A stretch of DNA of 64,000 nucleotides from Desulfobacterales bacterium (GCA_963678885.2 CAXXFG010000006.1:6344-70343), one strand, 5' to 3'; positions 1 to 64,000 are shown, counted from the first letter of the stretch. A program made the numbers and translations. Notes: a model not told the origin generated them from the sequence alone.

Positions 1-1236
1 TCCGTTTTGAAGATCAGCAACTGACCTCGTTCTCCGGGCTGGTGATATTCCAGATGCTTTTCAGGCGCATCGGCCTGAAGCAGCGGCTGAAGAGTTGCTT
101 TTCCCACCTGAAGGTTTCGCCGATTTTCGGGCACCATTTGGTCACCATGCTGCTTGTTGTCCACTTGCTCCTGGGATACAGAAGGCTTCGCGAAGCTGAT
201 TACTACCGTGACGATCCCCTCGTGTTACGGCTGATGGGACTTCGCAGAATCCCCAACGTATCCACTGTTTCACGAACGCTCTCCGGTGTGGATCAGCAAG
301 GGATTGAAAACGTGCGGAATTTATCAAAAACGCTTGTGATTGAGGGGCTGCAACGCGAAAACTTCCCGCGATTGACCCTGGATTTTGACGGTTCCGTTCA
401 ATCTACAAAAGGGCATGCAGAAGGGACGGCTGTCGGTTTCAATAAAGCCAAAAAGGGTGCCCGCAGTTATTACCCGTTGTTTTGCACCGTGGCCCAGACC
501 GCACAGTTTTTCGATGTTCACCACAGGCCCGGCAATGTTCATGACTCAAACGGCGCTGTTGAGTTCATGACCGATTGTTTCGAGGCCGTTAAATCTCAGC
601 TACCCGGCATTTTGCTCGAATCACGCATGGATTCGGCATTTTTCAACCAAGATACCCTCACCATGCTGAGCAGGCAGGGGGTCAAATTCACGGCATCGGT
701 TCCTTTTGAAAGGTTCCCACAACTCAAGGGGCTCGTTGAAAGCCGAAAGCGCTGGAATAGAATCGACAAGCAATGGTCCTATTTCGAAGCCGACTGGAAA
801 CCGAAATCCTGGAACCAGTCTTTTCGGTTCATCGTTACCCGAAAGAGGAACAAAACCCAGCGGAAAGGCCCGTTGCAGTTGCAGCTCTTCGAACCTGTTG
901 ATTTCAATTACGATTACAAGGTCATTGTCACCAACAAGCGGGAATCAACCAAAAGCGTCATCCTGTTCCACAATGGCCGCGGGTCCCAGGAGGCGATCTT
1001 CGGCGACGCGAAAAATGATGCCGGCCTTGATATGATCCCATGCAGGCGGCTTGCGGCCAATCAGATTTTCACCCTTAGTGCCATGATGGCCCACAATCTG
1101 TCCCGGGAGATTCAAATGCTGTCCAAACCTTCCACGTCGCGCGCTTTGCCGAAACGGCCCGCCGCCTGGAAGTTTGAAAAACTGGACACGCTCCGCCATC
1201 GAATTATTCAAAGAGCCGGGCGGATAAGCCGCCCCC
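1..1236 (+). pseudogene. IS1380-family DDE transposase gene; 5' end cut by the window edge, 3' end interrupted by a Y1 element
   Basis: nt 1-1236 match nt 6428-7663 of the complete IS copy in register. ORF 42..1316 follows the 495-aa transposase up to RAGRISRP, then reads into the inserted element (tail VSWGRAVASNRHYVGLVVNMPMKSS). Confidence 0.85.
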
Positions 1237-2258
1237 GGGTAAGTTGGGGTCGGGCCGTCGCAAGTAATAGACATTATGTCGGATTGGTGGTAAATATGCC
1301 GATGAAATCGTCTTAATCCATCGATTTTCTGCATAAAATTGTCCAGTTAAGGGGAACGGCAACAATGGCTCGTGCGAAAAGGCACTACATTCCCGGCCAT
1401 GTCTGGCATATCACCCACCGCTGCCATAAGAGAGAATTCCTTCTGAAGTTCCCGAGAGATCGCCGCAGATGGATGGAGTGGCTATATCAGGCAAGAAAGA
1501 GATACGGCGGTTTAAGCGTGTTGGATTATATGGTCACTTCAAACCATGTTCATCTGCTCGTATTTGATAATGGTGGCCGGGATGTTATCCCGGATTCGAT
1601 ACAACTTGTAGCCGGCCGAACGGGACAGGAATACAATATTCGAAAGAAAAGAAAGGGCGCGTTCTGGGAGGACCGATATCATGCGACAGCGGTGGATAGC
1701 GGACGGTATTTAAGACAATGCGTCACCTATATCGACTGAACATGGTGCGTTCCGGCGTGGTAAAGCATCCGTCAGAATGGGAGTGTTGTGGATATAATGA
1801 AATCCAGAATCCCAGGCAGCGGAAAGGAATCATTGATTTTGAACGACTGGAAAAATTGCTGGGGTTTGAAACTTACGACGAATTGAAAACGGCACATTAC
1901 AAATGGGTGGAAAGTGTACTTCAGGCAGAGAGCCATAGCAGAGAAGCCAAGTGGACACAGAGTATCGCAGTCGGGAGCGATACATTTGTTGAGAAGGTGA
2001 AAAATACCCTTGGATTCAGGGCAAGGGGAAGAAAGGCACACCACGTCGGTGAAACTTTTGAGCTTCGTGAAATGCCCGCTGCATATGAAACCGCCAATAG
2101 CCGGACTTTTGAAAACACGTTATTCTGGGACCATTCCCCAACGAATCTAAAACAGGCAGTTTTTACCTGAAAAGTGGTCGATTAGGCCCACTACGAAGGC
2201 CTGTTTTGGTGTAATGCCTCATATTAACAAAGCATTACGGCGGCCCGACCCCAATATC
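1237..2258 (+). mobile_element. HUH/Y1 (IS200/RAYT-like) element, copy 1 (1,022 bp)
   Basis: Left end GGGTAAGTTGGGGTCGGGCCG, right end CGGCCCGACCCCAATATC. A 14-bp terminal inverted repeat TTGGGGTCGGGCCG lies at 1244-1257 and 2241-2254. Two hairpins sit near the right end: AGGCC-n9-GGCCT and GTAATGC-n14-GCATTAC. The unit recurs five more times in the window. Confidence 0.85.
1365..2170 (+). CDS. Y1 (HUH) tyrosine transposase, IS200-like/REP-associated type, split by a frame break
   Basis: ORF 1365..1739 (124 aa) has the HUH motif in SNHVHLLV and the Tyr motif CVTYID, and stops at TGA 1737-1739. ORF 1718..2170 continues in the -1 frame as LNMVRSGVVKHPSEWE. The joined reading YID-LNMVRSG matches the YIxxNPVRAG signature of COG1943/Y1_Tnp proteins. 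RBS AAGGGGA lies upstream. Confidence 0.85.
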
Positions 2259-2332
2259 CATACAATATCCATACGGATGGCCTGTGGAGAATTGAGCTGT
2301 TTTAGATGAAAATGGAGAATAGAATAAGCCCA

Positions 2333-2637
2333 ATGAGGAAAATGGGGGCGGTGCTTCGAAGAAGGCGATTTTTACTCGGACGGAGAAATGGATCTATGGA
2401 ATACTTGCCGTGTTTGCACTCCTTTGGATTATTTCTTCGCCACTCTTCATATATACGGACCCTATAAGGGGAGGGTGTAGAGCTTGAAACAGGAAACCAA
2501 TTTGCGGCGGTATTTATTGAATTTGTCACTGAAGGGCTTTGGGCTGTAGGCGCCTATGGCTTTGACGAAAACGGGGAAACTGGCCCGCCGTCTTTACGTC
2601 CTATTGCAAAATGGAGACCCTATGGATATGTGACAAT
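2333..2637 (+). pseudogene. Degraded copy of cassette gene A (CarboxypepD_reg-like membrane protein), truncated at GYVTI
   Basis: Nucleotide similarity to 3557-3925, including GGAATACTTGCCGTGTTTGC and TATGTGACAAT, but with many indels and stops. It ends abruptly at the IS1380 fragment. Confidence 0.7.
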
Positions 2638-2882
2638 AAAACTGGACACGCTCCGCCATCGAATTATTCAAAGAGCCGGGCGGATAAGCCGCCCCCAAGG
2701 AAAAATCACCCTGACGATAGTAAAACGACACACCCGAGAATCAATCAATTCGCTGGCCGTCAGGAAAGATCTGCATAAAATGCATCAGGCCGTCAGGAAA
2801 GATCTGCTGCATTTTCTCGACGTATTGCAAAAAGCGGCCTGATTTCAGAAGATAAAAACATCTATTTTATGCAACGTTAGGG
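2638..2882 (+). mobile_element. IS1380-family element, 3'-terminal fragment with an internal variant segment
   Basis: 2638-2696 equals 7605-7663, and also 1178-1236. The last ~100 bp equal 7690-7792, including the right end GCAACGTTAGGG. The middle carries a substituted segment with a 20-bp direct repeat GGCCGTCAGGAAAGATCTGC. Confidence 0.8.
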
Positions 2883-3467
2883 TTTAAGAATCAACTTGGC
2901 TTGTCAAAAGGGAAAGATGAAATCCTTTTAGGTGAAGAGGCATGGAAGTGGGTAGAAGAGGGCGGGGAGAGGGAGGACGCTCCTTTTCGTTATGTAAACC
3001 ATTTTCATGACCCTTTGGAAAATTGGGATTCTGCTGGGTTATTCGACCCTGCTGGATCAGGCCTTACCTGCTCATCTCTGGTTTGGGCGCAAGGGACATC
3101 AGAAATCTCAAGTTGGGCCAAAGCAAGGGAGGCATACTATGACGCATTTGAATGGTCCTGGTTCGAGAACACACAAATCGATTTAAGCCCTGAATACTTT
3201 CTGTCTACTACACTGCGAATGTTAGGGCAGCTTATGCATCTCGTCTCGGACGCTGCCGTTCCTGCTCACGTCCGAAATGACGCGCACCCGGCCTTTGGAT
3301 GGATGGCCAAATCTTTGGAAAATGATATGTACGAAAAATGGGCTAGCGAAAACTTCGATAAAGAAGAGGAATACGACAATGATGGCGATAAGATTATCAC
3401 TTATACAGGATACAAGTCGATCCTTCCATATTTTCGCTATACGATGATACCCAGGATTACAGTTTGA
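2883..3467 (+). pseudogene. Cassette gene B, zinc-dependent phospholipase C-like, 5'-truncated by the IS1380 fragment
   Basis: ORF 2901..3467 contains EEGGEREDAPFRYVNHFHDP and HLVSDAAVPAHVRND, which resemble the Zn-ligand motifs HFxDP and HxxxDxxxPxH of the Zn-PLC/S1-P1 fold. There is no N-terminus or signal peptide. Two in-frame stops separate it from the conserved tail HIYFRVDTDGLWRIELF. Confidence 0.65.
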
Positions 3468-3556
3468 ACCTGAAATTTCTGTCACATCTATTTTAGGGTT
3501 GATACGGATGGCCTGTGGAGAATTGAGCTGTTTTAAATGGGAATCGGAGAATCAGC

Positions 3557-4159
3557 ATGGGCAATGATAATACGGAAAACAAGGAAGGCGCACCAAAGAA
3601 GCTTGTGATCTTTACCCGTACGGAAAAGTGGATTTATGGAATACTTGCCGTGTTTGCGCTCCTTTGGATAATTTCTTCTCCGCTCATACACATATATGGG
3701 CCCTATAAGGGTAAGGTGGTAGACCTTGAGACCGGCGCACCCATTGAAGGGGCCGCAGTGTTTATTGAATTTAGTACTGTAGGGATATATAGCTCAAGTG
3801 CCTACGGTGGTGCGACGGAAACAATAACGGACGAAAACGGGGAGTTCAGTATTTTCTGGCGGCCGGTTCTTTCTTTACGTCCCGTCGCCAAATGGAAACC
3901 CAACGGGTATGTGACAATTTTCAAACCTGGGTATGGTGCATATCCGGGGCATGCCGATTCTAAGCCTTTGTTCATTCCGAATGGGTCGATTTCGGAAAAG
4001 AAATACGTAACCATCAACTTGCCAAAACTATGGTCGATTGAAGAAAGAAAGAAAAACCTGAGGAATATATCTATCAGTGGAGATGTTCCAGAGAGGAAAT
4101 ACCAGAAACTCTCAAAGCTCGAAGAGGAGGAAAACAGGTTCGTTTGGCATCGACGATAG
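3557..4159 (+). CDS. Cassette gene A: N-terminally anchored CarboxypepD_reg-like (prealbumin-fold) protein
   Basis: 200 aa with one hydrophobic helix (WIYGILAVFALLWIISSPLI), then GKVVDLETGAPIEGAAV and TDENGEF, typical of carboxypeptidase-regulatory-like domains. Paralogues at 5514, 7873 and 13345. RBS GGAG upstream. Confidence 0.75.
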   Translation: MGNDNTENKEGAPKKLVIFTRTEKWIYGILAVFALLWIISSPLIHIYGPYKGKVVDLETGAPIEGAAVFIEFSTVGIYSSSAYGGATETITDENGEFSIFWRPVLSLRPVAKWKPNGYVTIFKPGYGAYPGHADSKPLFIPNGSISEKKYVTINLPKLWSIEERKKNLRNISISGDVPERKYQKLSKLEEEENRFVWHRR

Positions 4160-4260
4160 TCCGAAATGGATGGCAAATTGGGATATTTCGAAGACAATAC
4201 AAATATTGGGCAAATAATGCTGGAGGAATATATGATGGGTTTCTTGTACAGGGCCTTAGA

Positions 4261-5272
4261 GGGTAAGTTGGGGTCGAGGGTAAGTTGGGGTCGGGCCGTC
4301 GCAAGTAATAGACATTATGTCGGATTGGTGGTAAATATGCCGATGAAATCGTCTTAATCCACCGATTTTCTGCATAAAATTGTCCAGTTAAGGGGAGCGG
4401 CAACAATGGCTCGTGCGAAAAGGCACTACATTCCCGGCCATGTCTGGCATATCACCCACCGCTGCCATAAGAGAGAATTCCTTCTGAAGTTCCCGAGAGA
4501 TCGCCGCAGATGGATGGAGTGGCTATATCAGGCAAGAAAGAGATACGGCGGTTTAAGCGTGTTGGATTATATGGTCACTTCAAACCATGTTCATCTGCTC
4601 GTATTTGATAATGGTGGCCGGGATGTTATCCCGGATTCGATACAACTTGTAGCCGGCCGAACGGGACAGGAATACAATATTCGAAAGAAAAGAAAGGGCG
4701 CGTTCTGGGAGGACCGATATCATGCGACAGCGGTGGATAGCGGACGGTATTTAAGACAATGCATCACCTATATCGACTGAACATGGTGCGTTCCGGCGTG
4801 GTAAAGCATCCGTCAGAATGGGAGTGTTGTGGATATAATGAAATCCAGAATCCCAGGCAGCGGAAAGGAATCATTGATTTTGAACGACTGGAAAAATTGC
4901 TGGGGTTTGAAACTTACGACGAATTGAAAACGGCACATTACAAATGGGTGGAAAGTGTACTTCAGGCAGAGAGCCATAGCAGAGAAGCCAAGTGGACACA
5001 GAGTATCGCAGTCGGGAGCGATACATTCGTTGAGAAGGTGAAAAATACCTTTGGATTCAGGGCAAGGGGAAGAAAGGCACACCACGTCGGTGAAACTTTT
5101 GAGCTTCGTGAAATGCCCGCTGCATATGAAACCGCCAATAGCCGGACTTTTGAAAACACGTTATTCTGGGACCATTCCCCAACGAATCTAAAACAGGCAG
5201 TTTTTACCTGAAAAGTGGTCGATTAGGCCCACTACGAAGGCCTGTTTTGGTGTAATGCCTGACCCCAATATC
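4261..5272 (+). mobile_element. HUH/Y1 element, copy 2 (stuttered left end, 27-bp deletion at the right end)
   Basis: A partial left end GGGTAAGTTGGGGTCGA (4261-4277) is followed by the full left end from 4278. The right end reads GTAATGCCT-GACCCCAATATC, so it lacks CATATTAACAAAGCATTACGGCGGCCC, i.e. the hairpin 3' arm and half of the inverted repeat. Confidence 0.85.
4406..5211 (+). CDS. Y1 transposase, copy 2, same frame break
   Basis: ORFs 4406..4780 and 4759..5211. Near-identical to copy 1 (differences seen: CITYID vs CVTYID, NTFGF vs NTLGF). Stop TGA at 4778-4780 in the same position. Confidence 0.85.
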
Positions 5273-5451
5273 GCCCTTCAGGAAACCTCACGCAAATAGC
5301 CGCTGATATGCAGGACATTGAACTGATATATGTACATGAAGATTTCGCAAAATACCGCCTCCGCAAACAGACGGTTATAGATGGTCAGACAATGAACATT
5401 ACATACTATATCTATTTTAGGGTTGATGTGGATGGGATTTGGCGGATGTAG
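5273..5451 (+). pseudogene. 3' fragment of a cassette B gene (conserved C-terminal tail)
   Basis: Open frame PSGNLTQIAADMQDIELIYVHEDFAKYRLRKQTVIDGQTMNITYYIYFRVDVDGIWRM-stop. The tail motif YY(I/V)YF..D.(D/Y)G(L/I)W(R/K)(I/M) recurs ~30-65 bp upstream of each A gene (3486-3537, 7793-7842, 9934-10050). It starts directly at the element's right end. Confidence 0.5.
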
Positions 5452-5513
5452 CAATTCTAAACCAAAGTCAAGATACTGTGTAAAACAACGATCCATGAGA
5501 GGATATAGGCAAT

Positions 5514-6116
5514 ATGGAAGAAAAAAAACGTTTTTCAATCAAGGCGCATCTCGACGATTATTTCGAAAAAATATGGAAGGGGTTTAAAAAGCATCCTTTT
5601 TTATACTCGGTGGTGGTGTTGATTGTCTGTGTGACAGCGATCGTACACCCGTTCGGACCGTACCGGGGGAAGGTTGTCGACTTAGAAACCGGGGCGCCTA
5701 TTGAAGGTGCGGCCGTCCTGATCGTTTTCTTTACGGAAACGTTTTTTTCGGTCACCTCTTATGCCGATGCTGTTGAAACGGTAACGGATGAAAAGGGCGA
5801 ATTCAGGATTTGGTGGAGACTTGCCACAACGTTCCATCCTCTCAACAAATGGAAGCCTGATGGGTATGTCACCATCTTCAAGCCGGGGTATGGAGCATAT
5901 CCGGGGCATGATGACGTGTCTCCGATGTTTGTGCCGAACGGAACCATTCCTGAAAGCCAATATGTAACCTTCAGGCTGCCGAGGTTGGTGACGGTTGAGG
6001 AAAGAAAAAAAAACATGTGGAGCGTATGGCCATGTGCCGATGTTTCTAAAAGTAAAACTAAATATTTATCTGAGCTCTTAGACGAAGAAAGGGCCAATAT
6101 CGGTTTGATAGATTGA
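5514..6116 (+). CDS. Cassette gene A paralogue (CarboxypepD_reg-like membrane-anchored protein)
   Basis: 200 aa with TM helix FLYSVVVLIVCVTAIV, then GKVVDLETGAPIEGAAV, TDEKGEF and FKPGYGAYPGH. Same architecture as 3557..4159. Confidence 0.75.
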   Translation: MEEKKRFSIKAHLDDYFEKIWKGFKKHPFLYSVVVLIVCVTAIVHPFGPYRGKVVDLETGAPIEGAAVLIVFFTETFFSVTSYADAVETVTDEKGEFRIWWRLATTFHPLNKWKPDGYVTIFKPGYGAYPGHDDVSPMFVPNGTIPESQYVTFRLPRLVTVEERKKNMWSVWPCADVSKSKTKYLSELLDEERANIGLID

Positions 6117-6149
6117 GTATATGAAATAAACATCAAGGGGGGATGGCCA

Positions 6150-6256
6150 ATGCGACAGGTTGTTTTATGTTTCACAGTTGCAATAATATCATTCTTTTTG
6201 TTTTTTAAGATGGATTTGTTTGCATATAACGCTAAAACAACTCACCGTAGAATAAA
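6150..6256 (+). pseudogene. 5' fragment of a cassette B gene (signal peptide plus first Zn-PLC motif), cut by IS1380
   Basis: Reads MRQVVLCFTVAIISFFLFFKMDLFAYNAKTTHRRIN, then the IS left end. It parallels GYNGKTTHREINKSAA (8471 ORF) and GYNDETTHRIINISAA (13970 ORF). Confidence 0.6.
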
Positions 6257-7792
6257 CCCTGTAGTTGCATAAAAAAGTGGGGGTTATGGAAGTAAAAAGC
6301 TTGCGGAGGCCCGAGAATAGTGAGTATAAAGTGTTTGGGAAAACAAAAATACGACTATTCAGGAGGCCACCGCAAGTGAAGTCCAGTAAAGCACAAACTC
6401 ATGCAAAATTCCACAGAATTCCGGCAATCCGTTTTGAAGATCAGCAACTGACCTCGTTCTCCGGGCTGGTGATATTCCAGATGCTTTTCAGGCGCATCGG
6501 CCTGAAGCAGCGGCTGAAGAGTTGCTTTTCCCACCTGAAGGTTTCGCCGATTTTCGGGCACCATTTGGTCACCATGCTGCTTGTTGTCCACTTGCTCCTG
6601 GGATACAGAAGGCTTCGCGAAGCTGATTACTACCGTGACGATCCCCTCGTGTTACGGCTGATGGGACTTCGCAGAATCCCCAACGTATCCACTGTTTCAC
6701 GAACGCTCTCCGGTGTGGATCAGCAAGGGATTGAAAACGTGCGGAATTTATCAAAAACGCTTGTGATTGAGGGGCTGCAACGCGAAAACTTCCCGCGATT
6801 GACCCTGGATTTTGACGGTTCCGTTCAATCTACAAAAGGGCATGCAGAAGGGACGGCTGTCGGTTTCAATAAAGCCAAAAAGGGTGCCCGCAGTTATTAC
6901 CCGTTGTTTTGCACCGTGGCCCAGACCGCACAGTTTTTCGATGTTCACCACAGGCCCGGCAATGTTCATGACTCAAACGGCGCTGTTGAGTTCATGACCG
7001 ATTGTTTCGAGGCCGTTAAATCTCAGCTACCCGGCATTTTGCTCGAATCACGCATGGATTCGGCATTTTTCAACCAAGATACCCTCACCATGCTGAGCAG
7101 GCAGGGGGTCAAATTCACGGCATCGGTTCCTTTTGAAAGGTTCCCACAACTCAAGGGGCTCGTTGAAAGCCGAAAGCGCTGGAATAGAATCGACAAGCAA
7201 TGGTCCTATTTCGAAGCCGACTGGAAACCGAAATCCTGGAACCAGTCTTTTCGGTTCATCGTTACCCGAAAGAGGAACAAAACCCAGCGGAAAGGCCCGT
7301 TGCAGTTGCAGCTCTTCGAACCTGTTGATTTCAATTACGATTACAAGGTCATTGTCACCAACAAGCGGGAATCAACCAAAAGCGTCATCCTGTTCCACAA
7401 TGGCCGCGGGTCCCAGGAGGCGATCTTCGGCGACGCGAAAAATGATGCCGGCCTTGATATGATCCCATGCAGGCGGCTTGCGGCCAATCAGATTTTCACC
7501 CTTAGTGCCATGATGGCCCACAATCTGTCCCGGGAGATTCAAATGCTGTCCAAACCTTCCACGTCGCGCGCTTTGCCGAAACGGCCCGCCGCCTGGAAGT
7601 TTGAAAAACTGGACACGCTCCGCCATCGAATTATTCAAAGAGCCGGGCGGATAAGCCGCCCCCAAGGAAAAATCACCCTGACGATGAGCGGAAATCAGGC
7701 CGTCAGGAAAGATCTGCTGCATTTTCTCGACGTATTGCAAAAAGCGGCCTGATTTCAGAAGATAAAAACATCTATTTTATGCAACGTTAGGG
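6257..7792 (+). mobile_element. Complete IS1380-family insertion sequence (1,536 bp)
   Basis: Imperfect terminal inverted repeats: CCCTGTAGTTGCATAAAA at 6257-6274 and the complement of 7775-7792, CCCTAACGTTGCATAAAA (15/18 match). A single DDE transposase ORF fills the element. No matching direct repeat is visible at the two flanks. Confidence 0.8.
6286..7752 (+). CDS. IS1380-family DDE transposase
   Basis: The ORF track gives 6265..7752; the first ATG is at 6286 (MEVKSLRR). The sequence (FSGLVIFQ...LDFDGSVQSTKGHAEGTAVGFNKAKKGARSYYPLFC...HRPGNVHDSNGAVEF) fits my recollection of IS1380-type transposases. The family assignment is from memory. Confidence 0.8.
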   Translation: MEVKSLRRPENSEYKVFGKTKIRLFRRPPQVKSSKAQTHAKFHRIPAIRFEDQQLTSFSGLVIFQMLFRRIGLKQRLKSCFSHLKVSPIFGHHLVTMLLVVHLLLGYRRLREADYYRDDPLVLRLMGLRRIPNVSTVSRTLSGVDQQGIENVRNLSKTLVIEGLQRENFPRLTLDFDGSVQSTKGHAEGTAVGFNKAKKGARSYYPLFCTVAQTAQFFDVHHRPGNVHDSNGAVEFMTDCFEAVKSQLPGILLESRMDSAFFNQDTLTMLSRQGVKFTASVPFERFPQLKGLVESRKRWNRIDKQWSYFEADWKPKSWNQSFRFIVTRKRNKTQRKGPLQLQLFEPVDFNYDYKVIVTNKRESTKSVILFHNGRGSQEAIFGDAKNDAGLDMIPCRRLAANQIFTLSAMMAHNLSREIQMLSKPSTSRALPKRPAAWKFEKLDTLRHRIIQRAGRISRPQGKITLTMSGNQAVRKDLLHFLDVLQKAA

Positions 7793-7872
7793 TCTATTTC
7801 AGCCGAGATGAATACGGCCTTTGGAAAATTGATAAATACTAAAAAGCTTTCTGGAAACAGGAGGACGCCTAA

Positions 7873-8469
7873 ATGAAAAACCAGCCGGCGTGGAAAACCG
7901 AATTTTCAAAATGGAAAACAATGTTTCGCAACATGCCAGTCAAGTATAAAATTATTTTGCTTATTGCTATTTTGCTTATCAGTGTTTCAGCTATTACTCA
8001 TAAGTTTGGTCCTTACGCAGGAAAGGTGGTTGACATGGAAACTGGCGCTCCTTTGGAAGGGGCCGCAGTCCTTATAAATTTCAGAACCGACGGGATAGAT
8101 ACTTCTGGTGCATACGCGGGTGCTATCGAAACTGCGACGAATAGCAAGGGGGAGTTCAGGATATCAGCTAAAAGATTCTTTGTGTTTTATCCACTGCACC
8201 AATGGAACCCCAATGGCTATGTGATCATCTTTAAACCAGGGTATGGCGTATATCCTGATCATGATGATGTGAGTCCGATATTTATGCCGAATGGTACAAT
8301 GCCTGAAAAACAACATGTTACTTTTAAGTTGCCGAAATTGAAAACGGTTAGCGAAAGAAAGTATAATCTAATGGGAGTATGGTCATTTGGTTCGGTTCCG
8401 GACAGAAAAGCAAAGAATCTGTTAATGCTTATTGGAGAAGAAAGAAAGAATATTGGGCTAAAAGATTGA
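7873..8469 (+). CDS. Cassette gene A paralogue (CarboxypepD_reg-like membrane-anchored protein)
   Basis: 198 aa. Strong RBS AGGAGG seven nt upstream. TM helix IILLIAILLISVSAI, then GKVVDMETGAPLEGAAV. Confidence 0.8.
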   Translation: MKNQPAWKTEFSKWKTMFRNMPVKYKIILLIAILLISVSAITHKFGPYAGKVVDMETGAPLEGAAVLINFRTDGIDTSGAYAGAIETATNSKGEFRISAKRFFVFYPLHQWNPNGYVIIFKPGYGVYPDHDDVSPIFMPNGTMPEKQHVTFKLPKLKTVSERKYNLMGVWSFGSVPDRKAKNLLMLIGEERKNIGLKD

Positions 8470-8494
8470 TTTGTTAAACACAGGGGGGGATACT

Positions 8495-8915
8495 ATGTGG
8501 TATCTTTATAAGGTCTCAGTTGTTTCTTTATTGATAGTATTCATTCTTTCTTCTTCATGTTTATGGGGTTACAACGGAAAAACAACACATCGTGAAATAA
8601 ATAAAAGTGCCGCTATGCGAGATGAAATCGATGAAATTTTTAAAAACCGATTTGGGTTAAAAAACGGGATAGTCCAAAAGTTCCGAGGAAAAGATGCATG
8701 GAGCTGGATGGCAGAAGGCGGTGAAAAAGAAGATGCTGATTTTTCATCTGATGGTGCAGGTATTCGATATCGTAAACATTTCCATGACCCGTTAACTGAG
8801 AATTGGGGGGATGCAGGATTATGGGGGGTATTCGATTCTGCCTTGTTATGGGCATTGTTTGAAGATAGGGTCGGATATCGGAACGGTTTTTCATGGAATT
8901 CAGCACGGTCCCAAG
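8495..8915 (+). pseudogene. Cassette gene B (Zn-phospholipase C-like), 3'-truncated by Y1 element copy 3
   Basis: ORF 8471..8968; the likely ATG at 8495 follows GGGGGGG. It has a signal-like helix, GYNGKTTHREIN, EGGEKEDADF and RKHFHDP. Host sequence ends at ARSQE and the ORF then reads into the element (VGVGPSQVIDIMSDWW). Confidence 0.7.
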
Positions 8916-9933
8916 AAGTTGGGGTCGGGCCGTCGCAAGTAATAGACATTATGTCGGATTGGTGGTAAATATGCCGATGAAATCGTCTTAATCCATCGAT
9001 TTTCTGCATAAAATTGTCCAGTTAAGGGGAACGGCAACAATGGCTCGTGCGAAAAGGCACTACATTCCCGGCCATGTCTGGCATATCACCCACCGCTGCC
9101 ATAAGAGAGAATTCCTTCTGAAGTTCCCGAGAGATCGCCGCAGATGGATGGAGTGGCTATATCAGGCAAGAAAGAGATACGGCGGTTTAAGTGTGTTGGA
9201 TTATATGGTCACTTCAAACCATGTTCATCTGCTCGTATTTGATAATGGTGGCCGGGATGTTATCCCGGATTCGATACAACTTGTAGCCGGCCGAACGGGA
9301 CAGGAATACAATATTCGAAAGAAAAGAAAGGGCGCGTTCTGGGAGGACCGATATCATGCGACAGCGGTGGATAGCGGACGGTATTTAAGACAATGCATCA
9401 CCTATATCGACTGAACATGGTGCGTTCCGGCGTGGTAAAGCATCCGTCAGAATGGGAGTGTTGTGGATATAATGAAATCCAGAATCCCAGGCAGCGGAAA
9501 GGAATCATTGATTTTGAACGACTGGAAAAATTGCTGGGGTTTGAAACTTACGACGAATTGAAAACGGCACATTACAAATGGGTGGAAAGTGTACTTCAGG
9601 CAGAGAGCCATAGCAGAGAAGCCAAGTGGACACAGAGTATGGCAGTCGGGAGCGATACATTCGTTGAGAAGGTGAAAAATACCCTTGGATTCAGGGCAAG
9701 GGGAAGAAAGGCACACCACGTCGGTGAAACTTTTGAGCTTCGTGAAATGCCCGCTGCATATGAAACCGCCAATAGCCGGACTTTTGAAAACACGTTATTC
9801 TGGGACCATTCCCCAACGAATCTAAAACAGGCAGTTTTTACCTGAAAAGTGGTCGATTAGGCCCACTACGAAGGCCTGTTTTGGTGTAATGCCTCATATT
9901 AACAAAGCATTACGGCGGCCCGACCCCAATATC
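8916..9933 (+). mobile_element. HUH/Y1 element, copy 3
   Basis: The left junction CCCAAG-AAGTTGGGGTCGGGCCG lacks the GGGT seen in other copies. The right end is GACCCCAATATC at 9922-9933. Confidence 0.85.
9040..9845 (+). CDS. Y1 transposase, copy 3, same frame break
   Basis: ORFs 9040..9414 and 9393..9845, with stop TGA at 9412-9414. Confidence 0.85.
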
Positions 9934-10080
9934 CCCCCCAAATACAGGATTACCCAGGACCATATCATTGATGATCAAAGCGTAACCATCACCTATTATG
10001 TCTATTTCAGCCGAGATGAATACGGCCTTTGGAAAATTGATAAATACTAAAAAGCTTTCTGGAAACAGGAGGACGCCTAA

Positions 10081-10543
10081 ATGAAAAATCAGCCGGCGGG
10101 GAAAATCGAAATTTCAAAATGGAAAACAATGTTTCGCAACATGCCAGTCAAGTATAAATTTATTTTGCTTGTTGCTATTTTGCTTATAAGTGTTTCATCT
10201 ATTATGCACAGGTTCGGTCCATATGAAGGGAAAGTGGTAGATTTGAAAACAGGTATGCCTTTGAAGGGGGCTGTTGTTCTAGTTCGTTTTAAAACGGATG
10301 GGCTTGATGCCTCAAGCGCATATGCCGGTGCTGTTGAAGTCATGACTGATGATAATGGGAAGTTTATGCTCCCGGCTATAAGGGTTTTTGTTTTTCACCC
10401 CTTTCACAGATGGAATAAAAATGGCTACATTACTATTTTTAAGCCTGGTTATGGAGCATATCCGTACCATCAGGATGTGGCGCCAATGTTTGTGCCTAAT
10501 GGAACAATACCCCAAAAACAGCATGTAATATTCAAATTGCCGT
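10081..10543 (+). pseudogene. Cassette gene A, 3'-truncated at the junction with Y1 element copy 4
   Basis: Identical to 13345..13807 up to HVIFKLP, then reads into the element's left end (WVSWGRAVASNRHYVGLVVNMPMKSS). Confidence 0.85.
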
Positions 10544-11565
10544 GGGTAAGTTGGGGTCGGGCCGTCGCAAGTAATAGACATTATGTCGGATTGGTGGTAA
10601 ATATGCCGATGAAATCGTCTTAATCCACCGATTTTCTGCATAAAATTGTCCAGTTAAGGGGAACGGCAACAATGGCTCGTGCGAAAAGGCACTACATTCC
10701 CGGCCATGTCTGGCATATCACCCACCGCTGCCATAAGAGAGAATTCCTTCTGAAGTTCCCGAGAGATCGCCGCAGATGGATGGAGTGGCTATATAAGGCA
10801 AGAAAGAGATACGGCGGTTTAAGTGTGTTGGATTATATGGTCATTTCAAACCATGTTCATCTGCTCGTATTTGATAATGGTGGCCGGGATGTTATCCCGG
10901 ATTCGATACAACTTGTAGCCGGCCGAACGGGACAGGAATACAATATTCGAAAGAAAAGAAAGGGCGCGTTCTGGGAGGACCGATATCATGCGACAGCGGT
11001 GGATAGCGGACGGTATTTAAGACAATGCATCACCTATATCGACTGAACATGGTGCGTTCCGGCGTGGTAAAGCATCCGTCAGAATGGGAGTGTTGTGGAT
11101 ATAATGAAATCCAGAATCCCAGGCAGCGGAAAGGAATCATTGATTTTGAACGACTGGAAAAATTGCTGGGGTTTGAAACTTACGACGAATTGAAAACGGC
11201 ACATTACAAATGGGTGGAAAGTGTACTTCAGGCAGAGAGCCATAGCAGAGAAGCCAAGTGGACACAGAGTATGGCAGTCGGGAGCGATACATTCGTTGAG
11301 AAGGTGAAAAATACCCTTGGATTCAGGGCAAGGGGAAGAAAGGCACACCACGTCGGTGAAACTTTTGAGCTTCGTGAAATGCCCGCTGCATATGAAACCG
11401 CCAATAGCCGGACTTTTGAAAACACGTTATTCTGGGACCATTCCCCAACGAATCTAAAACAGGCAGTTTTTACCTGAAAAGTGGTCGATTAGGCCCACTA
11501 CGAAGGCCTGTTTTGGTGTAATGCCTCATATTAACAAAGCATTACGGCGGCCCGACCCCAATATC
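10544..11565 (+). mobile_element. HUH/Y1 element, copy 4
   Basis: Left junction CAAATTGCCG-T-GGGTAAGTTGGGG. Right end ...GACCCCAATATC at 11565. Confidence 0.85.
10672..11477 (+). CDS. Y1 transposase, copy 4, same frame break
   Basis: ORFs 10672..11046 and 11025..11477. Variant residues LYKARK and MVISNH are shared only with copy 5. Confidence 0.85.
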
Positions 11566-11712
11566 CCCCCCAAATACAGGATTACCCAGGACCATATCAT
11601 TGATGATCAAAGCGTAACCATCACCTATTATGTCTATTTCAGCCGAGATGAATACGGCCTTTGGAAAATTGATAAATACTAAAAAGCTTTCTGGAAACAG
11701 GAGGACGCCTAA

Positions 11713-12175
11713 ATGAAAAATCAGCCGGCGGGGAAAATCGAAATTTCAAAATGGAAAACAATGTTTCGCAACATGCCAGTCAAGTATAAATTTATTTTGC
11801 TTGTTGCTATTTTGCTTATAAGTGTTTCATCTATTATGCACAGGTTCGGTCCATATGAAGGGAAAGTGGTAGATTTGAAAACAGGTATGCCTTTGAAGGG
11901 GGCTGTTGTTCTAGTTCGTTTTAAAACGGATGGGCTTGATGCCTCAAGCGCATATGCCGGTGCTGTTGAAGTCATGACTGATGATAATGGGAAGTTTATG
12001 CTCCCGGCTATAAGGGTTTTTGTTTTTCACCCCTTTCACAGATGGAATAAAAATGGCTACATTACTATTTTTAAGCCTGGTTATGGAGCATATCCGTACC
12101 ATCAGGATGTGGCGCCAATGTTTGTGCCTAATGGAACAATACCCCAAAAACAGCATGTAATATTCAAATTGCCGT
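11713..12175 (+). pseudogene. Cassette gene A, 3'-truncated (second tandem unit)
   Basis: The translation is identical to the 10081..10623 ORF. Confidence 0.85.
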
Positions 12176-13197
12176 GGGTAAGTTGGGGTCGGGCCGTCGC
12201 AAGTAATAGACATTATGTCGGATTGGTGGTAAATATGCCGATGAAATCGTCTTAATCCACCGATTTTCTGCATAAAATTGTCCAGTTAAGGGGAACGGCA
12301 ACAATGGCTCGTGCGAAAAGGCACTACATTCCCGGCCATGTCTGGCATATCACCCACCGCTGCCATAAGAGAGAATTCCTTCTGAAGTTCCCGAGAGATC
12401 GCCGCAGATGGATGGAGTGGCTATATAAGGCAAGAAAGAGATACGGCGGTTTAAGTGTGTTGGATTATATGGTCATTTCAAACCATGTTCATCTGCTCGT
12501 ATTTGATAATGGTGGCCGGGATGTTATCCCGGATTCGATACAACTTGTAGCCGGCCGAACGGGACAGGAATACAATATTCGAAAGAAAAGAAAGGGCGCG
12601 TTCTGGGAGGACCGATATCATGCGACAGCGGTGGATAGCGGACGGTATTTAAGACAATGCATCACCTATATCGACTGAACATGGTGCGTTCCGGCGTGGT
12701 AAAGCATCCGTCAGAATGGGAGTGTTGTGGATATAATGAAATCCAGAATCCCAGGCAGCGGAAAGGAATCATTGATTTTGAACGACTGGAAAAATTGCTG
12801 GGGTTTGAAACTTACGACGAATTGAAAACGGCACATTACAAATGGGTGGAAAGTGTACTTCAGGCAGAGAGCCATAGCAGAGAAGCCAAGTGGACACAGA
12901 GTATGGCAGTCGGGAGCGATACATTCGTTGAGAAGGTGAAAAATACCCTTGGATTCAGGGCAAGGGGAAGAAAGGCACACCACGTCGGTGAAACTTTTGA
13001 GCTTCGTGAAATGCCCGCTGCATATGAAACCGCCAATAGCCGGACTTTTGAAAACACGTTATTCTGGGACCATTCCCCAACGAATCTAAAACAGGCAGTT
13101 TTTACCTGAAAAGTGGTCGATTAGGCCCACTACGAAGGCCTGTTTTGGTGTAATGCCTCATATTAACAAAGCATTACGGCGGCCCGACCCCAATATC
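12176..13197 (+). mobile_element. HUH/Y1 element, copy 5
   Basis: Equals copy 4 shifted by 1,632 bp. Confidence 0.85.
12304..13109 (+). CDS. Y1 transposase, copy 5, same frame break
   Basis: ORFs 12304..12678 and 12657..13109, identical to copy 4. Confidence 0.85.
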
Positions 13198-13344
13198 CCC
13201 CCCAAATACAGGATTACCCAGGACCATATCATTGATGATCAAAGCGTAACCATCACCTATTATGTCTATTTCAGCCGAGATGAATACGGCCTTTGGAAAA
13301 TTGATAAATACTAAAAAGCTTTCTGGAAACAGGAGGACGCCTAA

Positions 13345-13941
13345 ATGAAAAATCAGCCGGCGGGGAAAATCGAAATTTCAAAATGGAAAACAATGTTTCG
13401 CAACATGCCAGTCAAGTATAAATTTATTTTGCTTGTTGCTATTTTGCTTATAAGTGTTTCATCTATTATGCACAGGTTCGGTCCATATGAAGGGAAAGTG
13501 GTAGATTTGAAAACAGGTATGCCTTTGAAGGGGGCTGTTGTTCTAGTTCGTTTTAAAACGGATGGGCTTGATGCCTCAAGCGCATATGCCGGTGCTGTTG
13601 AAGTCATGACTGATGATAATGGGAAGTTTATGCTCCCGGCTATAAGGGTTTTTGTTTTTCACCCCTTTCACAGATGGAATAAAAATGGCTACATTACTAT
13701 TTTTAAGCCTGGTTATGGAGCATATCCGTACCATCAGGATGTGGCGCCAATGTTTGTGCCTAATGGAACAATACCCCAAAAACAGCATGTAATATTCAAA
13801 TTGCCGAAATTAACGTCGATAGAATGTAGGAGGGATAACTTGTCTGGGGTTAGGCCGAGTGGGTCTGTTCCTAATGATAAGATTCGAAAACTGTTACAAC
13901 TTATCGCTGAAGAAAGAGCAAGCATTGGCCTAAGTAACTGA
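13345..13941 (+). CDS. Cassette gene A, intact copy of the tandemly amplified paralogue
   Basis: 198 aa with RBS AGGAGG. Same N-terminal 154 aa as the two truncated copies, then KLTSIECRRDNL...AEERASIGLSN, matching the family's C-terminus. Confidence 0.8.
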   Translation: MKNQPAGKIEISKWKTMFRNMPVKYKFILLVAILLISVSSIMHRFGPYEGKVVDLKTGMPLKGAVVLVRFKTDGLDASSAYAGAVEVMTDDNGKFMLPAIRVFVFHPFHRWNKNGYITIFKPGYGAYPYHQDVAPMFVPNGTIPQKQHVIFKLPKLTSIECRRDNLSGVRPSGSVPNDKIRKLLQLIAEERASIGLSN

Positions 13942-13969
13942 AGGATTAACTGAGTCGGAGGGATAGCTG

Positions 13970-14390
13970 ATGCGAAGTGTTCCTAAAATTTTTGTGATGG
14001 TTTTGGTTATTTTTAATGCCTATTTACCTTCTATTGCATTTGGATATAATGACGAAACAACGCATCGAATAATAAATATTAGCGCCGCTAAGCAACCAAG
14101 AATTAATCTGTTTCTGAAAAATCAGATCGGATTTAAGGATGGTAAAGAAGAAAAAATAAATGGGAATACGGTAGAATGGTGGGTAGCAGAAGGCGGTGAA
14201 AAAGAAGATGCTGATTTTTCATCTGATGGTGCAGGAATTCGATATCGGAAACATTTTCATGACCCGTTAACTGAGAATTGGGGGGATGCAGGATTATGGG
14301 GGGTATTCGATTCTGCCTTGTTATGGGCATTGTTTGAAGATAGGGTCGGATATCGGAACGGTTTTTCATGGAATTCAGCACGGTCCCAAG
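13970..14390 (+). pseudogene. Cassette gene B (Zn-phospholipase C-like), 3'-truncated by Y1 element copy 6
   Basis: ORF 13970..14443 has signal peptide VMVLVIFNAYLPSIAFG, GYNDETTHRIIN, EGGEKEDADF and RKHFHDP. It breaks at the same ARSQE position as the 8471 ORF. Confidence 0.7.
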
Positions 14391-15408
14391 AAGTTGGGGT
14401 CGGGCCGTCGCAAGTAATAGACATTATGTCGGATTGGTGGTAAATATGCCGATGAAATCGTCTTAATCCACCGATTTTCTGCATAAAATTGTCCAGTTAA
14501 GGGGAGCGGCAACAATGGCTCGTGCGAAAAGGCACTACATTCCCGGCCATGTCTGGCATATCACCCACCGCTGCCATAAGAGAGAATTCCTTCTGAAGTT
14601 CCCGAGAGATCGCCGCAGATGGAAGGAGTGGCTATATCAGGCAAGAAAGAGATACGGCGGTTTAAGCGTGTTGGATTATATGGTCACTTCAAACCATGTT
14701 CATCTGCTCGTATTTGATAATGGTGGCCGGGATGTTATCCCGGATTCGATACAACTTGTAGCCGGCCGAACGGGACAGGAATACAATATTCGAAAGAAAA
14801 GAAAGGGCGCGTTCTGGGAGGACCGATATCATGCGACAGCGGTGGATAGCGGACGGTATTTAAGACAATGCATCACCTATATCGACTGAACATGGTGCGT
14901 TCCGGCGTGGTAAAGCATCCGTCAGAATGGGAGTGTTGTGGATATAATGAAATCCAGAATCCCAGGCAGCGGAAAGGAATCATTGATTTTGAACGACTGG
15001 AAAAATTGCTGGGGTTTGAAACTTACGACGAATTGAAAACGGCACATTACAAATGGGTGGAAAGTGTACTTCAGGCAGAGAGCCATAGCAGAGAAGCCAA
15101 GTGGACACAGAGTATCGCAGTCGGGAGCGATACATTCGTTGAGAAGGTGAAAAATACCCTTGGATTCAGGGCAAGGGGAAGAAAGGCACACCACGTCGGT
15201 GAAACTTTTGAGCTTCGTGAAATGCCCGCTGCATATGAAACCGCCAATAGCCGGACTTTTGAAAACACGTTATTCTGGGACCATTCCCCAACGAATCTAA
15301 AACAGGCAGTTTTTACCTGAAAAGTGGTCGATTAGGCCCACTACGAAGGCCTGTTTTGGTGTAATGCCTCATATTAACAAAGCATTAAGGCGGCCCGACC
15401 CCAATATC
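14391..15408 (+). mobile_element. HUH/Y1 element, copy 6
   Basis: Left junction identical to copy 3 (CCCAAG-AAGTTGGGG). The right end GACCCCAATATC ends at 15408. The right-end hairpin has one mismatch (GCATTAA). Confidence 0.85.
14515..15320 (+). CDS. Y1 transposase, copy 6, same frame break
   Basis: ORFs 14515..14889 and 14868..15320 (variant RRWKEW), with stop TGA at 14887-14889. Confidence 0.85.
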
Positions 15409-15469
15409 GCCAAGCATTAAGGCGGCCCGACCCCAATATCGCCCTAATATCGCCCACCCCAATATCGCC
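15409..15469 (+). repeat. Reiterated Y1-element right ends
   Basis: After the right end plus GCC come a full second copy of AAGCATTAAGGCGGCCCGACCCCAATATCGCC, then CTAATATCGCC, then CACCCCAATATCGCC. AATATCGCC therefore occurs four times in 15,402-15,469. Confidence 0.85.
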
Positions 15470-15981
15470 ATCTCCCCACGCCTTGTCAGTGGGCGCGCTC
15501 TTTTTTTTGAGATAGCTTGTAATTACCCATTGTTAATGGCAATTCCGAAATAGAATTTTAAATTTAATTTTTAACGCGCGAAATGTGAGTCTTATGGGTC
15601 ATTTTTTCATGGCAAAGAGAGCCTTATAGGGAGGCGAATCCGAACGACGTTTTTACAACTTCATTTTCCCCAAATGATATGGCATGCGCCAGCCGCCACC
15701 ACATCCCCGGTCATGTCAGCCTTGCCACGCGTCGCGGCCGGCGCATTGCCGTTGAATAGGGGGGGGGCGATTTATTGCGCATCATATTTTGGGCCCCCCC
15801 TGTCCCTCGTATAAAGATCTTTTCATGGGGCCCATTGTAGGCTACAAAATGAGGGACCCATGCGCCGCCGGGCAGTCCCAACGCCACAGATCGTTTCTGA
15901 AAGCGCGGCCGAAAAAGAAACCGCAGTTGCTATATTGCATGTCCCCATTGTTTTTGTCACGGCAGGAGGCGCGTCGAAAAA

Positions 15982-18900
15982 ATGGATGACAAGGCCCCGA
16001 TTTACGGAGCGGTCCAGCGGCATCTTCGCGCCCTGACAGGGCGGTTGGCCGATTATCTCGGTCGTGTTCTGCCGCTGCTGTTCGACGATTGGTGGAACGC
16101 GGCGGTTGTTCCCACGCTGCCTGTCCACCAGCGGCGGCTGGAGCAGGAGCGCTCGCTGGACGGCCTTTCCCTCGATATCCTGCTTGGGGTTCTCAACCGG
16201 CACTGGCATCGCGTTTCCGACTGCCCGCACCCCGCTTCCGAAGCCCGCCGCCTTGTCGCGGAAATGCAGACGGTCTGTAACCGTTGGGCGGATGCGGACG
16301 TGTTTTGTGCGGACGACATCCGCGGGGATTTGGGCACGCTCCAGCGGTTCGCCCGGGCCATCGGCGCGGATGCCGGGTTTCTCCGGGAGTTGAAAGACAC
16401 AAGGGCGGCCCTCGATCGGGGGGCGCCTGCGGGTACAAACAGCCACCCGGACGCGTCCCCACCTGCGAAGACGGTTTGCTTCGGCCCGGCATCGCTGCGC
16501 CTGGGGGCCGCGGCGGCTGCGTTGCCGCTGTTGCTGTTCGCCGCCTTATGCGCCGTCTGGCCGGACGTCATCGGGGGGCGCGTTTTTCAATTCCAGTGGT
16601 CCTGGATACCAAGCCTGGATCTGTATCTCCGGTTTCGCATAGACGGGCTGAGCCTGTTGTTCGGCCTGATCATCACCGGCGCCGGTTTTTTCGTGTCTCT
16701 GTATGCCGCCGACTATATGGCCGGGCACCGGCATCTCGGCCGCTTTTTCATTTACCTCCAGGCTTTCATGATGGCCATGCTGGGCATGGTGATGGCCGAC
16801 AATCTGTTGCTGCTGTTTGTGTTCTGGGAAATCACCACCCTCGTTTCCTATCTGTTGATCGGTTTTGACCACGCATCCGGGATTGCCCGGGACAACGCCC
16901 GGCAGGCACTTCTGATGACCGGGGCCGGGGGGCTGGCCTTGCTGATCGGCATCCTGCTGTTAAAAGCCGCCGGCGGCGCGTTCACCCTCAGTCATTGGGC
17001 CGCCGCCGACACCCAGGTCCGGCAGCATGCCCTGTATCCCTTTATTCTTGTTTGCGTCTTGCTCGGCGTCATGACAAAATCGGCACAGTTTCCGTTTCAC
17101 GGCTGGCTGCCCAACGCCATGAGCGCGCCGACGCCCATCAGCGCTTTTCTGCATGCCGCCACCATGGTCAAGGCCGGCATTTATCTTTTGATGCGCTTTC
17201 ATCCCCTCTTGGGGGGCACCCGGTTGTGGATGGGCGCCCTGGTCGTCATCGGTGGTGTCACCGCAGTCTGGGGAGCGGTGCAGGCGCTGGGCCCCTTGGA
17301 CCTGAAGAGGGTGCTGGCCTTTACCACGGTCATGGCCCTGGGAATTCTCACCATGTTTCTCGGCGGTCAAAGCACTGCGGCGATGACGGCCGCCACCACC
17401 TTTTTACTGGTCCATGCCCTGTACAAAGCGTCCCTGTTTCTGGCGGTGGGCAGCATCGATCACCAGACGGGCACCCGGCGGCTGGACCAACTGGGGGGGC
17501 TTTGGCGAACCATGCCGCTGACCGCCGCGGCCGTGGCGGCCGCCACCATGTCCATGGCCGGATTCCCGCTGTTTTTCGGGTTTATCGGCAAGGAAATCAT
17601 GTACAAGGGCGCCTTGAGCGAGGAGATGTTTCCCGGTTTCGCTGTCACGGCCGCCTTGCTGGCCAATGCCCTCATGACGGCGGTGGCCGGCGTTCTTTTC
17701 CTGAAGCCGTTCGTCGGCAAACGGCCGGCGGCCCTGGCGGCTGTTTGTGAAGCACCGTGGACCATGCGGGCGGGGCCGGCCGTCTTGGGCGGCCTGTGTC
17801 TGCTTTTCGGTATCGTGCCCGGGTGGGTGTCGGCCAATCTCATCGCACCGGCCGTACGGGCCTTCCATCCGGCACGGGAAGAGGTGCGCTTGGCCCTGTA
17901 TCACGGGCCCAACGCACCGCTGTTGCTGAGTGCCGTCACCCTGGTCTTGGGCGGGGGAATCTATGCCGGGCGCCGGTTCGCCCGGCGCCTCGTGGCCGCC
18001 GTTTCGGTTTGGATGCCGGTGACCACCCAGTGCATTTACCAGGGCGGTATCGACCTGATGCTGAAAACAGCCGGCCGGGTCACCAACGGCCTGCAAAGCG
18101 GTGCGTTGCACACCTATTTGTTCCTGATCGTTCTGGCTATGGTGCTCGCCGTGGCCCTGCCATGGGTCACCGTCGCCCATGAATCCCTGGGTTTTTACGG
18201 GCCGAAGGGGCCCTGGGCCGCCGTTGGGCTGACGCTTCTAATCGCCCTTGCCACGGTGGTGGTGGTTGTCGCCAAGAAGCGCTTGGCCGCCGTTTGCGGG
18301 TTGGGCACCGTGGGGGCGGGTGTCGCGCTGACCTTTCTCGTGTTCGGTGCGCCCGACATCGCCCTGACCCAACTGCTGGTGGAGACCCTTACCGTGATTA
18401 TCGTGTCCCTGGTCCTGCTGAAGCTGCCGCCCCTTGATGCGGCCGGCCCGCGGACCGGCCTGCGGCGGGCCATGGATGCGGGCCTTTCCCTGGCCGCGGG
18501 GTTGCTGATCGCGTCGCTGCTGATCGGGGTCGGGCGGACCCCCCTTGACCGAAGCTTGACGGCTTTTTTCGAAGCGCATAGCCATGTGGCGGCCCATGGC
18601 CGGAATATTGTGAATGTCATCCTCGTGGATTTCAGGAGCCTGGACACCCTCGGCGAGATCACGGTGGTGGTGCTGGCCGCCTGGGCCGGCGCGGCCTTGG
18701 TCGGAAAGATCGAAGCGCCCGGCGCCGAAAGGGGACAACAGGGCGCGGACACGATGGTGTCGGTGATATTGAAAACAGCCACAAAGCTGATGGTGGCCCT
18801 GATTTTGGTCTTTTCCGTCTATTTGCTGCTGCGCGGTCACCATGACCCCGGCGGCGGGTTCGCCGGCGCCCTGGTGGCCGGCACGGCCTTTGCCCTGTTT

Positions 18901-19155
18901 GCCATCACCGAAGGGGCGGGCAAGGTCCGGCATGCCTTACGGTTGCGGCCGTGGACCATTGCCGCGGCCGGATTGGGAATGGCGGTTTCGGCCGGGGTGC
19001 CGGCGCTGGTTGTTTCCCGGCCGTTTCTGACCGGCCTGTGGTGGGATTTGGGCCGGGGGCCGGCCGCCGGCACGCCGTTGTTGTTCGATGCCGGCGTTTT
19101 TCTGGCCGTCTTCGGCGCCCTGACGGGCTTCCTGCTGGCCCTGGAGGAGAATTGA
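15982..19155 (+). CDS. mrpA: Mrp-type cation/proton antiporter subunit A fused to subunit B (group-2 MrpA'), with an extra ~170-aa N-terminal domain
   Basis: 1,057 aa. From about aa 175 it reads like MrpA/NuoL ([75 protein letters not shown]). The MrpB-like part near the C-terminus has [24 protein letters not shown] lies 12 nt before ATG 15982. Confidence 0.85.
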   Translation: [1057 protein letters not shown]

Positions 19156-19156
19156 G

Positions 19157-19564
19157 ATGGAAAGCGTACTGGCCTGCCTGGTGGGGTTTATGTTCGCCGC
19201 CGCTTTGTACCTGATGCTTTCCGGGATGCTGGTCCGGTTCGTTTTCGGACTTGCCCTTATGGGCAACGCCGTGAATCTGCTGCTGTTCACCGCCGGGCGG
19301 TTGACCCACCGGCAGCCGCCGCTGATCGCCGAAGGCCGGTCCGTCCTAAGCGGCCCCGCCGCCAATGCACTGCCCCAGGCCCTTGTGCTGACCGCCATTG
19401 TCATCGGATTTGCCATGGTGGCGTTTCTGCTGGTGCTGCTGTACCGAACTTACGTGCGCACGGGCACCCTGGATGCCGGCGCCCGGGTCTTTCTGGAAGA
19501 GGCCACGGCGCATGCGCCCGAAGCGAAGCGGGAAGCCCCGCCGGATGGAGACAGGAGATCATGA
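19157..19564 (+). CDS. mrpC: Mrp antiporter subunit C (NuoK-like)
   Basis: 135 aa, starting 1 nt after the mrpA stop. Hydrophobic, with LALMGNAVNLLLFTAG, typical of MnhC/NuoK. Confidence 0.8.
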   Translation: MESVLACLVGFMFAAALYLMLSGMLVRFVFGLALMGNAVNLLLFTAGRLTHRQPPLIAEGRSVLSGPAANALPQALVLTAIVIGFAMVAFLLVLLYRTYVRTGTLDAGARVFLEEATAHAPEAKREAPPDGDRRS

Positions 19565-21063
19565 CCGTCCTGCCGGCGCTTCCCATTTTGCTGCCACTGG
19601 CCACGGCCGTCGTCAGCCTTCTTCTATGGTCGCACCGGCGCGGTATCCGCTGCATTGCCCTGGCGGGCGCCGTTGTGCAGCTGGTCGCGGCCGTGTGGCT
19701 GATGCACGCTGTCATGGAAAGCGCGGTGTTGGTGGTGTGGGCCGGCGACTGGCCGGCGCCTTTCGGCATCTGCCTGGTGGCCGACTACCTAAGCGCCGTG
19801 CTGGTGCTGATCACTGCCGTCATCCACGCCGCCGTCGTTGTCTACGCGCACCGGGACATCGACGCCCGGCAGGTGGCCGCCGGTTTCCATCCGATACTGC
19901 AATTGCTTACCGCCGCCGTTTACGGCGCGTTTTTGACCGGGGATCTGTTCAACCTGTATGTCTGGTTCGAAGTGATGGTCATGGCGTCGTTCGGATTGCT
20001 GGTCATGGGTAAGGGCGGGGGGCGCAGCCCGCATACGGGGGCTGTGAAGTATGTCACCATCAACCTGATTGCCACGGTTTTCTTCATCACCGCCATCGGG
20101 CTGATCTACGGCCTGACCGGCACCCTCAACATGGCCGACCTGCACGCCAAGGCGGCGGCCGTGGAAAACACCGCGCTGGTGACGGCCGCCGCCATGTTGC
20201 TGATGACGGCCTTCGGCATCAAGGCGGCCTTGTTCCCGCTGTTCTTCTGGCTGCCGGCAGCCTATCACACCCTGCCGGTCTGCGTGTCGGCCTTTTTTGC
20301 CGGCCTGCTCAGCAAGGTCGGGGTGTATGCCTTGATCCGCATGTTCACGCTTGTTTTCACGAACGACACGGGTGTCACCCACACGGCCTTGCTGGTGATC
20401 GCTGTTGTGACCATGGTGTGCGGTGTGTTGGGAGCGGCGGTTCAGATGGATGTCCGACGGATCCTCTCCTTCCACATCATCAGCCAGGTGGGGTATATGG
20501 TGCTGGGGCTTGCGCTGTTCACGCCCCTGGCCCTGACCGGCGCCATTGTCTACCTGGTGCACCACATCATCGTCAAAGCCAATCTTTTTTTGGTGGGGGG
20601 GGTGATCAACCGGAGCGGCGGGGGGTTCCACCTCGACAGCGTGGGCGGGCTCTATCAAACACACGGGCTTGTCTCCCTTGGGTTTTTCATTCCCGCCTTC
20701 GCCCTGGCAGGTTTCCCGCCCCTGTCCGGGTTCTGGGCCAAATTGCTGGTCATTCGGGCCGGCATCGAGCACCAGGCCTATATCCCGGCGGTTGCGGCGG
20801 CGGGGGTGGGGCTGTTGACGGTTTTTTCCATGGTGAAAATCTGGTCCGAAGCCTTCTGGAAGCCATCGCCATCCCCTTCCTCCGGGAAAACCCCGGTATC
20901 GGCCTGGCTGCTGGCGCCGGTTCTGGTTCTGGGGTTTTTGACGGTGATGATGGGGCTGTTGATGGAACCGGTGATCCGCTTCGCAGCGGTGGCCGCGGAA
21001 CAGCTGCTGGATCCCCATGCATACATTCTTGCCGTACTGGGGGGCGCGCCATGCGGTTATTGA
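19561..21063 (+). CDS. mrpD: Mrp antiporter subunit D (NuoM/N-like)
   Basis: 500 aa with a 4-bp overlap with mrpC. It is a polytopic membrane protein with a proton-pump-type core (FNLYVWFEVMVMASFGLL, KAALFPLFFWLPAAY). Confidence 0.85.
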   Translation: MTVLPALPILLPLATAVVSLLLWSHRRGIRCIALAGAVVQLVAAVWLMHAVMESAVLVVWAGDWPAPFGICLVADYLSAVLVLITAVIHAAVVVYAHRDIDARQVAAGFHPILQLLTAAVYGAFLTGDLFNLYVWFEVMVMASFGLLVMGKGGGRSPHTGAVKYVTINLIATVFFITAIGLIYGLTGTLNMADLHAKAAAVENTALVTAAAMLLMTAFGIKAALFPLFFWLPAAYHTLPVCVSAFFAGLLSKVGVYALIRMFTLVFTNDTGVTHTALLVIAVVTMVCGVLGAAVQMDVRRILSFHIISQVGYMVLGLALFTPLALTGAIVYLVHHIIVKANLFLVGGVINRSGGGFHLDSVGGLYQTHGLVSLGFFIPAFALAGFPPLSGFWAKLLVIRAGIEHQAYIPAVAAAGVGLLTVFSMVKIWSEAFWKPSPSPSSGKTPVSAWLLAPVLVLGFLTVMMGLLMEPVIRFAAVAAEQLLDPHAYILAVLGGAPCGY

Positions 21064-21527
21064 TGCTAAACGCCGTGCTGGCCGCCGTTTTCACCGTCTT
21101 GTTGGGCAGCGGGCGGATCCATACGTTCGTGCTGGGGTTTGTTTTGGGGTATGCGGCCCTGTGGCTGTCCCAGCCCCTTTACCGGCGCACCGGTTATTTC
21201 CAAAAAGTGGCGCAAGGTGTCAACCTGGCCGGCTTCTTTTTAAAGGAACTGGTGATGAGCAATCTGCGTGTTTTGTGGGATGTGCTCACGCCGGGACACA
21301 TCAACCGCCCCGGCATCATCGGTGTTCCCCTGGACGCTGAAACCGATTTGGAGATTTTTGTGGTCGCCAACCTCATTTCACTGACGCCCGGCACCCTCAG
21401 CGTGGATCTTTCCGAAGACCGCCGCACCCTGTTTGTTCACGTGATGTTCCTCGACAACGTGGCCCACGCCCGTGCCGGTATCAAAAACGGCCTGGAGCGG
21501 CGGGTCCTGGAGGTAATGCGCGCATGA
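21051..21527 (+). CDS. mrpE: Mrp antiporter subunit E
   Basis: The internal ATG at 21051 (MRLLMLNAVLAAVFTVLLG) lies within ORF 20418..21527 and overlaps the mrpD end. About 158 aa, the usual MnhE size and position. The upstream part of the long ORF overlaps mrpD in another frame. Confidence 0.7.
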   Translation: MRLLMLNAVLAAVFTVLLGSGRIHTFVLGFVLGYAALWLSQPLYRRTGYFQKVAQGVNLAGFFLKELVMSNLRVLWDVLTPGHINRPGIIGVPLDAETDLEIFVVANLISLTPGTLSVDLSEDRRTLFVHVMFLDNVAHARAGIKNGLERRVLEVMRA

Positions 21528-21841
21528 TGCCCACCGATTTTTTCCAGGCGGCGGGGCAGGCAGCCATCGGCCTGATTCTGGCGGGCATGCTTCTGGTGCT
21601 GTGGCGTCTGGCCAAGGGGCCGACGGCTGCAGACCGCGTCATCGCCCTGGACCTGCTGTCCGTATTAGTGGTGGGGTTTCTGGTTTCCGTATCCGTCCTG
21701 ACCAGCGAAACCAGCTACCTGGACGTGGCCATTGCGTATGCCTGTATCGCTTTTCTGGGAACCATCGCCCTGGCGCGCTTGATTTTGCGGGCGGCGCAGA
21801 AAGAGAACCCGTCGGTCAGGGGGGAGGTGAGGGATGATTGA
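21524..21841 (+). CDS. mrpF: Mrp antiporter subunit F
   Basis: 105 aa with a 4-bp overlap with mrpE. Contains LWRLAKGPTAADRVIALDLL, typical of MnhF. Confidence 0.8.
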   Translation: MMPTDFFQAAGQAAIGLILAGMLLVLWRLAKGPTAADRVIALDLLSVLVVGFLVSVSVLTSETSYLDVAIAYACIAFLGTIALARLILRAAQKENPSVRGEVRDD

Positions 21842-22190
21842 ATATCTGGCGGGCGTTCTGATGCTGGCGGGCGGTTTTTTCTGCCTTGTGGCCGCCGTGG
21901 GGTTGGTGCGTCTGCCCGACGTTCTGACACGCATGCACGCCGCCACCAAAGCCGGTACCTTGGGGGCGGGGTTGCTGGTTGTCGCCGAAGTCGTGTATTA
22001 CCAGAAGCTGGGTGTCTCCCTCCGGGCCGCCACGGTTATCGCCCTGTTGTTTCTGACCGCTCCGGTGGCCGCCCACCTGGTCGGCCGCGCGGCGTACCGC
22101 AGCGGTGTCGTACTGTCCGAACGCACCTGGGTGGACGCGTTGAAGGGGGAAACCCGTGCCGGTTCTTTTCGCGGGCGAAAAGACGCTTGA
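21834..22190 (+). CDS. mrpG: Mrp antiporter subunit G
   Basis: 118 aa overlapping mrpF. Contains GLVRLPDVLTRMHAATKAGTLG, typical of MnhG. Confidence 0.8.
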   Translation: MIEYLAGVLMLAGGFFCLVAAVGLVRLPDVLTRMHAATKAGTLGAGLLVVAEVVYYQKLGVSLRAATVIALLFLTAPVAAHLVGRAAYRSGVVLSERTWVDALKGETRAGSFRGRKDA

Positions 22191-22222
22191 GCGGCCGCAT
22201 TGCGGGGCGCGGTCCGGTGAGC

Positions 22223-22462
22223 TTATAAATTTCGCAGGGGCTTGAAAAGATATTCCAGGCCGTTGACTTTGATGTCGTACACCATCTGCAGCTGGTTTCC
22301 CAGGTGCCCGCCCGGAAACCCTTTGTTGGCGAGCCATACCACATAAGGTTCCGGCAGGTCGATCAGGCGGCGCCCCTTGTATTTTCCGAACGGCATCCGG
22401 GCGCCTGCCAGTTCGAGCAGCACTTCCGGATCCGGTTGACATGGGGTTTTCTTTTGATGCAT
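22223..22462 (-). CDS. DUF3820-family small protein
   Basis: 79 aa with MPFGKYKGRRLIDLPEPYVVWLANKGFPGGHLGNQL, matching my recollection of DUF3820 proteins. Convergent with mrpG. Confidence 0.65.
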   Translation of the reverse strand: MHQKKTPCQPDPEVLLELAGARMPFGKYKGRRLIDLPEPYVVWLANKGFPGGHLGNQLQMVYDIKVNGLEYLFKPLRNL

Positions 22463-22559
22463 TCCATTCTCTTTCCGTGAAAACGAACAACCGGCTTTTG
22501 CGTTTGCCCGCCGATGGTTGGGGACGCCGTGACTTTTTATGCCCCAGGGCTTCGGGCGG

Positions 22560-24284
22560 CTAACTTCCTGTGGCCGGCAACCCTCGCACCCGGCCGTGGC
22601 CGTATACCCGCCGGAGGGTCAAAAGTGCTTCGGCCACCATCCAACCTTCCAGCAGCACGGTGGCTGTCCCCAGGGAAAACAGCAGCCATTGCTCTTTTTC
22701 CAGGTAACCGGCCAGGTTGATGCGCATGGCCCAACCGGTTACGGCAAGCATAAACAGCATGGGCACGGCGGTGTATACCAGCGGAGCCTTGCGCCGGGCA
22801 AGATATAAAGTGGCCACCAGCAGGGCCAGGCCGGCCAGCAACTGGTTGGTGGCGCCGAACAGGGGCCAGAGGGTGAGCGCTCCTTTTCCGGAACCGTTGT
22901 AAAAGGCGAGCGCAAGGGCGGAGCCAACGGCGATGAGGGTGGCCGGGTGTTTCCGGGACAGGCGCGGCAGCCGACAGGCAATGGCCAGTTCGGACACGAT
23001 GTAGCGCTGGAGACGCGTTGCCGTATCGATGGTGGTGGCGGCGAAGGACGCAACAAAGACCCCCATGAGGCAGAGAGTGATCCTGGGCGGTATTCCGAGC
23101 GCCTGGATCATGTTGCCGGCGCCCACCACGAAGGCGTTGAGTTTCGAGGCCAGCCCCGCGGCCGCCGCCCAGCTGCCGTAATGTGCCGTGAACGCTTCCG
23201 TTCCCGTCAGCCATTGCCCGCCGGCGGGGGTGCCCATGCCGATTCCCGCGCCGCAGGCAATGAGAACAAACACCGCCAGCATTCCTTCCAGCAGCATGCC
23301 GCCGTACCCGATGCCCAGGGCGCTGGTTTCAAGGTCGCACTGCTTGGCGGTCGTTCCCGACGCCACCAGGGCGTGAAACCCCGACACGGCCCCGCAGGCC
23401 ACCACCACAAACAGCATGGGAAACACCGGCGGGGCGCCGGGGACGGTCAATTGGGCCGCCGGTGCCACCATCACCGGCCGGGCCACGATGACGCCCAGCG
23501 CCAGCAGGCCCAGCGCGATGAACAGTTGGTGGGAGTTGATGTAATCCCGCGGTTGCAAGAGGGTTTGTACCGGGAGAGTGGAGGCGATGTAGGCGTAAAC
23601 GAGAAGAAGAATCACCCACAGACCCACGGGACCGACGCCGCCGATGCCGCTGAGTTTGATGGGCAGGTAGGCGCCCACGACAACGGTCAGGTACATGAGC
23701 GCCACGGCGATGAGACTGGCCCACCGGTGGGAGGCGCCCTTCCGGTACACCCGGTGGCCGAGCCACACGGCGATGGGAAGTTCGCACCAGACCGGCAGTA
23801 CGGATTGGGGGAACATGTCGAACACGACGGCGATGACCACACCGAAGATGGCCACCACAATCAGCAGCAGGAAAAAGATGATCAACAAGAACAGGAGGCG
23901 GGCCCGGGGGGAGATCAGATCCGCCGCCACGTCCCCGATGCTGCGGCCTTGGCTGCGTAGGGACACCACCATGGCCCCCAGGTCGTGCACCGCGCCCATG
24001 AACACCGACCCCGCAAGGATCCAGACAAGGGCGGGCACCCAGCCCCAGATGACGGCCACGGCGGGTCCCACGATGGGGCCGGTGCCCGCAATGGAGGTGA
24101 AGTGATGACCGAAGAGGATGGACGGCCGGGTCGCGACATAATCGGTGCCGTCGGCCAGTGTCTTGCTGGGACAGGCGGTCGATGCCGTGAGTCGGAACAG
24201 GCGGCGGCCCAGAAATTTTCCGTAGGTGTGATAGGCGGCAAGGTACAGCAGGGCGGACCCCACAACCAGCGTCAATGCGTTCAT
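22560..24284 (-). CDS. cstA: Carbon starvation protein A (peptide/pyruvate transporter family)
   Basis: The ORF runs 22560..24314; the likely start is the internal Met (MNALTLVVGSALLYLAAYHTYGKFLG). Contains FGHHFTSIAGTGPIVGPA and many TM segments, typical of CstA. Confidence 0.85.
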   Translation of the reverse strand: MNALTLVVGSALLYLAAYHTYGKFLGRRLFRLTASTACPSKTLADGTDYVATRPSILFGHHFTSIAGTGPIVGPAVAVIWGWVPALVWILAGSVFMGAVHDLGAMVVSLRSQGRSIGDVAADLISPRARLLFLLIIFFLLLIVVAIFGVVIAVVFDMFPQSVLPVWCELPIAVWLGHRVYRKGASHRWASLIAVALMYLTVVVGAYLPIKLSGIGGVGPVGLWVILLLVYAYIASTLPVQTLLQPRDYINSHQLFIALGLLALGVIVARPVMVAPAAQLTVPGAPPVFPMLFVVVACGAVSGFHALVASGTTAKQCDLETSALGIGYGGMLLEGMLAVFVLIACGAGIGMGTPAGGQWLTGTEAFTAHYGSWAAAAGLASKLNAFVVGAGNMIQALGIPPRITLCLMGVFVASFAATTIDTATRLQRYIVSELAIACRLPRLSRKHPATLIAVGSALALAFYNGSGKGALTLWPLFGATNQLLAGLALLVATLYLARRKAPLVYTAVPMLFMLAVTGWAMRINLAGYLEKEQWLLFSLGTATVLLEGWMVAEALLTLRRVYGHGRVRGLPATGS

Positions 24285-24565
24285 GGCACACTCCCTTGAT
24301 TGTCCGTGGTCCATGCTTACCGGGTTCGTCCTGATTTTTCAAGACCGGAGCGGCGGCCGCAAAACGGTCTGCCGGAGGTCCGCACCCATCTCGGCCGTTT
24401 TCCCGCGTTGGCCGAAGGGAAGCATTTTCAAATGGGCCCCGGTGGATTGGCTCTTGATTCACGGCTTCTTATTGCATATGGTTCTCAATAGCATCGGCCG
24501 CAGCCGGCCGGTGGGATGTATTTGAACGGGAATGACACCCCACGGTGGGTGAAGGAGGTTTTGTG

Positions 24566-26512
24566 ATGACAACATGCCAGGTGCGTTTTCTGCCGCATGA
24601 AAAGGTGATTTCGGTCCCCAAGGGGGAAAATTTGATACGGGCCGCCATGGAGGCGGGGGTGCATGTGAATGCATCCTGCGGCGGCGAGGGGGTTTGCGGC
24701 AAATGCCGGGTGATCATTGAAAAGGGTCTGGTGGAAGGGGGCCTCGGCGCCCAGCTGTCCCGGGAGGATATTGAAAAGGGTTACCGGCTGGCCTGCCGCG
24801 CCACGGTGGCCGGGGACATAACGGTCCGGGTGCCCGTGGAGTCCGAAGTCGATGCCCGGGTGCTGAACCTTCCCAGGAAAACCGCCAGAATACGGCAGAT
24901 GGACTTTGACACGCTCAAGGAGCAGGGGCTGTTTGTTCCGCCCGTTGAAAAGATGTACCTGGAACTGTCCCCGCCCACCATCCAGGACAACCAGTCGGAC
25001 ATCACCCGGGTGGTGAACCACCTGCGGATCCACCACGACGAGCACCGGCTGGAGGTGGATTTGCGGGTCATCCGCCTGATCGGCGCCGTGCTGCGGGAAG
25101 GGGGATTCAAGGTGACGGTCACCATGGCCCGGCCGGTTCGGGAAAAGGGCCGGACGCGCCTGATCAACGTGCAGCCGGGGGATACCACGGCCCGAAACTA
25201 CGCGGTGGCCATGGACATCGGCACCACCACCATTTACGGCCAGTTGATCGACCTGGTGTCCGGAGAGGCGCTGGCCGAATATGGTGATTTCAACAGTCAG
25301 ATCAGTTACGGCGAGGACGTGATCAGCCGGATGGTTTTTTCGGAAAAGGGCGATGGCCTGGAGGTACTGAACCGGGCGGTGATCGGCACCATCAACAAGG
25401 TGCTGGGGAAAATCATCCACAAGGCCAAGGTGGATTCCGACGAGATTTCCACCATAACCATGGCGGGCAACACCACCATGACCCAGCTGATGCTCAAGAT
25501 CGACACCCACAGCATCCGGCGGGCGCCCTACGTGCCGGCGGCCGCCTTTTATCCGCCCCTTCGGGCCTCGGACCTGGGCATCGCACTGCCCAACCACGTA
25601 ACGGCCCTGGTCTATCCCCAGGTGTCGAGTTACGTGGGCGGAGACATCGTGGCCGGGGTGATGGGCTCGGGCATGTACCGGTCGGAAAAGATCACCCTCT
25701 ACATGGACATCGGTACCAACGCGGAAATCGTGGTGGGCAACAACGACTGGCTGGTGTGCGCGGCCTGCTCCGCCGGCCCCGCCTTTGAAGGGGGCGGCAT
25801 CAAGTTCGGCATGCGGGCTACGGCCGGGGCCATCGAGGATTTCTCCATCGATCCGGTGACCCTGGAACCCATGAACATCACCATCGGCCGGGTGCGGCCC
25901 AAGGGGATCTGCGGCTCGGGGCTTATTACCATGGTGGCCATCCTGTTCGAGGTGGGCGTAATCAACAACCGCGGCAAATTCAATCGGGATCTGGGCACCC
26001 CGCGCATCCGGGAACGCGACGGCATCTGGGAATACGTATTGGCCTGGGCCGACGAGAGCCAGCTCGACCGGGACGTGGCGCTCACCGAACCGGACATCGA
26101 CAACCTGATCCGGGCCAAGGGCGCCATGTACAGCGGATGCCAGACCCTCCTGGAAGAGGTGGGGCTGAAGATGGAAAACATCGATCACATCATCCTGGCC
26201 GGTGGTTTCGGCAGCTTTGTGGACCTGGAGAGAGCCATGACCATTGGTCTGCTGCCGGAAACCGATCCGGACAAGGTCACCTTCATCGGCAACGGCTCCC
26301 TCATGGGGGCACGGATGAGTTCCCTCACCAACCACATCCGGCGGGACGTCACCCAGGTGCGGGAGAGAATGACGAATTTCGAGCTGTCGGAAACCCATTC
26401 CTACATGGACCATTATGTGGGCGCTCTTTTTCTGCCGCACACCGATATCAACCTGTTCCCGCGCCTCAAGGAGCGGTTGGACGCCCGCAAAAAGGCGGCT
26501 GTCCGGTCCTAA
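24566..26512 (+). CDS. acsV: Corrinoid activation/regeneration protein (RACo): 2Fe-2S ferredoxin plus ASKHA ATPase
   Basis: GGAGG lies 8 nt before ATG 24566. The N-terminal plant-type ferredoxin motif is NASCGGEGVCGKCRV. It is followed by the DIGTTT / MDIGTNAE / AGGFG phosphate motifs of ASKHA-fold ATPases. Located at the head of the acs cluster. Confidence 0.8.
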   Translation: MTTCQVRFLPHEKVISVPKGENLIRAAMEAGVHVNASCGGEGVCGKCRVIIEKGLVEGGLGAQLSREDIEKGYRLACRATVAGDITVRVPVESEVDARVLNLPRKTARIRQMDFDTLKEQGLFVPPVEKMYLELSPPTIQDNQSDITRVVNHLRIHHDEHRLEVDLRVIRLIGAVLREGGFKVTVTMARPVREKGRTRLINVQPGDTTARNYAVAMDIGTTTIYGQLIDLVSGEALAEYGDFNSQISYGEDVISRMVFSEKGDGLEVLNRAVIGTINKVLGKIIHKAKVDSDEISTITMAGNTTMTQLMLKIDTHSIRRAPYVPAAAFYPPLRASDLGIALPNHVTALVYPQVSSYVGGDIVAGVMGSGMYRSEKITLYMDIGTNAEIVVGNNDWLVCAACSAGPAFEGGGIKFGMRATAGAIEDFSIDPVTLEPMNITIGRVRPKGICGSGLITMVAILFEVGVINNRGKFNRDLGTPRIRERDGIWEYVLAWADESQLDRDVALTEPDIDNLIRAKGAMYSGCQTLLEEVGLKMENIDHIILAGGFGSFVDLERAMTIGLLPETDPDKVTFIGNGSLMGARMSSLTNHIRRDVTQVRERMTNFELSETHSYMDHYVGALFLPHTDINLFPRLKERLDARKKAAVRS

Positions 26513-27005
26513 AAAGAATGAACCGGATTCATTTTCAATTACAGGGAGGGAACCGCATTTTCCGGACAACGATCCGTATCCGGAGCTGCTTGAAAAATTG
26601 AATAATTCTGAAAATTTGTCTTTTTTCGTCCGGGCGGACTGCTCAACTGTTGACAAAGATATTGGCATCGGTTAGGGAAATAATCTTCGGGAAATATCAT
26701 GTCTGTTTCGCAGGTTGAATCTGCGTGGTAGTTGCATTGAGAAACTCGGGGATCCTGTCATGCCGATGACGCCATTGCTGCTGAAAAGTAATTTTCCGCA
26801 CTGCATTCAAAAGCATTCCGACGCCGAAAAAAACCATTCCGGCCGTTCGGCCGATTCTTCTCGTATTCCCGTTTGTACAAACGCATATCATGGTCTGGGG
26901 GGCGATGATATTATGGCAGGGATCCGCCTCGCGGGCCCCTGCGACACTGGCAGATGAAGGGGTGAACAACGACTTCAATCTGAACCACATCCAAAGGAGG
27001 TAACA

Positions 27006-28580
27006 TTGGGCTTTGAAATGTTAAAGGAAACCTATGCCGGCGGCATCAGTCCGATCACCATCGGAAAAGGCGATGGCGCTGTGACCGTCGGGGGGGAAAC
27101 GTGTTATCCGTTCTATCAATTCGAAGGGGAAATGCCGAACAAACCCAGGATTGCGATGGAAGTCTGGGACATGGCACCCGACGACTGGCCGGAATCGGCC
27201 AAGGCGCCGTTTGCGGACGTGCTGGATGACCCGGCGGCATGGGCAAAAAAATGTGTTGCGGAATGCGGCGCCGATATCGTGGTGCTGCAGCTGAAAAGCA
27301 CCGACCCCAACGGCAAGGACGCCGGCGCCGACGCGGCCGTTGCCACGGTGAAAAAGGTGCTGGGGGCCATCAACGTGCCCCTGGTGGTGTGGGGCACGGC
27401 CAATGTGCAAAAAGACGAGGAGGTGCTCAAGAAGATATCCGAGGCCTTCGATGGCGAGCAACTGATCCTCGGCCCCGTGGAAGATAAAAACCACAAGGGG
27501 ATCGGGGCCAGCGCCATGGGCTTCGGCCACACCGTGATTTCCTCTTCTCCCATTGACGTCAACCTGGCCAAGCAGATCAACATCCTGCTGGAAAACCTGG
27601 GCGTTCCGCTCAACCGGGTGATGATCGACCCCACCACCGGTGGACTCGGCTATGGGCTTGAGTACTCTTTCTCGGTGATGGAGCGCATCCGCATGGCGGC
27701 GCTGACCCAGGGGGACGACAAGCTTCAGCTTCCCATCATTAACAATCTCGCCAACGAAATCTGGAAATCCAAAGAGGCCAAGCAGAGCGCGGAAGAGGCG
27801 CCGACCCTCGGGGATCCCGAGAAACGGGCCATCCTGATGGAGGCCGTGGCCGCCGTCACATACCTGATGGCCGGCTCCGACATCCTGATCATGCGGCACC
27901 CCGAATCCGTCCGGATGGTCAAGGCCTATATTGACGCCCTCACCGATGGGGGGTCACTGGCCGATTTGGCGCCCATTCACAAAAACCTGCCCGAGGTCAA
28001 GGTCGACCTGGCCGCCCTTGCGCCTGCGCCGGACCTGACCATCAAAGAGGAAAAGAAGGCTGCTCCGGTGAAGAAAGCCGCCCCGGAAAAGAAAGCCGCC
28101 CCCAAAAAAGAGGCGGCGCCGCCGGCCGCGGCAAAGACGCCCGCACCGGCCCCGGAGACGAAACCCGCTCCTGCCCCCGCGGCTGCGCCGGTGGCGGATG
28201 CCCAGGCTGCGGCGAAGGCGAAAATAGAGGCGGAAGTCCGCGCCCGGATCGAAGCTGAAATGCGCACCAAGGTGGACAGCGCGACCCAGGCCAAGATCGA
28301 TGCCGAGGCCAAGGAGAAAGCGGAAGCCGCGGCAAAGGCCAAGGCGGACCAAGAGGCCCGCGCCAAGGCAGAGGCCGACGCCAAGATCGCGGCGGAAGCT
28401 GCGGCCAAGATCGCGGCGGAAGTCGCCCGCATCCGTGAAAAAGTCACCGAAGAGCGTGCCAAACAGCGGAAGGCCCTGGAAGCGGCCAGGAAAAAAGCGG
28501 CATCCGAAGCCGCGGCGGAGCCGTCAAAACTAGACGCCATTCTCCGTTACCTGGATCGTGTTCACCGGCGGGCCGCCTGA
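27006..28580 (+). CDS. acsD: Corrinoid Fe-S protein small subunit (CODH/ACS delta) with a long Ala/Lys/Glu-rich C-terminal extension
   Basis: AAGGAGG lies 6 nt before TTG 27006 (an alternative ATG is at 27018). The N-terminal ~330 aa read like AcsD/CdhD (VTVGGETCYPFYQFEGEMPNKPRIAMEVWD). The last ~180 aa are low complexity. Confidence 0.8.
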   Translation: MGFEMLKETYAGGISPITIGKGDGAVTVGGETCYPFYQFEGEMPNKPRIAMEVWDMAPDDWPESAKAPFADVLDDPAAWAKKCVAECGADIVVLQLKSTDPNGKDAGADAAVATVKKVLGAINVPLVVWGTANVQKDEEVLKKISEAFDGEQLILGPVEDKNHKGIGASAMGFGHTVISSSPIDVNLAKQINILLENLGVPLNRVMIDPTTGGLGYGLEYSFSVMERIRMAALTQGDDKLQLPIINNLANEIWKSKEAKQSAEEAPTLGDPEKRAILMEAVAAVTYLMAGSDILIMRHPESVRMVKAYIDALTDGGSLADLAPIHKNLPEVKVDLAALAPAPDLTIKEEKKAAPVKKAAPEKKAAPKKEAAPPAAAKTPAPAPETKPAPAPAAAPVADAQAAAKAKIEAEVRARIEAEMRTKVDSATQAKIDAEAKEKAEAAAKAKADQEARAKAEADAKIAAEAAAKIAAEVARIREKVTEERAKQRKALEAARKKAASEAAAEPSKLDAILRYLDRVHRRAA

Positions 28581-28644
28581 TTTGTCGGCCCGCGGCAGTT
28601 TTCCATTCGTTCCAAATCAATATCCTCAATGAAGGAGGAAAGAA

Positions 28645-30855
28645 ATGTCCAAATTAGTAGCATTTGCGGCCATACAGGGCGGCTATAATATTGTTTCGCG
28701 CGTGGAGGGCGAATATCAAAAGGCCCTCGATACATACAATGCCAGCACCCAGGTCGGGTTTCCCAATACGGCGTATTACCTGCCGGTCATCTATTCACTG
28801 CTCGGCCTGAAGGTCGAAACACTGGAAGATATGAAAAAGCCCCTGGAATTCGCCCGGGGTCTTCTGCCCCCCCACATCAAGGGGCAGAACCATGTGCCGT
28901 ATCTCGGCCCCCTGCTGGATGCCGGGATGGCGGCCCTGCTGGCCTTTGAAATCAAGGAGGCGCTCCGGTATCTGACCGATCCGGATTTCTATCTGCACTC
29001 CGAGGAAATAGACGAAGACGCCGGAAAAATCTGGCTGGGCGCCGCCGACGACACGGTCTTCCGGAAACGCGGCGTGGAGTTCGTGGACGGATCCGCCCCC
29101 GGCTTCGCCGCCATCGTGGGGGCCGCCCCCAATCCGGACATCGCCAAGATGATCGTGGAGGATTATCAGAAAAAGAGCCTCTATATCTTTTTGGCCGCCA
29201 ATCACAACGGCACCACCGTGACCCAGCAGCTTCTGGAGGCCGGCGTCCAGATCGGCTGGAACACCCGTATCGTTCCCTTCGGTCCGGACATCTCTTCGGC
29301 CATTTTCGCCCTCGGCTTCGCCAACCGGGCCGCCATGGCCTTCGGCGGCGTCCAGCCCGGTGATTACAAAAAGATGCTGCTCTACAACAAGGATCGTATC
29401 TTCGCCTTCGTCAACGCCCTGGGAGAAGTCGGCACCGAGTGGGGCGCCGCGGCGGCGGGCTGTGTCAACTGGGGTTTTCCGACCCTGGCCGACACGGACA
29501 TTCCTGAAATCCTGCCCACCGGCGTGTGTACCTACGAGCACGTGGTGGCCAACGTGGCCCACGAAGAGATGTGCCAGCGGTCCGTCGAAGTCCGCGGCCT
29601 CAAGGTCACCGTTTCCGAAATCGACATTCCCATGGCGTTTGGTCCGGCCTATGAAGGGGAGCGGGTCCGGGGCAAGGATCTGCATGCCCAGTGCGGCAGC
29701 AAGACCCAGTGCACCGAGTTGGTGAAGCGCGCCGAGATGAACGAGATCGAAGACGGGAAGGTAATTCTGGACGGGCCGGACGTCACGAATCTCAAGGAGG
29801 GGGACACCTTTGATCTGGCGATTTACGTCCAAGTGGCGGGCCGGGAGTTCCAGACCGATTTCGAGCCCATTCTCGAACGGCAGATCCACCACCTGATCAA
29901 CTATATCCAGGGCATCATGCACATCGGCCAGCGGGACATCTCCTGGATCCGCATCAGCAAGGCGGCCATGGAAAAGGGCTTTTCGCTCAAACATCTCGGC
30001 GTGGTGCTGCATGCCAAGTTCCACCAGGATTTCCAGAAGATCGTCGACAAGGTCCAGGTGACACTGTTCACCAAGAAGGCCGATGTTGAAAAGATGACCA
30101 AGCGGGCAAGGGCCGAGTACAAGACCCGTGACGAGCGGGTGGAGAAAATGACCGACGAGGATGTGGAGATCTACTACTCCTGCACCCTCTGCCAGTCCTT
30201 CGCGCCCAGCCACGTGTGTACGGTCAGCCCCGAGAGAACCGGTCTTTGCGGAGCCTACAACTGGATGGACTGCAAGGCGTCCTACGAGATCAACCCCACC
30301 GGTCCCAACCAGCCCATCGAGAAGGGCGAATGCCTGGATCCGAAACTCGGCCAGTGGAAAGGCGTCAACACCTTTGTGCGGCAGGCGTCCCGGGGGGCCA
30401 TCGACCATTACAATTTTTACTCCATCGTGCATGACCCCATGACCACCTGCGGGTGCTGCGAGTGCATCGCCGCCACCCTGCCGGCCTGCAACGGGGTGAT
30501 GACCGTCAACCGGGAATACGCCGGCGAGACCCCTTGCGGAATGAAGTTCACCACCCTGGCCGGGGTGATGGGCGGCGGGGCCTCTTCTCCCGGGTTTGTC
30601 GGGCATTCCAAGTACAACATCACCCAGCGCAAGTTTGTTGCCGGAGACGGCGGTCTTGCCCGGATGGTGTGGATGCCCAAGATGCTCAAGGAGGAAATCC
30701 GTGAGCGCATCGAAAAGCGCGGCGAAGAGATGGGAATCCCCAATTTTTACGACATGATCGCCGATGAAACGGTGGGGACCACCGAAGAGGAAGTCCTTGC
30801 GTTCCTCAAGGAGAAAAATCACCCCGCCCTTTCCATGGATCCCATTGTCGGCTAA
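28645..30855 (+). CDS. acsB: Acetyl-CoA synthase catalytic subunit (bacterial CODH/ACS AcsB)
   Basis: 736 aa with RBS GGAGG. The N-terminus is AIQGGYNIVSRVEGEYQKAL...GFPNTAYYLPVIYSL. The Cys cluster CTLCQSFAPSHVC...CGA...CGCCEC fits the A-cluster-binding region. Confidence 0.9.
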   Translation: MSKLVAFAAIQGGYNIVSRVEGEYQKALDTYNASTQVGFPNTAYYLPVIYSLLGLKVETLEDMKKPLEFARGLLPPHIKGQNHVPYLGPLLDAGMAALLAFEIKEALRYLTDPDFYLHSEEIDEDAGKIWLGAADDTVFRKRGVEFVDGSAPGFAAIVGAAPNPDIAKMIVEDYQKKSLYIFLAANHNGTTVTQQLLEAGVQIGWNTRIVPFGPDISSAIFALGFANRAAMAFGGVQPGDYKKMLLYNKDRIFAFVNALGEVGTEWGAAAAGCVNWGFPTLADTDIPEILPTGVCTYEHVVANVAHEEMCQRSVEVRGLKVTVSEIDIPMAFGPAYEGERVRGKDLHAQCGSKTQCTELVKRAEMNEIEDGKVILDGPDVTNLKEGDTFDLAIYVQVAGREFQTDFEPILERQIHHLINYIQGIMHIGQRDISWIRISKAAMEKGFSLKHLGVVLHAKFHQDFQKIVDKVQVTLFTKKADVEKMTKRARAEYKTRDERVEKMTDEDVEIYYSCTLCQSFAPSHVCTVSPERTGLCGAYNWMDCKASYEINPTGPNQPIEKGECLDPKLGQWKGVNTFVRQASRGAIDHYNFYSIVHDPMTTCGCCECIAATLPACNGVMTVNREYAGETPCGMKFTTLAGVMGGGASSPGFVGHSKYNITQRKFVAGDGGLARMVWMPKMLKEEIRERIEKRGEEMGIPNFYDMIADETVGTTEEEVLAFLKEKNHPALSMDPIVG

Positions 30856-30942
30856 ACGGCGGCGGCCCATGATCACAAACCTTGACGCGGCGGTGTACGG
30901 GCGTGAAACCCGGCGCCGCCGCGAGAAGATAAGGAGAATAAA

Positions 30943-32280
30943 ATGGCATTAACCGGTATACAGATTTTCAAACTCCTGCCGAAGACCAACTGCAAGGAGT
31001 GCGGCGTGCCCACCTGTCTGGCCTTCGCCATGAACCTTGCGTCCGGCAAGGCGGAACTCGACAGTTGCCCCTATGTTTCCGACGAGGCCAGGGAGAAACT
31101 GGCCGAGGCGTCCGCACCGCCCATCCGTCCGGTGGCGCTGGGAAAGGGCGTGCGTGCGGCGGTCAGCGGCGGGGAGACCGTGCTCTACCGTCATGAAAAG
31201 ACTTTCTACAACCCGACCCTGCTGGCGGCCATGGTGCCCGGGGATATTTCCGACAAGGCCCTCAAGGCGAAACTCAAGGGGTGGAACGCGTTGCAGTACG
31301 AGCGGGTGGGGCTCAACCTCCGGCCGGAACTCGTGTGCGTAAAGGACGCCGGGGACAAGGCGAAGTTCGCCAAGGTTGCCAAGACCGTGGCGGAAACCTC
31401 CGAGTTCAACCTCATTCTCATGACCGGGGATGCGGAGGCCATGAAGGCCGCCGTGGAGGTCACCAAGTTCAAGCGTCCCCTCCTGTATGCCGCCACGGCG
31501 GAAACCGCGGACGCTTTCGGCGCCATTGCCAAAGACAACGACCTGCCCCTTGCGGTCAAGGCGGACAGCGTTGAAAATTTGATTCCGCTCACCGAAAAAC
31601 TCACCGGCATGGGGCTCAAGGATTTGGTGCTGGATTCCGGTGCCCGGGAAGTCAAGCAGAGCAACCAGGACAATATCGTGATCCGGCGGGCCGCCCTCAA
31701 ACAGGGGAACCGGTCGCTTGGATTTCCCACCATCAATTTCCCTTGCGAAATGGCCGCAAACCTCGACGTCGAGACCCAGATCGCGGCCATGCAGATCGCC
31801 AAATACGGCGGCATCGTTGTGCTGTCGGATTTTGTCGGGGAAAGTCTCTTTCCGTTGCTGCTTGAGCGGCTCAACATCTACACCGACCCCCAGCGGCCCA
31901 TGACCGTCACGGAGGGGATCTACGAGATCGGCACGCCGGACGAGAATTCGCCCGTGCTGGTCACCACGAACTTTGCGCTCACCTACTTCATCGTATCCGG
32001 TGAAATCGAGGGCAGCAAGGTGCCCGCATGGCTGCTCATCAAGGACTCCGAGGGCCTCAGCGTGCTCACCGCCTGGGCGGCCGGAAAATTCTCCGGGGAC
32101 GATGTGGGTGCGTTCGTCAAGAAATCCGGTATTATGGACAAGGTGAAACACACCGAATTGATTCTTCCCGGTTATGCGGCCGCCATCGCAGGGGACGTGG
32201 AAGAAGAACTGCCCGGATGGACCATTACCGTCGGGCCGCGTGAAGCGGCACACCTGCCGGCGTTTCTTAAATCCAGATAA
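30943..32280 (+). CDS. acsC: Corrinoid Fe-S protein large subunit (CODH/ACS gamma)
   Basis: 445 aa with RBS AAGGAG. The N-terminal 4Fe-4S motif is LPKTNCKECGVPTCLAFAMNLASGKAELDSCPY. Confidence 0.85.
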   Translation: MALTGIQIFKLLPKTNCKECGVPTCLAFAMNLASGKAELDSCPYVSDEAREKLAEASAPPIRPVALGKGVRAAVSGGETVLYRHEKTFYNPTLLAAMVPGDISDKALKAKLKGWNALQYERVGLNLRPELVCVKDAGDKAKFAKVAKTVAETSEFNLILMTGDAEAMKAAVEVTKFKRPLLYAATAETADAFGAIAKDNDLPLAVKADSVENLIPLTEKLTGMGLKDLVLDSGAREVKQSNQDNIVIRRAALKQGNRSLGFPTINFPCEMAANLDVETQIAAMQIAKYGGIVVLSDFVGESLFPLLLERLNIYTDPQRPMTVTEGIYEIGTPDENSPVLVTTNFALTYFIVSGEIEGSKVPAWLLIKDSEGLSVLTAWAAGKFSGDDVGAFVKKSGIMDKVKHTELILPGYAAAIAGDVEEELPGWTITVGPREAAHLPAFLKSR

Positions 32281-32318
32281 GCCTGAGAGCTGTGCTGCTT
32301 CAACCAAAAGGAGGAACT

Positions 32319-33209
32319 ATGTTATTGATCGGCGAGAGTTTGAACGTGATTTCCAAAAAGATCGGCAGGGCCTTCAAGGAAAGGGACCCGAAACCGATTC
32401 AGGAAGAGGCCCTGTTTCAGAAGGAAAAGGGCATGGACTATATCGATATCAACCTGGGGCCGGCCAAGAAGGACGGCCATGAGCTGATGCCCTGGGTGGT
32501 GCAGGTGGTGCAGGACGTGGTGCCGGACCTGCCCCTGGCCCTGGATACTTCCAACATCGACGCCATCGAAGCCGGTCTCAAGGTGGCCAAGGACTGCGGC
32601 ACACCCCACATGATCAATTCCATCATGTGCCGGCCCGAACGTTATGAGCGCATGGTGCCCATGGCGGCGGAATACAACGCGGATTTCATCGCGCTCATGT
32701 GGGGTCCCGATGGACTGCCGCGGGATGAGAACGAGCGGGCCGCCCTCTGTGTTGAGCTGCTCTACTTTGCCAACGAGGCGGGTATCGCCAACGAGAAGAT
32801 ATGGGTGGACGGTATCGTGACGCCGGTGAACATCCAGCAGCCCCAGGCCATCAGCCTGATGAGCTTTCAGGAGATGATTCCGGAAATATCCCCCGGCGCC
32901 AAGAGCACTTGCGGTCTTTCCAATATTTCCAACGGCGTGCCCGATCACCTGCGCAACATCATCAACCGCACTTACATGGTGATGCTCCAGAAATGCGGGA
33001 TGGTTTCCGTGATTGCCGACCCCCGGGACGATCTGCTGATCGACATTGCCAAGGGAAATCGCCAGGACATTGTTGACCTGGTGTACGGCATGGTGGACGG
33101 CACCGACCCGGACATGGCCGGCCTGTCCAAGGAATTGCAGGATTACGCCAAGACCGTGAACGTCATTCTCGGAAAGACGCTCTTTTCCGATTCTTGGCTC
33201 GAGGTCTAA
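32319..33209 (+). CDS. acsE: Methyltetrahydrofolate:corrinoid Fe-S protein methyltransferase (pterin-binding domain)
   Basis: The ORF track gives 32292..33209; ATG 32319 follows AAAGGAGG. Contains LLIGESLNV...YIDINLGP...LALDTSN and SNISNG, typical of MeTr/DHPS-like proteins. Confidence 0.8.
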   Translation: MLLIGESLNVISKKIGRAFKERDPKPIQEEALFQKEKGMDYIDINLGPAKKDGHELMPWVVQVVQDVVPDLPLALDTSNIDAIEAGLKVAKDCGTPHMINSIMCRPERYERMVPMAAEYNADFIALMWGPDGLPRDENERAALCVELLYFANEAGIANEKIWVDGIVTPVNIQQPQAISLMSFQEMIPEISPGAKSTCGLSNISNGVPDHLRNIINRTYMVMLQKCGMVSVIADPRDDLLIDIAKGNRQDIVDLVYGMVDGTDPDMAGLSKELQDYAKTVNVILGKTLFSDSWLEV

Positions 33210-33232
33210 TAAGCCGTGGCGTGTTTTTCAGA

Positions 33233-33267
33233 AAGCCTCCCCCTTACGGGGGGGAGGCTTTTTTTGT
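33233..33267 (+). terminator. Rho-independent terminator after acsE
   Basis: AAAGCCTCCCCC-TTAC-GGGGGGGAGGCTTT followed by a T run, about 25 nt after the acsE stop. Confidence 0.85.
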
Positions 33268-33311
33268 TGGCGGCGGCGGTGTTCCACCCGCCGCGGTGAT
33301 AGGAGTACCTC

Positions 33312-33938
33312 ATGGCGCGCATAGATGATTATGCGGCCGCCGTTGCGCTGGCGGCCGAACGTCTTTCCAAGATCCCCTTTGAGACCCTGGTGGCCCGCAG
33401 CGGCGTAACGGCGGCCGGGCCCGACCGCTTCCTGATCGATTTTCTGGGCAGCCGGTATGGTGTTTCCTACCCGGCCTTTTCGTTTTCTCCTGCACAGGAA
33501 GCGGGGGCGGCACCTCCCGTTCCACTCCAGGAGCAGGTTTTGCTGCTGCACTACCTGGAAGCCGACGGACAGGCCCCTGTGGGCCGGTGGATCACCTACC
33601 GTGAGATTCCCGGCGCTTCCTTCTATTTTCCGGCCTTTGTCAAACGTGCCGTCGACCCACTGAAAAAAGGGTTCGGTGCGGACGTGTCCCTTCTGGCCTC
33701 AGCGGCCGCACACCTCGATGCCGCACCGGTGCCCGCGGGCGATGCCGCATTCACCTTCCAGGTGCTGCCGCGCATTCCGGTGCAGTTGATCCTCTGGGAG
33801 GGGGACGCGGAGTTTCCGCCGGAGGCCAACATATTGTTCGATGAGTCCGTCGGCACCCTGCTGCCCCCCGAAGACATTGCCTGGTTGGCCGGCATGCTGG
33901 TCTACAAGCTGCTGGGGCTGATGCGTTCCGGGAAGTGA
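33312..33938 (+). CDS. DUF3786-family protein (commonly linked to acs clusters)
   Basis: 208 aa. The assignment is from memory of DUF3786 proteins adjacent to acsE. No catalytic motif recognised. Confidence 0.55.
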   Translation: MARIDDYAAAVALAAERLSKIPFETLVARSGVTAAGPDRFLIDFLGSRYGVSYPAFSFSPAQEAGAAPPVPLQEQVLLLHYLEADGQAPVGRWITYREIPGASFYFPAFVKRAVDPLKKGFGADVSLLASAAAHLDAAPVPAGDAAFTFQVLPRIPVQLILWEGDAEFPPEANILFDESVGTLLPPEDIAWLAGMLVYKLLGLMRSGK

Positions 33939-33957
33939 CGCGCTTCCCGGGGCCCGG

Positions 33958-35244
33958 TTATTCCCCCGGCTGGTGCTTCAGGTATGGGGGCAGCAGGGGA
34001 AACGCCTCGGTGGGGGAGAGCAGGGGTTTTTCATCGTTCACCTTCCAGCCGGCGGCCTTGCTTTCGGCAGCGCCGAGATCGATGGGGGGCTGTTCTTCGC
34101 GGAGGGGCACCTGTTGCGCATCGGTGAACGGGACGACCACGGGTCCGTCGCTGTCCAGGACGAAGGCCAACCGGCCGGTCGCCAGGTGCACCACGCTTCC
34201 GGGGGGGTAAATGCCGACGGACTTGACAAAAGCGTGCAGCAACCGCTGCAACCGTTCGTCTTTGCCGGCATAATCCCGCACGATGCCGGTCACCACGGCC
34301 ACAGGATTGAAGGCGTCCTTGTAGCAGCGCTTGGAGGTCATGGCGTCATAGATGTCCGCAAGCTTGGCCACAGCCACATGGATGGGGGGAGGGTCGTGGT
34401 CAATCCGGGGGTAACAGCGCGGCTCATCTTTGAACAATGCGGCATGGTGGTATAGGACAATGTCCCGGATCAGGGGGGCCTTGATCCGGTTTTTTTTCAG
34501 AACGGTCGCCCCCGTTTTGTAGGAATGGCCCTTTACCACTTCGAATTCCGCCGCTGTCAGTTTGCCGGCTTTGTTGAGAATTTCCTGTGGGATCAAAACC
34601 TTGCCGACGTCATGGAGGAAGAGGCCGGTGGACATGTCAAACAGGGCCTGGTGGTCGTTTGCGGACAGGTCTTCGGGAAAAAGGGCGGCGGTTTTTTTGA
34701 TGATGGCGGTGCCGATGGTGCAGACATTGATGGCGTGGTGGTACAGGTAGTCGTCGTATGAGAAAATGTCCCGGGTCAGATAGAAAAACGCGCTGTCGTT
34801 CTGGGTGATAAAATCGAACAGCTCCGTCACCGCGGTTTCCACGGTCTGGAGTTCGAACTCGCCGCCGGTTTTTTGGATGGTGCTGATGACTTTCTTGATG
34901 CTCTCTTTTGCCTCCCGGTATTTCTGCGTCGCTTCCGTTTTGACCCTGGTGATCCGGGCCACCCGCTCTTCAACGCTGGGGCGGGCCGCGGTATCGGCCG
35001 GCGGGGTCGGCAGGATATTCTTTCCGTCCTGATCCCACAGGCCGCCGGCCAGTTCGGGATCGATGGACAGGGTGTCGATGCTGTTCTGCTTGATGATTTC
35101 CAGGGGCTTTGTACTACTGATCAGGACGTTTTTTTCAAGCAGCAGGCGGCCGTCCCGGCTGTATATGTCCACGCCGGTTTTGACCGTGCCGCCGTTGTTT
35201 ACAATGGCGATCAGCTGATCAATACGAACGGTTCGTTTTTTCAC
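33958..35244 (-). CDS. HD-domain signalling protein, HD-GYP-like with a degenerate GYP motif
   Basis: 428 aa. HHAINV and LFLHDVGKVLIP give the HD signature. Where HD-GYP proteins carry HHExxDGSGYP, this one has YHHAALFKDEPRCYPR. Confidence 0.7.
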   Translation of the reverse strand: MKKRTVRIDQLIAIVNNGGTVKTGVDIYSRDGRLLLEKNVLISSTKPLEIIKQNSIDTLSIDPELAGGLWDQDGKNILPTPPADTAARPSVEERVARITRVKTEATQKYREAKESIKKVISTIQKTGGEFELQTVETAVTELFDFITQNDSAFFYLTRDIFSYDDYLYHHAINVCTIGTAIIKKTAALFPEDLSANDHQALFDMSTGLFLHDVGKVLIPQEILNKAGKLTAAEFEVVKGHSYKTGATVLKKNRIKAPLIRDIVLYHHAALFKDEPRCYPRIDHDPPPIHVAVAKLADIYDAMTSKRCYKDAFNPVAVVTGIVRDYAGKDERLQRLLHAFVKSVGIYPPGSVVHLATGRLAFVLDSDGPVVVPFTDAQQVPLREEQPPIDLGAAESKAAGWKVNDEKPLLSPTEAFPLLPPYLKHQPGE

Positions 35245-35443
35245 AATTCTCTGTTACCTCCCAAGGGAAAATGCATTCCTTTTTCAGAATACCACAGCGT
35301 CGATTGCAACAAGAAGCAATTTTTCGGCGCGGCGCCGGTGCCGGCGCGCGGTTTGCCCCGGGAAACGGCGGGGATTTTTAAAGGTTATAGCGCGTTGGCG
35401 GCCCCGTGGTTCCAAGGCGGCCGTCAAATAACCTTGAAAAACC

Positions 35444-38400
35444 ATGGGGGCTTTGATAATTTTCGACTTGTCGGGCCGGGTATGCGGTTCCGGCCAAACA
35501 GTGCCCATGGCACATGCGGGGAGATCGGGGTTGGAAATCAAGTCTAAAGCGCTGGAGGTCAATATCGCCGACTACCATGTGGATGTCGCCATTGACCCCA
35601 AGTACGAGGTGTTGCAGCAGGTGATGAGCCGGTATTACGGGCTCATGGAGGGGCTGGGCGTTTTTCTCAAGGAGTTGTCCCACCCCTACAAGAACTGGCA
35701 GTTCATTGTAACGGAAGCCAGGGGTTACAGCCTCGATTATTTTCACCTGTTCAAGCGCAACCCCGACGGGCCCCGCGCCGCCGCCCTGTTCATGGACATT
35801 TTCATGGGGGCGGTGGATGCCGCGGCCGATGTGCGCATCCGTTCGGATGCCATTGACAACCTTTTGCTGTACATACAGAAAATCATCAAGGAGGCCGAAG
35901 ACGATCTGGAGCGCTTCATGCCCGTTATCAACGGCTGCCTGGACCGTATCCGCAACATGGACGCCGAACGGTTCACCTTGTTTGTGCGCAGCTATTACCA
36001 GATCAACCGCATTCTCGCACCGCTTGTGGATGCCCCGATCCGGTCGCCGGGTGTCCTGGCCGCCGCAAATCGCCTGCTGATCGCCTATTATTTTCACACA
36101 TATTCCTATTGGGCCCAGGAAGAAGACCCGAACCAGTGGTTCCAGACGGAGGTGCACGCGGCGAAGCATCGGGAAGCGCTTTCCGCGGTTTTCGAAGAGA
36201 TTTCCACCGCCCGGGTTTTTGCCTTGCGGGAGGACCTGGACCGCATGACCCACGCGGGCCGTGTGAACAGCCGCGAAATGCTTTCGGATCTGCTTTCTCT
36301 GCCCGGTCACAATCATTTTGTGGACATCTACCGGGAGATTCCGGACAAGCTCGTGGCCCTGGCCGGGGAGCCGGGCAAGGGGCGGTTGTGGAAGATGATC
36401 TTCCTGTTTCACATCATGGCCGTGTCGGGGCTCTCCCTCATTCACGAAGAGACCCTGTGGGACATCAACCGGACCTTGAGCTGGCTGATCGGCCACGGCA
36501 GCCTGGGGCAGGTCAACCGGTTGATCGAAAAGACGTTTTCCATTCTCAAGGACCGGATTCGGCATTTCCCCGCCACCGCCCTCAACTGCGTCCTCAACGT
36601 GGGGAAGGCCGTGTACCAGACCGATGAGAGTGACCTGATCAATTATTTCATCGACCTGATGATTGACCTGGGCTTCCAGGCGCCCATGATTCGAGGGGTC
36701 GGCAACGATTGGCAGATCAAGGCCAACAGCGCCCACATTCTCAATATCCGCACCTGGCTGGAATTGATCGAGCTCAACCCGCAATGGTCGCCGAAGCTGC
36801 TTTCCTACCTGACCATTCACCTGTCGGTCTGCGGGGTGTTCATCAAGGACACGGACCTGTTTCCCCGGGATATCACCCAAATGCTCAACAGCCGCATCGA
36901 ACCGGTTTACAATCTCGCCAAGCAGTTGATGCGCCGATTCCCGGTCTTCTTCAACGAAATCGGCGCCGAGGGCAAGCTGCGTGACATTTCAACGGAGATC
37001 GATGAAATCACCCATCGCAAGGACGTGCTGATCCACTTTCTGCGCAAACAGAGCCATGTGGAAAGCAGCAACCAGATCCTGGACTTCATGCGGGGTGTGT
37101 TTGCGTTCTGGGCCACCCGGGACAAGACCTGTATCAAGCCCTTTGTGCCGCCTTATCTTTATCAGCAGATCAACGCCCGGGGCCGGTATGTGGACGGTTT
37201 GCACGCGGTTCTCGAAGTCCTGCACAGAAAGGGCGTGGACGGTGTGGATGCCCTGGTCAAACTGGATGCGGACGCCATCACCGGTCTTCTGGCCGGGGAA
37301 ACCGACCTGCGCCCGACGGAAATACGGCGGTTGGTTCTGGCGGTGTCTTTTTACCGGCTGCTGTACCAGAAATACCATCTCGACTTCACCCAGGTGGACC
37401 AATACCTCACCCAGCTCCGCCCCGAAGCGTTTCCCGACCTTCCGGTGTTGGAACAATGTCTCAGGGAAACGAACCACAAGAAGAAACTGGCGGGGCTGGT
37501 GACGTACCTGGAAAAGCTCAAAGAGATCGTCCTGTCCCCCCACACCTATGAGATCAGCGAAAACATATACAAGAAGCGGCATTTCACCGTGGACATCCCT
37601 TCCATGTACGGTAGTTACCACGAGCTGAAATTCGACGCATTGGGCCTTATCTTCCGCCTGGAGGGGCTGGTGAACGTACTGTTCGAGTCCTACATCGCCG
37701 AAGTGGACCTGAGTCTGATTACCAAGGCCACCTTCTTCCAGATCTACGACATGCTCCAGTTGTTCGGACGTGCCCTCAAGCTCGACGGCATCTCTTCGGT
37801 GGAATTCGACAAGCAGCTCGATTTTCTTTCCCATTCTTTGGAGCTGCGCGGCTTTTCCTTCACCCAGTACCTGGATGTGTTCAAGGGCTTCGCCCAGGCC
37901 GTCAAGAACATTATCAACGACTATTTCAATAATATCCACGAAGAGAATTTGAACCGGATTCTTTCCCGCATTCCCGCCGAGCAATTGCTGCCGAAATACC
38001 TGCCCAAGGACGCGCCCCTGGAGCGCGATCGCCTCATCCACCGGGTTTCCGAAATTTTTTTCCGGGACCAGATGGCCGGTTCCTTGGGGCTTCAGCAGAT
38101 GGACCTGTTCCTCAGCCGCATCCTCAACACCCTGTTCCACCAGTCGGATCAATTGCCCAAGGACAAGCTCCAGCTGCTGCTCAATTACGACCCGAAACGC
38201 GCCATGACCACCATTGAGAACGCCAACAAAATGGTGTCCCGGATCATTTACCTGGGGGCCAAGGGGTATCATGTGGTGCTGCTCAATCAGTTCGGTCTGC
38301 CGGTGCCGCCCGGGTTCATCGTGACCACCGAGGTGTTCCGGTCCCGGGAGATCGTGGAGGGTTACCTGCCGGCGGAAAACAATTTCAAAGAGCAGCTGGC

Positions 38401-39712
38401 CCACCATGTCCGCTACATCGAACAGCAGACCGGCAAGCGGCTTGGAGACCCGGCCAACCCGTTGCTGGTGTCGGTCCGCAGTGGTTCCACCATTTCCCAG
38501 CCCGGCATGATGGACACCTTTCTCGACGTGGGGCTCAACGAGGAGATCGCCGCCGGGGTGGCCGCGGCCACCGGCAACGAGTGGTTCGCATGGGACAATT
38601 ACCGCCGGTTTCTGCAATGTTACGGCATGAGCTTCGGGCTGACCCGGGACGATTTCGACGCCATCATGGCCGATTTCAAGCGCCGGCTGGGCGTTGCCTA
38701 CAAGCGGGGCATGTCCGGCACCCAGATGAAACAGATGGCCCTCACCTACAAGCAGCGCATCCAGGAGGAGGGGATTGACGTGGTGGAGGATCCCTTCGAT
38801 CAGCTGACCTTGATCATCAAAAAGGTGCTGGATTCCTGGGAGACGCCCAAGGCCAAGACCTACCGCCAGATCATGGGCATTTCCGATGATTGGGGCACCG
38901 CGGTGACGGTTCAGAGCATGGTGTTCGGCAACCTGTCCCAGAAGTCCGGCACAGGCGTCGTGTTCACGCACAATCCGCGATGGTCCGGTGAGACCCTGAA
39001 GCTGTGGGGGGATTTCACGCTGGGCAACCAAGGCGAGGACGTGGTGTCCGGGCTGGTCAAGACCCTGCCCATTTCCATCATGCAGCAGACCTTCGAAATG
39101 CGGGAAACCGACATCACGCTGGAAAGCCATTTCCCGGAAATCTACGGTGCGCTGAAGGCATTGGCAACGGAGCTGATTTACAAACGGGGGTGGAGCCCCC
39201 AGGAGATTGAGTTCACCTTCGAGGGCCCGAACGCCAAAGATCTGTTCGTGCTCCAGTCCCGGGACATGGCCATCCGTGAACGCAAAAAAGCGATGACTTT
39301 CGCCCCCGAGGAAGGCAACGGTGAAAAACTTCTGGGGCACGGCGTCGGCGTCAGCGGCGGGGCCATGGCGGGCCGGGCTGTGTTTTCACTGGACGAGATC
39401 GATCGTTGGCGGCGCCTGGAGCCGGACACCTCGTTGATCCTGGTGCGGGGGGACACGGTTCCCGATGACATCCGGGAAATATTCGCCGCCGACGGTCTGC
39501 TGACGGCCAGGGGCGGCATGACCTCCCATGCGGCTGTGGTGGCCCACCGGATCGGCAAGACCTGTGTGGTGGGCTGCGAGAACATGGTGTGTAACGAGGC
39601 GGATCGGACTTTTTTGTTCAACCAGACATTGATCGGCTCCGGAGATTTTATCAGTATTGACGGCCGCGCCGGTTCCGTTTATGCCGGGAAGCTCCGGGTC
39701 AGTGCATCTTAA
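35444..39712 (+). CDS. Giant PPDK-like protein: ~900-aa unknown N-terminal region, PPDK nucleotide-binding domain and phospho-His swivel domain, no PEP/pyruvate TIM barrel
   Basis: 1,422 aa. Contains GAKGYHVVLLNQFGLPVPPGF, VSVRSGSTISQPGMMDTFLDVGLN, WDNYRRFLQCYG and GGMTSHAAVVAHRIG (His codon at 39527-39529). The ORF ends 60 aa after that His. The start codon is uncertain (no clear RBS at 35444 or 35507). Confidence 0.75.
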   Translation: MGALIIFDLSGRVCGSGQTVPMAHAGRSGLEIKSKALEVNIADYHVDVAIDPKYEVLQQVMSRYYGLMEGLGVFLKELSHPYKNWQFIVTEARGYSLDYFHLFKRNPDGPRAAALFMDIFMGAVDAAADVRIRSDAIDNLLLYIQKIIKEAEDDLERFMPVINGCLDRIRNMDAERFTLFVRSYYQINRILAPLVDAPIRSPGVLAAANRLLIAYYFHTYSYWAQEEDPNQWFQTEVHAAKHREALSAVFEEISTARVFALREDLDRMTHAGRVNSREMLSDLLSLPGHNHFVDIYREIPDKLVALAGEPGKGRLWKMIFLFHIMAVSGLSLIHEETLWDINRTLSWLIGHGSLGQVNRLIEKTFSILKDRIRHFPATALNCVLNVGKAVYQTDESDLINYFIDLMIDLGFQAPMIRGVGNDWQIKANSAHILNIRTWLELIELNPQWSPKLLSYLTIHLSVCGVFIKDTDLFPRDITQMLNSRIEPVYNLAKQLMRRFPVFFNEIGAEGKLRDISTEIDEITHRKDVLIHFLRKQSHVESSNQILDFMRGVFAFWATRDKTCIKPFVPPYLYQQINARGRYVDGLHAVLEVLHRKGVDGVDALVKLDADAITGLLAGETDLRPTEIRRLVLAVSFYRLLYQKYHLDFTQVDQYLTQLRPEAFPDLPVLEQCLRETNHKKKLAGLVTYLEKLKEIVLSPHTYEISENIYKKRHFTVDIPSMYGSYHELKFDALGLIFRLEGLVNVLFESYIAEVDLSLITKATFFQIYDMLQLFGRALKLDGISSVEFDKQLDFLSHSLELRGFSFTQYLDVFKGFAQAVKNIINDYFNNIHEENLNRILSRIPAEQLLPKYLPKDAPLERDRLIHRVSEIFFRDQMAGSLGLQQMDLFLSRILNTLFHQSDQLPKDKLQLLLNYDPKRAMTTIENANKMVSRIIYLGAKGYHVVLLNQFGLPVPPGFIVTTEVFRSREIVEGYLPAENNFKEQLAHHVRYIEQQTGKRLGDPANPLLVSVRSGSTISQPGMMDTFLDVGLNEEIAAGVAAATGNEWFAWDNYRRFLQCYGMSFGLTRDDFDAIMADFKRRLGVAYKRGMSGTQMKQMALTYKQRIQEEGIDVVEDPFDQLTLIIKKVLDSWETPKAKTYRQIMGISDDWGTAVTVQSMVFGNLSQKSGTGVVFTHNPRWSGETLKLWGDFTLGNQGEDVVSGLVKTLPISIMQQTFEMRETDITLESHFPEIYGALKALATELIYKRGWSPQEIEFTFEGPNAKDLFVLQSRDMAIRERKKAMTFAPEEGNGEKLLGHGVGVSGGAMAGRAVFSLDEIDRWRRLEPDTSLILVRGDTVPDDIREIFAADGLLTARGGMTSHAAVVAHRIGKTCVVGCENMVCNEADRTFLFNQTLIGSGDFISIDGRAGSVYAGKLRVSAS

Positions 39713-39864
39713 AACGGTCGGGAAGAAACCCGGCCGACTATTTCAACGCTCCGCGCCGGCGGGCGGCGCTGTTCGGCCGGGGCGTTTTGCGTCTACAACG
39801 TTTCATTTTCAACCGGTAACAAACGCGCGGATAACTTCCCGTTTGCGGGAATAAGGAGGATCTT

Positions 39865-41130
39865 ATGGACACAGCAGCTGGAGACATATCGAGACGCACA
39901 TTGGGCATCAACGGGTTGGGGCGTATCGGAAAATTGACATTGTGGCACCAGGTGGGCCGGGGGTATTTTTCCGATATTGTCGTGAACCTGGGAAGGGATG
40001 TGGGGATGGGACTTGAGGACATCGCCCATTACCTGGAGCGCGATTCCTCCTATGGGCGCATAGAGCGTTTTTTGCATGGGTTCAAGGGCGGGCCTGTTAT
40101 TGAAAACCTGAACGCATCGCAAGGCACCATGACCGTCAACGGCGTGCGGGTTCGGTTTTTGCGTTCCGAGCGCAACCCCGCCGGGCTTGACTGGAAAACC
40201 CACAAGGCCCGGCTTGTGGTGGACACCACCGGCAAATTCCTCGATCCCACCGCTGACGCCGGCGCGCCAAAGGGCGCGTTGCGGGGCCACCTGACGGCGG
40301 GCGCGGAGAAGGTCATTGCTTCGGCGCCGTTCAAGATCAAGGGCGAGAAGACGCTGCTGCCCCCGGACGTTGTGACCACGGTGATGGGCATCAATGACAA
40401 CGATTACGATCCCCGCCGCCACAAGGTGATTTCCAACGCCTCGTGCACCACGACGTGCCTGGCCCACATGATCAAGCCGCTTCTCAACCATTACGGCGCC
40501 AAACGGATCCTGTCCGCGTCCATGGCCACCGTGCATGCCGCCACCGGCTCCCAGCAGGTGCTGGACCGCCTGCCGGGGCAGGGGAAGGCCGACCTGAGAA
40601 AAAACCGCAGCATCATGAACAACATCATCCTGACCACCACCGGGGCCGCCAAGGCGTTGGAACTGGTCATTCCGGAGATGAAGGAAATCGGCTTTATCGC
40701 CGAGTCGGTGCGGGTGCCGCTGACCACCGGCTCCCTGATTATCCTGGTGGTGAATTTTCAGGAAGAAATCAACGGAGAGCCTATCCGGAAGGAGGCGCTC
40801 AACGAGGTTTACCGGCGGGCCGAGGCGGATGACCCCAAGGGATATCTGCACTATTCCCGTAAACAGAACGTCTCCGGTGACATCGTGGGCACCCCACGGG
40901 CCGCGGCCATCATCGAGGGCCATGAAACCCACACCCGGACCACCGAACTGACGGTCGACCTGGGGCAGGTGACGGGGCTTGATGAAAAGGCGCGGGGGGT
41001 TCTCAAGGACATGACCATCCGGGTGCCCATGACCCAGGCGGTCATCTACGGCTGGTACGACAATGAAATGGGCAGCTACGTCAACATGCTCGGTGATCGG
41101 ACCGTATCGATCGCGGAGCATATGATATAG
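39865..41130 (+). CDS. gap: Glyceraldehyde-3-phosphate dehydrogenase, long form
   Basis: 421 aa with RBS AAGGAGG. Contains INGLGRIGKL (Rossmann) and the catalytic SNASCTTTCLAH. Insertions relative to the usual ~335-aa enzymes. Confidence 0.8.
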   Translation: MDTAAGDISRRTLGINGLGRIGKLTLWHQVGRGYFSDIVVNLGRDVGMGLEDIAHYLERDSSYGRIERFLHGFKGGPVIENLNASQGTMTVNGVRVRFLRSERNPAGLDWKTHKARLVVDTTGKFLDPTADAGAPKGALRGHLTAGAEKVIASAPFKIKGEKTLLPPDVVTTVMGINDNDYDPRRHKVISNASCTTTCLAHMIKPLLNHYGAKRILSASMATVHAATGSQQVLDRLPGQGKADLRKNRSIMNNIILTTTGAAKALELVIPEMKEIGFIAESVRVPLTTGSLIILVVNFQEEINGEPIRKEALNEVYRRAEADDPKGYLHYSRKQNVSGDIVGTPRAAAIIEGHETHTRTTELTVDLGQVTGLDEKARGVLKDMTIRVPMTQAVIYGWYDNEMGSYVNMLGDRTVSIAEHMI

Positions 41131-41367
41131 GGGCCACCGTCACGGACGCGGCCGGCGGACGAAAACAAGGCGGGCGCTTTTTCCCTTGCGGTCCGAAAGA
41201 CCGCAAGGGGGAACGCTGTTGTGGGGGCATGCGACCGGGGCGCGGCGGTTGACCCGGTATCTTCGGCGCGCAAAGATGGAGGCCCCGCAATGCATCTGCG
41301 GCATATCAAAACTGCCTGGGGCTACCTTTCTTGCGGAACCTGATCGTGGTCTGATTCCGGTCGGGAG

Positions 41368-41940
41368 TTATGCATAGATGACCGCGAGTATTTTCGCTTT
41401 GTTGTCATCGGCGGTTTTCACCTGATGTGGTGTGGTGGATTCGTAGTAGATGCTGTCGCCCGCCACGAGAATATACCGCTCGTTTCCGTGCAACACCTCC
41501 AATGTCCCCTCCAGCACGTAAATAAATTCCTCCCCTTCATGAAATGAAAAGGTGCATTCTTCCGGGACCGAGGGGTGCACGTCGATGATGAAGGGCTCCA
41601 TGTGCCGGCCCTCCTTGTTTTTGGCCAAAGGATGGAAGTCAAGGGTGCTGGAGCAATAGGGGCCCAGGCCCGAAAAACCGAGTTCCGTTTCCGGCAGTTC
41701 GCTCTGCCGTGCGACAACGGCTTCGGTGACGGGGGCGTCGTCCATCAGGTTGCTTAACTGCACGCCCAGGCCCCTGGCGATTTTCAGCAGCGGCGCGATG
41801 GAGGGGACGATTTGGCCGGATTCAAGTTCGACGATGAATTTCTGATGGGTTTTGCTTTTTTCGGCCAGCTGTTCGACGGAGAGTTTGTGCGTTTCCCGCA
41901 GTTGCTTTATTTTCTTCCCGACGTTGTGCTTCTTTTCCAT
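41368..41940 (-). CDS. XRE-family HTH regulator with a C-terminal cupin domain
   Basis: The ORF track extends to 42087; the likely start is Met at 41940 (MEKKHNVGKKIKQLRETHKLSVEQLAEKS), preceded by GGGGGGAGAA. The cupin-like C-terminus includes FSFHEGEEFIYVLEGTLEV. Confidence 0.75.
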   Translation of the reverse strand: MEKKHNVGKKIKQLRETHKLSVEQLAEKSKTHQKFIVELESGQIVPSIAPLLKIARGLGVQLSNLMDDAPVTEAVVARQSELPETELGFSGLGPYCSSTLDFHPLAKNKEGRHMEPFIIDVHPSVPEECTFSFHEGEEFIYVLEGTLEVLHGNERYILVAGDSIYYESTTPHQVKTADDNKAKILAVIYA

Positions 41941-42117
41941 GAGAGTTCTCCCCCCGGGGTATGCCCGCTCCGCGCCGTGGCCGATGACCAAAGCCGCCGC
42001 CCTTTTCGGTTGATACGGTGGGACGATGTTTTGAAATACGAAGTAACTTCCACCCAATTTTATGTCCAAAGGGCGTGTGGTTGTCAAGGAATAACATCGG
42101 GAACAACCCCGGGACGG

Positions 42118-42969
42118 TCATTGCAGTAGTTCCGCCTGCACGGCACGACCCAGGACGACGAATTCATCCGTGGACAGGGTTTCGGCGCGGCGGGTGGGCA
42201 GGATGCCCGCGTTTTCCAAGGCGCGGGATGCCTGGGCCGCCGTCAGGGGCAGCTCGCCGGTGGAAAGGGCGTTTTTCAGGGTTTTTCTGCGTTTGGAAAA
42301 GGCCGCCTTGATCACGGCGAACAGGACGGCATCGCCGGGCGCGTCTTGGCGGGGCGGGATGGAGAAATCGATTTCAATCACTTCCGAGTCGATGCCCGGC
42401 TTTGGGTAGAACAGGTGCGCCTCCAGCGTGGCCACCGGGGAAACCGCGGCGCAGTACTGCAGCATCACCGAGATTCGGCCGTACGCCTTGTTCCCCGGTT
42501 CGGCGCGCAGCCTTTCGGCGAGCTCTTTCTGGAACATGAGGACGCACCGGGCCACGTGCCGCCTGTGGGCGATGAGTTGCACCAGGATCTGGGAGGAAAT
42601 ATTGTAGGGCAGGTTGCCGAAAACATGCAAGCGGGTGTTTTCCGCCTTGGCGACGGCGGAAATATCCACCGATAGGATATCGCCCGCGATCAGATGAACA
42701 TTGTCGATGCCGTGAAGCGCCAGTTCGGTGTTGAGCAGCGCGTGGAGGCGCTGATCCTTCTCCACCGCAATCACCTTCCGGGCGGCCTGGGCCAGGGGAA
42801 TGGTCAAGGCGCCCAATCCTGCACCGATTTCGAGGACCACGTGGTCTTCGGAGACGTTTGCACGCGAGACGATCATGCGCGGGGTGGACGGGTCGCAGAG
42901 GAAATTCTGCCCGAATTGCTTTTTGGGCGGCGTCTGCCACGCTTTTAACAGTGTTCTTGGTGCGGTCAT
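42118..42969 (-). CDS. rsmA: 16S rRNA (adenine1518/1519-N6)-dimethyltransferase
   Basis: Contains KKQFGQNFLCD and the SAM motif VLEIGAGLGALT. The start is set at the internal Met (MTAPRTLL); the ORF track extends to 42993. Confidence 0.85.
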   Translation of the reverse strand: MTAPRTLLKAWQTPPKKQFGQNFLCDPSTPRMIVSRANVSEDHVVLEIGAGLGALTIPLAQAARKVIAVEKDQRLHALLNTELALHGIDNVHLIAGDILSVDISAVAKAENTRLHVFGNLPYNISSQILVQLIAHRRHVARCVLMFQKELAERLRAEPGNKAYGRISVMLQYCAAVSPVATLEAHLFYPKPGIDSEVIEIDFSIPPRQDAPGDAVLFAVIKAAFSKRRKTLKNALSTGELPLTAAQASRALENAGILPTRRAETLSTDEFVVLGRAVQAELLQ

Positions 42970-43001
42970 TGCGATAGTTTTTCCGGCGCCCAACGGGCGG
43001 G

Positions 43002-43517
43002 TCAGGACCGCTGCGGCGCCCGGTGCCGCCGGCGGCCGGAGACAATCCGGTGGGTGATAAGGTACCCGGGGACGCCCAGAAAAATGCCGATGACGATGCC
43101 GCCGGCAAGCATGGACAGGGTGATGTCAAGCCCCATGTGAACGATATCCAAAAAGGCGAGGGACTGCAAGTGCGCCGGCGCATTGCCGCCGAGGAAAAAG
43201 TCCCCGACCTTATAGCTGCCGAAATACATGGCGGGCATGGTGACGGGGTTGCTGAACCAGACGCCCAAGGCCGCAGCCATGCGGCTGGCCCGGAACACCA
43301 CGGCCAGGAAGACGGCGATGGCGGTGTGAAACGGAAACAGGGGGGTTGCGCTCACGAACAGGCCCAGCGCCATCCCCCGGGCGATGAAATGCGGGTCGTC
43401 GTCGCCCATGGCGCTGCATTTTTCAAAAACCCATCGACTGCATCTCTTTACCGGGGGAAGCAACGCCATTAACCAAGCCTTATTTGAATTCAACACAAAA
43501 GCGATCCTGTCTACCAC
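43002..43517 (-). CDS. DUF2062-family membrane protein
   Basis: 171 aa. IARGMALGLFVSATPLFPFHTAIAVFLAVVFRASRMAAALGVWFSNPVT fits my recollection of DUF2062. The start is uncertain. Confidence 0.6.
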   Translation of the reverse strand: MVDRIAFVLNSNKAWLMALLPPVKRCSRWVFEKCSAMGDDDPHFIARGMALGLFVSATPLFPFHTAIAVFLAVVFRASRMAAALGVWFSNPVTMPAMYFGSYKVGDFFLGGNAPAHLQSLAFLDIVHMGLDITLSMLAGGIVIGIFLGVPGYLITHRIVSGRRRHRAPQRS

Positions 43518-43636
43518 GGCCGGGCGCCGGTTTCAACAAGGAAGTCGGCCCGGCATGATTTCTTGACTTTGCACATGGCCTCTAGTAGCTTTTAAGGAAG
43601 ATGAGAAATCGTGACGCATTCGCTTGGGAGGTGTCT

Positions 43637-44014
43637 ATGAACAGACGCAAGGGAAAACCGGTGAGTTTCGATGCCATGGTCAAGTTTTTCATGCAGCAGT
43701 ACGGCATCCCCACCAAAAAGGATCTGGACCGTCTTGTGGAGCGCATGGATAACCTCGAGAAAACCATTCGGGAGGCCCTGTCCTATGGCCGGTCCGCCCG
43801 GTCGCAGAAAACCCTCCGAAAAGGTGACAAGGCGGACATGACGGCTTCGGATCTGGTCCTTGCCGTCATATCCGGCGCCGAAGCGCCTGTGGGCATCCCA
43901 GATATCAAGGAGAAAACGGGTTTCGGCGACAAGAAAATACGCAACATCATTTTTCGTCTGCACAAAACCGGTGCCATTGTCCGCAAGAATCGCGGACGGT
44001 ACCAGTCCGTCTGA
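43637..44014 (+). CDS. Hypothetical protein (short coiled N-terminus, winged-helix-like C-terminus)
   Basis: Likely Met at 43637 (MNRRKGKPVSFDAMVKFF). PTKKDLDRLVERMDNLEKTI resembles phasin/PhaF-like helices. The C-terminus IKEKTGFGDKKIRNIIFRLHKTGAIVRKNRGRY looks like a wHTH. Confidence 0.5.
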   Translation: MNRRKGKPVSFDAMVKFFMQQYGIPTKKDLDRLVERMDNLEKTIREALSYGRSARSQKTLRKGDKADMTASDLVLAVISGAEAPVGIPDIKEKTGFGDKKIRNIIFRLHKTGAIVRKNRGRYQSV

Positions 44015-44231
44015 TAAGCGAGAACCGCCACGGTGTCGCGCATGGCCGGTGCCGCCCGGCCGCCGGCCGGCAAGGGACACAACCGGCCGTGTTGTCTGCG
44101 TCGGGCCCATCGGGCAGCGGCAACGGTGGCGGGATGGTTTCTCACCCTCCCTGCCTGCGTTTACGGCGGCGCTGCGCCGCCATAGGCGTATCTTTCGTTG
44201 CATGACCCCCGAAAACAAGGAATGAATAACA

Positions 44232-47200
44232 ATGACCGATTGGAAAGACCCTTTCAACCCCGGCCTTCGGGTCGGCGACGTGCATTCGGGATTCGAGGTG
44301 CTGCAAACGGCGCCATTGCAGGAAATTGCGGCGACTTACTATGCGCTCCGGCATCTTCGTACCGGAGCGCGGTATGCGCACATCAGTCGAGACGACGCGG
44401 AAAACGCTTTTTCCGTGGCGTTGAAAACGGTGCCCCGGGATTCCACGGGTGTGGCCCACATCCTGGAGCACACCGTTCTTTGCGGTTCCCGGAAATACCC
44501 GGTGCGCGATCCGTTTTTCTCCATGCTCAAGCGCAGCCTCAATTCCTTCATGAACGCCTTCACCGCCTCGGACTGGACCATGTACCCCTTTGCCACGCCG
44601 AACCGGAAGGATTTTTACAACCTGATGTCGGTTTACCTGGATGCGGTTTTTTTTCCCCGTCTCGACCTGCTGTCCTTCCGACAGGAGGGGCATCGGCTGG
44701 AGGTCGTGCCGTCCGGGCCGGATGGCGGAGACTGGACCCTGGCTTACAAGGGGGTGGTGTACAACGAGATGAAGGGCGCCATGAGTTCGCCGGACCAGGT
44801 CTGCCAGCGCTCCCTGCTCAACGCCATGTACCCCGATACCACCTATCGCCACAATTCGGGTGGGGATCCGGCGGTGATTCCCACATTGACCCACGCGGAT
44901 CTCGTGGCCTTTCACCGGCGGCATTATCACCCCAGCAACGCCTTTTTCTACACGTACGGGAACCTGCCCCTGGCCGCGCATTTGGAGGTGATGGACGGCA
45001 GCGTTTTGGCGCAATTCGACTGCATTGATCCGGATACCGACGTGCCATGCCAGCCGCGCTGGGACCGGCCCCGCGTTGCGGAATATTTCTATCCCCTGGA
45101 CAAGGATGCGGCGCCCGGAAACAAGAGCCAGGCCTGCGTGGCATGGTTGACGGCGGATATTCGCAGTGCCGATGACGTGCTGGTGCTTACCTTGCTCGAA
45201 GAGATCCTGCTGGGAAACGCGGCTTCGCCTTTGCGCAAGGCGCTGATGGAATCCGGGCTGGGTACGGCCCTTTGCGACGCCACCGGGTTTGATGCCGATA
45301 ACCGGGATACCCTGTTCGCCTGCGGACTCAAGGATGTCGCCCGGGATGCGGCGCCCCGGGTGGAGGCGATTGTCTTGTCGGTACTCGATGGATTGGCCGG
45401 TGACGGCATTGATCCGGAACTGGTGGCCGCGGCCGTCCACCAGATCGAGTTCCACCGCAAGGAGGTGACCAACAGCCCGTATCCATATTGTCTCAAATTG
45501 CTGTTGGCCTTTTCCGGTGCATGGTTCCACGGGGGAGATCCCGTGCGCGTGCTGGATTTCGACCAGAGCATGCGCCGCATCCGGGAGCGGATCGCTGCCG
45601 GTCCGTTTCTGGAAGAGAAAATCCGGTCCCTCTTCCTGGACAATCCCCACCGGATGCTGTTTTCCCTGCATCCGGATCAGGCCATGGCGGAACAGGAGAC
45701 CGAGCGGGTGCGGGCCGCCCTGGAAGCCGTAAAGGCCGGTTTGACAAAGCAGGAGGTGGACGCCATTCGCGAAGAGTCCGCAGCCCTGGCCGCGCTGCAG
45801 GACGCCGGGGAAAACCTTTCCGTGCTGCCCACCCTGGTGCGTGCCGATATCCCACCATCGGTCCGGAAGGTGCCAGAAGCCGCCGATCGGAGAACGGAAA
45901 ATAGCCGCTGCTATCCCGCCGCCACGGCCGGTATTGTTTATGCGTCCACCGTGTTCGGCCTGGGCGGACTTCCCGAACACCTGGTGCCGCTGGTGCCGTT
46001 CTTTTGTTACGCCGCCACCCGGGTGGGGACGGCCCGGCACAGCTACGAGGAGATGGCCCGCCGGATCGACACCCATACCGGGGGCGTGGGGTTCGCCGCC
46101 CGGGTGCGCACCCATGCGGACGCCGCAGGGCGTTGCAGCGCCTATCTACAGATGGACGCCAAATGTTTGGTGCGCAAGCAGGTCCAGATGATGGGCATTC
46201 TTGCGGAGCTGGTCGGGTGTTTTGATTTTTCCAACCGGGAACGGTTGCGGCAATTGTTGCTGGAATACCGCGCGGGGCTCGACGCCATGGTGGTGCATAA
46301 CGGCCACCGGCTTGCCATGAGCCTGGCGTCCCGGCGGTTTCTGCCCCAGGGGGCCCTCAGCGAGGCGTGGTACGGCGTCCTTCAGCTGCGATATGTGAAA
46401 GACAATACCGAAGATTTGTCTCCGGAGGTCCTGTCCGCCATCGGTGACGCGTTGACGGACATCGCCCGCTTTATTTTCGTGCAGGGGAACATCCGTTCGG
46501 CGTATGTGGGGGAGGCCCAAGCGTTGGACCAGGCGGCTTCGGCCGACGCCGCCTTGCGCGAAGCTTTGCTCCCGAATGCGGCACCCACTGCCGGTGATGC
46601 ACGGTTTGAAGCCCCCGCCTTTTCCACACCCGCCGATGCCCAAACGCCTGTTCGTGAAGGGTGGCACACCGGCACCGCGGTGTCTTTCGTGGCACAATGC
46701 CTTCCCACCGTTCGCATGGATCATCCCGATGCACCGGTGTTGGCCGTGATGTCCAAGATGCTTCGCTCCCTGTACCTGCACCGGGAGATTCGGGAAAAGG
46801 GCGGCGCCTACGGCGGTTTCAGCCTCTACTCTCCGGAAACCGGCATCTTTTCCTTTGCCTCTTACCGCGACCCCCGTATCCTGGGGACCCTGGGTGCTTT
46901 TGAAAAGGCGCCGTCCTTATTGATGGCCGGCGATTTTTCCGACCGGGACATCAACGAGGCCCTGCTCCAGGTATGCGCCGAGATCGACAAGCCGGACCCA
47001 CCGGGCACGGCGGCCCGCAAGGCTTTTTCACGGGCGCTGGTGGGGCTGACCGATGATGTGCGCCAGCGCTACAAGGCGGCTCTGCTGGCAACGACCAGGG
47101 AACAGGTGGTTGCGGTAACCGAGCGGTATTTTGCGCCGGGACGGATGCAGCCGGCCGTGGCCGTGATTTCCGGAAGGGAGCGGCTCGAGGCGGTCAATCA

Positions 47201-47240
47201 ACGGTTAAAGGACGCGCCGCTGACCCTCAAGGCCATCTGA
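44232..47240 (+). CDS. M16C-family (PreP-like) insulinase-type zinc metallopeptidase
   Basis: 1,002 aa with the inverted zinc motif HILEH (HxxEH) near the N-terminus. Its size and four-domain length are typical of the presequence-protease-like M16C group. Confidence 0.8.
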   Translation: MTDWKDPFNPGLRVGDVHSGFEVLQTAPLQEIAATYYALRHLRTGARYAHISRDDAENAFSVALKTVPRDSTGVAHILEHTVLCGSRKYPVRDPFFSMLKRSLNSFMNAFTASDWTMYPFATPNRKDFYNLMSVYLDAVFFPRLDLLSFRQEGHRLEVVPSGPDGGDWTLAYKGVVYNEMKGAMSSPDQVCQRSLLNAMYPDTTYRHNSGGDPAVIPTLTHADLVAFHRRHYHPSNAFFYTYGNLPLAAHLEVMDGSVLAQFDCIDPDTDVPCQPRWDRPRVAEYFYPLDKDAAPGNKSQACVAWLTADIRSADDVLVLTLLEEILLGNAASPLRKALMESGLGTALCDATGFDADNRDTLFACGLKDVARDAAPRVEAIVLSVLDGLAGDGIDPELVAAAVHQIEFHRKEVTNSPYPYCLKLLLAFSGAWFHGGDPVRVLDFDQSMRRIRERIAAGPFLEEKIRSLFLDNPHRMLFSLHPDQAMAEQETERVRAALEAVKAGLTKQEVDAIREESAALAALQDAGENLSVLPTLVRADIPPSVRKVPEAADRRTENSRCYPAATAGIVYASTVFGLGGLPEHLVPLVPFFCYAATRVGTARHSYEEMARRIDTHTGGVGFAARVRTHADAAGRCSAYLQMDAKCLVRKQVQMMGILAELVGCFDFSNRERLRQLLLEYRAGLDAMVVHNGHRLAMSLASRRFLPQGALSEAWYGVLQLRYVKDNTEDLSPEVLSAIGDALTDIARFIFVQGNIRSAYVGEAQALDQAASADAALREALLPNAAPTAGDARFEAPAFSTPADAQTPVREGWHTGTAVSFVAQCLPTVRMDHPDAPVLAVMSKMLRSLYLHREIREKGGAYGGFSLYSPETGIFSFASYRDPRILGTLGAFEKAPSLLMAGDFSDRDINEALLQVCAEIDKPDPPGTAARKAFSRALVGLTDDVRQRYKAALLATTREQVVAVTERYFAPGRMQPAVAVISGRERLEAVNQRLKDAPLTLKAI

Positions 47241-47242
47241 TT

Positions 47243-47281
47243 CCGGGGCCGCGGAAATATTGTCTCCGCGGCCCCGGGTTT
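47243..47281. terminator. Bidirectional stem-loop between convergent genes
   Basis: A 13-bp perfect stem CCGGGGCCGCGGA-n9-TCCGCGGCCCCGG followed by GTTTG. It lies between the M16 stop (47240) and the DUF2520 stop (47305). Confidence 0.65.
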
Positions 47282-47304
47282 GCAAACGGTCGGATTCTTC
47301 GCGC

Positions 47305-48177
47305 TTATTCTTTCAGAAGGGTTTCCAGGGCGTGCAGTTTTTCTTCCGGCACGCGTCCCCTGGCCCGGGCAAGACCCACGGCGTGGCGGCCCAGGGTTTT
47401 GTAAGGCGCTGTCAGTGCCGGCAGTTTTTCCGCCATGGCGCTGAGATGATCCTTTACCGTGGCCGCATCCCCCCTGGAAATGGGGCCGGTGAGGGCGGCC
47501 GGGGGGGCGGACTTCTCCAGATTGCTGAGGGTGCCGTGGATGAGGGGGTAGAGAATTTGGACGGCGGCGTCCTTTTCGATCCCGGCGGATGCCATGAGCT
47601 GCAGCGCGATGTCCAGGAGCACCACAAGGTAGTTGGATGAAACCACGGCCGCGGCGTGGTAGAGGGACTTCGCCTCGGTCCTGATGGCGATGACATGCGC
47701 CCCCAGGTCCGTTGCGATGCGCCGGGCGGAGGTCACCGCCTCCGCGTCCCCCTCGACGGCGGCGATGATGCCCCGGAAGGGGCTTTCCCCTGTCGGGTCA
47801 CCTGCGAAACTTTGGAGCGGGTGCAGGGAGCCGATGAAGCACCCCGCCGTCCCGGCGGACGCAAGCAGGGTCGAGGGAAGCGATCCGCTGCAATGAAGCA
47901 CCACGGCACCTGATTTGAATCCGCCATGCGCTGCGATTTTCCGGCAGGCATCTTCTATGGCGCTGTCCGGCGTGGTGATGAAGACCACGTCTGCGGAAAC
48001 GGTCATCTCCCATGGGCGGGCACTAAAGGTTTCAACGCCGATCAACTCCGCCGCACGCCGGATCGATTCCAAGCGCTTGCCGGCCACGCCTGACAGGGGA
48101 TAGCCCGCTTGTTTCAGAAACCGGCCGAGGCTGGTTCCCACCTTTCCGCAGCCCACGATGGCGATGGATGGTTTCAT
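47305..48177 (-). CDS. Rossmann-like plus DUF2520 domain protein (ProC/F420-oxidoreductase-like)
   Basis: 290 aa with IAIVGCGKVGTSLG (dinucleotide fold), LHPLQSF, YHAAAVVSSNY and LTGPISRGD. Confidence 0.7.
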   Translation of the reverse strand: MKPSIAIVGCGKVGTSLGRFLKQAGYPLSGVAGKRLESIRRAAELIGVETFSARPWEMTVSADVVFITTPDSAIEDACRKIAAHGGFKSGAVVLHCSGSLPSTLLASAGTAGCFIGSLHPLQSFAGDPTGESPFRGIIAAVEGDAEAVTSARRIATDLGAHVIAIRTEAKSLYHAAAVVSSNYLVVLLDIALQLMASAGIEKDAAVQILYPLIHGTLSNLEKSAPPAALTGPISRGDAATVKDHLSAMAEKLPALTAPYKTLGRHAVGLARARGRVPEEKLHALETLLKE

Positions 48178-48691
48178 GGGAAAGACTTTCGAGGTTTAAG
48201 GGTTCGTGATTGGCCGACAACGCGAAACCTTTGGCCGGTTCGCTTCCGGGAAAGCAGCTTCGAGAATCTTTCGGATTCTTTCCCTTACGGTATCCAAAGT
48301 CTGCAATCAGGTCAACTGGTTCAGGGCGGATGCTCCTCCGGGAGGCTTCCGTAAGTTACTATTTGCTTATCAAAACAAGAGGTTCTCTCTATTTCGCTTG
48401 ACGAAAAGCATGGCAGGCTATAAGTGGTTTAAAGACCTCAGAGAGGGAAGGACCCATTATGGGCGCCGACGATCCCGTTTACATCAATGCCGACGGACCG
48501 TGCCTTCATCGCGTCTGTTCAGAGTGCGGTGGACTTCAAGGGGCCGGCGACCGCAGCTGTTTGAAAAATGAATTTCCCTCTATGGCCAAAATCTTCGGAA
48601 CTTCAGTTTTACCTTGCCCGCATCATAATGCAGCGTTTGTTTCCAGGATGAATCGCCTTTGTGCAATGGAATAAGAGACGGAGGATCGCTA

Positions 48692-49132
48692 ATGGATTGG
48701 TTGCAGATGACGGCACCCTGTGGCTTGGACTGCTTCAATTGTGTTTTTTATTTGGCCCATGAAAACCAAGAAGCAATGAACAGCGTTAAGATAATGTCAG
48801 CAGAATATAACGTCCCGGTTGAAACGATGCTCTGCAATGGCTGCCGCAACCACAATGGGCTGATACCGCTACAGATGCATCTCTTTGGTGAAGCGCATCG
48901 ATGTTCAGCCTATGAATGTGCTAAAAGCAAGGGATTGAAATTTTGTGGAAAATGTGACGCGTTTCCCTGTGATAACCTTCACCCTTATGCTGACAAGGCC
49001 GATATCCTGCCACATAATATCAAGGTGTTCAATCTGTGCCTGATTAACAAATTGGGATTGAAAAAATGGGCGGAATCCAAAGCCACGGAAGTGCGAAAAA
49101 CCTATTTCAACAAGCCATGGACTTTATCATAG
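48692..49132 (+). CDS. DUF3795-family Cys-rich protein
   Basis: GGAGG lies 8 nt before ATG 48692. The CGLDCFNC...CNGCR...C..C...CGKCDAFPC pattern fits DUF3795. The region is AT-richer than its surroundings. Confidence 0.65.
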   Translation: MDWLQMTAPCGLDCFNCVFYLAHENQEAMNSVKIMSAEYNVPVETMLCNGCRNHNGLIPLQMHLFGEAHRCSAYECAKSKGLKFCGKCDAFPCDNLHPYADKADILPHNIKVFNLCLINKLGLKKWAESKATEVRKTYFNKPWTLS

Positions 49133-49394
49133 GTAGCCAGGTGAATATACAAACACCGATTGCTGTGATGCCATCTCTGAAGAAAACAAACGAACGGCAC
49201 TGCTTGCCCTGATTGCGGTGGGCAGTTTGAGGATATGCATATTTTTGAACGCCACCCTTCAAGATCACGAGAACAAAGGATCATGATTTTTAAAAGAAGG
49301 AGATGAAATATCAGTCACCTCAACTGCGGGCCGGCAAAAGCCGCGCTGCGTCTTTTGCCAGCCGGATATGGACGTTTGGCAAAGGAGGGGTAAA

Positions 49395-50156
49395 ATGACA
49401 GCACCTTGGTATAAAAACACAGCCATATGGAGTACGGTCATTGCTTTATGCGCCTTAATCCTTTCACAATTGCCCCCGATTAATAAATGGTTACCAAAAC
49501 CGCACCTTACGATTTTGCACAGTGACCGCATCGGGATCAACAATGCGATAGGCTATATCGGCTTTAATCTGGTTGTTACACTTGAAAACCAAGGTAATAC
49601 CGCCGTAAATATAAATCGGATAGAATTAAGATTAAAGACGCCTGGCGGGGTGTTCAAGACATTGCCCGCTGAAACATACACCCGATCACGTGACGGCGTC
49701 TCGTTGCCCATCACCGCAATTAAGCTGTCACCCGGTGCCATATGGAGCGAGTTTGTTTTCTTCAACAAAACGCCAAGTCCAAAAATCGATGAAATGTATA
49801 ATCAAATCAAATTAGAAATCTCTCAAAGCATATTCGATGTAAAACAAAAAACACCGCGGGAACAATTTCAGTCCCATCAAGCCCTGGAGGCGGATGGCGC
49901 TCTTGTTGAAAAAGCCCTCGACTTCTTCGAAGAAAATTTCGACCTGGAAAAAGGGAAATATTTTGTAGAAATTGCAGCTTTTATTGAAAACAGGGAAAAA
50001 CCGTTCATACAAAACTCCGAATTTACAATTTACGAATATCATGTTCAAACAATTCGAGCGCAGACCAAGGATTACAAATATGGAGCTGGTATTTATTTCC
50101 CGAGCAGCGAAACAAAACAAGCTTGGGTAAAAATAGAGCCCAAGAATGCAAATTGA
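49395..50156 (+). CDS. Hypothetical membrane-anchored protein
   Basis: AAGGAGG precedes ATG 49395 (MTAPWYKN). One N-terminal helix (AIWSTVIALCALILSQL), then a beta-rich region. No motif recognised. Confidence 0.6.
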   Translation: MTAPWYKNTAIWSTVIALCALILSQLPPINKWLPKPHLTILHSDRIGINNAIGYIGFNLVVTLENQGNTAVNINRIELRLKTPGGVFKTLPAETYTRSRDGVSLPITAIKLSPGAIWSEFVFFNKTPSPKIDEMYNQIKLEISQSIFDVKQKTPREQFQSHQALEADGALVEKALDFFEENFDLEKGKYFVEIAAFIENREKPFIQNSEFTIYEYHVQTIRAQTKDYKYGAGIYFPSSETKQAWVKIEPKNAN

Positions 50157-50229
50157 CCCGGTCAGCCAAAAACACCCCACCGTTTCGTTCTAAGGAGCGC
50201 GACATTGCCGATGGCTTGTAACGCCACAT

Positions 50230-51369
50230 TCAGTGGGGGGCAAGGCCCACGATGTCGCCATCCTTCGGCAACCATGTTTTCCGGTAAACCGCCGGGGTGC
50301 ATCCGAACTGTTTGTTGAAAATGCGATAGAAAAATCCGATGTTCTCGTAGCCCACATCGTTGGCAACCATGGTGACAGGGAGGTTTGTGGTTTTCAGCAG
50401 GACACACGCCTGGTTGATTTTCACCTGATGGACGATGTCGATGAAGCCCATGCCGGTCAGTTTTTTAAGTATCTTGCTCAGGTACGTGGGGTGGAATCGG
50501 AACTGATGCGCCACGGATTCAAGGGTCACTTCTTTAAAATTTTGTTGGATGTACAGCACGATATCGGACACCTTCATGTTTTTGAGAACCGGCAGATTCT
50601 TTCTGTTGATATCCTTTTCGAAAACCTTCAGCATTTCGGCGAACAGGATGACCATATAAGATTTGATCACTTCATGGAAACACCTTCCCTGGTCGAAGTA
50701 TTCGCACAGGACCATCTTCATGAGTTGCTGGATTTTCGGGTTGTCGCCGGTGTGCAGAACGATGTGGTCATAATAGTTCTTGCTGTGGCAGACCGACTTT
50801 ATGAAGAACCGTGAAAATACGTCGTTGTTGATGAGCCTGCCAAAAAGCGACGCATCGAAAAAACTGTTTCGGATAAGGCAGTTGATAATGATGTCGTTTC
50901 TGCCGCACAAGCCGCTGCGGTGATAAGTGTGGGGGTCCAGGATGCAGAGTTCCCCCTTCTGAAGGTATGTGGGTCTGCCGTCAATGTCATTCCGGAATTT
51001 TCCATCGTAGACATAGATCATTTCTATGAACGTGTGGCGGTGGCAGGGCAGCTCCGCGTATCGCGGTTGGACCGAAAAGGCGATATCCCGGCCGTGGGGC
51101 ACAAACAAATCCTCACGCAGCGTCACGTTGTCGGCCTGGGTGAGGGCGTCGATAAGGTGGCCCTTGGTCAGGGGAGGGGCCTTGGGATTATTTTTGTCGA
51201 CGATTTCCGCCAGCTCGCTTTCGGGTAGATTCCGTTGCAGCGCGCCGGGCGTCAGCAGGAGCCTTTCGAGCTCGCTGTGATTCCTTAGAAACCTGTCAAG
51301 TTCTGCCTCTTGCATGCCCCTCCCCCCGTTTTGCAGGTAAACATCAGCGGAAAGACAATTAACCACCAT
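50230..51369 (-). CDS. AraC-family transcriptional regulator (cupin sensor plus HTH_18)
   Basis: The C-terminal double HTH reads TLESVAHQFRFHPTYLSKILKK ... VANDVGYENIGFFYRIFNKQFGCTPAVYRK. The start is uncertain (51369 or 51315). Confidence 0.8.
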   Translation of the reverse strand: MVVNCLSADVYLQNGGRGMQEAELDRFLRNHSELERLLLTPGALQRNLPESELAEIVDKNNPKAPPLTKGHLIDALTQADNVTLREDLFVPHGRDIAFSVQPRYAELPCHRHTFIEMIYVYDGKFRNDIDGRPTYLQKGELCILDPHTYHRSGLCGRNDIIINCLIRNSFFDASLFGRLINNDVFSRFFIKSVCHSKNYYDHIVLHTGDNPKIQQLMKMVLCEYFDQGRCFHEVIKSYMVILFAEMLKVFEKDINRKNLPVLKNMKVSDIVLYIQQNFKEVTLESVAHQFRFHPTYLSKILKKLTGMGFIDIVHQVKINQACVLLKTTNLPVTMVANDVGYENIGFFYRIFNKQFGCTPAVYRKTWLPKDGDIVGLAPH

Positions 51370-51744
51370 ATCCGCATTTCATCATATGACTGTTTCTGTC
51401 TTTTTCCTATCCGATATTGTCACACCCGTTGGTTTTTCCGCCTCCTTGTCGGCCCATTGAAAGGTTTTGGGCTTCGATGTCAATAGTCTGATACGTGGGG
51501 TTTCCTGCCTGGACACAACCCATAGAGGGGAACGCCTCTATGCCCTTTTATATTTGGCTCCCCGTGTGCAACCCTCTTCATAACCCTTCTCTTTCTCCCG
51601 CAGTTAACTGAAAACCTTCAATATCAATGGGTTATCAAATATCAGGCCGCTCCTGGTGAAGCGGAAGCGGCGTTGAGTCACATTTCCGGTTTGCTGTGGC
51701 TTCACAGTTCATGTCACAGCTCGACATTATTCCACGCCAATGGT

Positions 51745-52761
51745 TTAATTCCGGTTGTTTATCAAGTTGACGATCAGCTTGACCATGGTCTCTTTATCCA
51801 CAGGATTGCTTTCTGCGATCATCAGCGTGATGGCCACCAATGCGTTGTCGGCAATCCGCTTGAAGCCATCTTTGCGGTAAAGCGATTTGTTGCCGGCCAG
51901 AAAAGCGATGAACAGGGCTGCGGCGATACGTTTGTTACCGTCGCTGAAAGCGTGATTTTTGACCACAAAGTAAAGCAGGTTGGCGGCCTTCTCCTCAATG
52001 CTGGGATAGAGATCCTCACCGCCAAAAGTCTGATAGACCGCACCCAGCGCGCTTTTAAAGCCCTGATCCTTTTCCAGACCGAATAAGCCACCGAACTCCG
52101 TTCCCATGGCCTTGACGATTTCCATGGCCGCCTCATATGTCATTATAAATGGTGCCGGGCGCGATACCTCCTCGATGGTCAGCGTGCCGTGGTCAAATCG
52201 GTCTAGGGTCGTCAACGCATAGGCATAATCGGTGATGACTTGCAAAAGTCCTTTGGCTTCATCCAGACCGATGGCTTGGTGAGCCAACGTTTGTTCTAGA
52301 AGGTCAACAGTGCGCCGTAAATCAACCAGTTTTTGTTCCTGTTCCCGCAGCCGCTTTTCATTGAAGGTGAATCCCCTGATCAGGTGCTCCCGCAGCACAT
52401 TGGTGGCCCAGATTCGAAATTGGGTGCCGCGCCTGGACTTGACCCGGTATCCAACCGATATGATAACATCAAGATTGTAAAAATTGACCTTACGGCGAAC
52501 CCGCCGGCCACCTTCATTTTGAACTACCGAGGATTGCTCGGTGGTTCCCTTTCGGGGCAACTCGCCTTCTTTGTATATGTTACGGACGTGCAGGCCGATG
52601 GTGTCCGTATCCTTATCAAAGAGTTCGGCCATCTGACGTTGATTGAGCCAGACCGTTTCCTGTTCCAGGCGCACATCCAGCGCAGCCTTGCCGTCCGGCG
52701 ACCGATATAGAATGATCTCGCCTTTATCGGAACTTGCTGTTTTATAGGTTTTTTTTGCCAT
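51745..52761 (-). CDS. RhuM-family protein fused to a Fic/Doc domain
   Basis: 338 aa. The N-terminus LYRSPDGKAALDVRLEQETVWLNQRQMAELF is typical of RhuM. The C-terminal Fic motif HAFSDGNKR matches HxFx(D/E)GN(G/K)R. Confidence 0.8.
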   Translation of the reverse strand: MAKKTYKTASSDKGEIILYRSPDGKAALDVRLEQETVWLNQRQMAELFDKDTDTIGLHVRNIYKEGELPRKGTTEQSSVVQNEGGRRVRRKVNFYNLDVIISVGYRVKSRRGTQFRIWATNVLREHLIRGFTFNEKRLREQEQKLVDLRRTVDLLEQTLAHQAIGLDEAKGLLQVITDYAYALTTLDRFDHGTLTIEEVSRPAPFIMTYEAAMEIVKAMGTEFGGLFGLEKDQGFKSALGAVYQTFGGEDLYPSIEEKAANLLYFVVKNHAFSDGNKRIAAALFIAFLAGNKSLYRKDGFKRIADNALVAITLMIAESNPVDKETMVKLIVNLINNRN

Positions 52762-52882
52762 TAATCCGTTCTCGGAATATAATTTTCTTAGACAACATTT
52801 ACGCTGACCGATTCGCGACCCAATTCATTGGACATTATCCAATTGCCATACAGCGGATTTTTGCCATCGGGAGCATGAACCC

Positions 52883-53515
52883 TCAATCATCCGGTCCCCG
52901 GTGGGCGGTGGCGTCTTCGTCGATCCAGTCCTCTTCGGTGTAGGACATGCCTTTGCGCCCCGGCACCTTGCGTGTCGGTCCGGGCTTGTAAAGAGCACAG
53001 CTTTTCGGACCGTAACAGAAGGTTTCGAAACGGTACCGTTTCTTGGACGGATTCCAGTGGTCGATGATCATCTCCGCCGGCATTCGACAGCCCCAGATAC
53101 AGGTCGTGCACTTGGTGTCATGAGTCCGGATGTCCAGACGCCGATGTCCACGGCTGCGATAGGTTTCCAGATCAGGTGGCACGCCATGGAACGGTGGGCC
53201 AGCCAGGAAATCACCTTCAGCATCATTTATTATTTTCAGACCGCTTGTCTTGTAGAATCCGGCCGTCTCAAGCTGCGGGTCAGGAACGGGAACCGCCTGA
53301 CCACTTGCCTCCATACCTGCACGGAAACGGTGCTTCGCTTGTGCGGCCTTTCCAATGGCGATTATGAATTCGCCGGGTTCATCCGCGATTGTTCCGTCAA
53401 CCCAAAGCACATATCCCAGGTAGCTGTGGCTCCGCTCGTCGAAAGACCGCATCAGCCGGATGCGGGGCTGAACGGACAGGATTTTTCCGAGCCATCCAAT
53501 TTTATTCGTTCTCAC
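52883..53515 (-). CDS. Hypothetical protein X3 (possible OB-like N-terminus, Cys-rich C-terminus)
   Basis: 210 aa. The GTG start at 53515 follows GGGAGG and overlaps the upstream gene by 14 nt. Five Cys lie in CTTCIWGC...(24 aa)...CYGPKSC. No family recognised. Confidence 0.6.
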   Translation of the reverse strand: MRTNKIGWLGKILSVQPRIRLMRSFDERSHSYLGYVLWVDGTIADEPGEFIIAIGKAAQAKHRFRAGMEASGQAVPVPDPQLETAGFYKTSGLKIINDAEGDFLAGPPFHGVPPDLETYRSRGHRRLDIRTHDTKCTTCIWGCRMPAEMIIDHWNPSKKRYRFETFCYGPKSCALYKPGPTRKVPGRKGMSYTEEDWIDEDATAHRGPDD

Positions 53516-54737
53516 GATCCTCCCAAGTTGTTTTTGCCTTCACCTCATCAATAAAAAACCGCACCCCCTGGTTGTCCGACGGGTTCAGCCAGAGCATCTT
53601 CTCAAATATGTGCTCCGCCTCGACAAAGCGTCCAAGCCGCCAGAGACACAATCCATAACCGTGCATGCAGCGCAGAAACGGACGGTTGTCGATAAGGCCC
53701 CACGCTAGCACGCCAGTAAAGCCATCACCCAAAGACAGCTTGCCGATGCGCAGGCCAACTTCGTAATACCGGATGGCATCCTTGGGATGGTGGTCAAAGA
53801 CGAAATTGCCCAGATGCGAATGGGCATCGAGACAACGCAGGTCCGCCTGGCACAGCTGCATCAAAATCTTTTCCGCCTCTGCCCGCTCGCCGGCATCTTT
53901 GAGATCATTGGACCGGGTGATGGGGTCGTTGAAAGGATCGTCAGGGTCCTCGCCGGGCAGCACCTGCTCCATTTCGAACATGGGGCGGGGGCCGTGAGCC
54001 ATGATCGGCTTGGCCCAATCCTCGATGGGTTCGTCTTCTTCTCCCCAATACTCCTCCTTGGGGTCCCACATGCCCATCTCTGCAAGCCCCAGAGGGACCA
54101 GACCTAAGGCCTGGACGTCGATTTGAGTCGACTGAATTTCGCCGGAAAGATACGGATGACCGCCGTAACGCCACTGCTTTCGGGGCGTCACCGTGACGAT
54201 GGCGCCAGGCACCACCTCCCAAAGACGGCTTGCGCGCAGGGTAATGATCCGGTCGCTTCCCAGCAAACGGCACCGGGCGGCCCGCTCCATGACCGATAGG
54301 GCGACCAATTCAACGGGTTTGCTCAGGTCGATGTCGTCGTCTGTGGCTTTGTGCTGCCTGCGGCGTCTGGAGGTTTTTTGCACCTCGGCAGGGTAAGGAT
54401 CGAGGTTGAGCCACCTGCGGTAAGCGGCGATGTAGCGCGCCCCTGTCGATGCCTGCGGCAACACGACCTCGGAGACCGCAATTACATATTCCGATCCGTC
54501 CTCGCGACGGCACTTTGCCGTCAGACCGCGCCGTTCATTGCCATCGTAGTCCACCGCGATCACCGAAACCGGCTCCCCGATGACGAAACCGTCGGCCGGC
54601 AGGGCAACGTCATCCTCAAAGGCTTGCCGAAAGGCCCATAGCTGTTCATCATCGCCGTATGCGTCGACGGTGATTTCCTCAATAAGCCTGCTCAAGTCTT
54701 CGAGTTCCTTACCCTCTTTGGGGCTTCGCGTGCTCAT
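53502..54737 (-). CDS. Hypothetical protein X2 (small beta domain of the so-called calcium-binding-protein type, plus a helical repeat C-terminus)
   Basis: 411 aa with an ATGA overlap with X1. The N-terminus EEITVDAYGDDEQLWAFRQAFEDDVALPADGFVIGEPVSVIAVDYDG...GLTAKCRREDG resembles a widespread uncharacterised domain. The C-terminus (RCLDAHSHLGN...NRPFLRCMHGYGLCLWRLGRFVEAEHIFEKMLWLNPSDNQG) looks TPR-like. Confidence 0.65.
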   Translation of the reverse strand: MSTRSPKEGKELEDLSRLIEEITVDAYGDDEQLWAFRQAFEDDVALPADGFVIGEPVSVIAVDYDGNERRGLTAKCRREDGSEYVIAVSEVVLPQASTGARYIAAYRRWLNLDPYPAEVQKTSRRRRQHKATDDDIDLSKPVELVALSVMERAARCRLLGSDRIITLRASRLWEVVPGAIVTVTPRKQWRYGGHPYLSGEIQSTQIDVQALGLVPLGLAEMGMWDPKEEYWGEEDEPIEDWAKPIMAHGPRPMFEMEQVLPGEDPDDPFNDPITRSNDLKDAGERAEAEKILMQLCQADLRCLDAHSHLGNFVFDHHPKDAIRYYEVGLRIGKLSLGDGFTGVLAWGLIDNRPFLRCMHGYGLCLWRLGRFVEAEHIFEKMLWLNPSDNQGVRFFIDEVKAKTTWEDRENE

Positions 54738-55894
54738 CTTTTATTGATCTTCCAGATGCCGGCCTTCTCCAAGCGTTGAATCAGCGCCTTACGCCGCAGG
54801 TGGTCGGCCATGAATTTTTTCAATTCTTGTTGAAATTTCTTTTTGGTCGCAAACAGGTCATAGGCTTCGGCGATGTCGACGAGTATACGGCAGGCCTCGT
54901 CATAGCCCCGCCCCGATCCGCGCTCGACGGGTTCTTTGACCGACGCCCAGGCCTTGGGAAAATCGCTGGACAGATTCTTCAGATACGCCTTGCGTTTCTC
55001 GCGGCGTTTTATCTCCCGTTGCTTTCGGTCTCGTTTTTGTTTTTCCATCCGGATTAGACGCGCCTTTTCGGCGTTCTGCCGCAGTTCTCCCACCGTACGC
55101 CGGGGTGCGTCGGTATCGCCCGTCTGTAAGCCGCGCCGCCATGAAGCAAACCGGTTCCTGATGGACCGTTCGGCCTGCTGCCCCTTGCCCTCCAGCAATT
55201 GTTTCAGGATTGAATTGACCTCTTCTCTTGGCAGGGCATCGATCCATTTTTCCATTTCCCGCCGTGAAACTTCCGTCTCCTGCGCAGCCGGGCTGCTCAT
55301 GCCGGCGCCGGCCAGCAGGTCCGGGTCCACCTCCAGAAATTCGGCCAGGGCCTGCTGGGCCGCCGTCGGGTTTGCCAATCCGCTCACGCACAGCGGCTCC
55401 GTCTTATCGTCATCCATCATCTCTCCGGCCACGGCCGCCAGCCAACCGATGTACAAGCTGCGCAAATCCCCACGCAGCAGTTCATCCCGCACCGGGGCCA
55501 GCCGCGCCATCCAGCCGCGTCCGTCCTCCATGCCCAAGCGATCGTAGTTTTCCGACTCCTGCAAACGCCAGGTAATGATCCAATGGGCCTTGGTGGGCTT
55601 GATATCCAACAAGTACGGCACTGCCGCAGCTTTGGCGGTCTCTCGGTTCAAGGCCTCCATGGGCAGGCGCACCATGAAAATGGCCGTCATCCAGTTGGCC
55701 ACATAGACATGGGCATCGAAATAGCGCTCCATCAACTTGTGGGGGTCGCCCTTGAAATCACCCCAATTGTATTCGTTGGTGAAGCTGACCGGCGTGATTG
55801 TGGCCCGCGTCGAGAGCGCCCGCAACTCTTCCATTTCATCCGCCGTTAGCGGCCGGTCCATGGCCAGAAACTCGTAGTATTGGTATTCGCTCAT
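54734..55894 (-). CDS. Hypothetical protein X1 (conserved N-terminal domain, highly charged coiled middle)
   Basis: 386 aa. The N-terminus is MSEYQYYEFLAMDRPLTADEMEELRALSTRATITPVSFTNEYNWGDFKGDP. The central Lys/Arg/Glu block is EKARLIRMEKQKRDRKQREIKRREKRKAYL. No catalytic motif recognised. Confidence 0.65.
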   Translation of the reverse strand: MSEYQYYEFLAMDRPLTADEMEELRALSTRATITPVSFTNEYNWGDFKGDPHKLMERYFDAHVYVANWMTAIFMVRLPMEALNRETAKAAAVPYLLDIKPTKAHWIITWRLQESENYDRLGMEDGRGWMARLAPVRDELLRGDLRSLYIGWLAAVAGEMMDDDKTEPLCVSGLANPTAAQQALAEFLEVDPDLLAGAGMSSPAAQETEVSRREMEKWIDALPREEVNSILKQLLEGKGQQAERSIRNRFASWRRGLQTGDTDAPRRTVGELRQNAEKARLIRMEKQKRDRKQREIKRREKRKAYLKNLSSDFPKAWASVKEPVERGSGRGYDEACRILVDIAEAYDLFATKKKFQQELKKFMADHLRRKALIQRLEKAGIWKINKR

Positions 55895-56144
55895 GGGTTC
55901 AGTTCAGCCTTTATCCGCCGGTATTGGTCCGGATATTTACGTTCGAGCCCCCAGACGGCCTTTTTGGGAAAATTGCGTCAGCTGTAAAGAAATCCTTTAC
56001 AACTGAATTCCAGATAAAACATATATGCGTATTGGGGTCCTTTAAATACCTAATTTATCGGATATTTCCCCTGTTTCGTCATCTTTCATTGGATTGGACT
56101 TGTTTCAATCTGAACTTGTAAACCTATTTGCTTAATAGCGAAAA

Positions 56145-56161
56145 AATAGCGCAACGCTATT
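56145..56161 (-). terminator. Possible weak terminator hairpin after the AlbA_2-type gene
   Basis: On the minus strand this reads AATAGCG-TTG-CGCTATT followed by TTTT, 16 nt after stop TAG 56177-56179. The stem is short and AT-rich, so support is weak. Confidence 0.35.
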
Positions 56162-56176
56162 TCACAATTAGCTTCG

Positions 56177-57640
56177 CTATTCATTCGTCTTCCTCAGCCG
56201 GTAAACCGCACCCCGACCCCGCCCCATCGATTCAACAAGGTCAAGTCGACGAAGGTGTGCGAGGTCTTCCTGAATCATTCGATCCGAGGGCGGTGCCGAT
56301 AGACGTTTTCGTATTTCTCGAAGAGGCGCAGGACCCAATTGTGCTAATATTTGAAGCAATTCCCGCTGACGCCCGGTCAGGTCATGGGCGACACGATGCG
56401 GCGCGATATAGCCACTGGGCAGGAAGCGTACCCAGACACTGCCGGCCTGTTCACCAAATTCCGGCTCCGGGTGTCCGGCCTTGACACATAATTCCACAAT
56501 CTTTTGCGTTCCTCGCCCCCATCGCTCAATCATACCGCGCAAATAAAACACCTGTGCAATGATTGGATTGCGTGGCCTGGAAGCGTGATCGCGCTTCAAA
56601 TCCTCGGGTTTCAGATTAAACGGTAGGGTTCCATCGCTCCAGATCTCAAGCCGGTCATCATAGATAGCCAGACTCACCGCACCACCGGCAATGGTATAAT
56701 CCCTGTGGCAAAAGGCATTGACCAGGGCCTCACGCAGGGCTTCAAGCGGAAACAATGGTTCGTCTTCCCGCTCGAAAAGGCCGGGGACGATCCGCCCGGC
56801 TACTGGCAAATGGCGGCGCAGAAACAACATGGCTTCTTCAAGCAGGTAAAAGGCATTCCCTTCAATTTGTCTCTGATCAAGAAACTCGGATTTGTTCACG
56901 CCCCGAAAGCGGGCAAGGCGCAACTGGCATTGCGGATAATCCGGCATGAAGCGGGAACCAAACAAAACGACAGCAGCCTGATTGGGACGGCCGTCCCGAA
57001 ACAAACTCAACCGTTCCAGAATATCCGGAATAGCGCTACCGGTTGACTCAGGCAAACGGCCGGCTGCAATGCCAAGGCGCACCGTGCGAAGAATTTCTTC
57101 AGAATCCATGTCGGCGATTTCACAGCCTTCGGCCGCTTGGTTTTCCCATCGGATGCGGCTGTGCGCTCTCTCATTGAGAAGGCGCTGATAGGTTGTCTGG
57201 GGCATGATCGAGGTCGTTGAACCAATCCGCTGGTATGCTCGCCCATCAAAGGCGTACGGACGAGACTCGGGATTGGGAATCGCTTCCAGTACCAGCGCCT
57301 CTTTGTTATCCATGACATTCACACGGGCCTGGACAATAGATGCTGGCGGTTCGAACTTCTGAAGCACTTCCGCCACTTCCCGGATCGTCTTATCGGAAAC
57401 TGTCTGACCGAGGATGCGGCCTTCCGGCGTGACACCGACCAACACCCGGCCGCCGGTTCCGTTGAGCATGCCACAGAGGGTCTCGGCAGCCCGCCGCAAC
57501 TGACCTGTGGATTTTTTAAATTCCACTGTCTCCGACTCGCCGACAGATACAATTTTTTTTAGCTCCCTGATATCCATTTCCAACTCATCATTATGGTCCT
57601 TATGTTCAAATTGGCGCTCCCGTATCACGCAGGATGGCAA
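56177..57640 (-). CDS. AlbA_2 (Schlafen-like divergent AAA) plus HATPase_c_4 plus wHTH ATP-binding protein
   Basis: ESETVEFKKSTGQLRRAAETLCGMLNGTGGRVLVGV is typical of the AlbA_2 domain. LREALVNAFCHRDYTIAGGAVSLAIYDDRLEIWSDG and MIERWGRGTQKI are typical of the RecG-C-terminal-like ATPase domain. The probable true start is Met at 57577 (MDIRELKK). Confidence 0.8.
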   Translation of the reverse strand: MPSCVIRERQFEHKDHNDELEMDIRELKKIVSVGESETVEFKKSTGQLRRAAETLCGMLNGTGGRVLVGVTPEGRILGQTVSDKTIREVAEVLQKFEPPASIVQARVNVMDNKEALVLEAIPNPESRPYAFDGRAYQRIGSTTSIMPQTTYQRLLNERAHSRIRWENQAAEGCEIADMDSEEILRTVRLGIAAGRLPESTGSAIPDILERLSLFRDGRPNQAAVVLFGSRFMPDYPQCQLRLARFRGVNKSEFLDQRQIEGNAFYLLEEAMLFLRRHLPVAGRIVPGLFEREDEPLFPLEALREALVNAFCHRDYTIAGGAVSLAIYDDRLEIWSDGTLPFNLKPEDLKRDHASRPRNPIIAQVFYLRGMIERWGRGTQKIVELCVKAGHPEPEFGEQAGSVWVRFLPSGYIAPHRVAHDLTGRQRELLQILAQLGPAPLREIRKRLSAPPSDRMIQEDLAHLRRLDLVESMGRGRGAVYRLRKTNE

Positions 57641-57892
57641 CTATTTCGGTTTTCACTTTATTCGGAATCTCAGCTGCTTGCGAAATAGGCACATACTTGA
57701 ATGTTGTCAGATCAAAAGGCACTTTATCATTCCGGTTGCGTGGTTCGAAAAGGAAAATGAGGCGATTCAGTTATGGCGTCTGTTTGAAAGGCAGCCCTCC
57801 GTCCAAATGAAAGGTTTCATGCCGGCCAAATGAAACGTTTTGCGCTTCGATACCAACAACCTGAAATACCATTTTACTCCTAAACCCAATGG

Positions 57893-60800
57893 CTAACCCC
57901 GCAAATCCGGTTCATCCTTCGATCGGATGGCTTCAAAAATCTCCCTGGCTAAAATGGGAAAGGCGGCCCTCTGAAACTCCTGATCCGCCATGTAACGGGT
58001 GACGATCTTGTCGTTTTCGGCCATGCGGTCGATCATCAGGTCTTCGATCAATTTGCGGATTCCCAGCACGAACTTATCCAGTGGGTTGGCCATGGCCGTC
58101 TGAACGACCTGATCGTTTTTGCAGGCCTTTTCTTTGATCTGTTGAAAAAACAAGCGGTCTTCCTCGCTAAAGCTGGTGCCGAACCGCTCATTGAGAACCT
58201 GAATAATCTCCGACAACGGCGCCTTGTCATCCTTGGCCTTGCCTGTGCCAACATCCGTGGGGCTTTTCACATACTGGGCTTCGCCTTCCTTGACTTCGAT
58301 CGCCCCAAAATAAACGCGCTCCATACGGTAGTACTGCAACGCCACGTTGTCGGTCAGCTTGATGGTCAGCGGGTCCCGGTCGATGGGCAGATGCGGCAGG
58401 AGAAACCTTCCATAACTGTACAGCATCTCCAGTTCCGGATCGGCATAGGGAATGATCTGGGATAAAAAGGCATACAGGCGAATGTACCCGCTCAATTTAT
58501 CACGAAACGCCTGCCGCTTTTCATCCTCCTTGACAGCCTTGAAACGGTCCACGGCCGGTTGGAGATACCGTTGCATATGCGCATGGTCCGCGGCGTTTTG
58601 TCGCTCCATGGGCTTGTAGAACACCTGGGAAAAGGCCTCGACCTCACTCCAGTGGTAGATTTGCATCTGATTCAGCTCATGCTTGAGCGTTTCGAGTTTG
58701 GACGGGTCGGACACCTCGGCCAGCCCGGTCTTGTCGTAATAGGGTTTGAAGGCCCGGAAAATATCTTCGGCATGGTTGACGAAATCCAGCACAAAAGGCG
58801 CGTCTTTTCCCGGAATCATGCGGTTGAGCCGTGAAAGGGTCTGCACGGCCTGCACCCCGTCCAGGCGCTTGTCCACATACATCGTGTGCAGCAGGGGCTG
58901 GTCGAAACCGGTCTGGTATTTGTTGGCCACCAGCAGGATCTGATAATCGGGGGAGTTAAAGCGCTCGGGTAACTGGGCTTCGCTGATGGGCTTGCCGCTG
59001 ACCACGTCGATGTTCATCCCCGGCTCGGTGTACTCCCCGCCGTATTCCGGATCTCTGACCGTCCCGCTGAAGGCCACCAGGGGGCGGACATCCTGATACC
59101 CGTTATCGGCGATATAACGCTCGAAGGCTTTCATGTAGCGAACCGCGTGCAGGCGCGAGGACGTCACCACCATGGCCTTGGCTCTGCCGCCGATGCGCTG
59201 CTTGACGCTGCGGCGGAAATGCTCCACCATCACCTCTGTTTTCTGCTCGATGTTATGGGGATGCAGGCTCATGAACTTGGCCAGGGCCCTGGAGGTCTTT
59301 TTCTTCGGCAGCGCCGGGTCCTCCTCGGCCGCCTTGAGCAGCCGATAGTAAACGCCGTAGGTGGTGTAATTGGTTAAAACATCGAGGACAAACCGCTCCT
59401 CGATGGCCTGGCGCATGCTGTAAATATGAAACGGCTCCGGCTTTCCCTCCGGCCCGGTGCGCCCGAACAGCTCAATGGTCTTTCCCTTGGGCGTGGCCGT
59501 GAAGGCGAAGAAGCTCAGGTTGGGTTGCCGTCCTCGGGAGAGCATCACCTGGTTCAGCCGGTCTTCCCAGTCCACCTCGCCCTCCTCGGTTTCGCCAGGG
59601 GCCGCGCCCAGGATGGATTTAAGTTCCCGGGCCGTCTCACCGGTCTGGCTGGAGTGGGCTTCGTCCACAATCACGGCATACCTGCGGGCCGAAATGGCAT
59701 TCTCCCATTGCCGGGCCTGCTCCTTTTCCTCTGCCGTCGCCTCTTCCGCGCTGTCCGCCCCGGCCGCCGTGAGCAGCCCCCGCAGCACAAAGGGAAACTT
59801 CTGCAAGGTGGTGATGACGATCTGGGTGCCGTCGATCAGGGCCTCGGCCAGCTGCCTGGAATCCTGATCAATGGGCCTCACCACACCCTGTGCGTGTTCG
59901 ATCTGGTAGATGGCATCCTGAAGCTGCCGGTCCAGCACACGCCGATCGGTGATCACGATCACGCAGTCAAAAACCTTTTGATCCTGGGCGTCATGCAGGC
60001 TGGCCAGCCGGTGGGAGAGCCAGGAGATGCTGTTTGTCTTGCCGCTGCCGGCCGAGTGCTGGATCAGATAGTTGTTGCCTGGGCCTTCCTGTCGCGCGGA
60101 CGCAACGATCCGGCGCACGGCGTCTAGCTGATGGAAGCGGGGGAAAATCAGTTTTTCCCGGGTGATGCGCCGCATGTCGCCCCGGCCGTCATCGACCTTT
60201 TCATCCCTGGTTTCAATGAACATGAAATGGCCGAGAATATCCAGAAAGCTGTCCTGTCGCAGCACCTCTTCCCAGAAATATCCCGTGCGGTAGCCGGAGG
60301 CGTGTTGGGGGTTGCCCGCCCCGCACTGCACCTGGCCCGGATGACTGCCGCGGTTGAAGGGCAGAAAGTGCGTGGCCGCTTTTTGCAGCCGGGTGGTCAT
60401 GTGAACCTCGTCCGGGTCCACGGCAAAATGCACCAGCGCCCGTGTCTTGAAGCCGAACAGCGGCGCGCGCGGGTCCCGATCCTCCCGGTATTGCTTCACC
60501 GCCCTTCGCCAGCTTTGTCCGGTACCGGGATTCTTCAGCTCGCAGGTGGCCACGGGCAAGCCGTTCAGGGAAAGCAGCATGTCCACGGTCTCGTGGCTGC
60601 CGGGGTGGCAAAGGGCCTGCCGATTTACAAACAGCCGGTTTTTGGCATACAGGGCCAGCACCTCTTCGTTGAGACCGTGGGCCGGTTTAAAATAGGCTAT
60701 GCGGAAGATCCTGCCGTAAAACTTGAACCCGTGGCGCAACACGTGGAGCATGCCCTTGACGTTCAGCTCTTTGACCAGCGTGTTGAGCAGCAGGCCTTCC

Positions 60801-60997
60801 AATCCGCTGCCGTGCAGCGACCGCATCTGTTCCCATAGCTCGGCTTGGGTCTCCTGCAAAAAGGCGAAGATCCGCGCCGGGAAAAGGGCTCGCTCCGCAT
60901 CCCACTCGGCGTTGGTGCCGGGCCGCCAGCCGCTTTGCTGCAGCAGAACTTCTTCCACATGGGTTTCAAAGGCTTTTTCGGATGTCTGTGCGGCCAT
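57893..60997 (-). CDS. hsdR: Type I restriction enzyme R subunit
   Basis: 1,034 aa. The N-terminus AFETHVEEVLL resembles the nuclease region. Walker A is in QHSAGSGKTNS, DEAH box in VIVDEAHSSQTG and helicase motif VI in QTLSRLNR. Confidence 0.9.
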   Translation of the reverse strand: MAAQTSEKAFETHVEEVLLQQSGWRPGTNAEWDAERALFPARIFAFLQETQAELWEQMRSLHGSGLEGLLLNTLVKELNVKGMLHVLRHGFKFYGRIFRIAYFKPAHGLNEEVLALYAKNRLFVNRQALCHPGSHETVDMLLSLNGLPVATCELKNPGTGQSWRRAVKQYREDRDPRAPLFGFKTRALVHFAVDPDEVHMTTRLQKAATHFLPFNRGSHPGQVQCGAGNPQHASGYRTGYFWEEVLRQDSFLDILGHFMFIETRDEKVDDGRGDMRRITREKLIFPRFHQLDAVRRIVASARQEGPGNNYLIQHSAGSGKTNSISWLSHRLASLHDAQDQKVFDCVIVITDRRVLDRQLQDAIYQIEHAQGVVRPIDQDSRQLAEALIDGTQIVITTLQKFPFVLRGLLTAAGADSAEEATAEEKEQARQWENAISARRYAVIVDEAHSSQTGETARELKSILGAAPGETEEGEVDWEDRLNQVMLSRGRQPNLSFFAFTATPKGKTIELFGRTGPEGKPEPFHIYSMRQAIEERFVLDVLTNYTTYGVYYRLLKAAEEDPALPKKKTSRALAKFMSLHPHNIEQKTEVMVEHFRRSVKQRIGGRAKAMVVTSSRLHAVRYMKAFERYIADNGYQDVRPLVAFSGTVRDPEYGGEYTEPGMNIDVVSGKPISEAQLPERFNSPDYQILLVANKYQTGFDQPLLHTMYVDKRLDGVQAVQTLSRLNRMIPGKDAPFVLDFVNHAEDIFRAFKPYYDKTGLAEVSDPSKLETLKHELNQMQIYHWSEVEAFSQVFYKPMERQNAADHAHMQRYLQPAVDRFKAVKEDEKRQAFRDKLSGYIRLYAFLSQIIPYADPELEMLYSYGRFLLPHLPIDRDPLTIKLTDNVALQYYRMERVYFGAIEVKEGEAQYVKSPTDVGTGKAKDDKAPLSEIIQVLNERFGTSFSEEDRLFFQQIKEKACKNDQVVQTAMANPLDKFVLGIRKLIEDLMIDRMAENDKIVTRYMADQEFQRAAFPILAREIFEAIRSKDEPDLRG

Positions 60998-61014
60998 GGG
61001 AATCTTTCCTTATC

Positions 61015-61929
61015 CTATATGGTGCCCTTGATCTCGAACACCCGGTACTTCAGCCATTTGGCAATGCCATCGAGGTCCGGAAACAGTTGCCGGTCAAAGA
61101 CGCCGTATTGGTCCAGGCGCCGCCGGATATCGTCATGGGCCTTGTGCTTGATGATAATTTCCAAACAATCCTTCTCTTCCAGGACCTGCAAGGGCTGGTG
61201 GCAGGCCAGCAGCACCCCGTCCTGGGCCCGGATGCGCGGTGAAACATGCGGCGGGTCGTAGATGACATTCTCTCTGATCTCGAAAGGTGCAGGGATTGGG
61301 AGAGGCGTTTTAGCTGTTTCCTCCTCGTCAGGATCTGAATCGGTTATCCTGATTTCATCTTCGTGATCACAGGGTTCACCGTATTCTTCGGCATCTGTGT
61401 CATCAATGCCAAAATCCGCATAGCCCGCGTCGTCTTTGGCCGCTTCCGTAAGGGTGTCGCCAACCGGTTTGATTGCCGGTTGCTGGTTGCGCTTGAAGTC
61501 CGAATAGTGCGGGGGATCGCTGATCAGCACGTAGACGGCGCTGTTGAGAGGCTTGCCGCCATCATCGATTTTCGTTTGACGCACGGCAAAATAGAGCGCC
61601 ACCAGGGGATTGGTGGTCCAGTCCATGAATCGCGTGGGCAGGCCGTGGTGCTGGGCAATGGCCAGCGCCTCCCATTCGCTGCGGGGAAGGTGCTGCACAT
61701 AGGTGACCAAATGGTTGCTGAACACCTCCAGCACTTCCCGCTCAAGCTGGTCACGCCTATAAAAAGAAAGATCCTTCAGGTGTTCATAGCGCCCGATGGA
61801 CGGCCGCAGGGTGTAGCCGGTCGCCGCTGTTTTGCTCTGTCCCCGGAAGTATTTCCGTCCTTCGGGCAACTCATCCCGAACGGTTTTCAGATATTCTTCG
61901 AAGCTTTCAATTTCAAATGGAGTGGTCAT
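61015..61929 (-). CDS. FRG-domain protein embedded in the type I R-M operon
   Basis: 304 aa. Contains YFRGQS, AIAQHHGLPTRFMDWTTNPLVALYFA and PRIRAQDGVLL, the FRG-domain signature. An acidic insert reads DDTDAEEYGEPCDHEDEIRITDSDPDEEE. Its ATG overlaps the hsdS stop (ATGA), and it ends 17 nt before the hsdR start. Confidence 0.8.
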   Translation of the reverse strand: MTTPFEIESFEEYLKTVRDELPEGRKYFRGQSKTAATGYTLRPSIGRYEHLKDLSFYRRDQLEREVLEVFSNHLVTYVQHLPRSEWEALAIAQHHGLPTRFMDWTTNPLVALYFAVRQTKIDDGGKPLNSAVYVLISDPPHYSDFKRNQQPAIKPVGDTLTEAAKDDAGYADFGIDDTDAEEYGEPCDHEDEIRITDSDPDEEETAKTPLPIPAPFEIRENVIYDPPHVSPRIRAQDGVLLACHQPLQVLEEKDCLEIIIKHKAHDDIRRRLDQYGVFDRQLFPDLDGIAKWLKYRVFEIKGTI

Positions 61930-63290
61930 GCCTGAATCTCTCTTACGTCGATTTTGCCAGTAACCGCAGCGGTGATCAGGGCGGTTCGGTATTCTTGCAA
62001 CCGCTCAATCGCAGATTCAGTTTTTTTTACTAGTTTATCGATTTTATCGGTTTCTATTTCTATGTAGGCCGAGATTGCAGTTTGCTCAAAGATTGGGGGA
62101 ACGGTGACTCTACAATCCAAAAGTTCTTTGTCTGAAATATTTGGTTGTGCACCCCCAAATGCTGTAAGCAAAATGTGCTCAATATAGAAACTTGAATTAA
62201 GCAAATACCATAAAAAACCAGAATCAAATGATCTGTTTGCACGAAAAATACAAACTCTTTGATTCAGTAAAGCCGGTTTATCTGATTCATAACGACCCGC
62301 CTTTCCGATCGTGGCCCCTGTCATCGCCATTACGATATCACCGCCATGAATCATGACTTTTTTATATATTTGACCAAACTCATCGGGTAGATGCTTGGCA
62401 TTCGACAAATCGACATTGCCATCCTTTTTTATATCGCCGATTCTTACAAGTGGGATTCCATCATCAACAAAATCATCGCTACTAAAGGCATATCCAGTTA
62501 TTACGGATGCAACATACTTCATGGGCTTTATATCCCAATGCTCAGGCACATCCCCCAGCCACTCCACCCCCGAGGGCTTGAGCTTGGGGTAAGTGTCGAG
62601 TCCAGCAGCCCGGGCCGTCTCGGGTGGCAGGCCGCGGGTGACGGTGCGCGAGATGAGGGCTGATCGCTTTTCCTTCAACTTTTCAATCAGCGTATGTTTT
62701 TTTGATAAAAGGGTGTCGATCTTTTTCGTCTCACTATCAAGGAAATCGGCAATTAATCTTTGTTCTGGATTTGGTGGGAACGGTACCGGGAAATTTTTGT
62801 TAAAATCTGGCGGGACCCTTTTTTGGCCCCCCGCTCCATACATTTCTGCTTCGCCATTACGGCGGTATGCAGAAGACATGGTTAAGTAAAACAAAAACCG
62901 CCTTACAAGCTGTTGCGAAACTCGCAAAACATGAAGTTCTGTAGTGCCAAAGGCTGCACCATTAACCATACCTTCAGCTATCGCCCCCTTATAATTTTCA
63001 AAGCATGGAGTTATTTTTGCAACAATAACATCTCCATCTTGAAATTCTGTGTAGCCAGAACCAACCTCTCCAACTTGGCGCGTATTTTCTAGATTTAGGC
63101 CGCCATGCTCTGCTATGGCCTCCATTGGGATAAAGGAAATTTCATCTTCTAAATCGAGCGCTCTTATGCGATCAGAACGAGGGTTGATTTTCATACAAAA
63201 CCGGCCGCGTTTTATCACCCAATGCTCCGGCACATTTCCCAACCACTCCACCCCACTGTCCTGATATTTCGAATACGCCCTGTACTTCAC
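61926..63290 (-). CDS. hsdS: Type I R-M specificity subunit (two target-recognition domains)
   Basis: 454 aa. The two halves each begin with GVEWLG(N/D)VPEHW. The conserved spacer helices are LLSKKHTLIEKLKEKRSALISRTVTRGL and the C-terminal ERLQEYRTALITAAVTGKIDV. The GTG start overlaps the hsdM stop. Confidence 0.85.
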   Translation of the reverse strand: MKYRAYSKYQDSGVEWLGNVPEHWVIKRGRFCMKINPRSDRIRALDLEDEISFIPMEAIAEHGGLNLENTRQVGEVGSGYTEFQDGDVIVAKITPCFENYKGAIAEGMVNGAAFGTTELHVLRVSQQLVRRFLFYLTMSSAYRRNGEAEMYGAGGQKRVPPDFNKNFPVPFPPNPEQRLIADFLDSETKKIDTLLSKKHTLIEKLKEKRSALISRTVTRGLPPETARAAGLDTYPKLKPSGVEWLGDVPEHWDIKPMKYVASVITGYAFSSDDFVDDGIPLVRIGDIKKDGNVDLSNAKHLPDEFGQIYKKVMIHGGDIVMAMTGATIGKAGRYESDKPALLNQRVCIFRANRSFDSGFLWYLLNSSFYIEHILLTAFGGAQPNISDKELLDCRVTVPPIFEQTAISAYIEIETDKIDKLVKKTESAIERLQEYRTALITAAVTGKIDVREIQA

Positions 63291-64000
63291 GCCGCCACCT
63301 CCTTGAGCAGGGCCAGAATTTCGCCTTCCAGTACCTTGATGTCCGCTTCGATCTCATCCAAGGGCCGGGGCGGCTCGTAGCGGTAAAAGTGGCGGTTCAA
63401 GGGGATCTCGTAACCGACCTTAGTTTTGGCTTCATCGATCCAAGCGTCGGGCACATGAGGCAGGACCTCGCGCTGGAAATAGGCCTCGATGCTCTCCTTG
63501 AGGGGCACGTTTTCCGTGTCGCGCAGTTCCGGGTCGGATTCCGGTTTGCCGTGCTTGTCCCGGCAGATATCGGCGGTTTCATCCCGCTCGCCCAGGGCAC
63601 TGAGCACGGCCTTGAGTTCAGCGGCGGACAGCCGCACGCCTAGCTTGCGGTCGATTTCCCGGAGATCGAGAAGAAATGCCTTGCGGTCCTTGTACAGTGT
63701 TTCGCCATGGGCCTGGGCAAAGTCCCGCAGCAGGCCGCGGATCTCTTCCTGGCGCTTCTTTCCGGCTTCGATTTCCCGCAGGCGCACGGCTTCGTTTTTC
63801 TTCTTGCTGTCGGCCAGATTTTTGAAAGCAGTTTCGTTTTCCAGCCGCTCGATGCGGCCAGCGCTGGCCTGAAAGTTGAGCCGCAGGGGCCGTTCCACCG
63901 TGATCTTGTGAAAGCCGAAGTCGGCATTGTCGAAGATCTTGCTGACCACCAGGGTCTTTTCCCCGCCGTTGACCATCAGGGTGCGGGTTTCGCCGTCCTG
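63287..64000 (-). CDS. hsdM: Type I R-M methyltransferase subunit, C-terminal part (continues beyond the window)
   Basis: The frame stays open to the window edge. Its position directly upstream of and overlapping hsdS, and its C-terminal helical region, are typical of long HsdM proteins. The catalytic NPPF region is outside the window, so the call rests on context. Confidence 0.65.
   Translation of the reverse strand, partial: QDGETRTLMVNGGEKTLVVSKIFDNADFGFHKITVERPLRLNFQASAGRIERLENETAFKNLADSKKKNEAVRLREIEAGKKRQEEIRGLLRDFAQAHGETLYKDRKAFLLDLREIDRKLGVRLSAAELKAVLSALGERDETADICRDKHGKPESDPELRDTENVPLKESIEAYFQREVLPHVPDAWIDEAKTKVGYEIPLNRHFYRYEPPRPLDEIEADIKVLEGEILALLKEVAA

Follow-up and report, generated by a model that had tools for sequence, protein, structure and literature searches.

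Probable separable modules, X1, X2 and X3, of an ordered defence-island array in a Desulfobacterales genome

On the minus strand of a 64,000-nucleotide stretch of DNA from a Desulfobacterales bacterium (GCA_963678885.2, CAXXFG010000006.1:6344-70343; hereafter the window), three orphan genes, X1, X2 and X3, are packed between a type I restriction-modification (R-M) block and a Fic gene, which raises the question of whether they constitute one dedicated defence system, as a sequence-only reading of the locus had proposed. ORF calls and Pfam searches place hsdM, hsdS, FRG, hsdR, AlbA_2, X1, X2 and X3 in that order and in one direction (Table 1). The features from which the proposal was built are present: the three reading frames have exactly the coordinates and lengths (386, 411 and 210 aa) given to them, X1 and X2 share an ATGA overlap, the AlbA_2/HATPase_c_4 and type I R-M genes lie upstream, and 121 nt separate the X3 stop codon from the start of a RhuM-Fic gene. 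This gene is the only one with a catalytic domain downstream of X1–X3 on the same strand, and a Fic gene is often found in the same place in other loci.

Table 1. Features of the X1–X3 region (window coordinates)
Feature	Coordinates	Strand	Description
EL	51554..51720	-	conserved non-coding array end element (alignments)
RhuM-Fic gene	51745..52761	-	Pfam RhuM 1e-25, Fic 3.5e-13; PADLOC candidate PDC-S23 2.9e-136
X3	52883..53515	-	210-aa orphan protein; GTG start inside X2 3' end
X2/X3 junction	53502..53525	-	X2 3' end apparently fused to X3 codon ~9 at AAAAT microhomology
X2	53502..54737	-	411-aa orphan protein; ATG start overlapping X1 stop (ATGA)
X1	54734..55894	-	386-aa orphan protein; ATG start
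AlbA_2 (Schlafen-like)/HATPase_c_4 gene	56177..57640	-	Pfam; recurrent module immediately upstream of X1
Type I R-M block	57893..63976	-	same strand as X1–X3; hsdR, FRG, hsdS, hsdM 3' part
hsdR	57893-60997	-	part of type I R-M block
FRG gene	61015-61929	-	embedded in R-M block; Pfam FRG match; PADLOC PDC-S15
hsdS	61926-63290	-	ORF listing
hsdM 3' part	63287-63976	-	ORF listing

X1, X2 and X3 are real protein-coding genes. Each belongs to a family of more than 3500 homologues, and dN/dS ratios of 0.10-0.27 (0.11-0.21 for X1) indicate purifying selection. As anticipated, none carries a recognisable enzyme motif, and each of the three lacks a family match in Pfam, NCBIfam, PADLOC, PHROG and PDB. 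A known PADLOC defence system was also rejected, as no X1–X3 protein matched any of the 5027 models of PADLOC-DB v2.0.0 at E ≤ 0.01, in contrast to the Fic, FRG and AlbA_2 genes on either side, which have PADLOC matches.

The most widespread module is X1, with 3970 clusters in its family at E < 1e-3 (50% identity level) and a uniform length of about 380 aa. An alpha/beta N-domain opens the protein; an acidic linker and an EPPVPPGL..LAEFL motif lead on to a very basic coiled coil (about aa 268-305), and a helical bundle forms the C-terminus. The N-terminal motif that had been singled out as conserved (YQYYEF..DRPL..NxYxWG) is nearly invariant in 60 relatives of 33-66% identity. The AF2 model of X1 is confident only for aa 290-380, and since its N-domain falls below pLDDT 55, fold comparison is meaningless; Foldseek found nothing with this model. 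In X2, a small N-domain (aa about 15-126) and a middle region are joined through an acidic linker to a TPR-like C-terminus. TPR matches agree with the helical-repeat C-terminus described previously, all of them below the Pfam threshold, while the ‘calcium-binding’ label attached to the N-domain finds an echo in a faint Pfam CcbP signal (E = 0.13) and no confirmation in a PDB search; an OB/CSD domain was not detectable in X2. A recurrent X2 variant lacks aa 1-126 (L003, L011, L016 and L024). In X3, the five-Cys cluster noticed earlier (C136, C139, C143, C167 and C173) is invariant in 35 homologues and, together with a His, marks the C-terminal half of the protein. The N-terminal half has OB topology in the AF2 model (N-domain pLDDT 72-87), and the best Foldseek matches of X3 are the OB folds of AspRS, RPA, SSB and PriB (E 5e-3 to 0.1). 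Because the structural models are poor (pLDDT 52 and 57 for the X1 and X3 AF2 models), the assignment of this domain as an OB-like beta-barrel is tentative.

Comparison of about 170 related loci places these genes in an array, [hsdR]–[AlbA_2/YhcG/AAA_14]–X1–X2–DUF6880–X3–Fic (RhuM-Fic or SoFic)–EL. Thus X1 precedes X2 in 41 cases against 1, X1 precedes DUF6880 in 23 against 0 and X2 precedes DUF6880 in 19 against 0; further along, the counts are 15:3 for DUF6880 before X3, 7:2 for X2 before X3, 7:1 for X3 before Fic, 15:0 for X3 before EL and 6:0 for Fic before EL. Any subset of modules may be absent and truncated remnants are common, with the full array in L051 and partial arrays in L006, L025, L029 and L169. 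(The frameshifts seen in L051 and L025 could be errors of long-read sequencing.) DNA homology blocks stop at gene boundaries, and lineages differ by deletions of one or more modules. At the upstream end, AlbA_2 homologues occur near X1 in about a dozen loci, directly upstream in 6 of 48 scored X1 loci, and the AlbA_2-X1 layout is repeated in the Acidobacteriota locus L163. At the other end, a Fic gene of RhuM-Fic or SoFic type is the usual last coding module (SoFic matches were found in 7 of 150 sampled neighbours), and many arrays have no Fic gene at all. Solo strings are frequent, with 50 loci containing X3 only and 27 containing X1 only, and X2 is also found without X1. X1, X2 and X3 are separable modules, not a self-contained three-component machine, and the purifying selection on X1 and X3 genes that stand alone implies that each module also functions in the absence of its companions. 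We favour the reading in which X1–X3 are probably separable modules of a mobile, strictly ordered defence-island array that often comes directly after type I R-M genes.

The array ends in a conserved non-coding element, EL. Its parts are a GCTGTGACA repeat, a conserved GC hairpin that runs into a U-rich tract (51647-51664), and an ATG mini-ORF (MKRVAHGEP...) preceded by an RBS-like GGGAGAAAGAGAA. Similarity between loci ends shortly ahead of a terminator hairpin that differs from locus to locus (51521-51542 in the window). An nhmmer search detected EL in 31 loci at E ≤ 1e-3, of which 22 reach E < 1e-15, and in every one it lies on the 3' side of the last module and in the same orientation. A search of window positions 48000-64000 gave no Rfam match for EL at E ≤ 1, and the element showed no folding signal (z = 0.14) and almost no covariation. 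EL caps the array whichever gene is last and, like the almost invariant gene order, the full array in L051 and the many loci with truncated or internally deleted remnants, this would be expected if the complete X1–X2–DUF6880–X3–Fic array, with EL as a cis element, were one ancestral system that is now eroding, and partly non-functional, in the window and most other loci. We nevertheless regard such an origin as unlikely, given that X1 and X3 are found in large numbers as solo genes, intact and under purifying selection, that distant X1 relatives (35-45% identity) are solo genes never accompanied by other modules, that two unrelated Fic families swap at the effector position, and that none of the loci compared has all five genes intact and frameshift-free.

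The array appears to spread horizontally between phyla. Copies of 80-90% identity are found in Acidobacteriota, Verrucomicrobia, Dehalococcoidales, Clostridiaceae and Bacteroidetes bins, and dS across phyla is about 0.3, although MAG binning errors on short contigs could inflate this apparent spread. Relatives of the families also reside on plasmids of Acinetobacter, Streptomyces, Nostoc and Paraburkholderia. The defence-rich neighbourhood emphasised in the sequence-only reading is present and recurs in other genomes, with type I R-M, AlbA_2, SoFic, RhuM-Fic, AEP-TOTE and AbiE among the context genes. In a census of 150 sampled neighbours, the top Pfam families were DUF6880, Fic, AlbA_2, RhuM, AEP-TOTE, ResIII and AAA_21, while SoFic and PDC-S24/S62/S05/S23 led among PADLOC families. 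Genes for hsdR or other hsd components lie upstream of X1, X2 or X3 in eight loci (L010, L013, L015, L147, L163, L165, L170 and L173). When loci of 6 kb or more are counted, at least 9 of 57 X1 loci and at least 2 of 29 X3 loci contain type I R-M genes that can be recognised as such, and at least 29 of 57 and at least 10 of 29 contain any marker defence gene. AEP-TOTE (PF22548), found in 3 of the 150 sampled neighbours, lies near X1 in L040, L080, L081, L006, L001, L065 and L039, several of these copies being in separate operons, and AEP-TOTE primase-helicases also occur near X1 on Acinetobacter and Paraburkholderia plasmids. From this gene neighbourhood, we assign X1–X3 a candidate role in defence.

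Whether X1–X3 might instead have no part in defence, as selfish or neutral island cargo, as regulators of R-M or Fic genes, or as immunity or anti-defence proteins, was also considered; restriction control and antitoxin-like partnership with adjacent R-M or Fic genes are examples of the regulatory variant. The proteins appear non-enzymatic and are rich in repeat or adaptor domains, X1 relatives occur in the company of toxin-antitoxin genes on conjugative and mobilizable plasmids, housekeeping genes such as those for histidine kinases, transporters and tRNA synthetases adjoin many X3 loci, and cross-phylum spread is typical of mobile cargo. Against this, the families are essentially absent from phages: a search of 50,697 phage genomes gave no match for X1, X2 or X3, and of 2.9 million viral contigs one carried X1 relatives. 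No transposase or integrase domains were found, no integrase, transposase or conjugation genes recur among the neighbours, and the partners that do recur are defence genes. A role outside defence seems to us improbable, though a regulatory or other part keeps some likelihood for proteins with no assignable function.

The proposal of a dedicated trio, in which X1, X2 and X3, possibly with the Fic gene as effector, would be held at fixed stoichiometry by translational coupling, drew on the overlaps between the genes. These overlaps are real, and that between X1 and X2 is conserved: the ATGA junction is kept in 24 loci, X2 directly follows X1 in 24 of 52 X1 loci, and the dS values of the two genes match locus by locus, so that X1-X2 alone among the modules behaves as a co-inherited pair. 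The X2/X3 overlap is of another kind. A GGGAGG-N4-GTG sequence and a 14-nt overlap are indeed present, as described, but the sequence consists of X2's own codons. It lies within the conserved codons TGG GAG GAT CGT (W-E-D-R) of the X2 C-terminus (TGG GAG GAT CGT GAG AAC GAA TAA, W-E-D-R-E-N-E-stop), and it is found in every X2 gene, whatever gene comes next; it therefore does not represent a dedicated RBS and start. An identical X2 3' end precedes DUF6880 in L029, L170 and L173, and the commonest gene after X2 is DUF6880 (8/20), not X3. In L169, an internally deleted DUF6880 remnant sits between X2 and X3, and further remnants are seen in L085/86 and L091. We interpret the X2/X3 overlap as a deletion scar, not a design feature: a deletion at the AAAAT microhomology would have taken out DUF6880 together with about nine native first codons of X3, thereby placing the X3 GTG start inside the 3' end of X2 and giving rise to the 14-nt overlap. 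The junction sequences show directly that the window carries a derivative of the array that has lost DUF6880 and the native start of X3. The same scar has been inherited in L087 and L024, and its GTG is changed to ATG in L024, which suggests that the scar start is used.

The distribution of the genes bears on the same proposal. X1, X2 and X3 occur all in order only in the window, L024, L016, L051 and, as remnants, L067; X2 is N-terminally deleted in L024 and L016, X3 is fragmented in L016, and DUF6880 lies between X2 and X3 in L051. The expected co-occurrence holds for the X1-X2 pairing and fails for most X3 genes and many X1 genes, which stand without the other modules. Thus, although a Fic gene is often next, a dedicated trio at fixed stoichiometry seems very unlikely: no more than about 3-5 of the roughly 170 loci contain it, X3 mostly occurs without X1 and X2, the X2/X3 junction was apparently born of a deletion, and solo copies are under purifying selection.

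In the array of separable modules that we favour, none of the three proteins would be an enzyme. X3, with its OB-like fold and invariant, putatively metal-binding Cys5 site, would most likely be a nucleic-acid binder, and X2 (small N-domain and TPR) and X1 (N-domain, acidic linker, basic coiled coil and helical bundle) would each most likely be a protein-binding sensor or adaptor. X1 and X2 probably form a pair, as their co-inheritance and conserved ATGA coupling suggest. For all three, the probable role would be accessory anti-mobile-element defence, in which X1–X3 may respond to a cue from an invader by modulating an effector encoded nearby, namely the Fic AMPylase in the window, and HsdR or the AEP-TOTE primase-helicase elsewhere. 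A bolder version, to which we give a small chance, is that X1–X2–DUF6880–X3–Fic plus EL represents an undescribed multi-component immune system that crosses phyla, in which non-enzymatic sensors would control a Fic AMPylase effector, perhaps with TOTE-like logic, EL would be a cis-acting regulatory RNA or boundary site, and the trio in the window would be a functional minimal derivative. The sensors in that version would be the OB/Cys5 nucleic-acid binder, the TPR and helical-repeat adaptors and a coiled-coil hub. Pfam, NCBIfam, PADLOC and PHROGs cover none of these three large families. Should X1–X3 turn out to act in immunity, the bacterial immune repertoire would be extended by non-enzymatic sensor or adaptor families, and DUF6880 would gain a function. 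Tight gene overlaps can be deletion scars, a caution for inferring systems from a single locus.

The array resembles integron gene-cassette arrays in its co-oriented, packed genes, its strain-variable content and its conserved non-coding end element. Unlike in integrons, however, its order is fixed and varies by deletion, not by cassette insertion. An integron cassette array was rejected, as the genes overlap or abut with no attC-like sites or intergenic repeats between them, and neither the 16-kb region examined (window 48000-64000) nor, as a recurring gene, the related loci yielded an integrase. A Fic/Doc toxin-antitoxin module was likewise rejected: X3 lies 121 nt from the Fic gene of the window, and Fic follows X3 in only about 7-13 X3 loci, with two unrelated Fic families. 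Single-gene SoFic and RhuM-Fic defence candidates are the usual last coding module of X1–X3 arrays, whereas X1–X3 themselves carry neither a Fic nor another catalytic motif. Fic is a plausible output because it is the only enzyme in the co-directional unit of the window.

TOTE conflict systems are reportedly attributable to Aravind, Iyer and Burroughs in 2022. The name stands for TPR, OB, TBP and Effector, as defined in PMC12458937. It is scarcely plausible that X1–X3 form a divergent system of this type, with the TPR in X2, the OB in X3, a cryptic TBP-like X1 and a Fic or AEP-helicase effector: TPR signals in X2, the OB-like fold of X3 and the AEP-TOTE genes that adjoin X1 in three distant lineages (overlapping the X1 stop in L040) would fit, but X1–X3 match no TOTE-derived Pfam model even at E ≤ 10, TPR and OB are found in separate, dispensable genes and not in one fused TPR-CSD protein, X1 has no Pfam or PDB sequence match and no detectable TBP fold in an N-domain model too poor (pLDDT <55) to judge, and the AEP-TOTE genes of L006, L001 and L065 sit in their own AbiEi/AbiEii operon on the opposite strand. 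The effector in the window is a Fic protein, and there is no AEP-helicase or RNase H gene in the window.

X1–X3 may also be compared with accessory genes that sit inside type I R-M loci or are attached to them, of which PrrC/RloC is the paradigm. Like these, X1–X3 are co-oriented with, and immediately downstream of, hsdMS-FRG-hsdR-AlbA_2, and their families recur beside hsd genes in other phyla. They differ in coming after hsdR, not between hsd genes, and in that most copies, those of X3 especially, lie away from recognisable R-M genes; recurrent R-M adjacency in unrelated genomes is found in a minority of loci. The guilt-by-embedding framework that yielded the PADLOC ‘phage defence candidates’ (Payne et al., bioRxiv 10.1101/2024.01.29.577857) also covers two neighbours of X1–X3, FRG (PDC-S15) and RhuM-Fic (PDC-S23), which are themselves such candidates, and X1, X2 and X3 are candidate new members of this R-M-linked class of defence genes.

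The ORF listing of the window places X1, X2 and X3, all on the minus strand, exactly where the sequence-only reading had put them. The junctions it described can also be read in the window sequence: the X1 stop and the X2 start have an ATGA in common, and X3 has a GGGAGG-N4-GTG and overlaps X2 by 14 nt. The neighbours it named (AlbA_2/HATPase_c_4, hsdR, FRG, hsdS and hsdM) are all as described. Prediction of sigma-70-like promoters and terminators on the coding strand of the X1-to-Fic interval returned none; a hairpin followed by a T-run can be read past the AlbA_2 stop. Compositionally, the window falls into three zones (1-15500, ~45% GC; 16000-48000, ~61%; 48000-64000, a mosaic of 44-61%), and the array sits in the mosaic zone, whose onset is near 48200. 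A stretch of low GC, 48600-51400, contains an ORF of 157 aa rich in Cys, an orphan of 262 aa and an AraC-type regulator.

Coordinates of features in the window and in the compared loci (L handles)
Feature	Locus	Position	Strand	Remark
X1	window	54734-55894	-	ORF
X2	window	53502-54737	-	ORF
X3	window	52883-53515	-	ORF, GTG start
RhuM-Fic gene	window	51745-52761	same	begins 121 nt past X3
AlbA_2/HATPase_c_4 gene	window	56177-57640		
hsdR	window	57893-60997		
FRG gene	window	61015-61929		
hsdS and hsdM	window			farther upstream than FRG gene
Hairpin and T-run	window	~56141-56163		read by eye from sequence
EL	window	51554-51720	-	non-coding block 3' of the array's last gene
Terminator hairpin	window	51521-51542		past EL
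EL copy	L006	5034-5200		
EL copy	L025	14914-15079		
EL copy	L029	5720-5886		about 20 other loci besides
EL with inserted hairpin	L007	4160-4195		
EL and serine recombinase ORF	L174	1529-3088		viral contig IMGVR_UViG_3300001095_000096
AEP gene and X1	L040	4503-8127		AEP gene overlaps X1 stop by 11 nt
AEP-TOTE near X1	L080	3219-8206		Paraburkholderia plasmid
AEP-TOTE near X1	L081	5986-13483		Acinetobacter towneri plasmid
c13	L036	9530-9847		
c13	L060	9674-9997		
c8	L120	2016-2396		
X2-like protein and FRG gene	L167	5899-8077		E. coli IncHI2 plasmid NZ_CP098380.1

We then compared 79 X1-centred loci from genomes, 80 X3-centred loci from metagenomes and nine X2-centred loci. The sequence-only reading had proposed one translationally coupled three-gene system, which these loci do not support: the module strings across all loci include 50 with X3 only, 27 with X1 only and 18 with X1-X2, the trio is confined to a handful, and most X3 genes adjoin neither X1 nor X2. 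Directly past X1, X2 was found in 24 of 52 informative loci, and HEAT-repeat, SEC-C or AEP-TOTE proteins occur there in others. The usual gene after X2 is not X3 but a 448-aa DUF6880 protein (8/20), a family for which a literature search returned no papers mentioning it. X3 is itself preceded by DUF6880, X1, X2, YhcG, AlbA_2 or hsdR, and often has a Fic gene next after it. X2 lacks X1 in four loci (L164, L165, L169 and L170) and seemingly in L171-173 as well, in which no X1 could be recognised 5' of X2; X1 relatives of 35-57% identity are solo genes. These patterns are best accounted for by an ordered, deletion-prone, horizontally mobile accessory set of separable modules in defence islands. 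Two small orphan families with no Pfam match were also seen: c13 (~107 aa, GxWxIxEME..WD..), immediately 5' of X1 genes, among them an X1 of 44% identity (L036, L060, L054, L064, L034 and L022), and c8 (~112-126 aa), which precedes X3 in L120 and 10 other loci.

The order of the modules is strongly polarised. Among co-oriented pairs within 6 kb, forward and reverse arrangements numbered 41:1 for X1 before X2, 23:0 for X1 before DUF6880, 19:0 for X2 before DUF6880, 15:3 for DUF6880 before X3, 7:2 for X2 before X3 and 7:1 for X3 before Fic, and the non-coding end element EL followed X3 in 15:0 and Fic in 6:0. The whole array X1-X2-DUF6880-X3-SoFic-EL is present, frameshifted, in L051, with partial versions in L006 (X1-DUF6880-X3-Fic-EL) and L025 (X1-X2-DUF6880-Fic-EL, frameshifted); in L169, X2 is followed by a DUF6880 remnant with an internal deletion and then X3. 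The frameshifts in L051 and L025 may mark pseudogenes or be long-read errors. Since this fixed order is accompanied by DNA homology blocks that end at gene boundaries and by frequent truncated module remnants, differential deletion out of an ordered layout, and not free shuffling, best accounts for the diversity of arrays. The dS values of X1 and X2 match locus by locus, consistent with co-inheritance of these two genes, the sole pair that appears so.

The overlap between X2 and X3 can be traced to one such event. Every X2 gene ends in TGG GAG GAT CGT GAR AAC GAN TAA, even where DUF6880 follows (L029, L170 and L173), and the apparent ribosome-binding site GGGAGG and the GTG start of X3 are thus X2's own W-E-D-R codons. 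In the window, L087 and L024, TAAAAT-TGGATGG past the X2 stop runs directly into X3 at codon ~9, for which L006 and L089 provide the reference sequence (..AAAATTGAATGG). On these junctions, the overlap is a scar, left by a deletion at AAAAT microhomology that took out DUF6880 and the native X3 start. In L024 the X3 start has changed from GTG to ATG since the deletion, which suggests that the scar start is in use. An analogous deletion is seen in L091, where X1 is followed by a DUF6880 tail and X3. The 84-90-aa ORFs past X2 in L170 and L173 were considered as X3 fragments, and their junction sequences show them to be DUF6880 N-termini.

EL is about 135-170 nt long and was detected by nhmmer in 31 loci, 22 of them at E<1e-15; in all cases it is co-oriented and 3'-terminal, regardless of which gene comes last. 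Its features are, in order, direct repeats of GCTGTGACA (one to four), a conserved GC hairpin whose tail is U-rich, and GGGAGAAAGAGAA, an RBS-like sequence followed by an ATG and a predicted mini-ORF (MKRVAHGEP) whose few substitutions are synonymous third-position changes. Homology ends just 5' of an intrinsic terminator, the stem of which differs in every locus. In L007, an inserted perfect 30-nt hairpin, CCTGCCTGCGCCGAGGCTTCGGCAGGCAGG, separates the conserved hairpin from the core downstream of it. Interpretation of EL as a structured RNA was rejected: it has no Rfam match, no folding signal (z of 0.14) and almost no covariation (1-2 compensatory pairs). Nor did EL hold up as an end of a mobile element with two ends, the window containing no second or inverted copy. 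A tie to a recombinase was discarded, the apparent matches being opposite-strand readings of EL itself. EL is essentially absent from viral contigs; in the single one that carries it (L174), a large serine recombinase ORF abuts and reads into EL, and no recombinase recurs beside EL at other loci.

As the sequence-only reading had held, the three genes are orphans: we found no family for X1-X3 in Pfam (also at E<=10), NCBIfam, PADLOC or PHROGs, nor any PDB sequence match using single sequences, shallow and diverse profiles or X2 sub-domains. The only profile signals were in X2, a sub-threshold TPR at aa 355-388 and a faint CcbP at aa 17-52 (E=0.13). Each family nevertheless has thousands of homologues, X1 alone forming 3970 50%-identity clusters (E<1e-3), nearly all of ~380 aa. 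Among the matches listed, identities are 75-93% and the bins include Desulfobacterota, Acidobacteriota, Sumerlaeia, Verrucomicrobia, Dehalococcoidales, Clostridiaceae, Bacteroidota, Lentisphaerae and Marinimicrobia, among others. With dN/dS at 0.10-0.27 (seven or eight loci compared per gene) and dS of only ~0.3 between the window and a 244-kb Acidobacteriota contig, these comparisons indicate purifying selection together with recent horizontal transfer. Profile comparison found X1 and X2 to be unrelated, in 150 diverse X1 relatives domain fusions were uninformative, and a stand-alone 'CcbP-like' ORF beside a distant X1 (L076) is merely a truncated X2 remnant. The C-terminal half of X2 also has weak matches on plasmids, several hundred of them and most from Enterobacteriaceae, in which the similarity to enterobacterial proteins is at the TPR level only and uninformative; in one of these (L167), the 267-aa protein lies directly upstream of an FRG-domain gene, and an FRG gene is likewise embedded in the hsd locus of the window.

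AlphaFold2 models of X1 and X3 were poor (pLDDT 52 and 57) because the alignments are shallow. The N-terminal 100 residues of X3 are modelled as a barrel of five strands plus one helix (pLDDT 72-87), and their best PDB matches in Foldseek, although weak (E 5e-3 to 0.1), are nucleic-acid-binding OB folds (AspRS anticodon domain, RPA, SSB and PriB). The five-Cys cluster noted earlier in X3 is borne out by the homologue alignment, in which all five cysteines are invariant. For X1, Foldseek matches were noise; its diverse alignment runs from a nearly invariant N-terminal motif through an acidic linker, EPPVPPGL..LAEFL and a basic coiled coil to a C-terminal helical bundle. Four loci (L003, L011, L016 and L024) encode an X2 variant that lacks residues 1-126, which hold the faint CcbP similarity; all four share one breakpoint (equivalent to window 54358), and the domain is thus separable.

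The placement in a defence island, also part of the sequence-only reading, is supported by other genomes. Among 150 ORFs drawn at random from those no more than three genes away from a module, the most frequent Pfam families were DUF6880 (9), Fic (7), AlbA_2/HATPase_c_4 (5) and RhuM, AEP-TOTE, ResIII and AAA_21 (3 each), and the top PADLOC families were SoFic (7), PDC-S24 (5) and PDC-S62 (4), with PDC-S05 and PDC-S23 also present. An Acidobacteriota contig repeats the layout hsdM-hsdS-...-AlbA_2-X1-X2, and an hsdR or ResIII gene lies directly 5' of X2 in L165 and L170. At loci of at least 6 kb, type I R-M genes accompany X1 in at least 9/57, X3 in at least 2/29 and X2 in at least 4/6, and any marker defence gene accompanies X1 in at least 29/57 and X3 in at least 10/29; some X3 loci adjoin housekeeping genes. 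The 'guilt-by-embedding' study (bioRxiv 10.1101/2024.01.29.577857) reports that, of the genes embedded in Hma, BREX, DISARM and type I R-M loci, over half are still unassigned and likely act in defence; a PADLOC HMM search found X1-X3 absent from the PADLOC candidates of that study. Plasmid relatives of X1 occur in Paraburkholderia, Rhodococcus, Streptomyces, Nostoc and Acinetobacter, and the plasmid search found none for X3. No match to X1, X2 or X3 was obtained in 50,697 phage genomes, and a single contig among 2.9 million viral ones carried X1 relatives. In three Desulfobacterales loci (L003, L030 and L042), the array lies a few genes downstream of hisS and aspS (inverted in L089), with an AlbA_2 gene in between, immediately 5' of X1, in L003 and L042; this recurrence suggests a preferred chromosomal site.

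Taken together, X1-X3 may be non-enzymatic sensors or adaptors for nucleic acids and proteins, modules that would modulate neighbouring effectors such as Fic. A known system that they resemble in part is TOTE ('TPR, OB, TBP, Effector'; PMC12458937), whose AEP-TOTE (PF22548) primase-helicase genes adjoin X1 relatives in three very distant lineages. In the Acinetobacter case, a SEC-C protein lies immediately 5' of X1. Although the fused TPR-CSD protein and the TBP protein that define TOTE were not found here, the sub-threshold TPR of X2 and the predicted OB fold of X3 are a suggestive likeness to that system.
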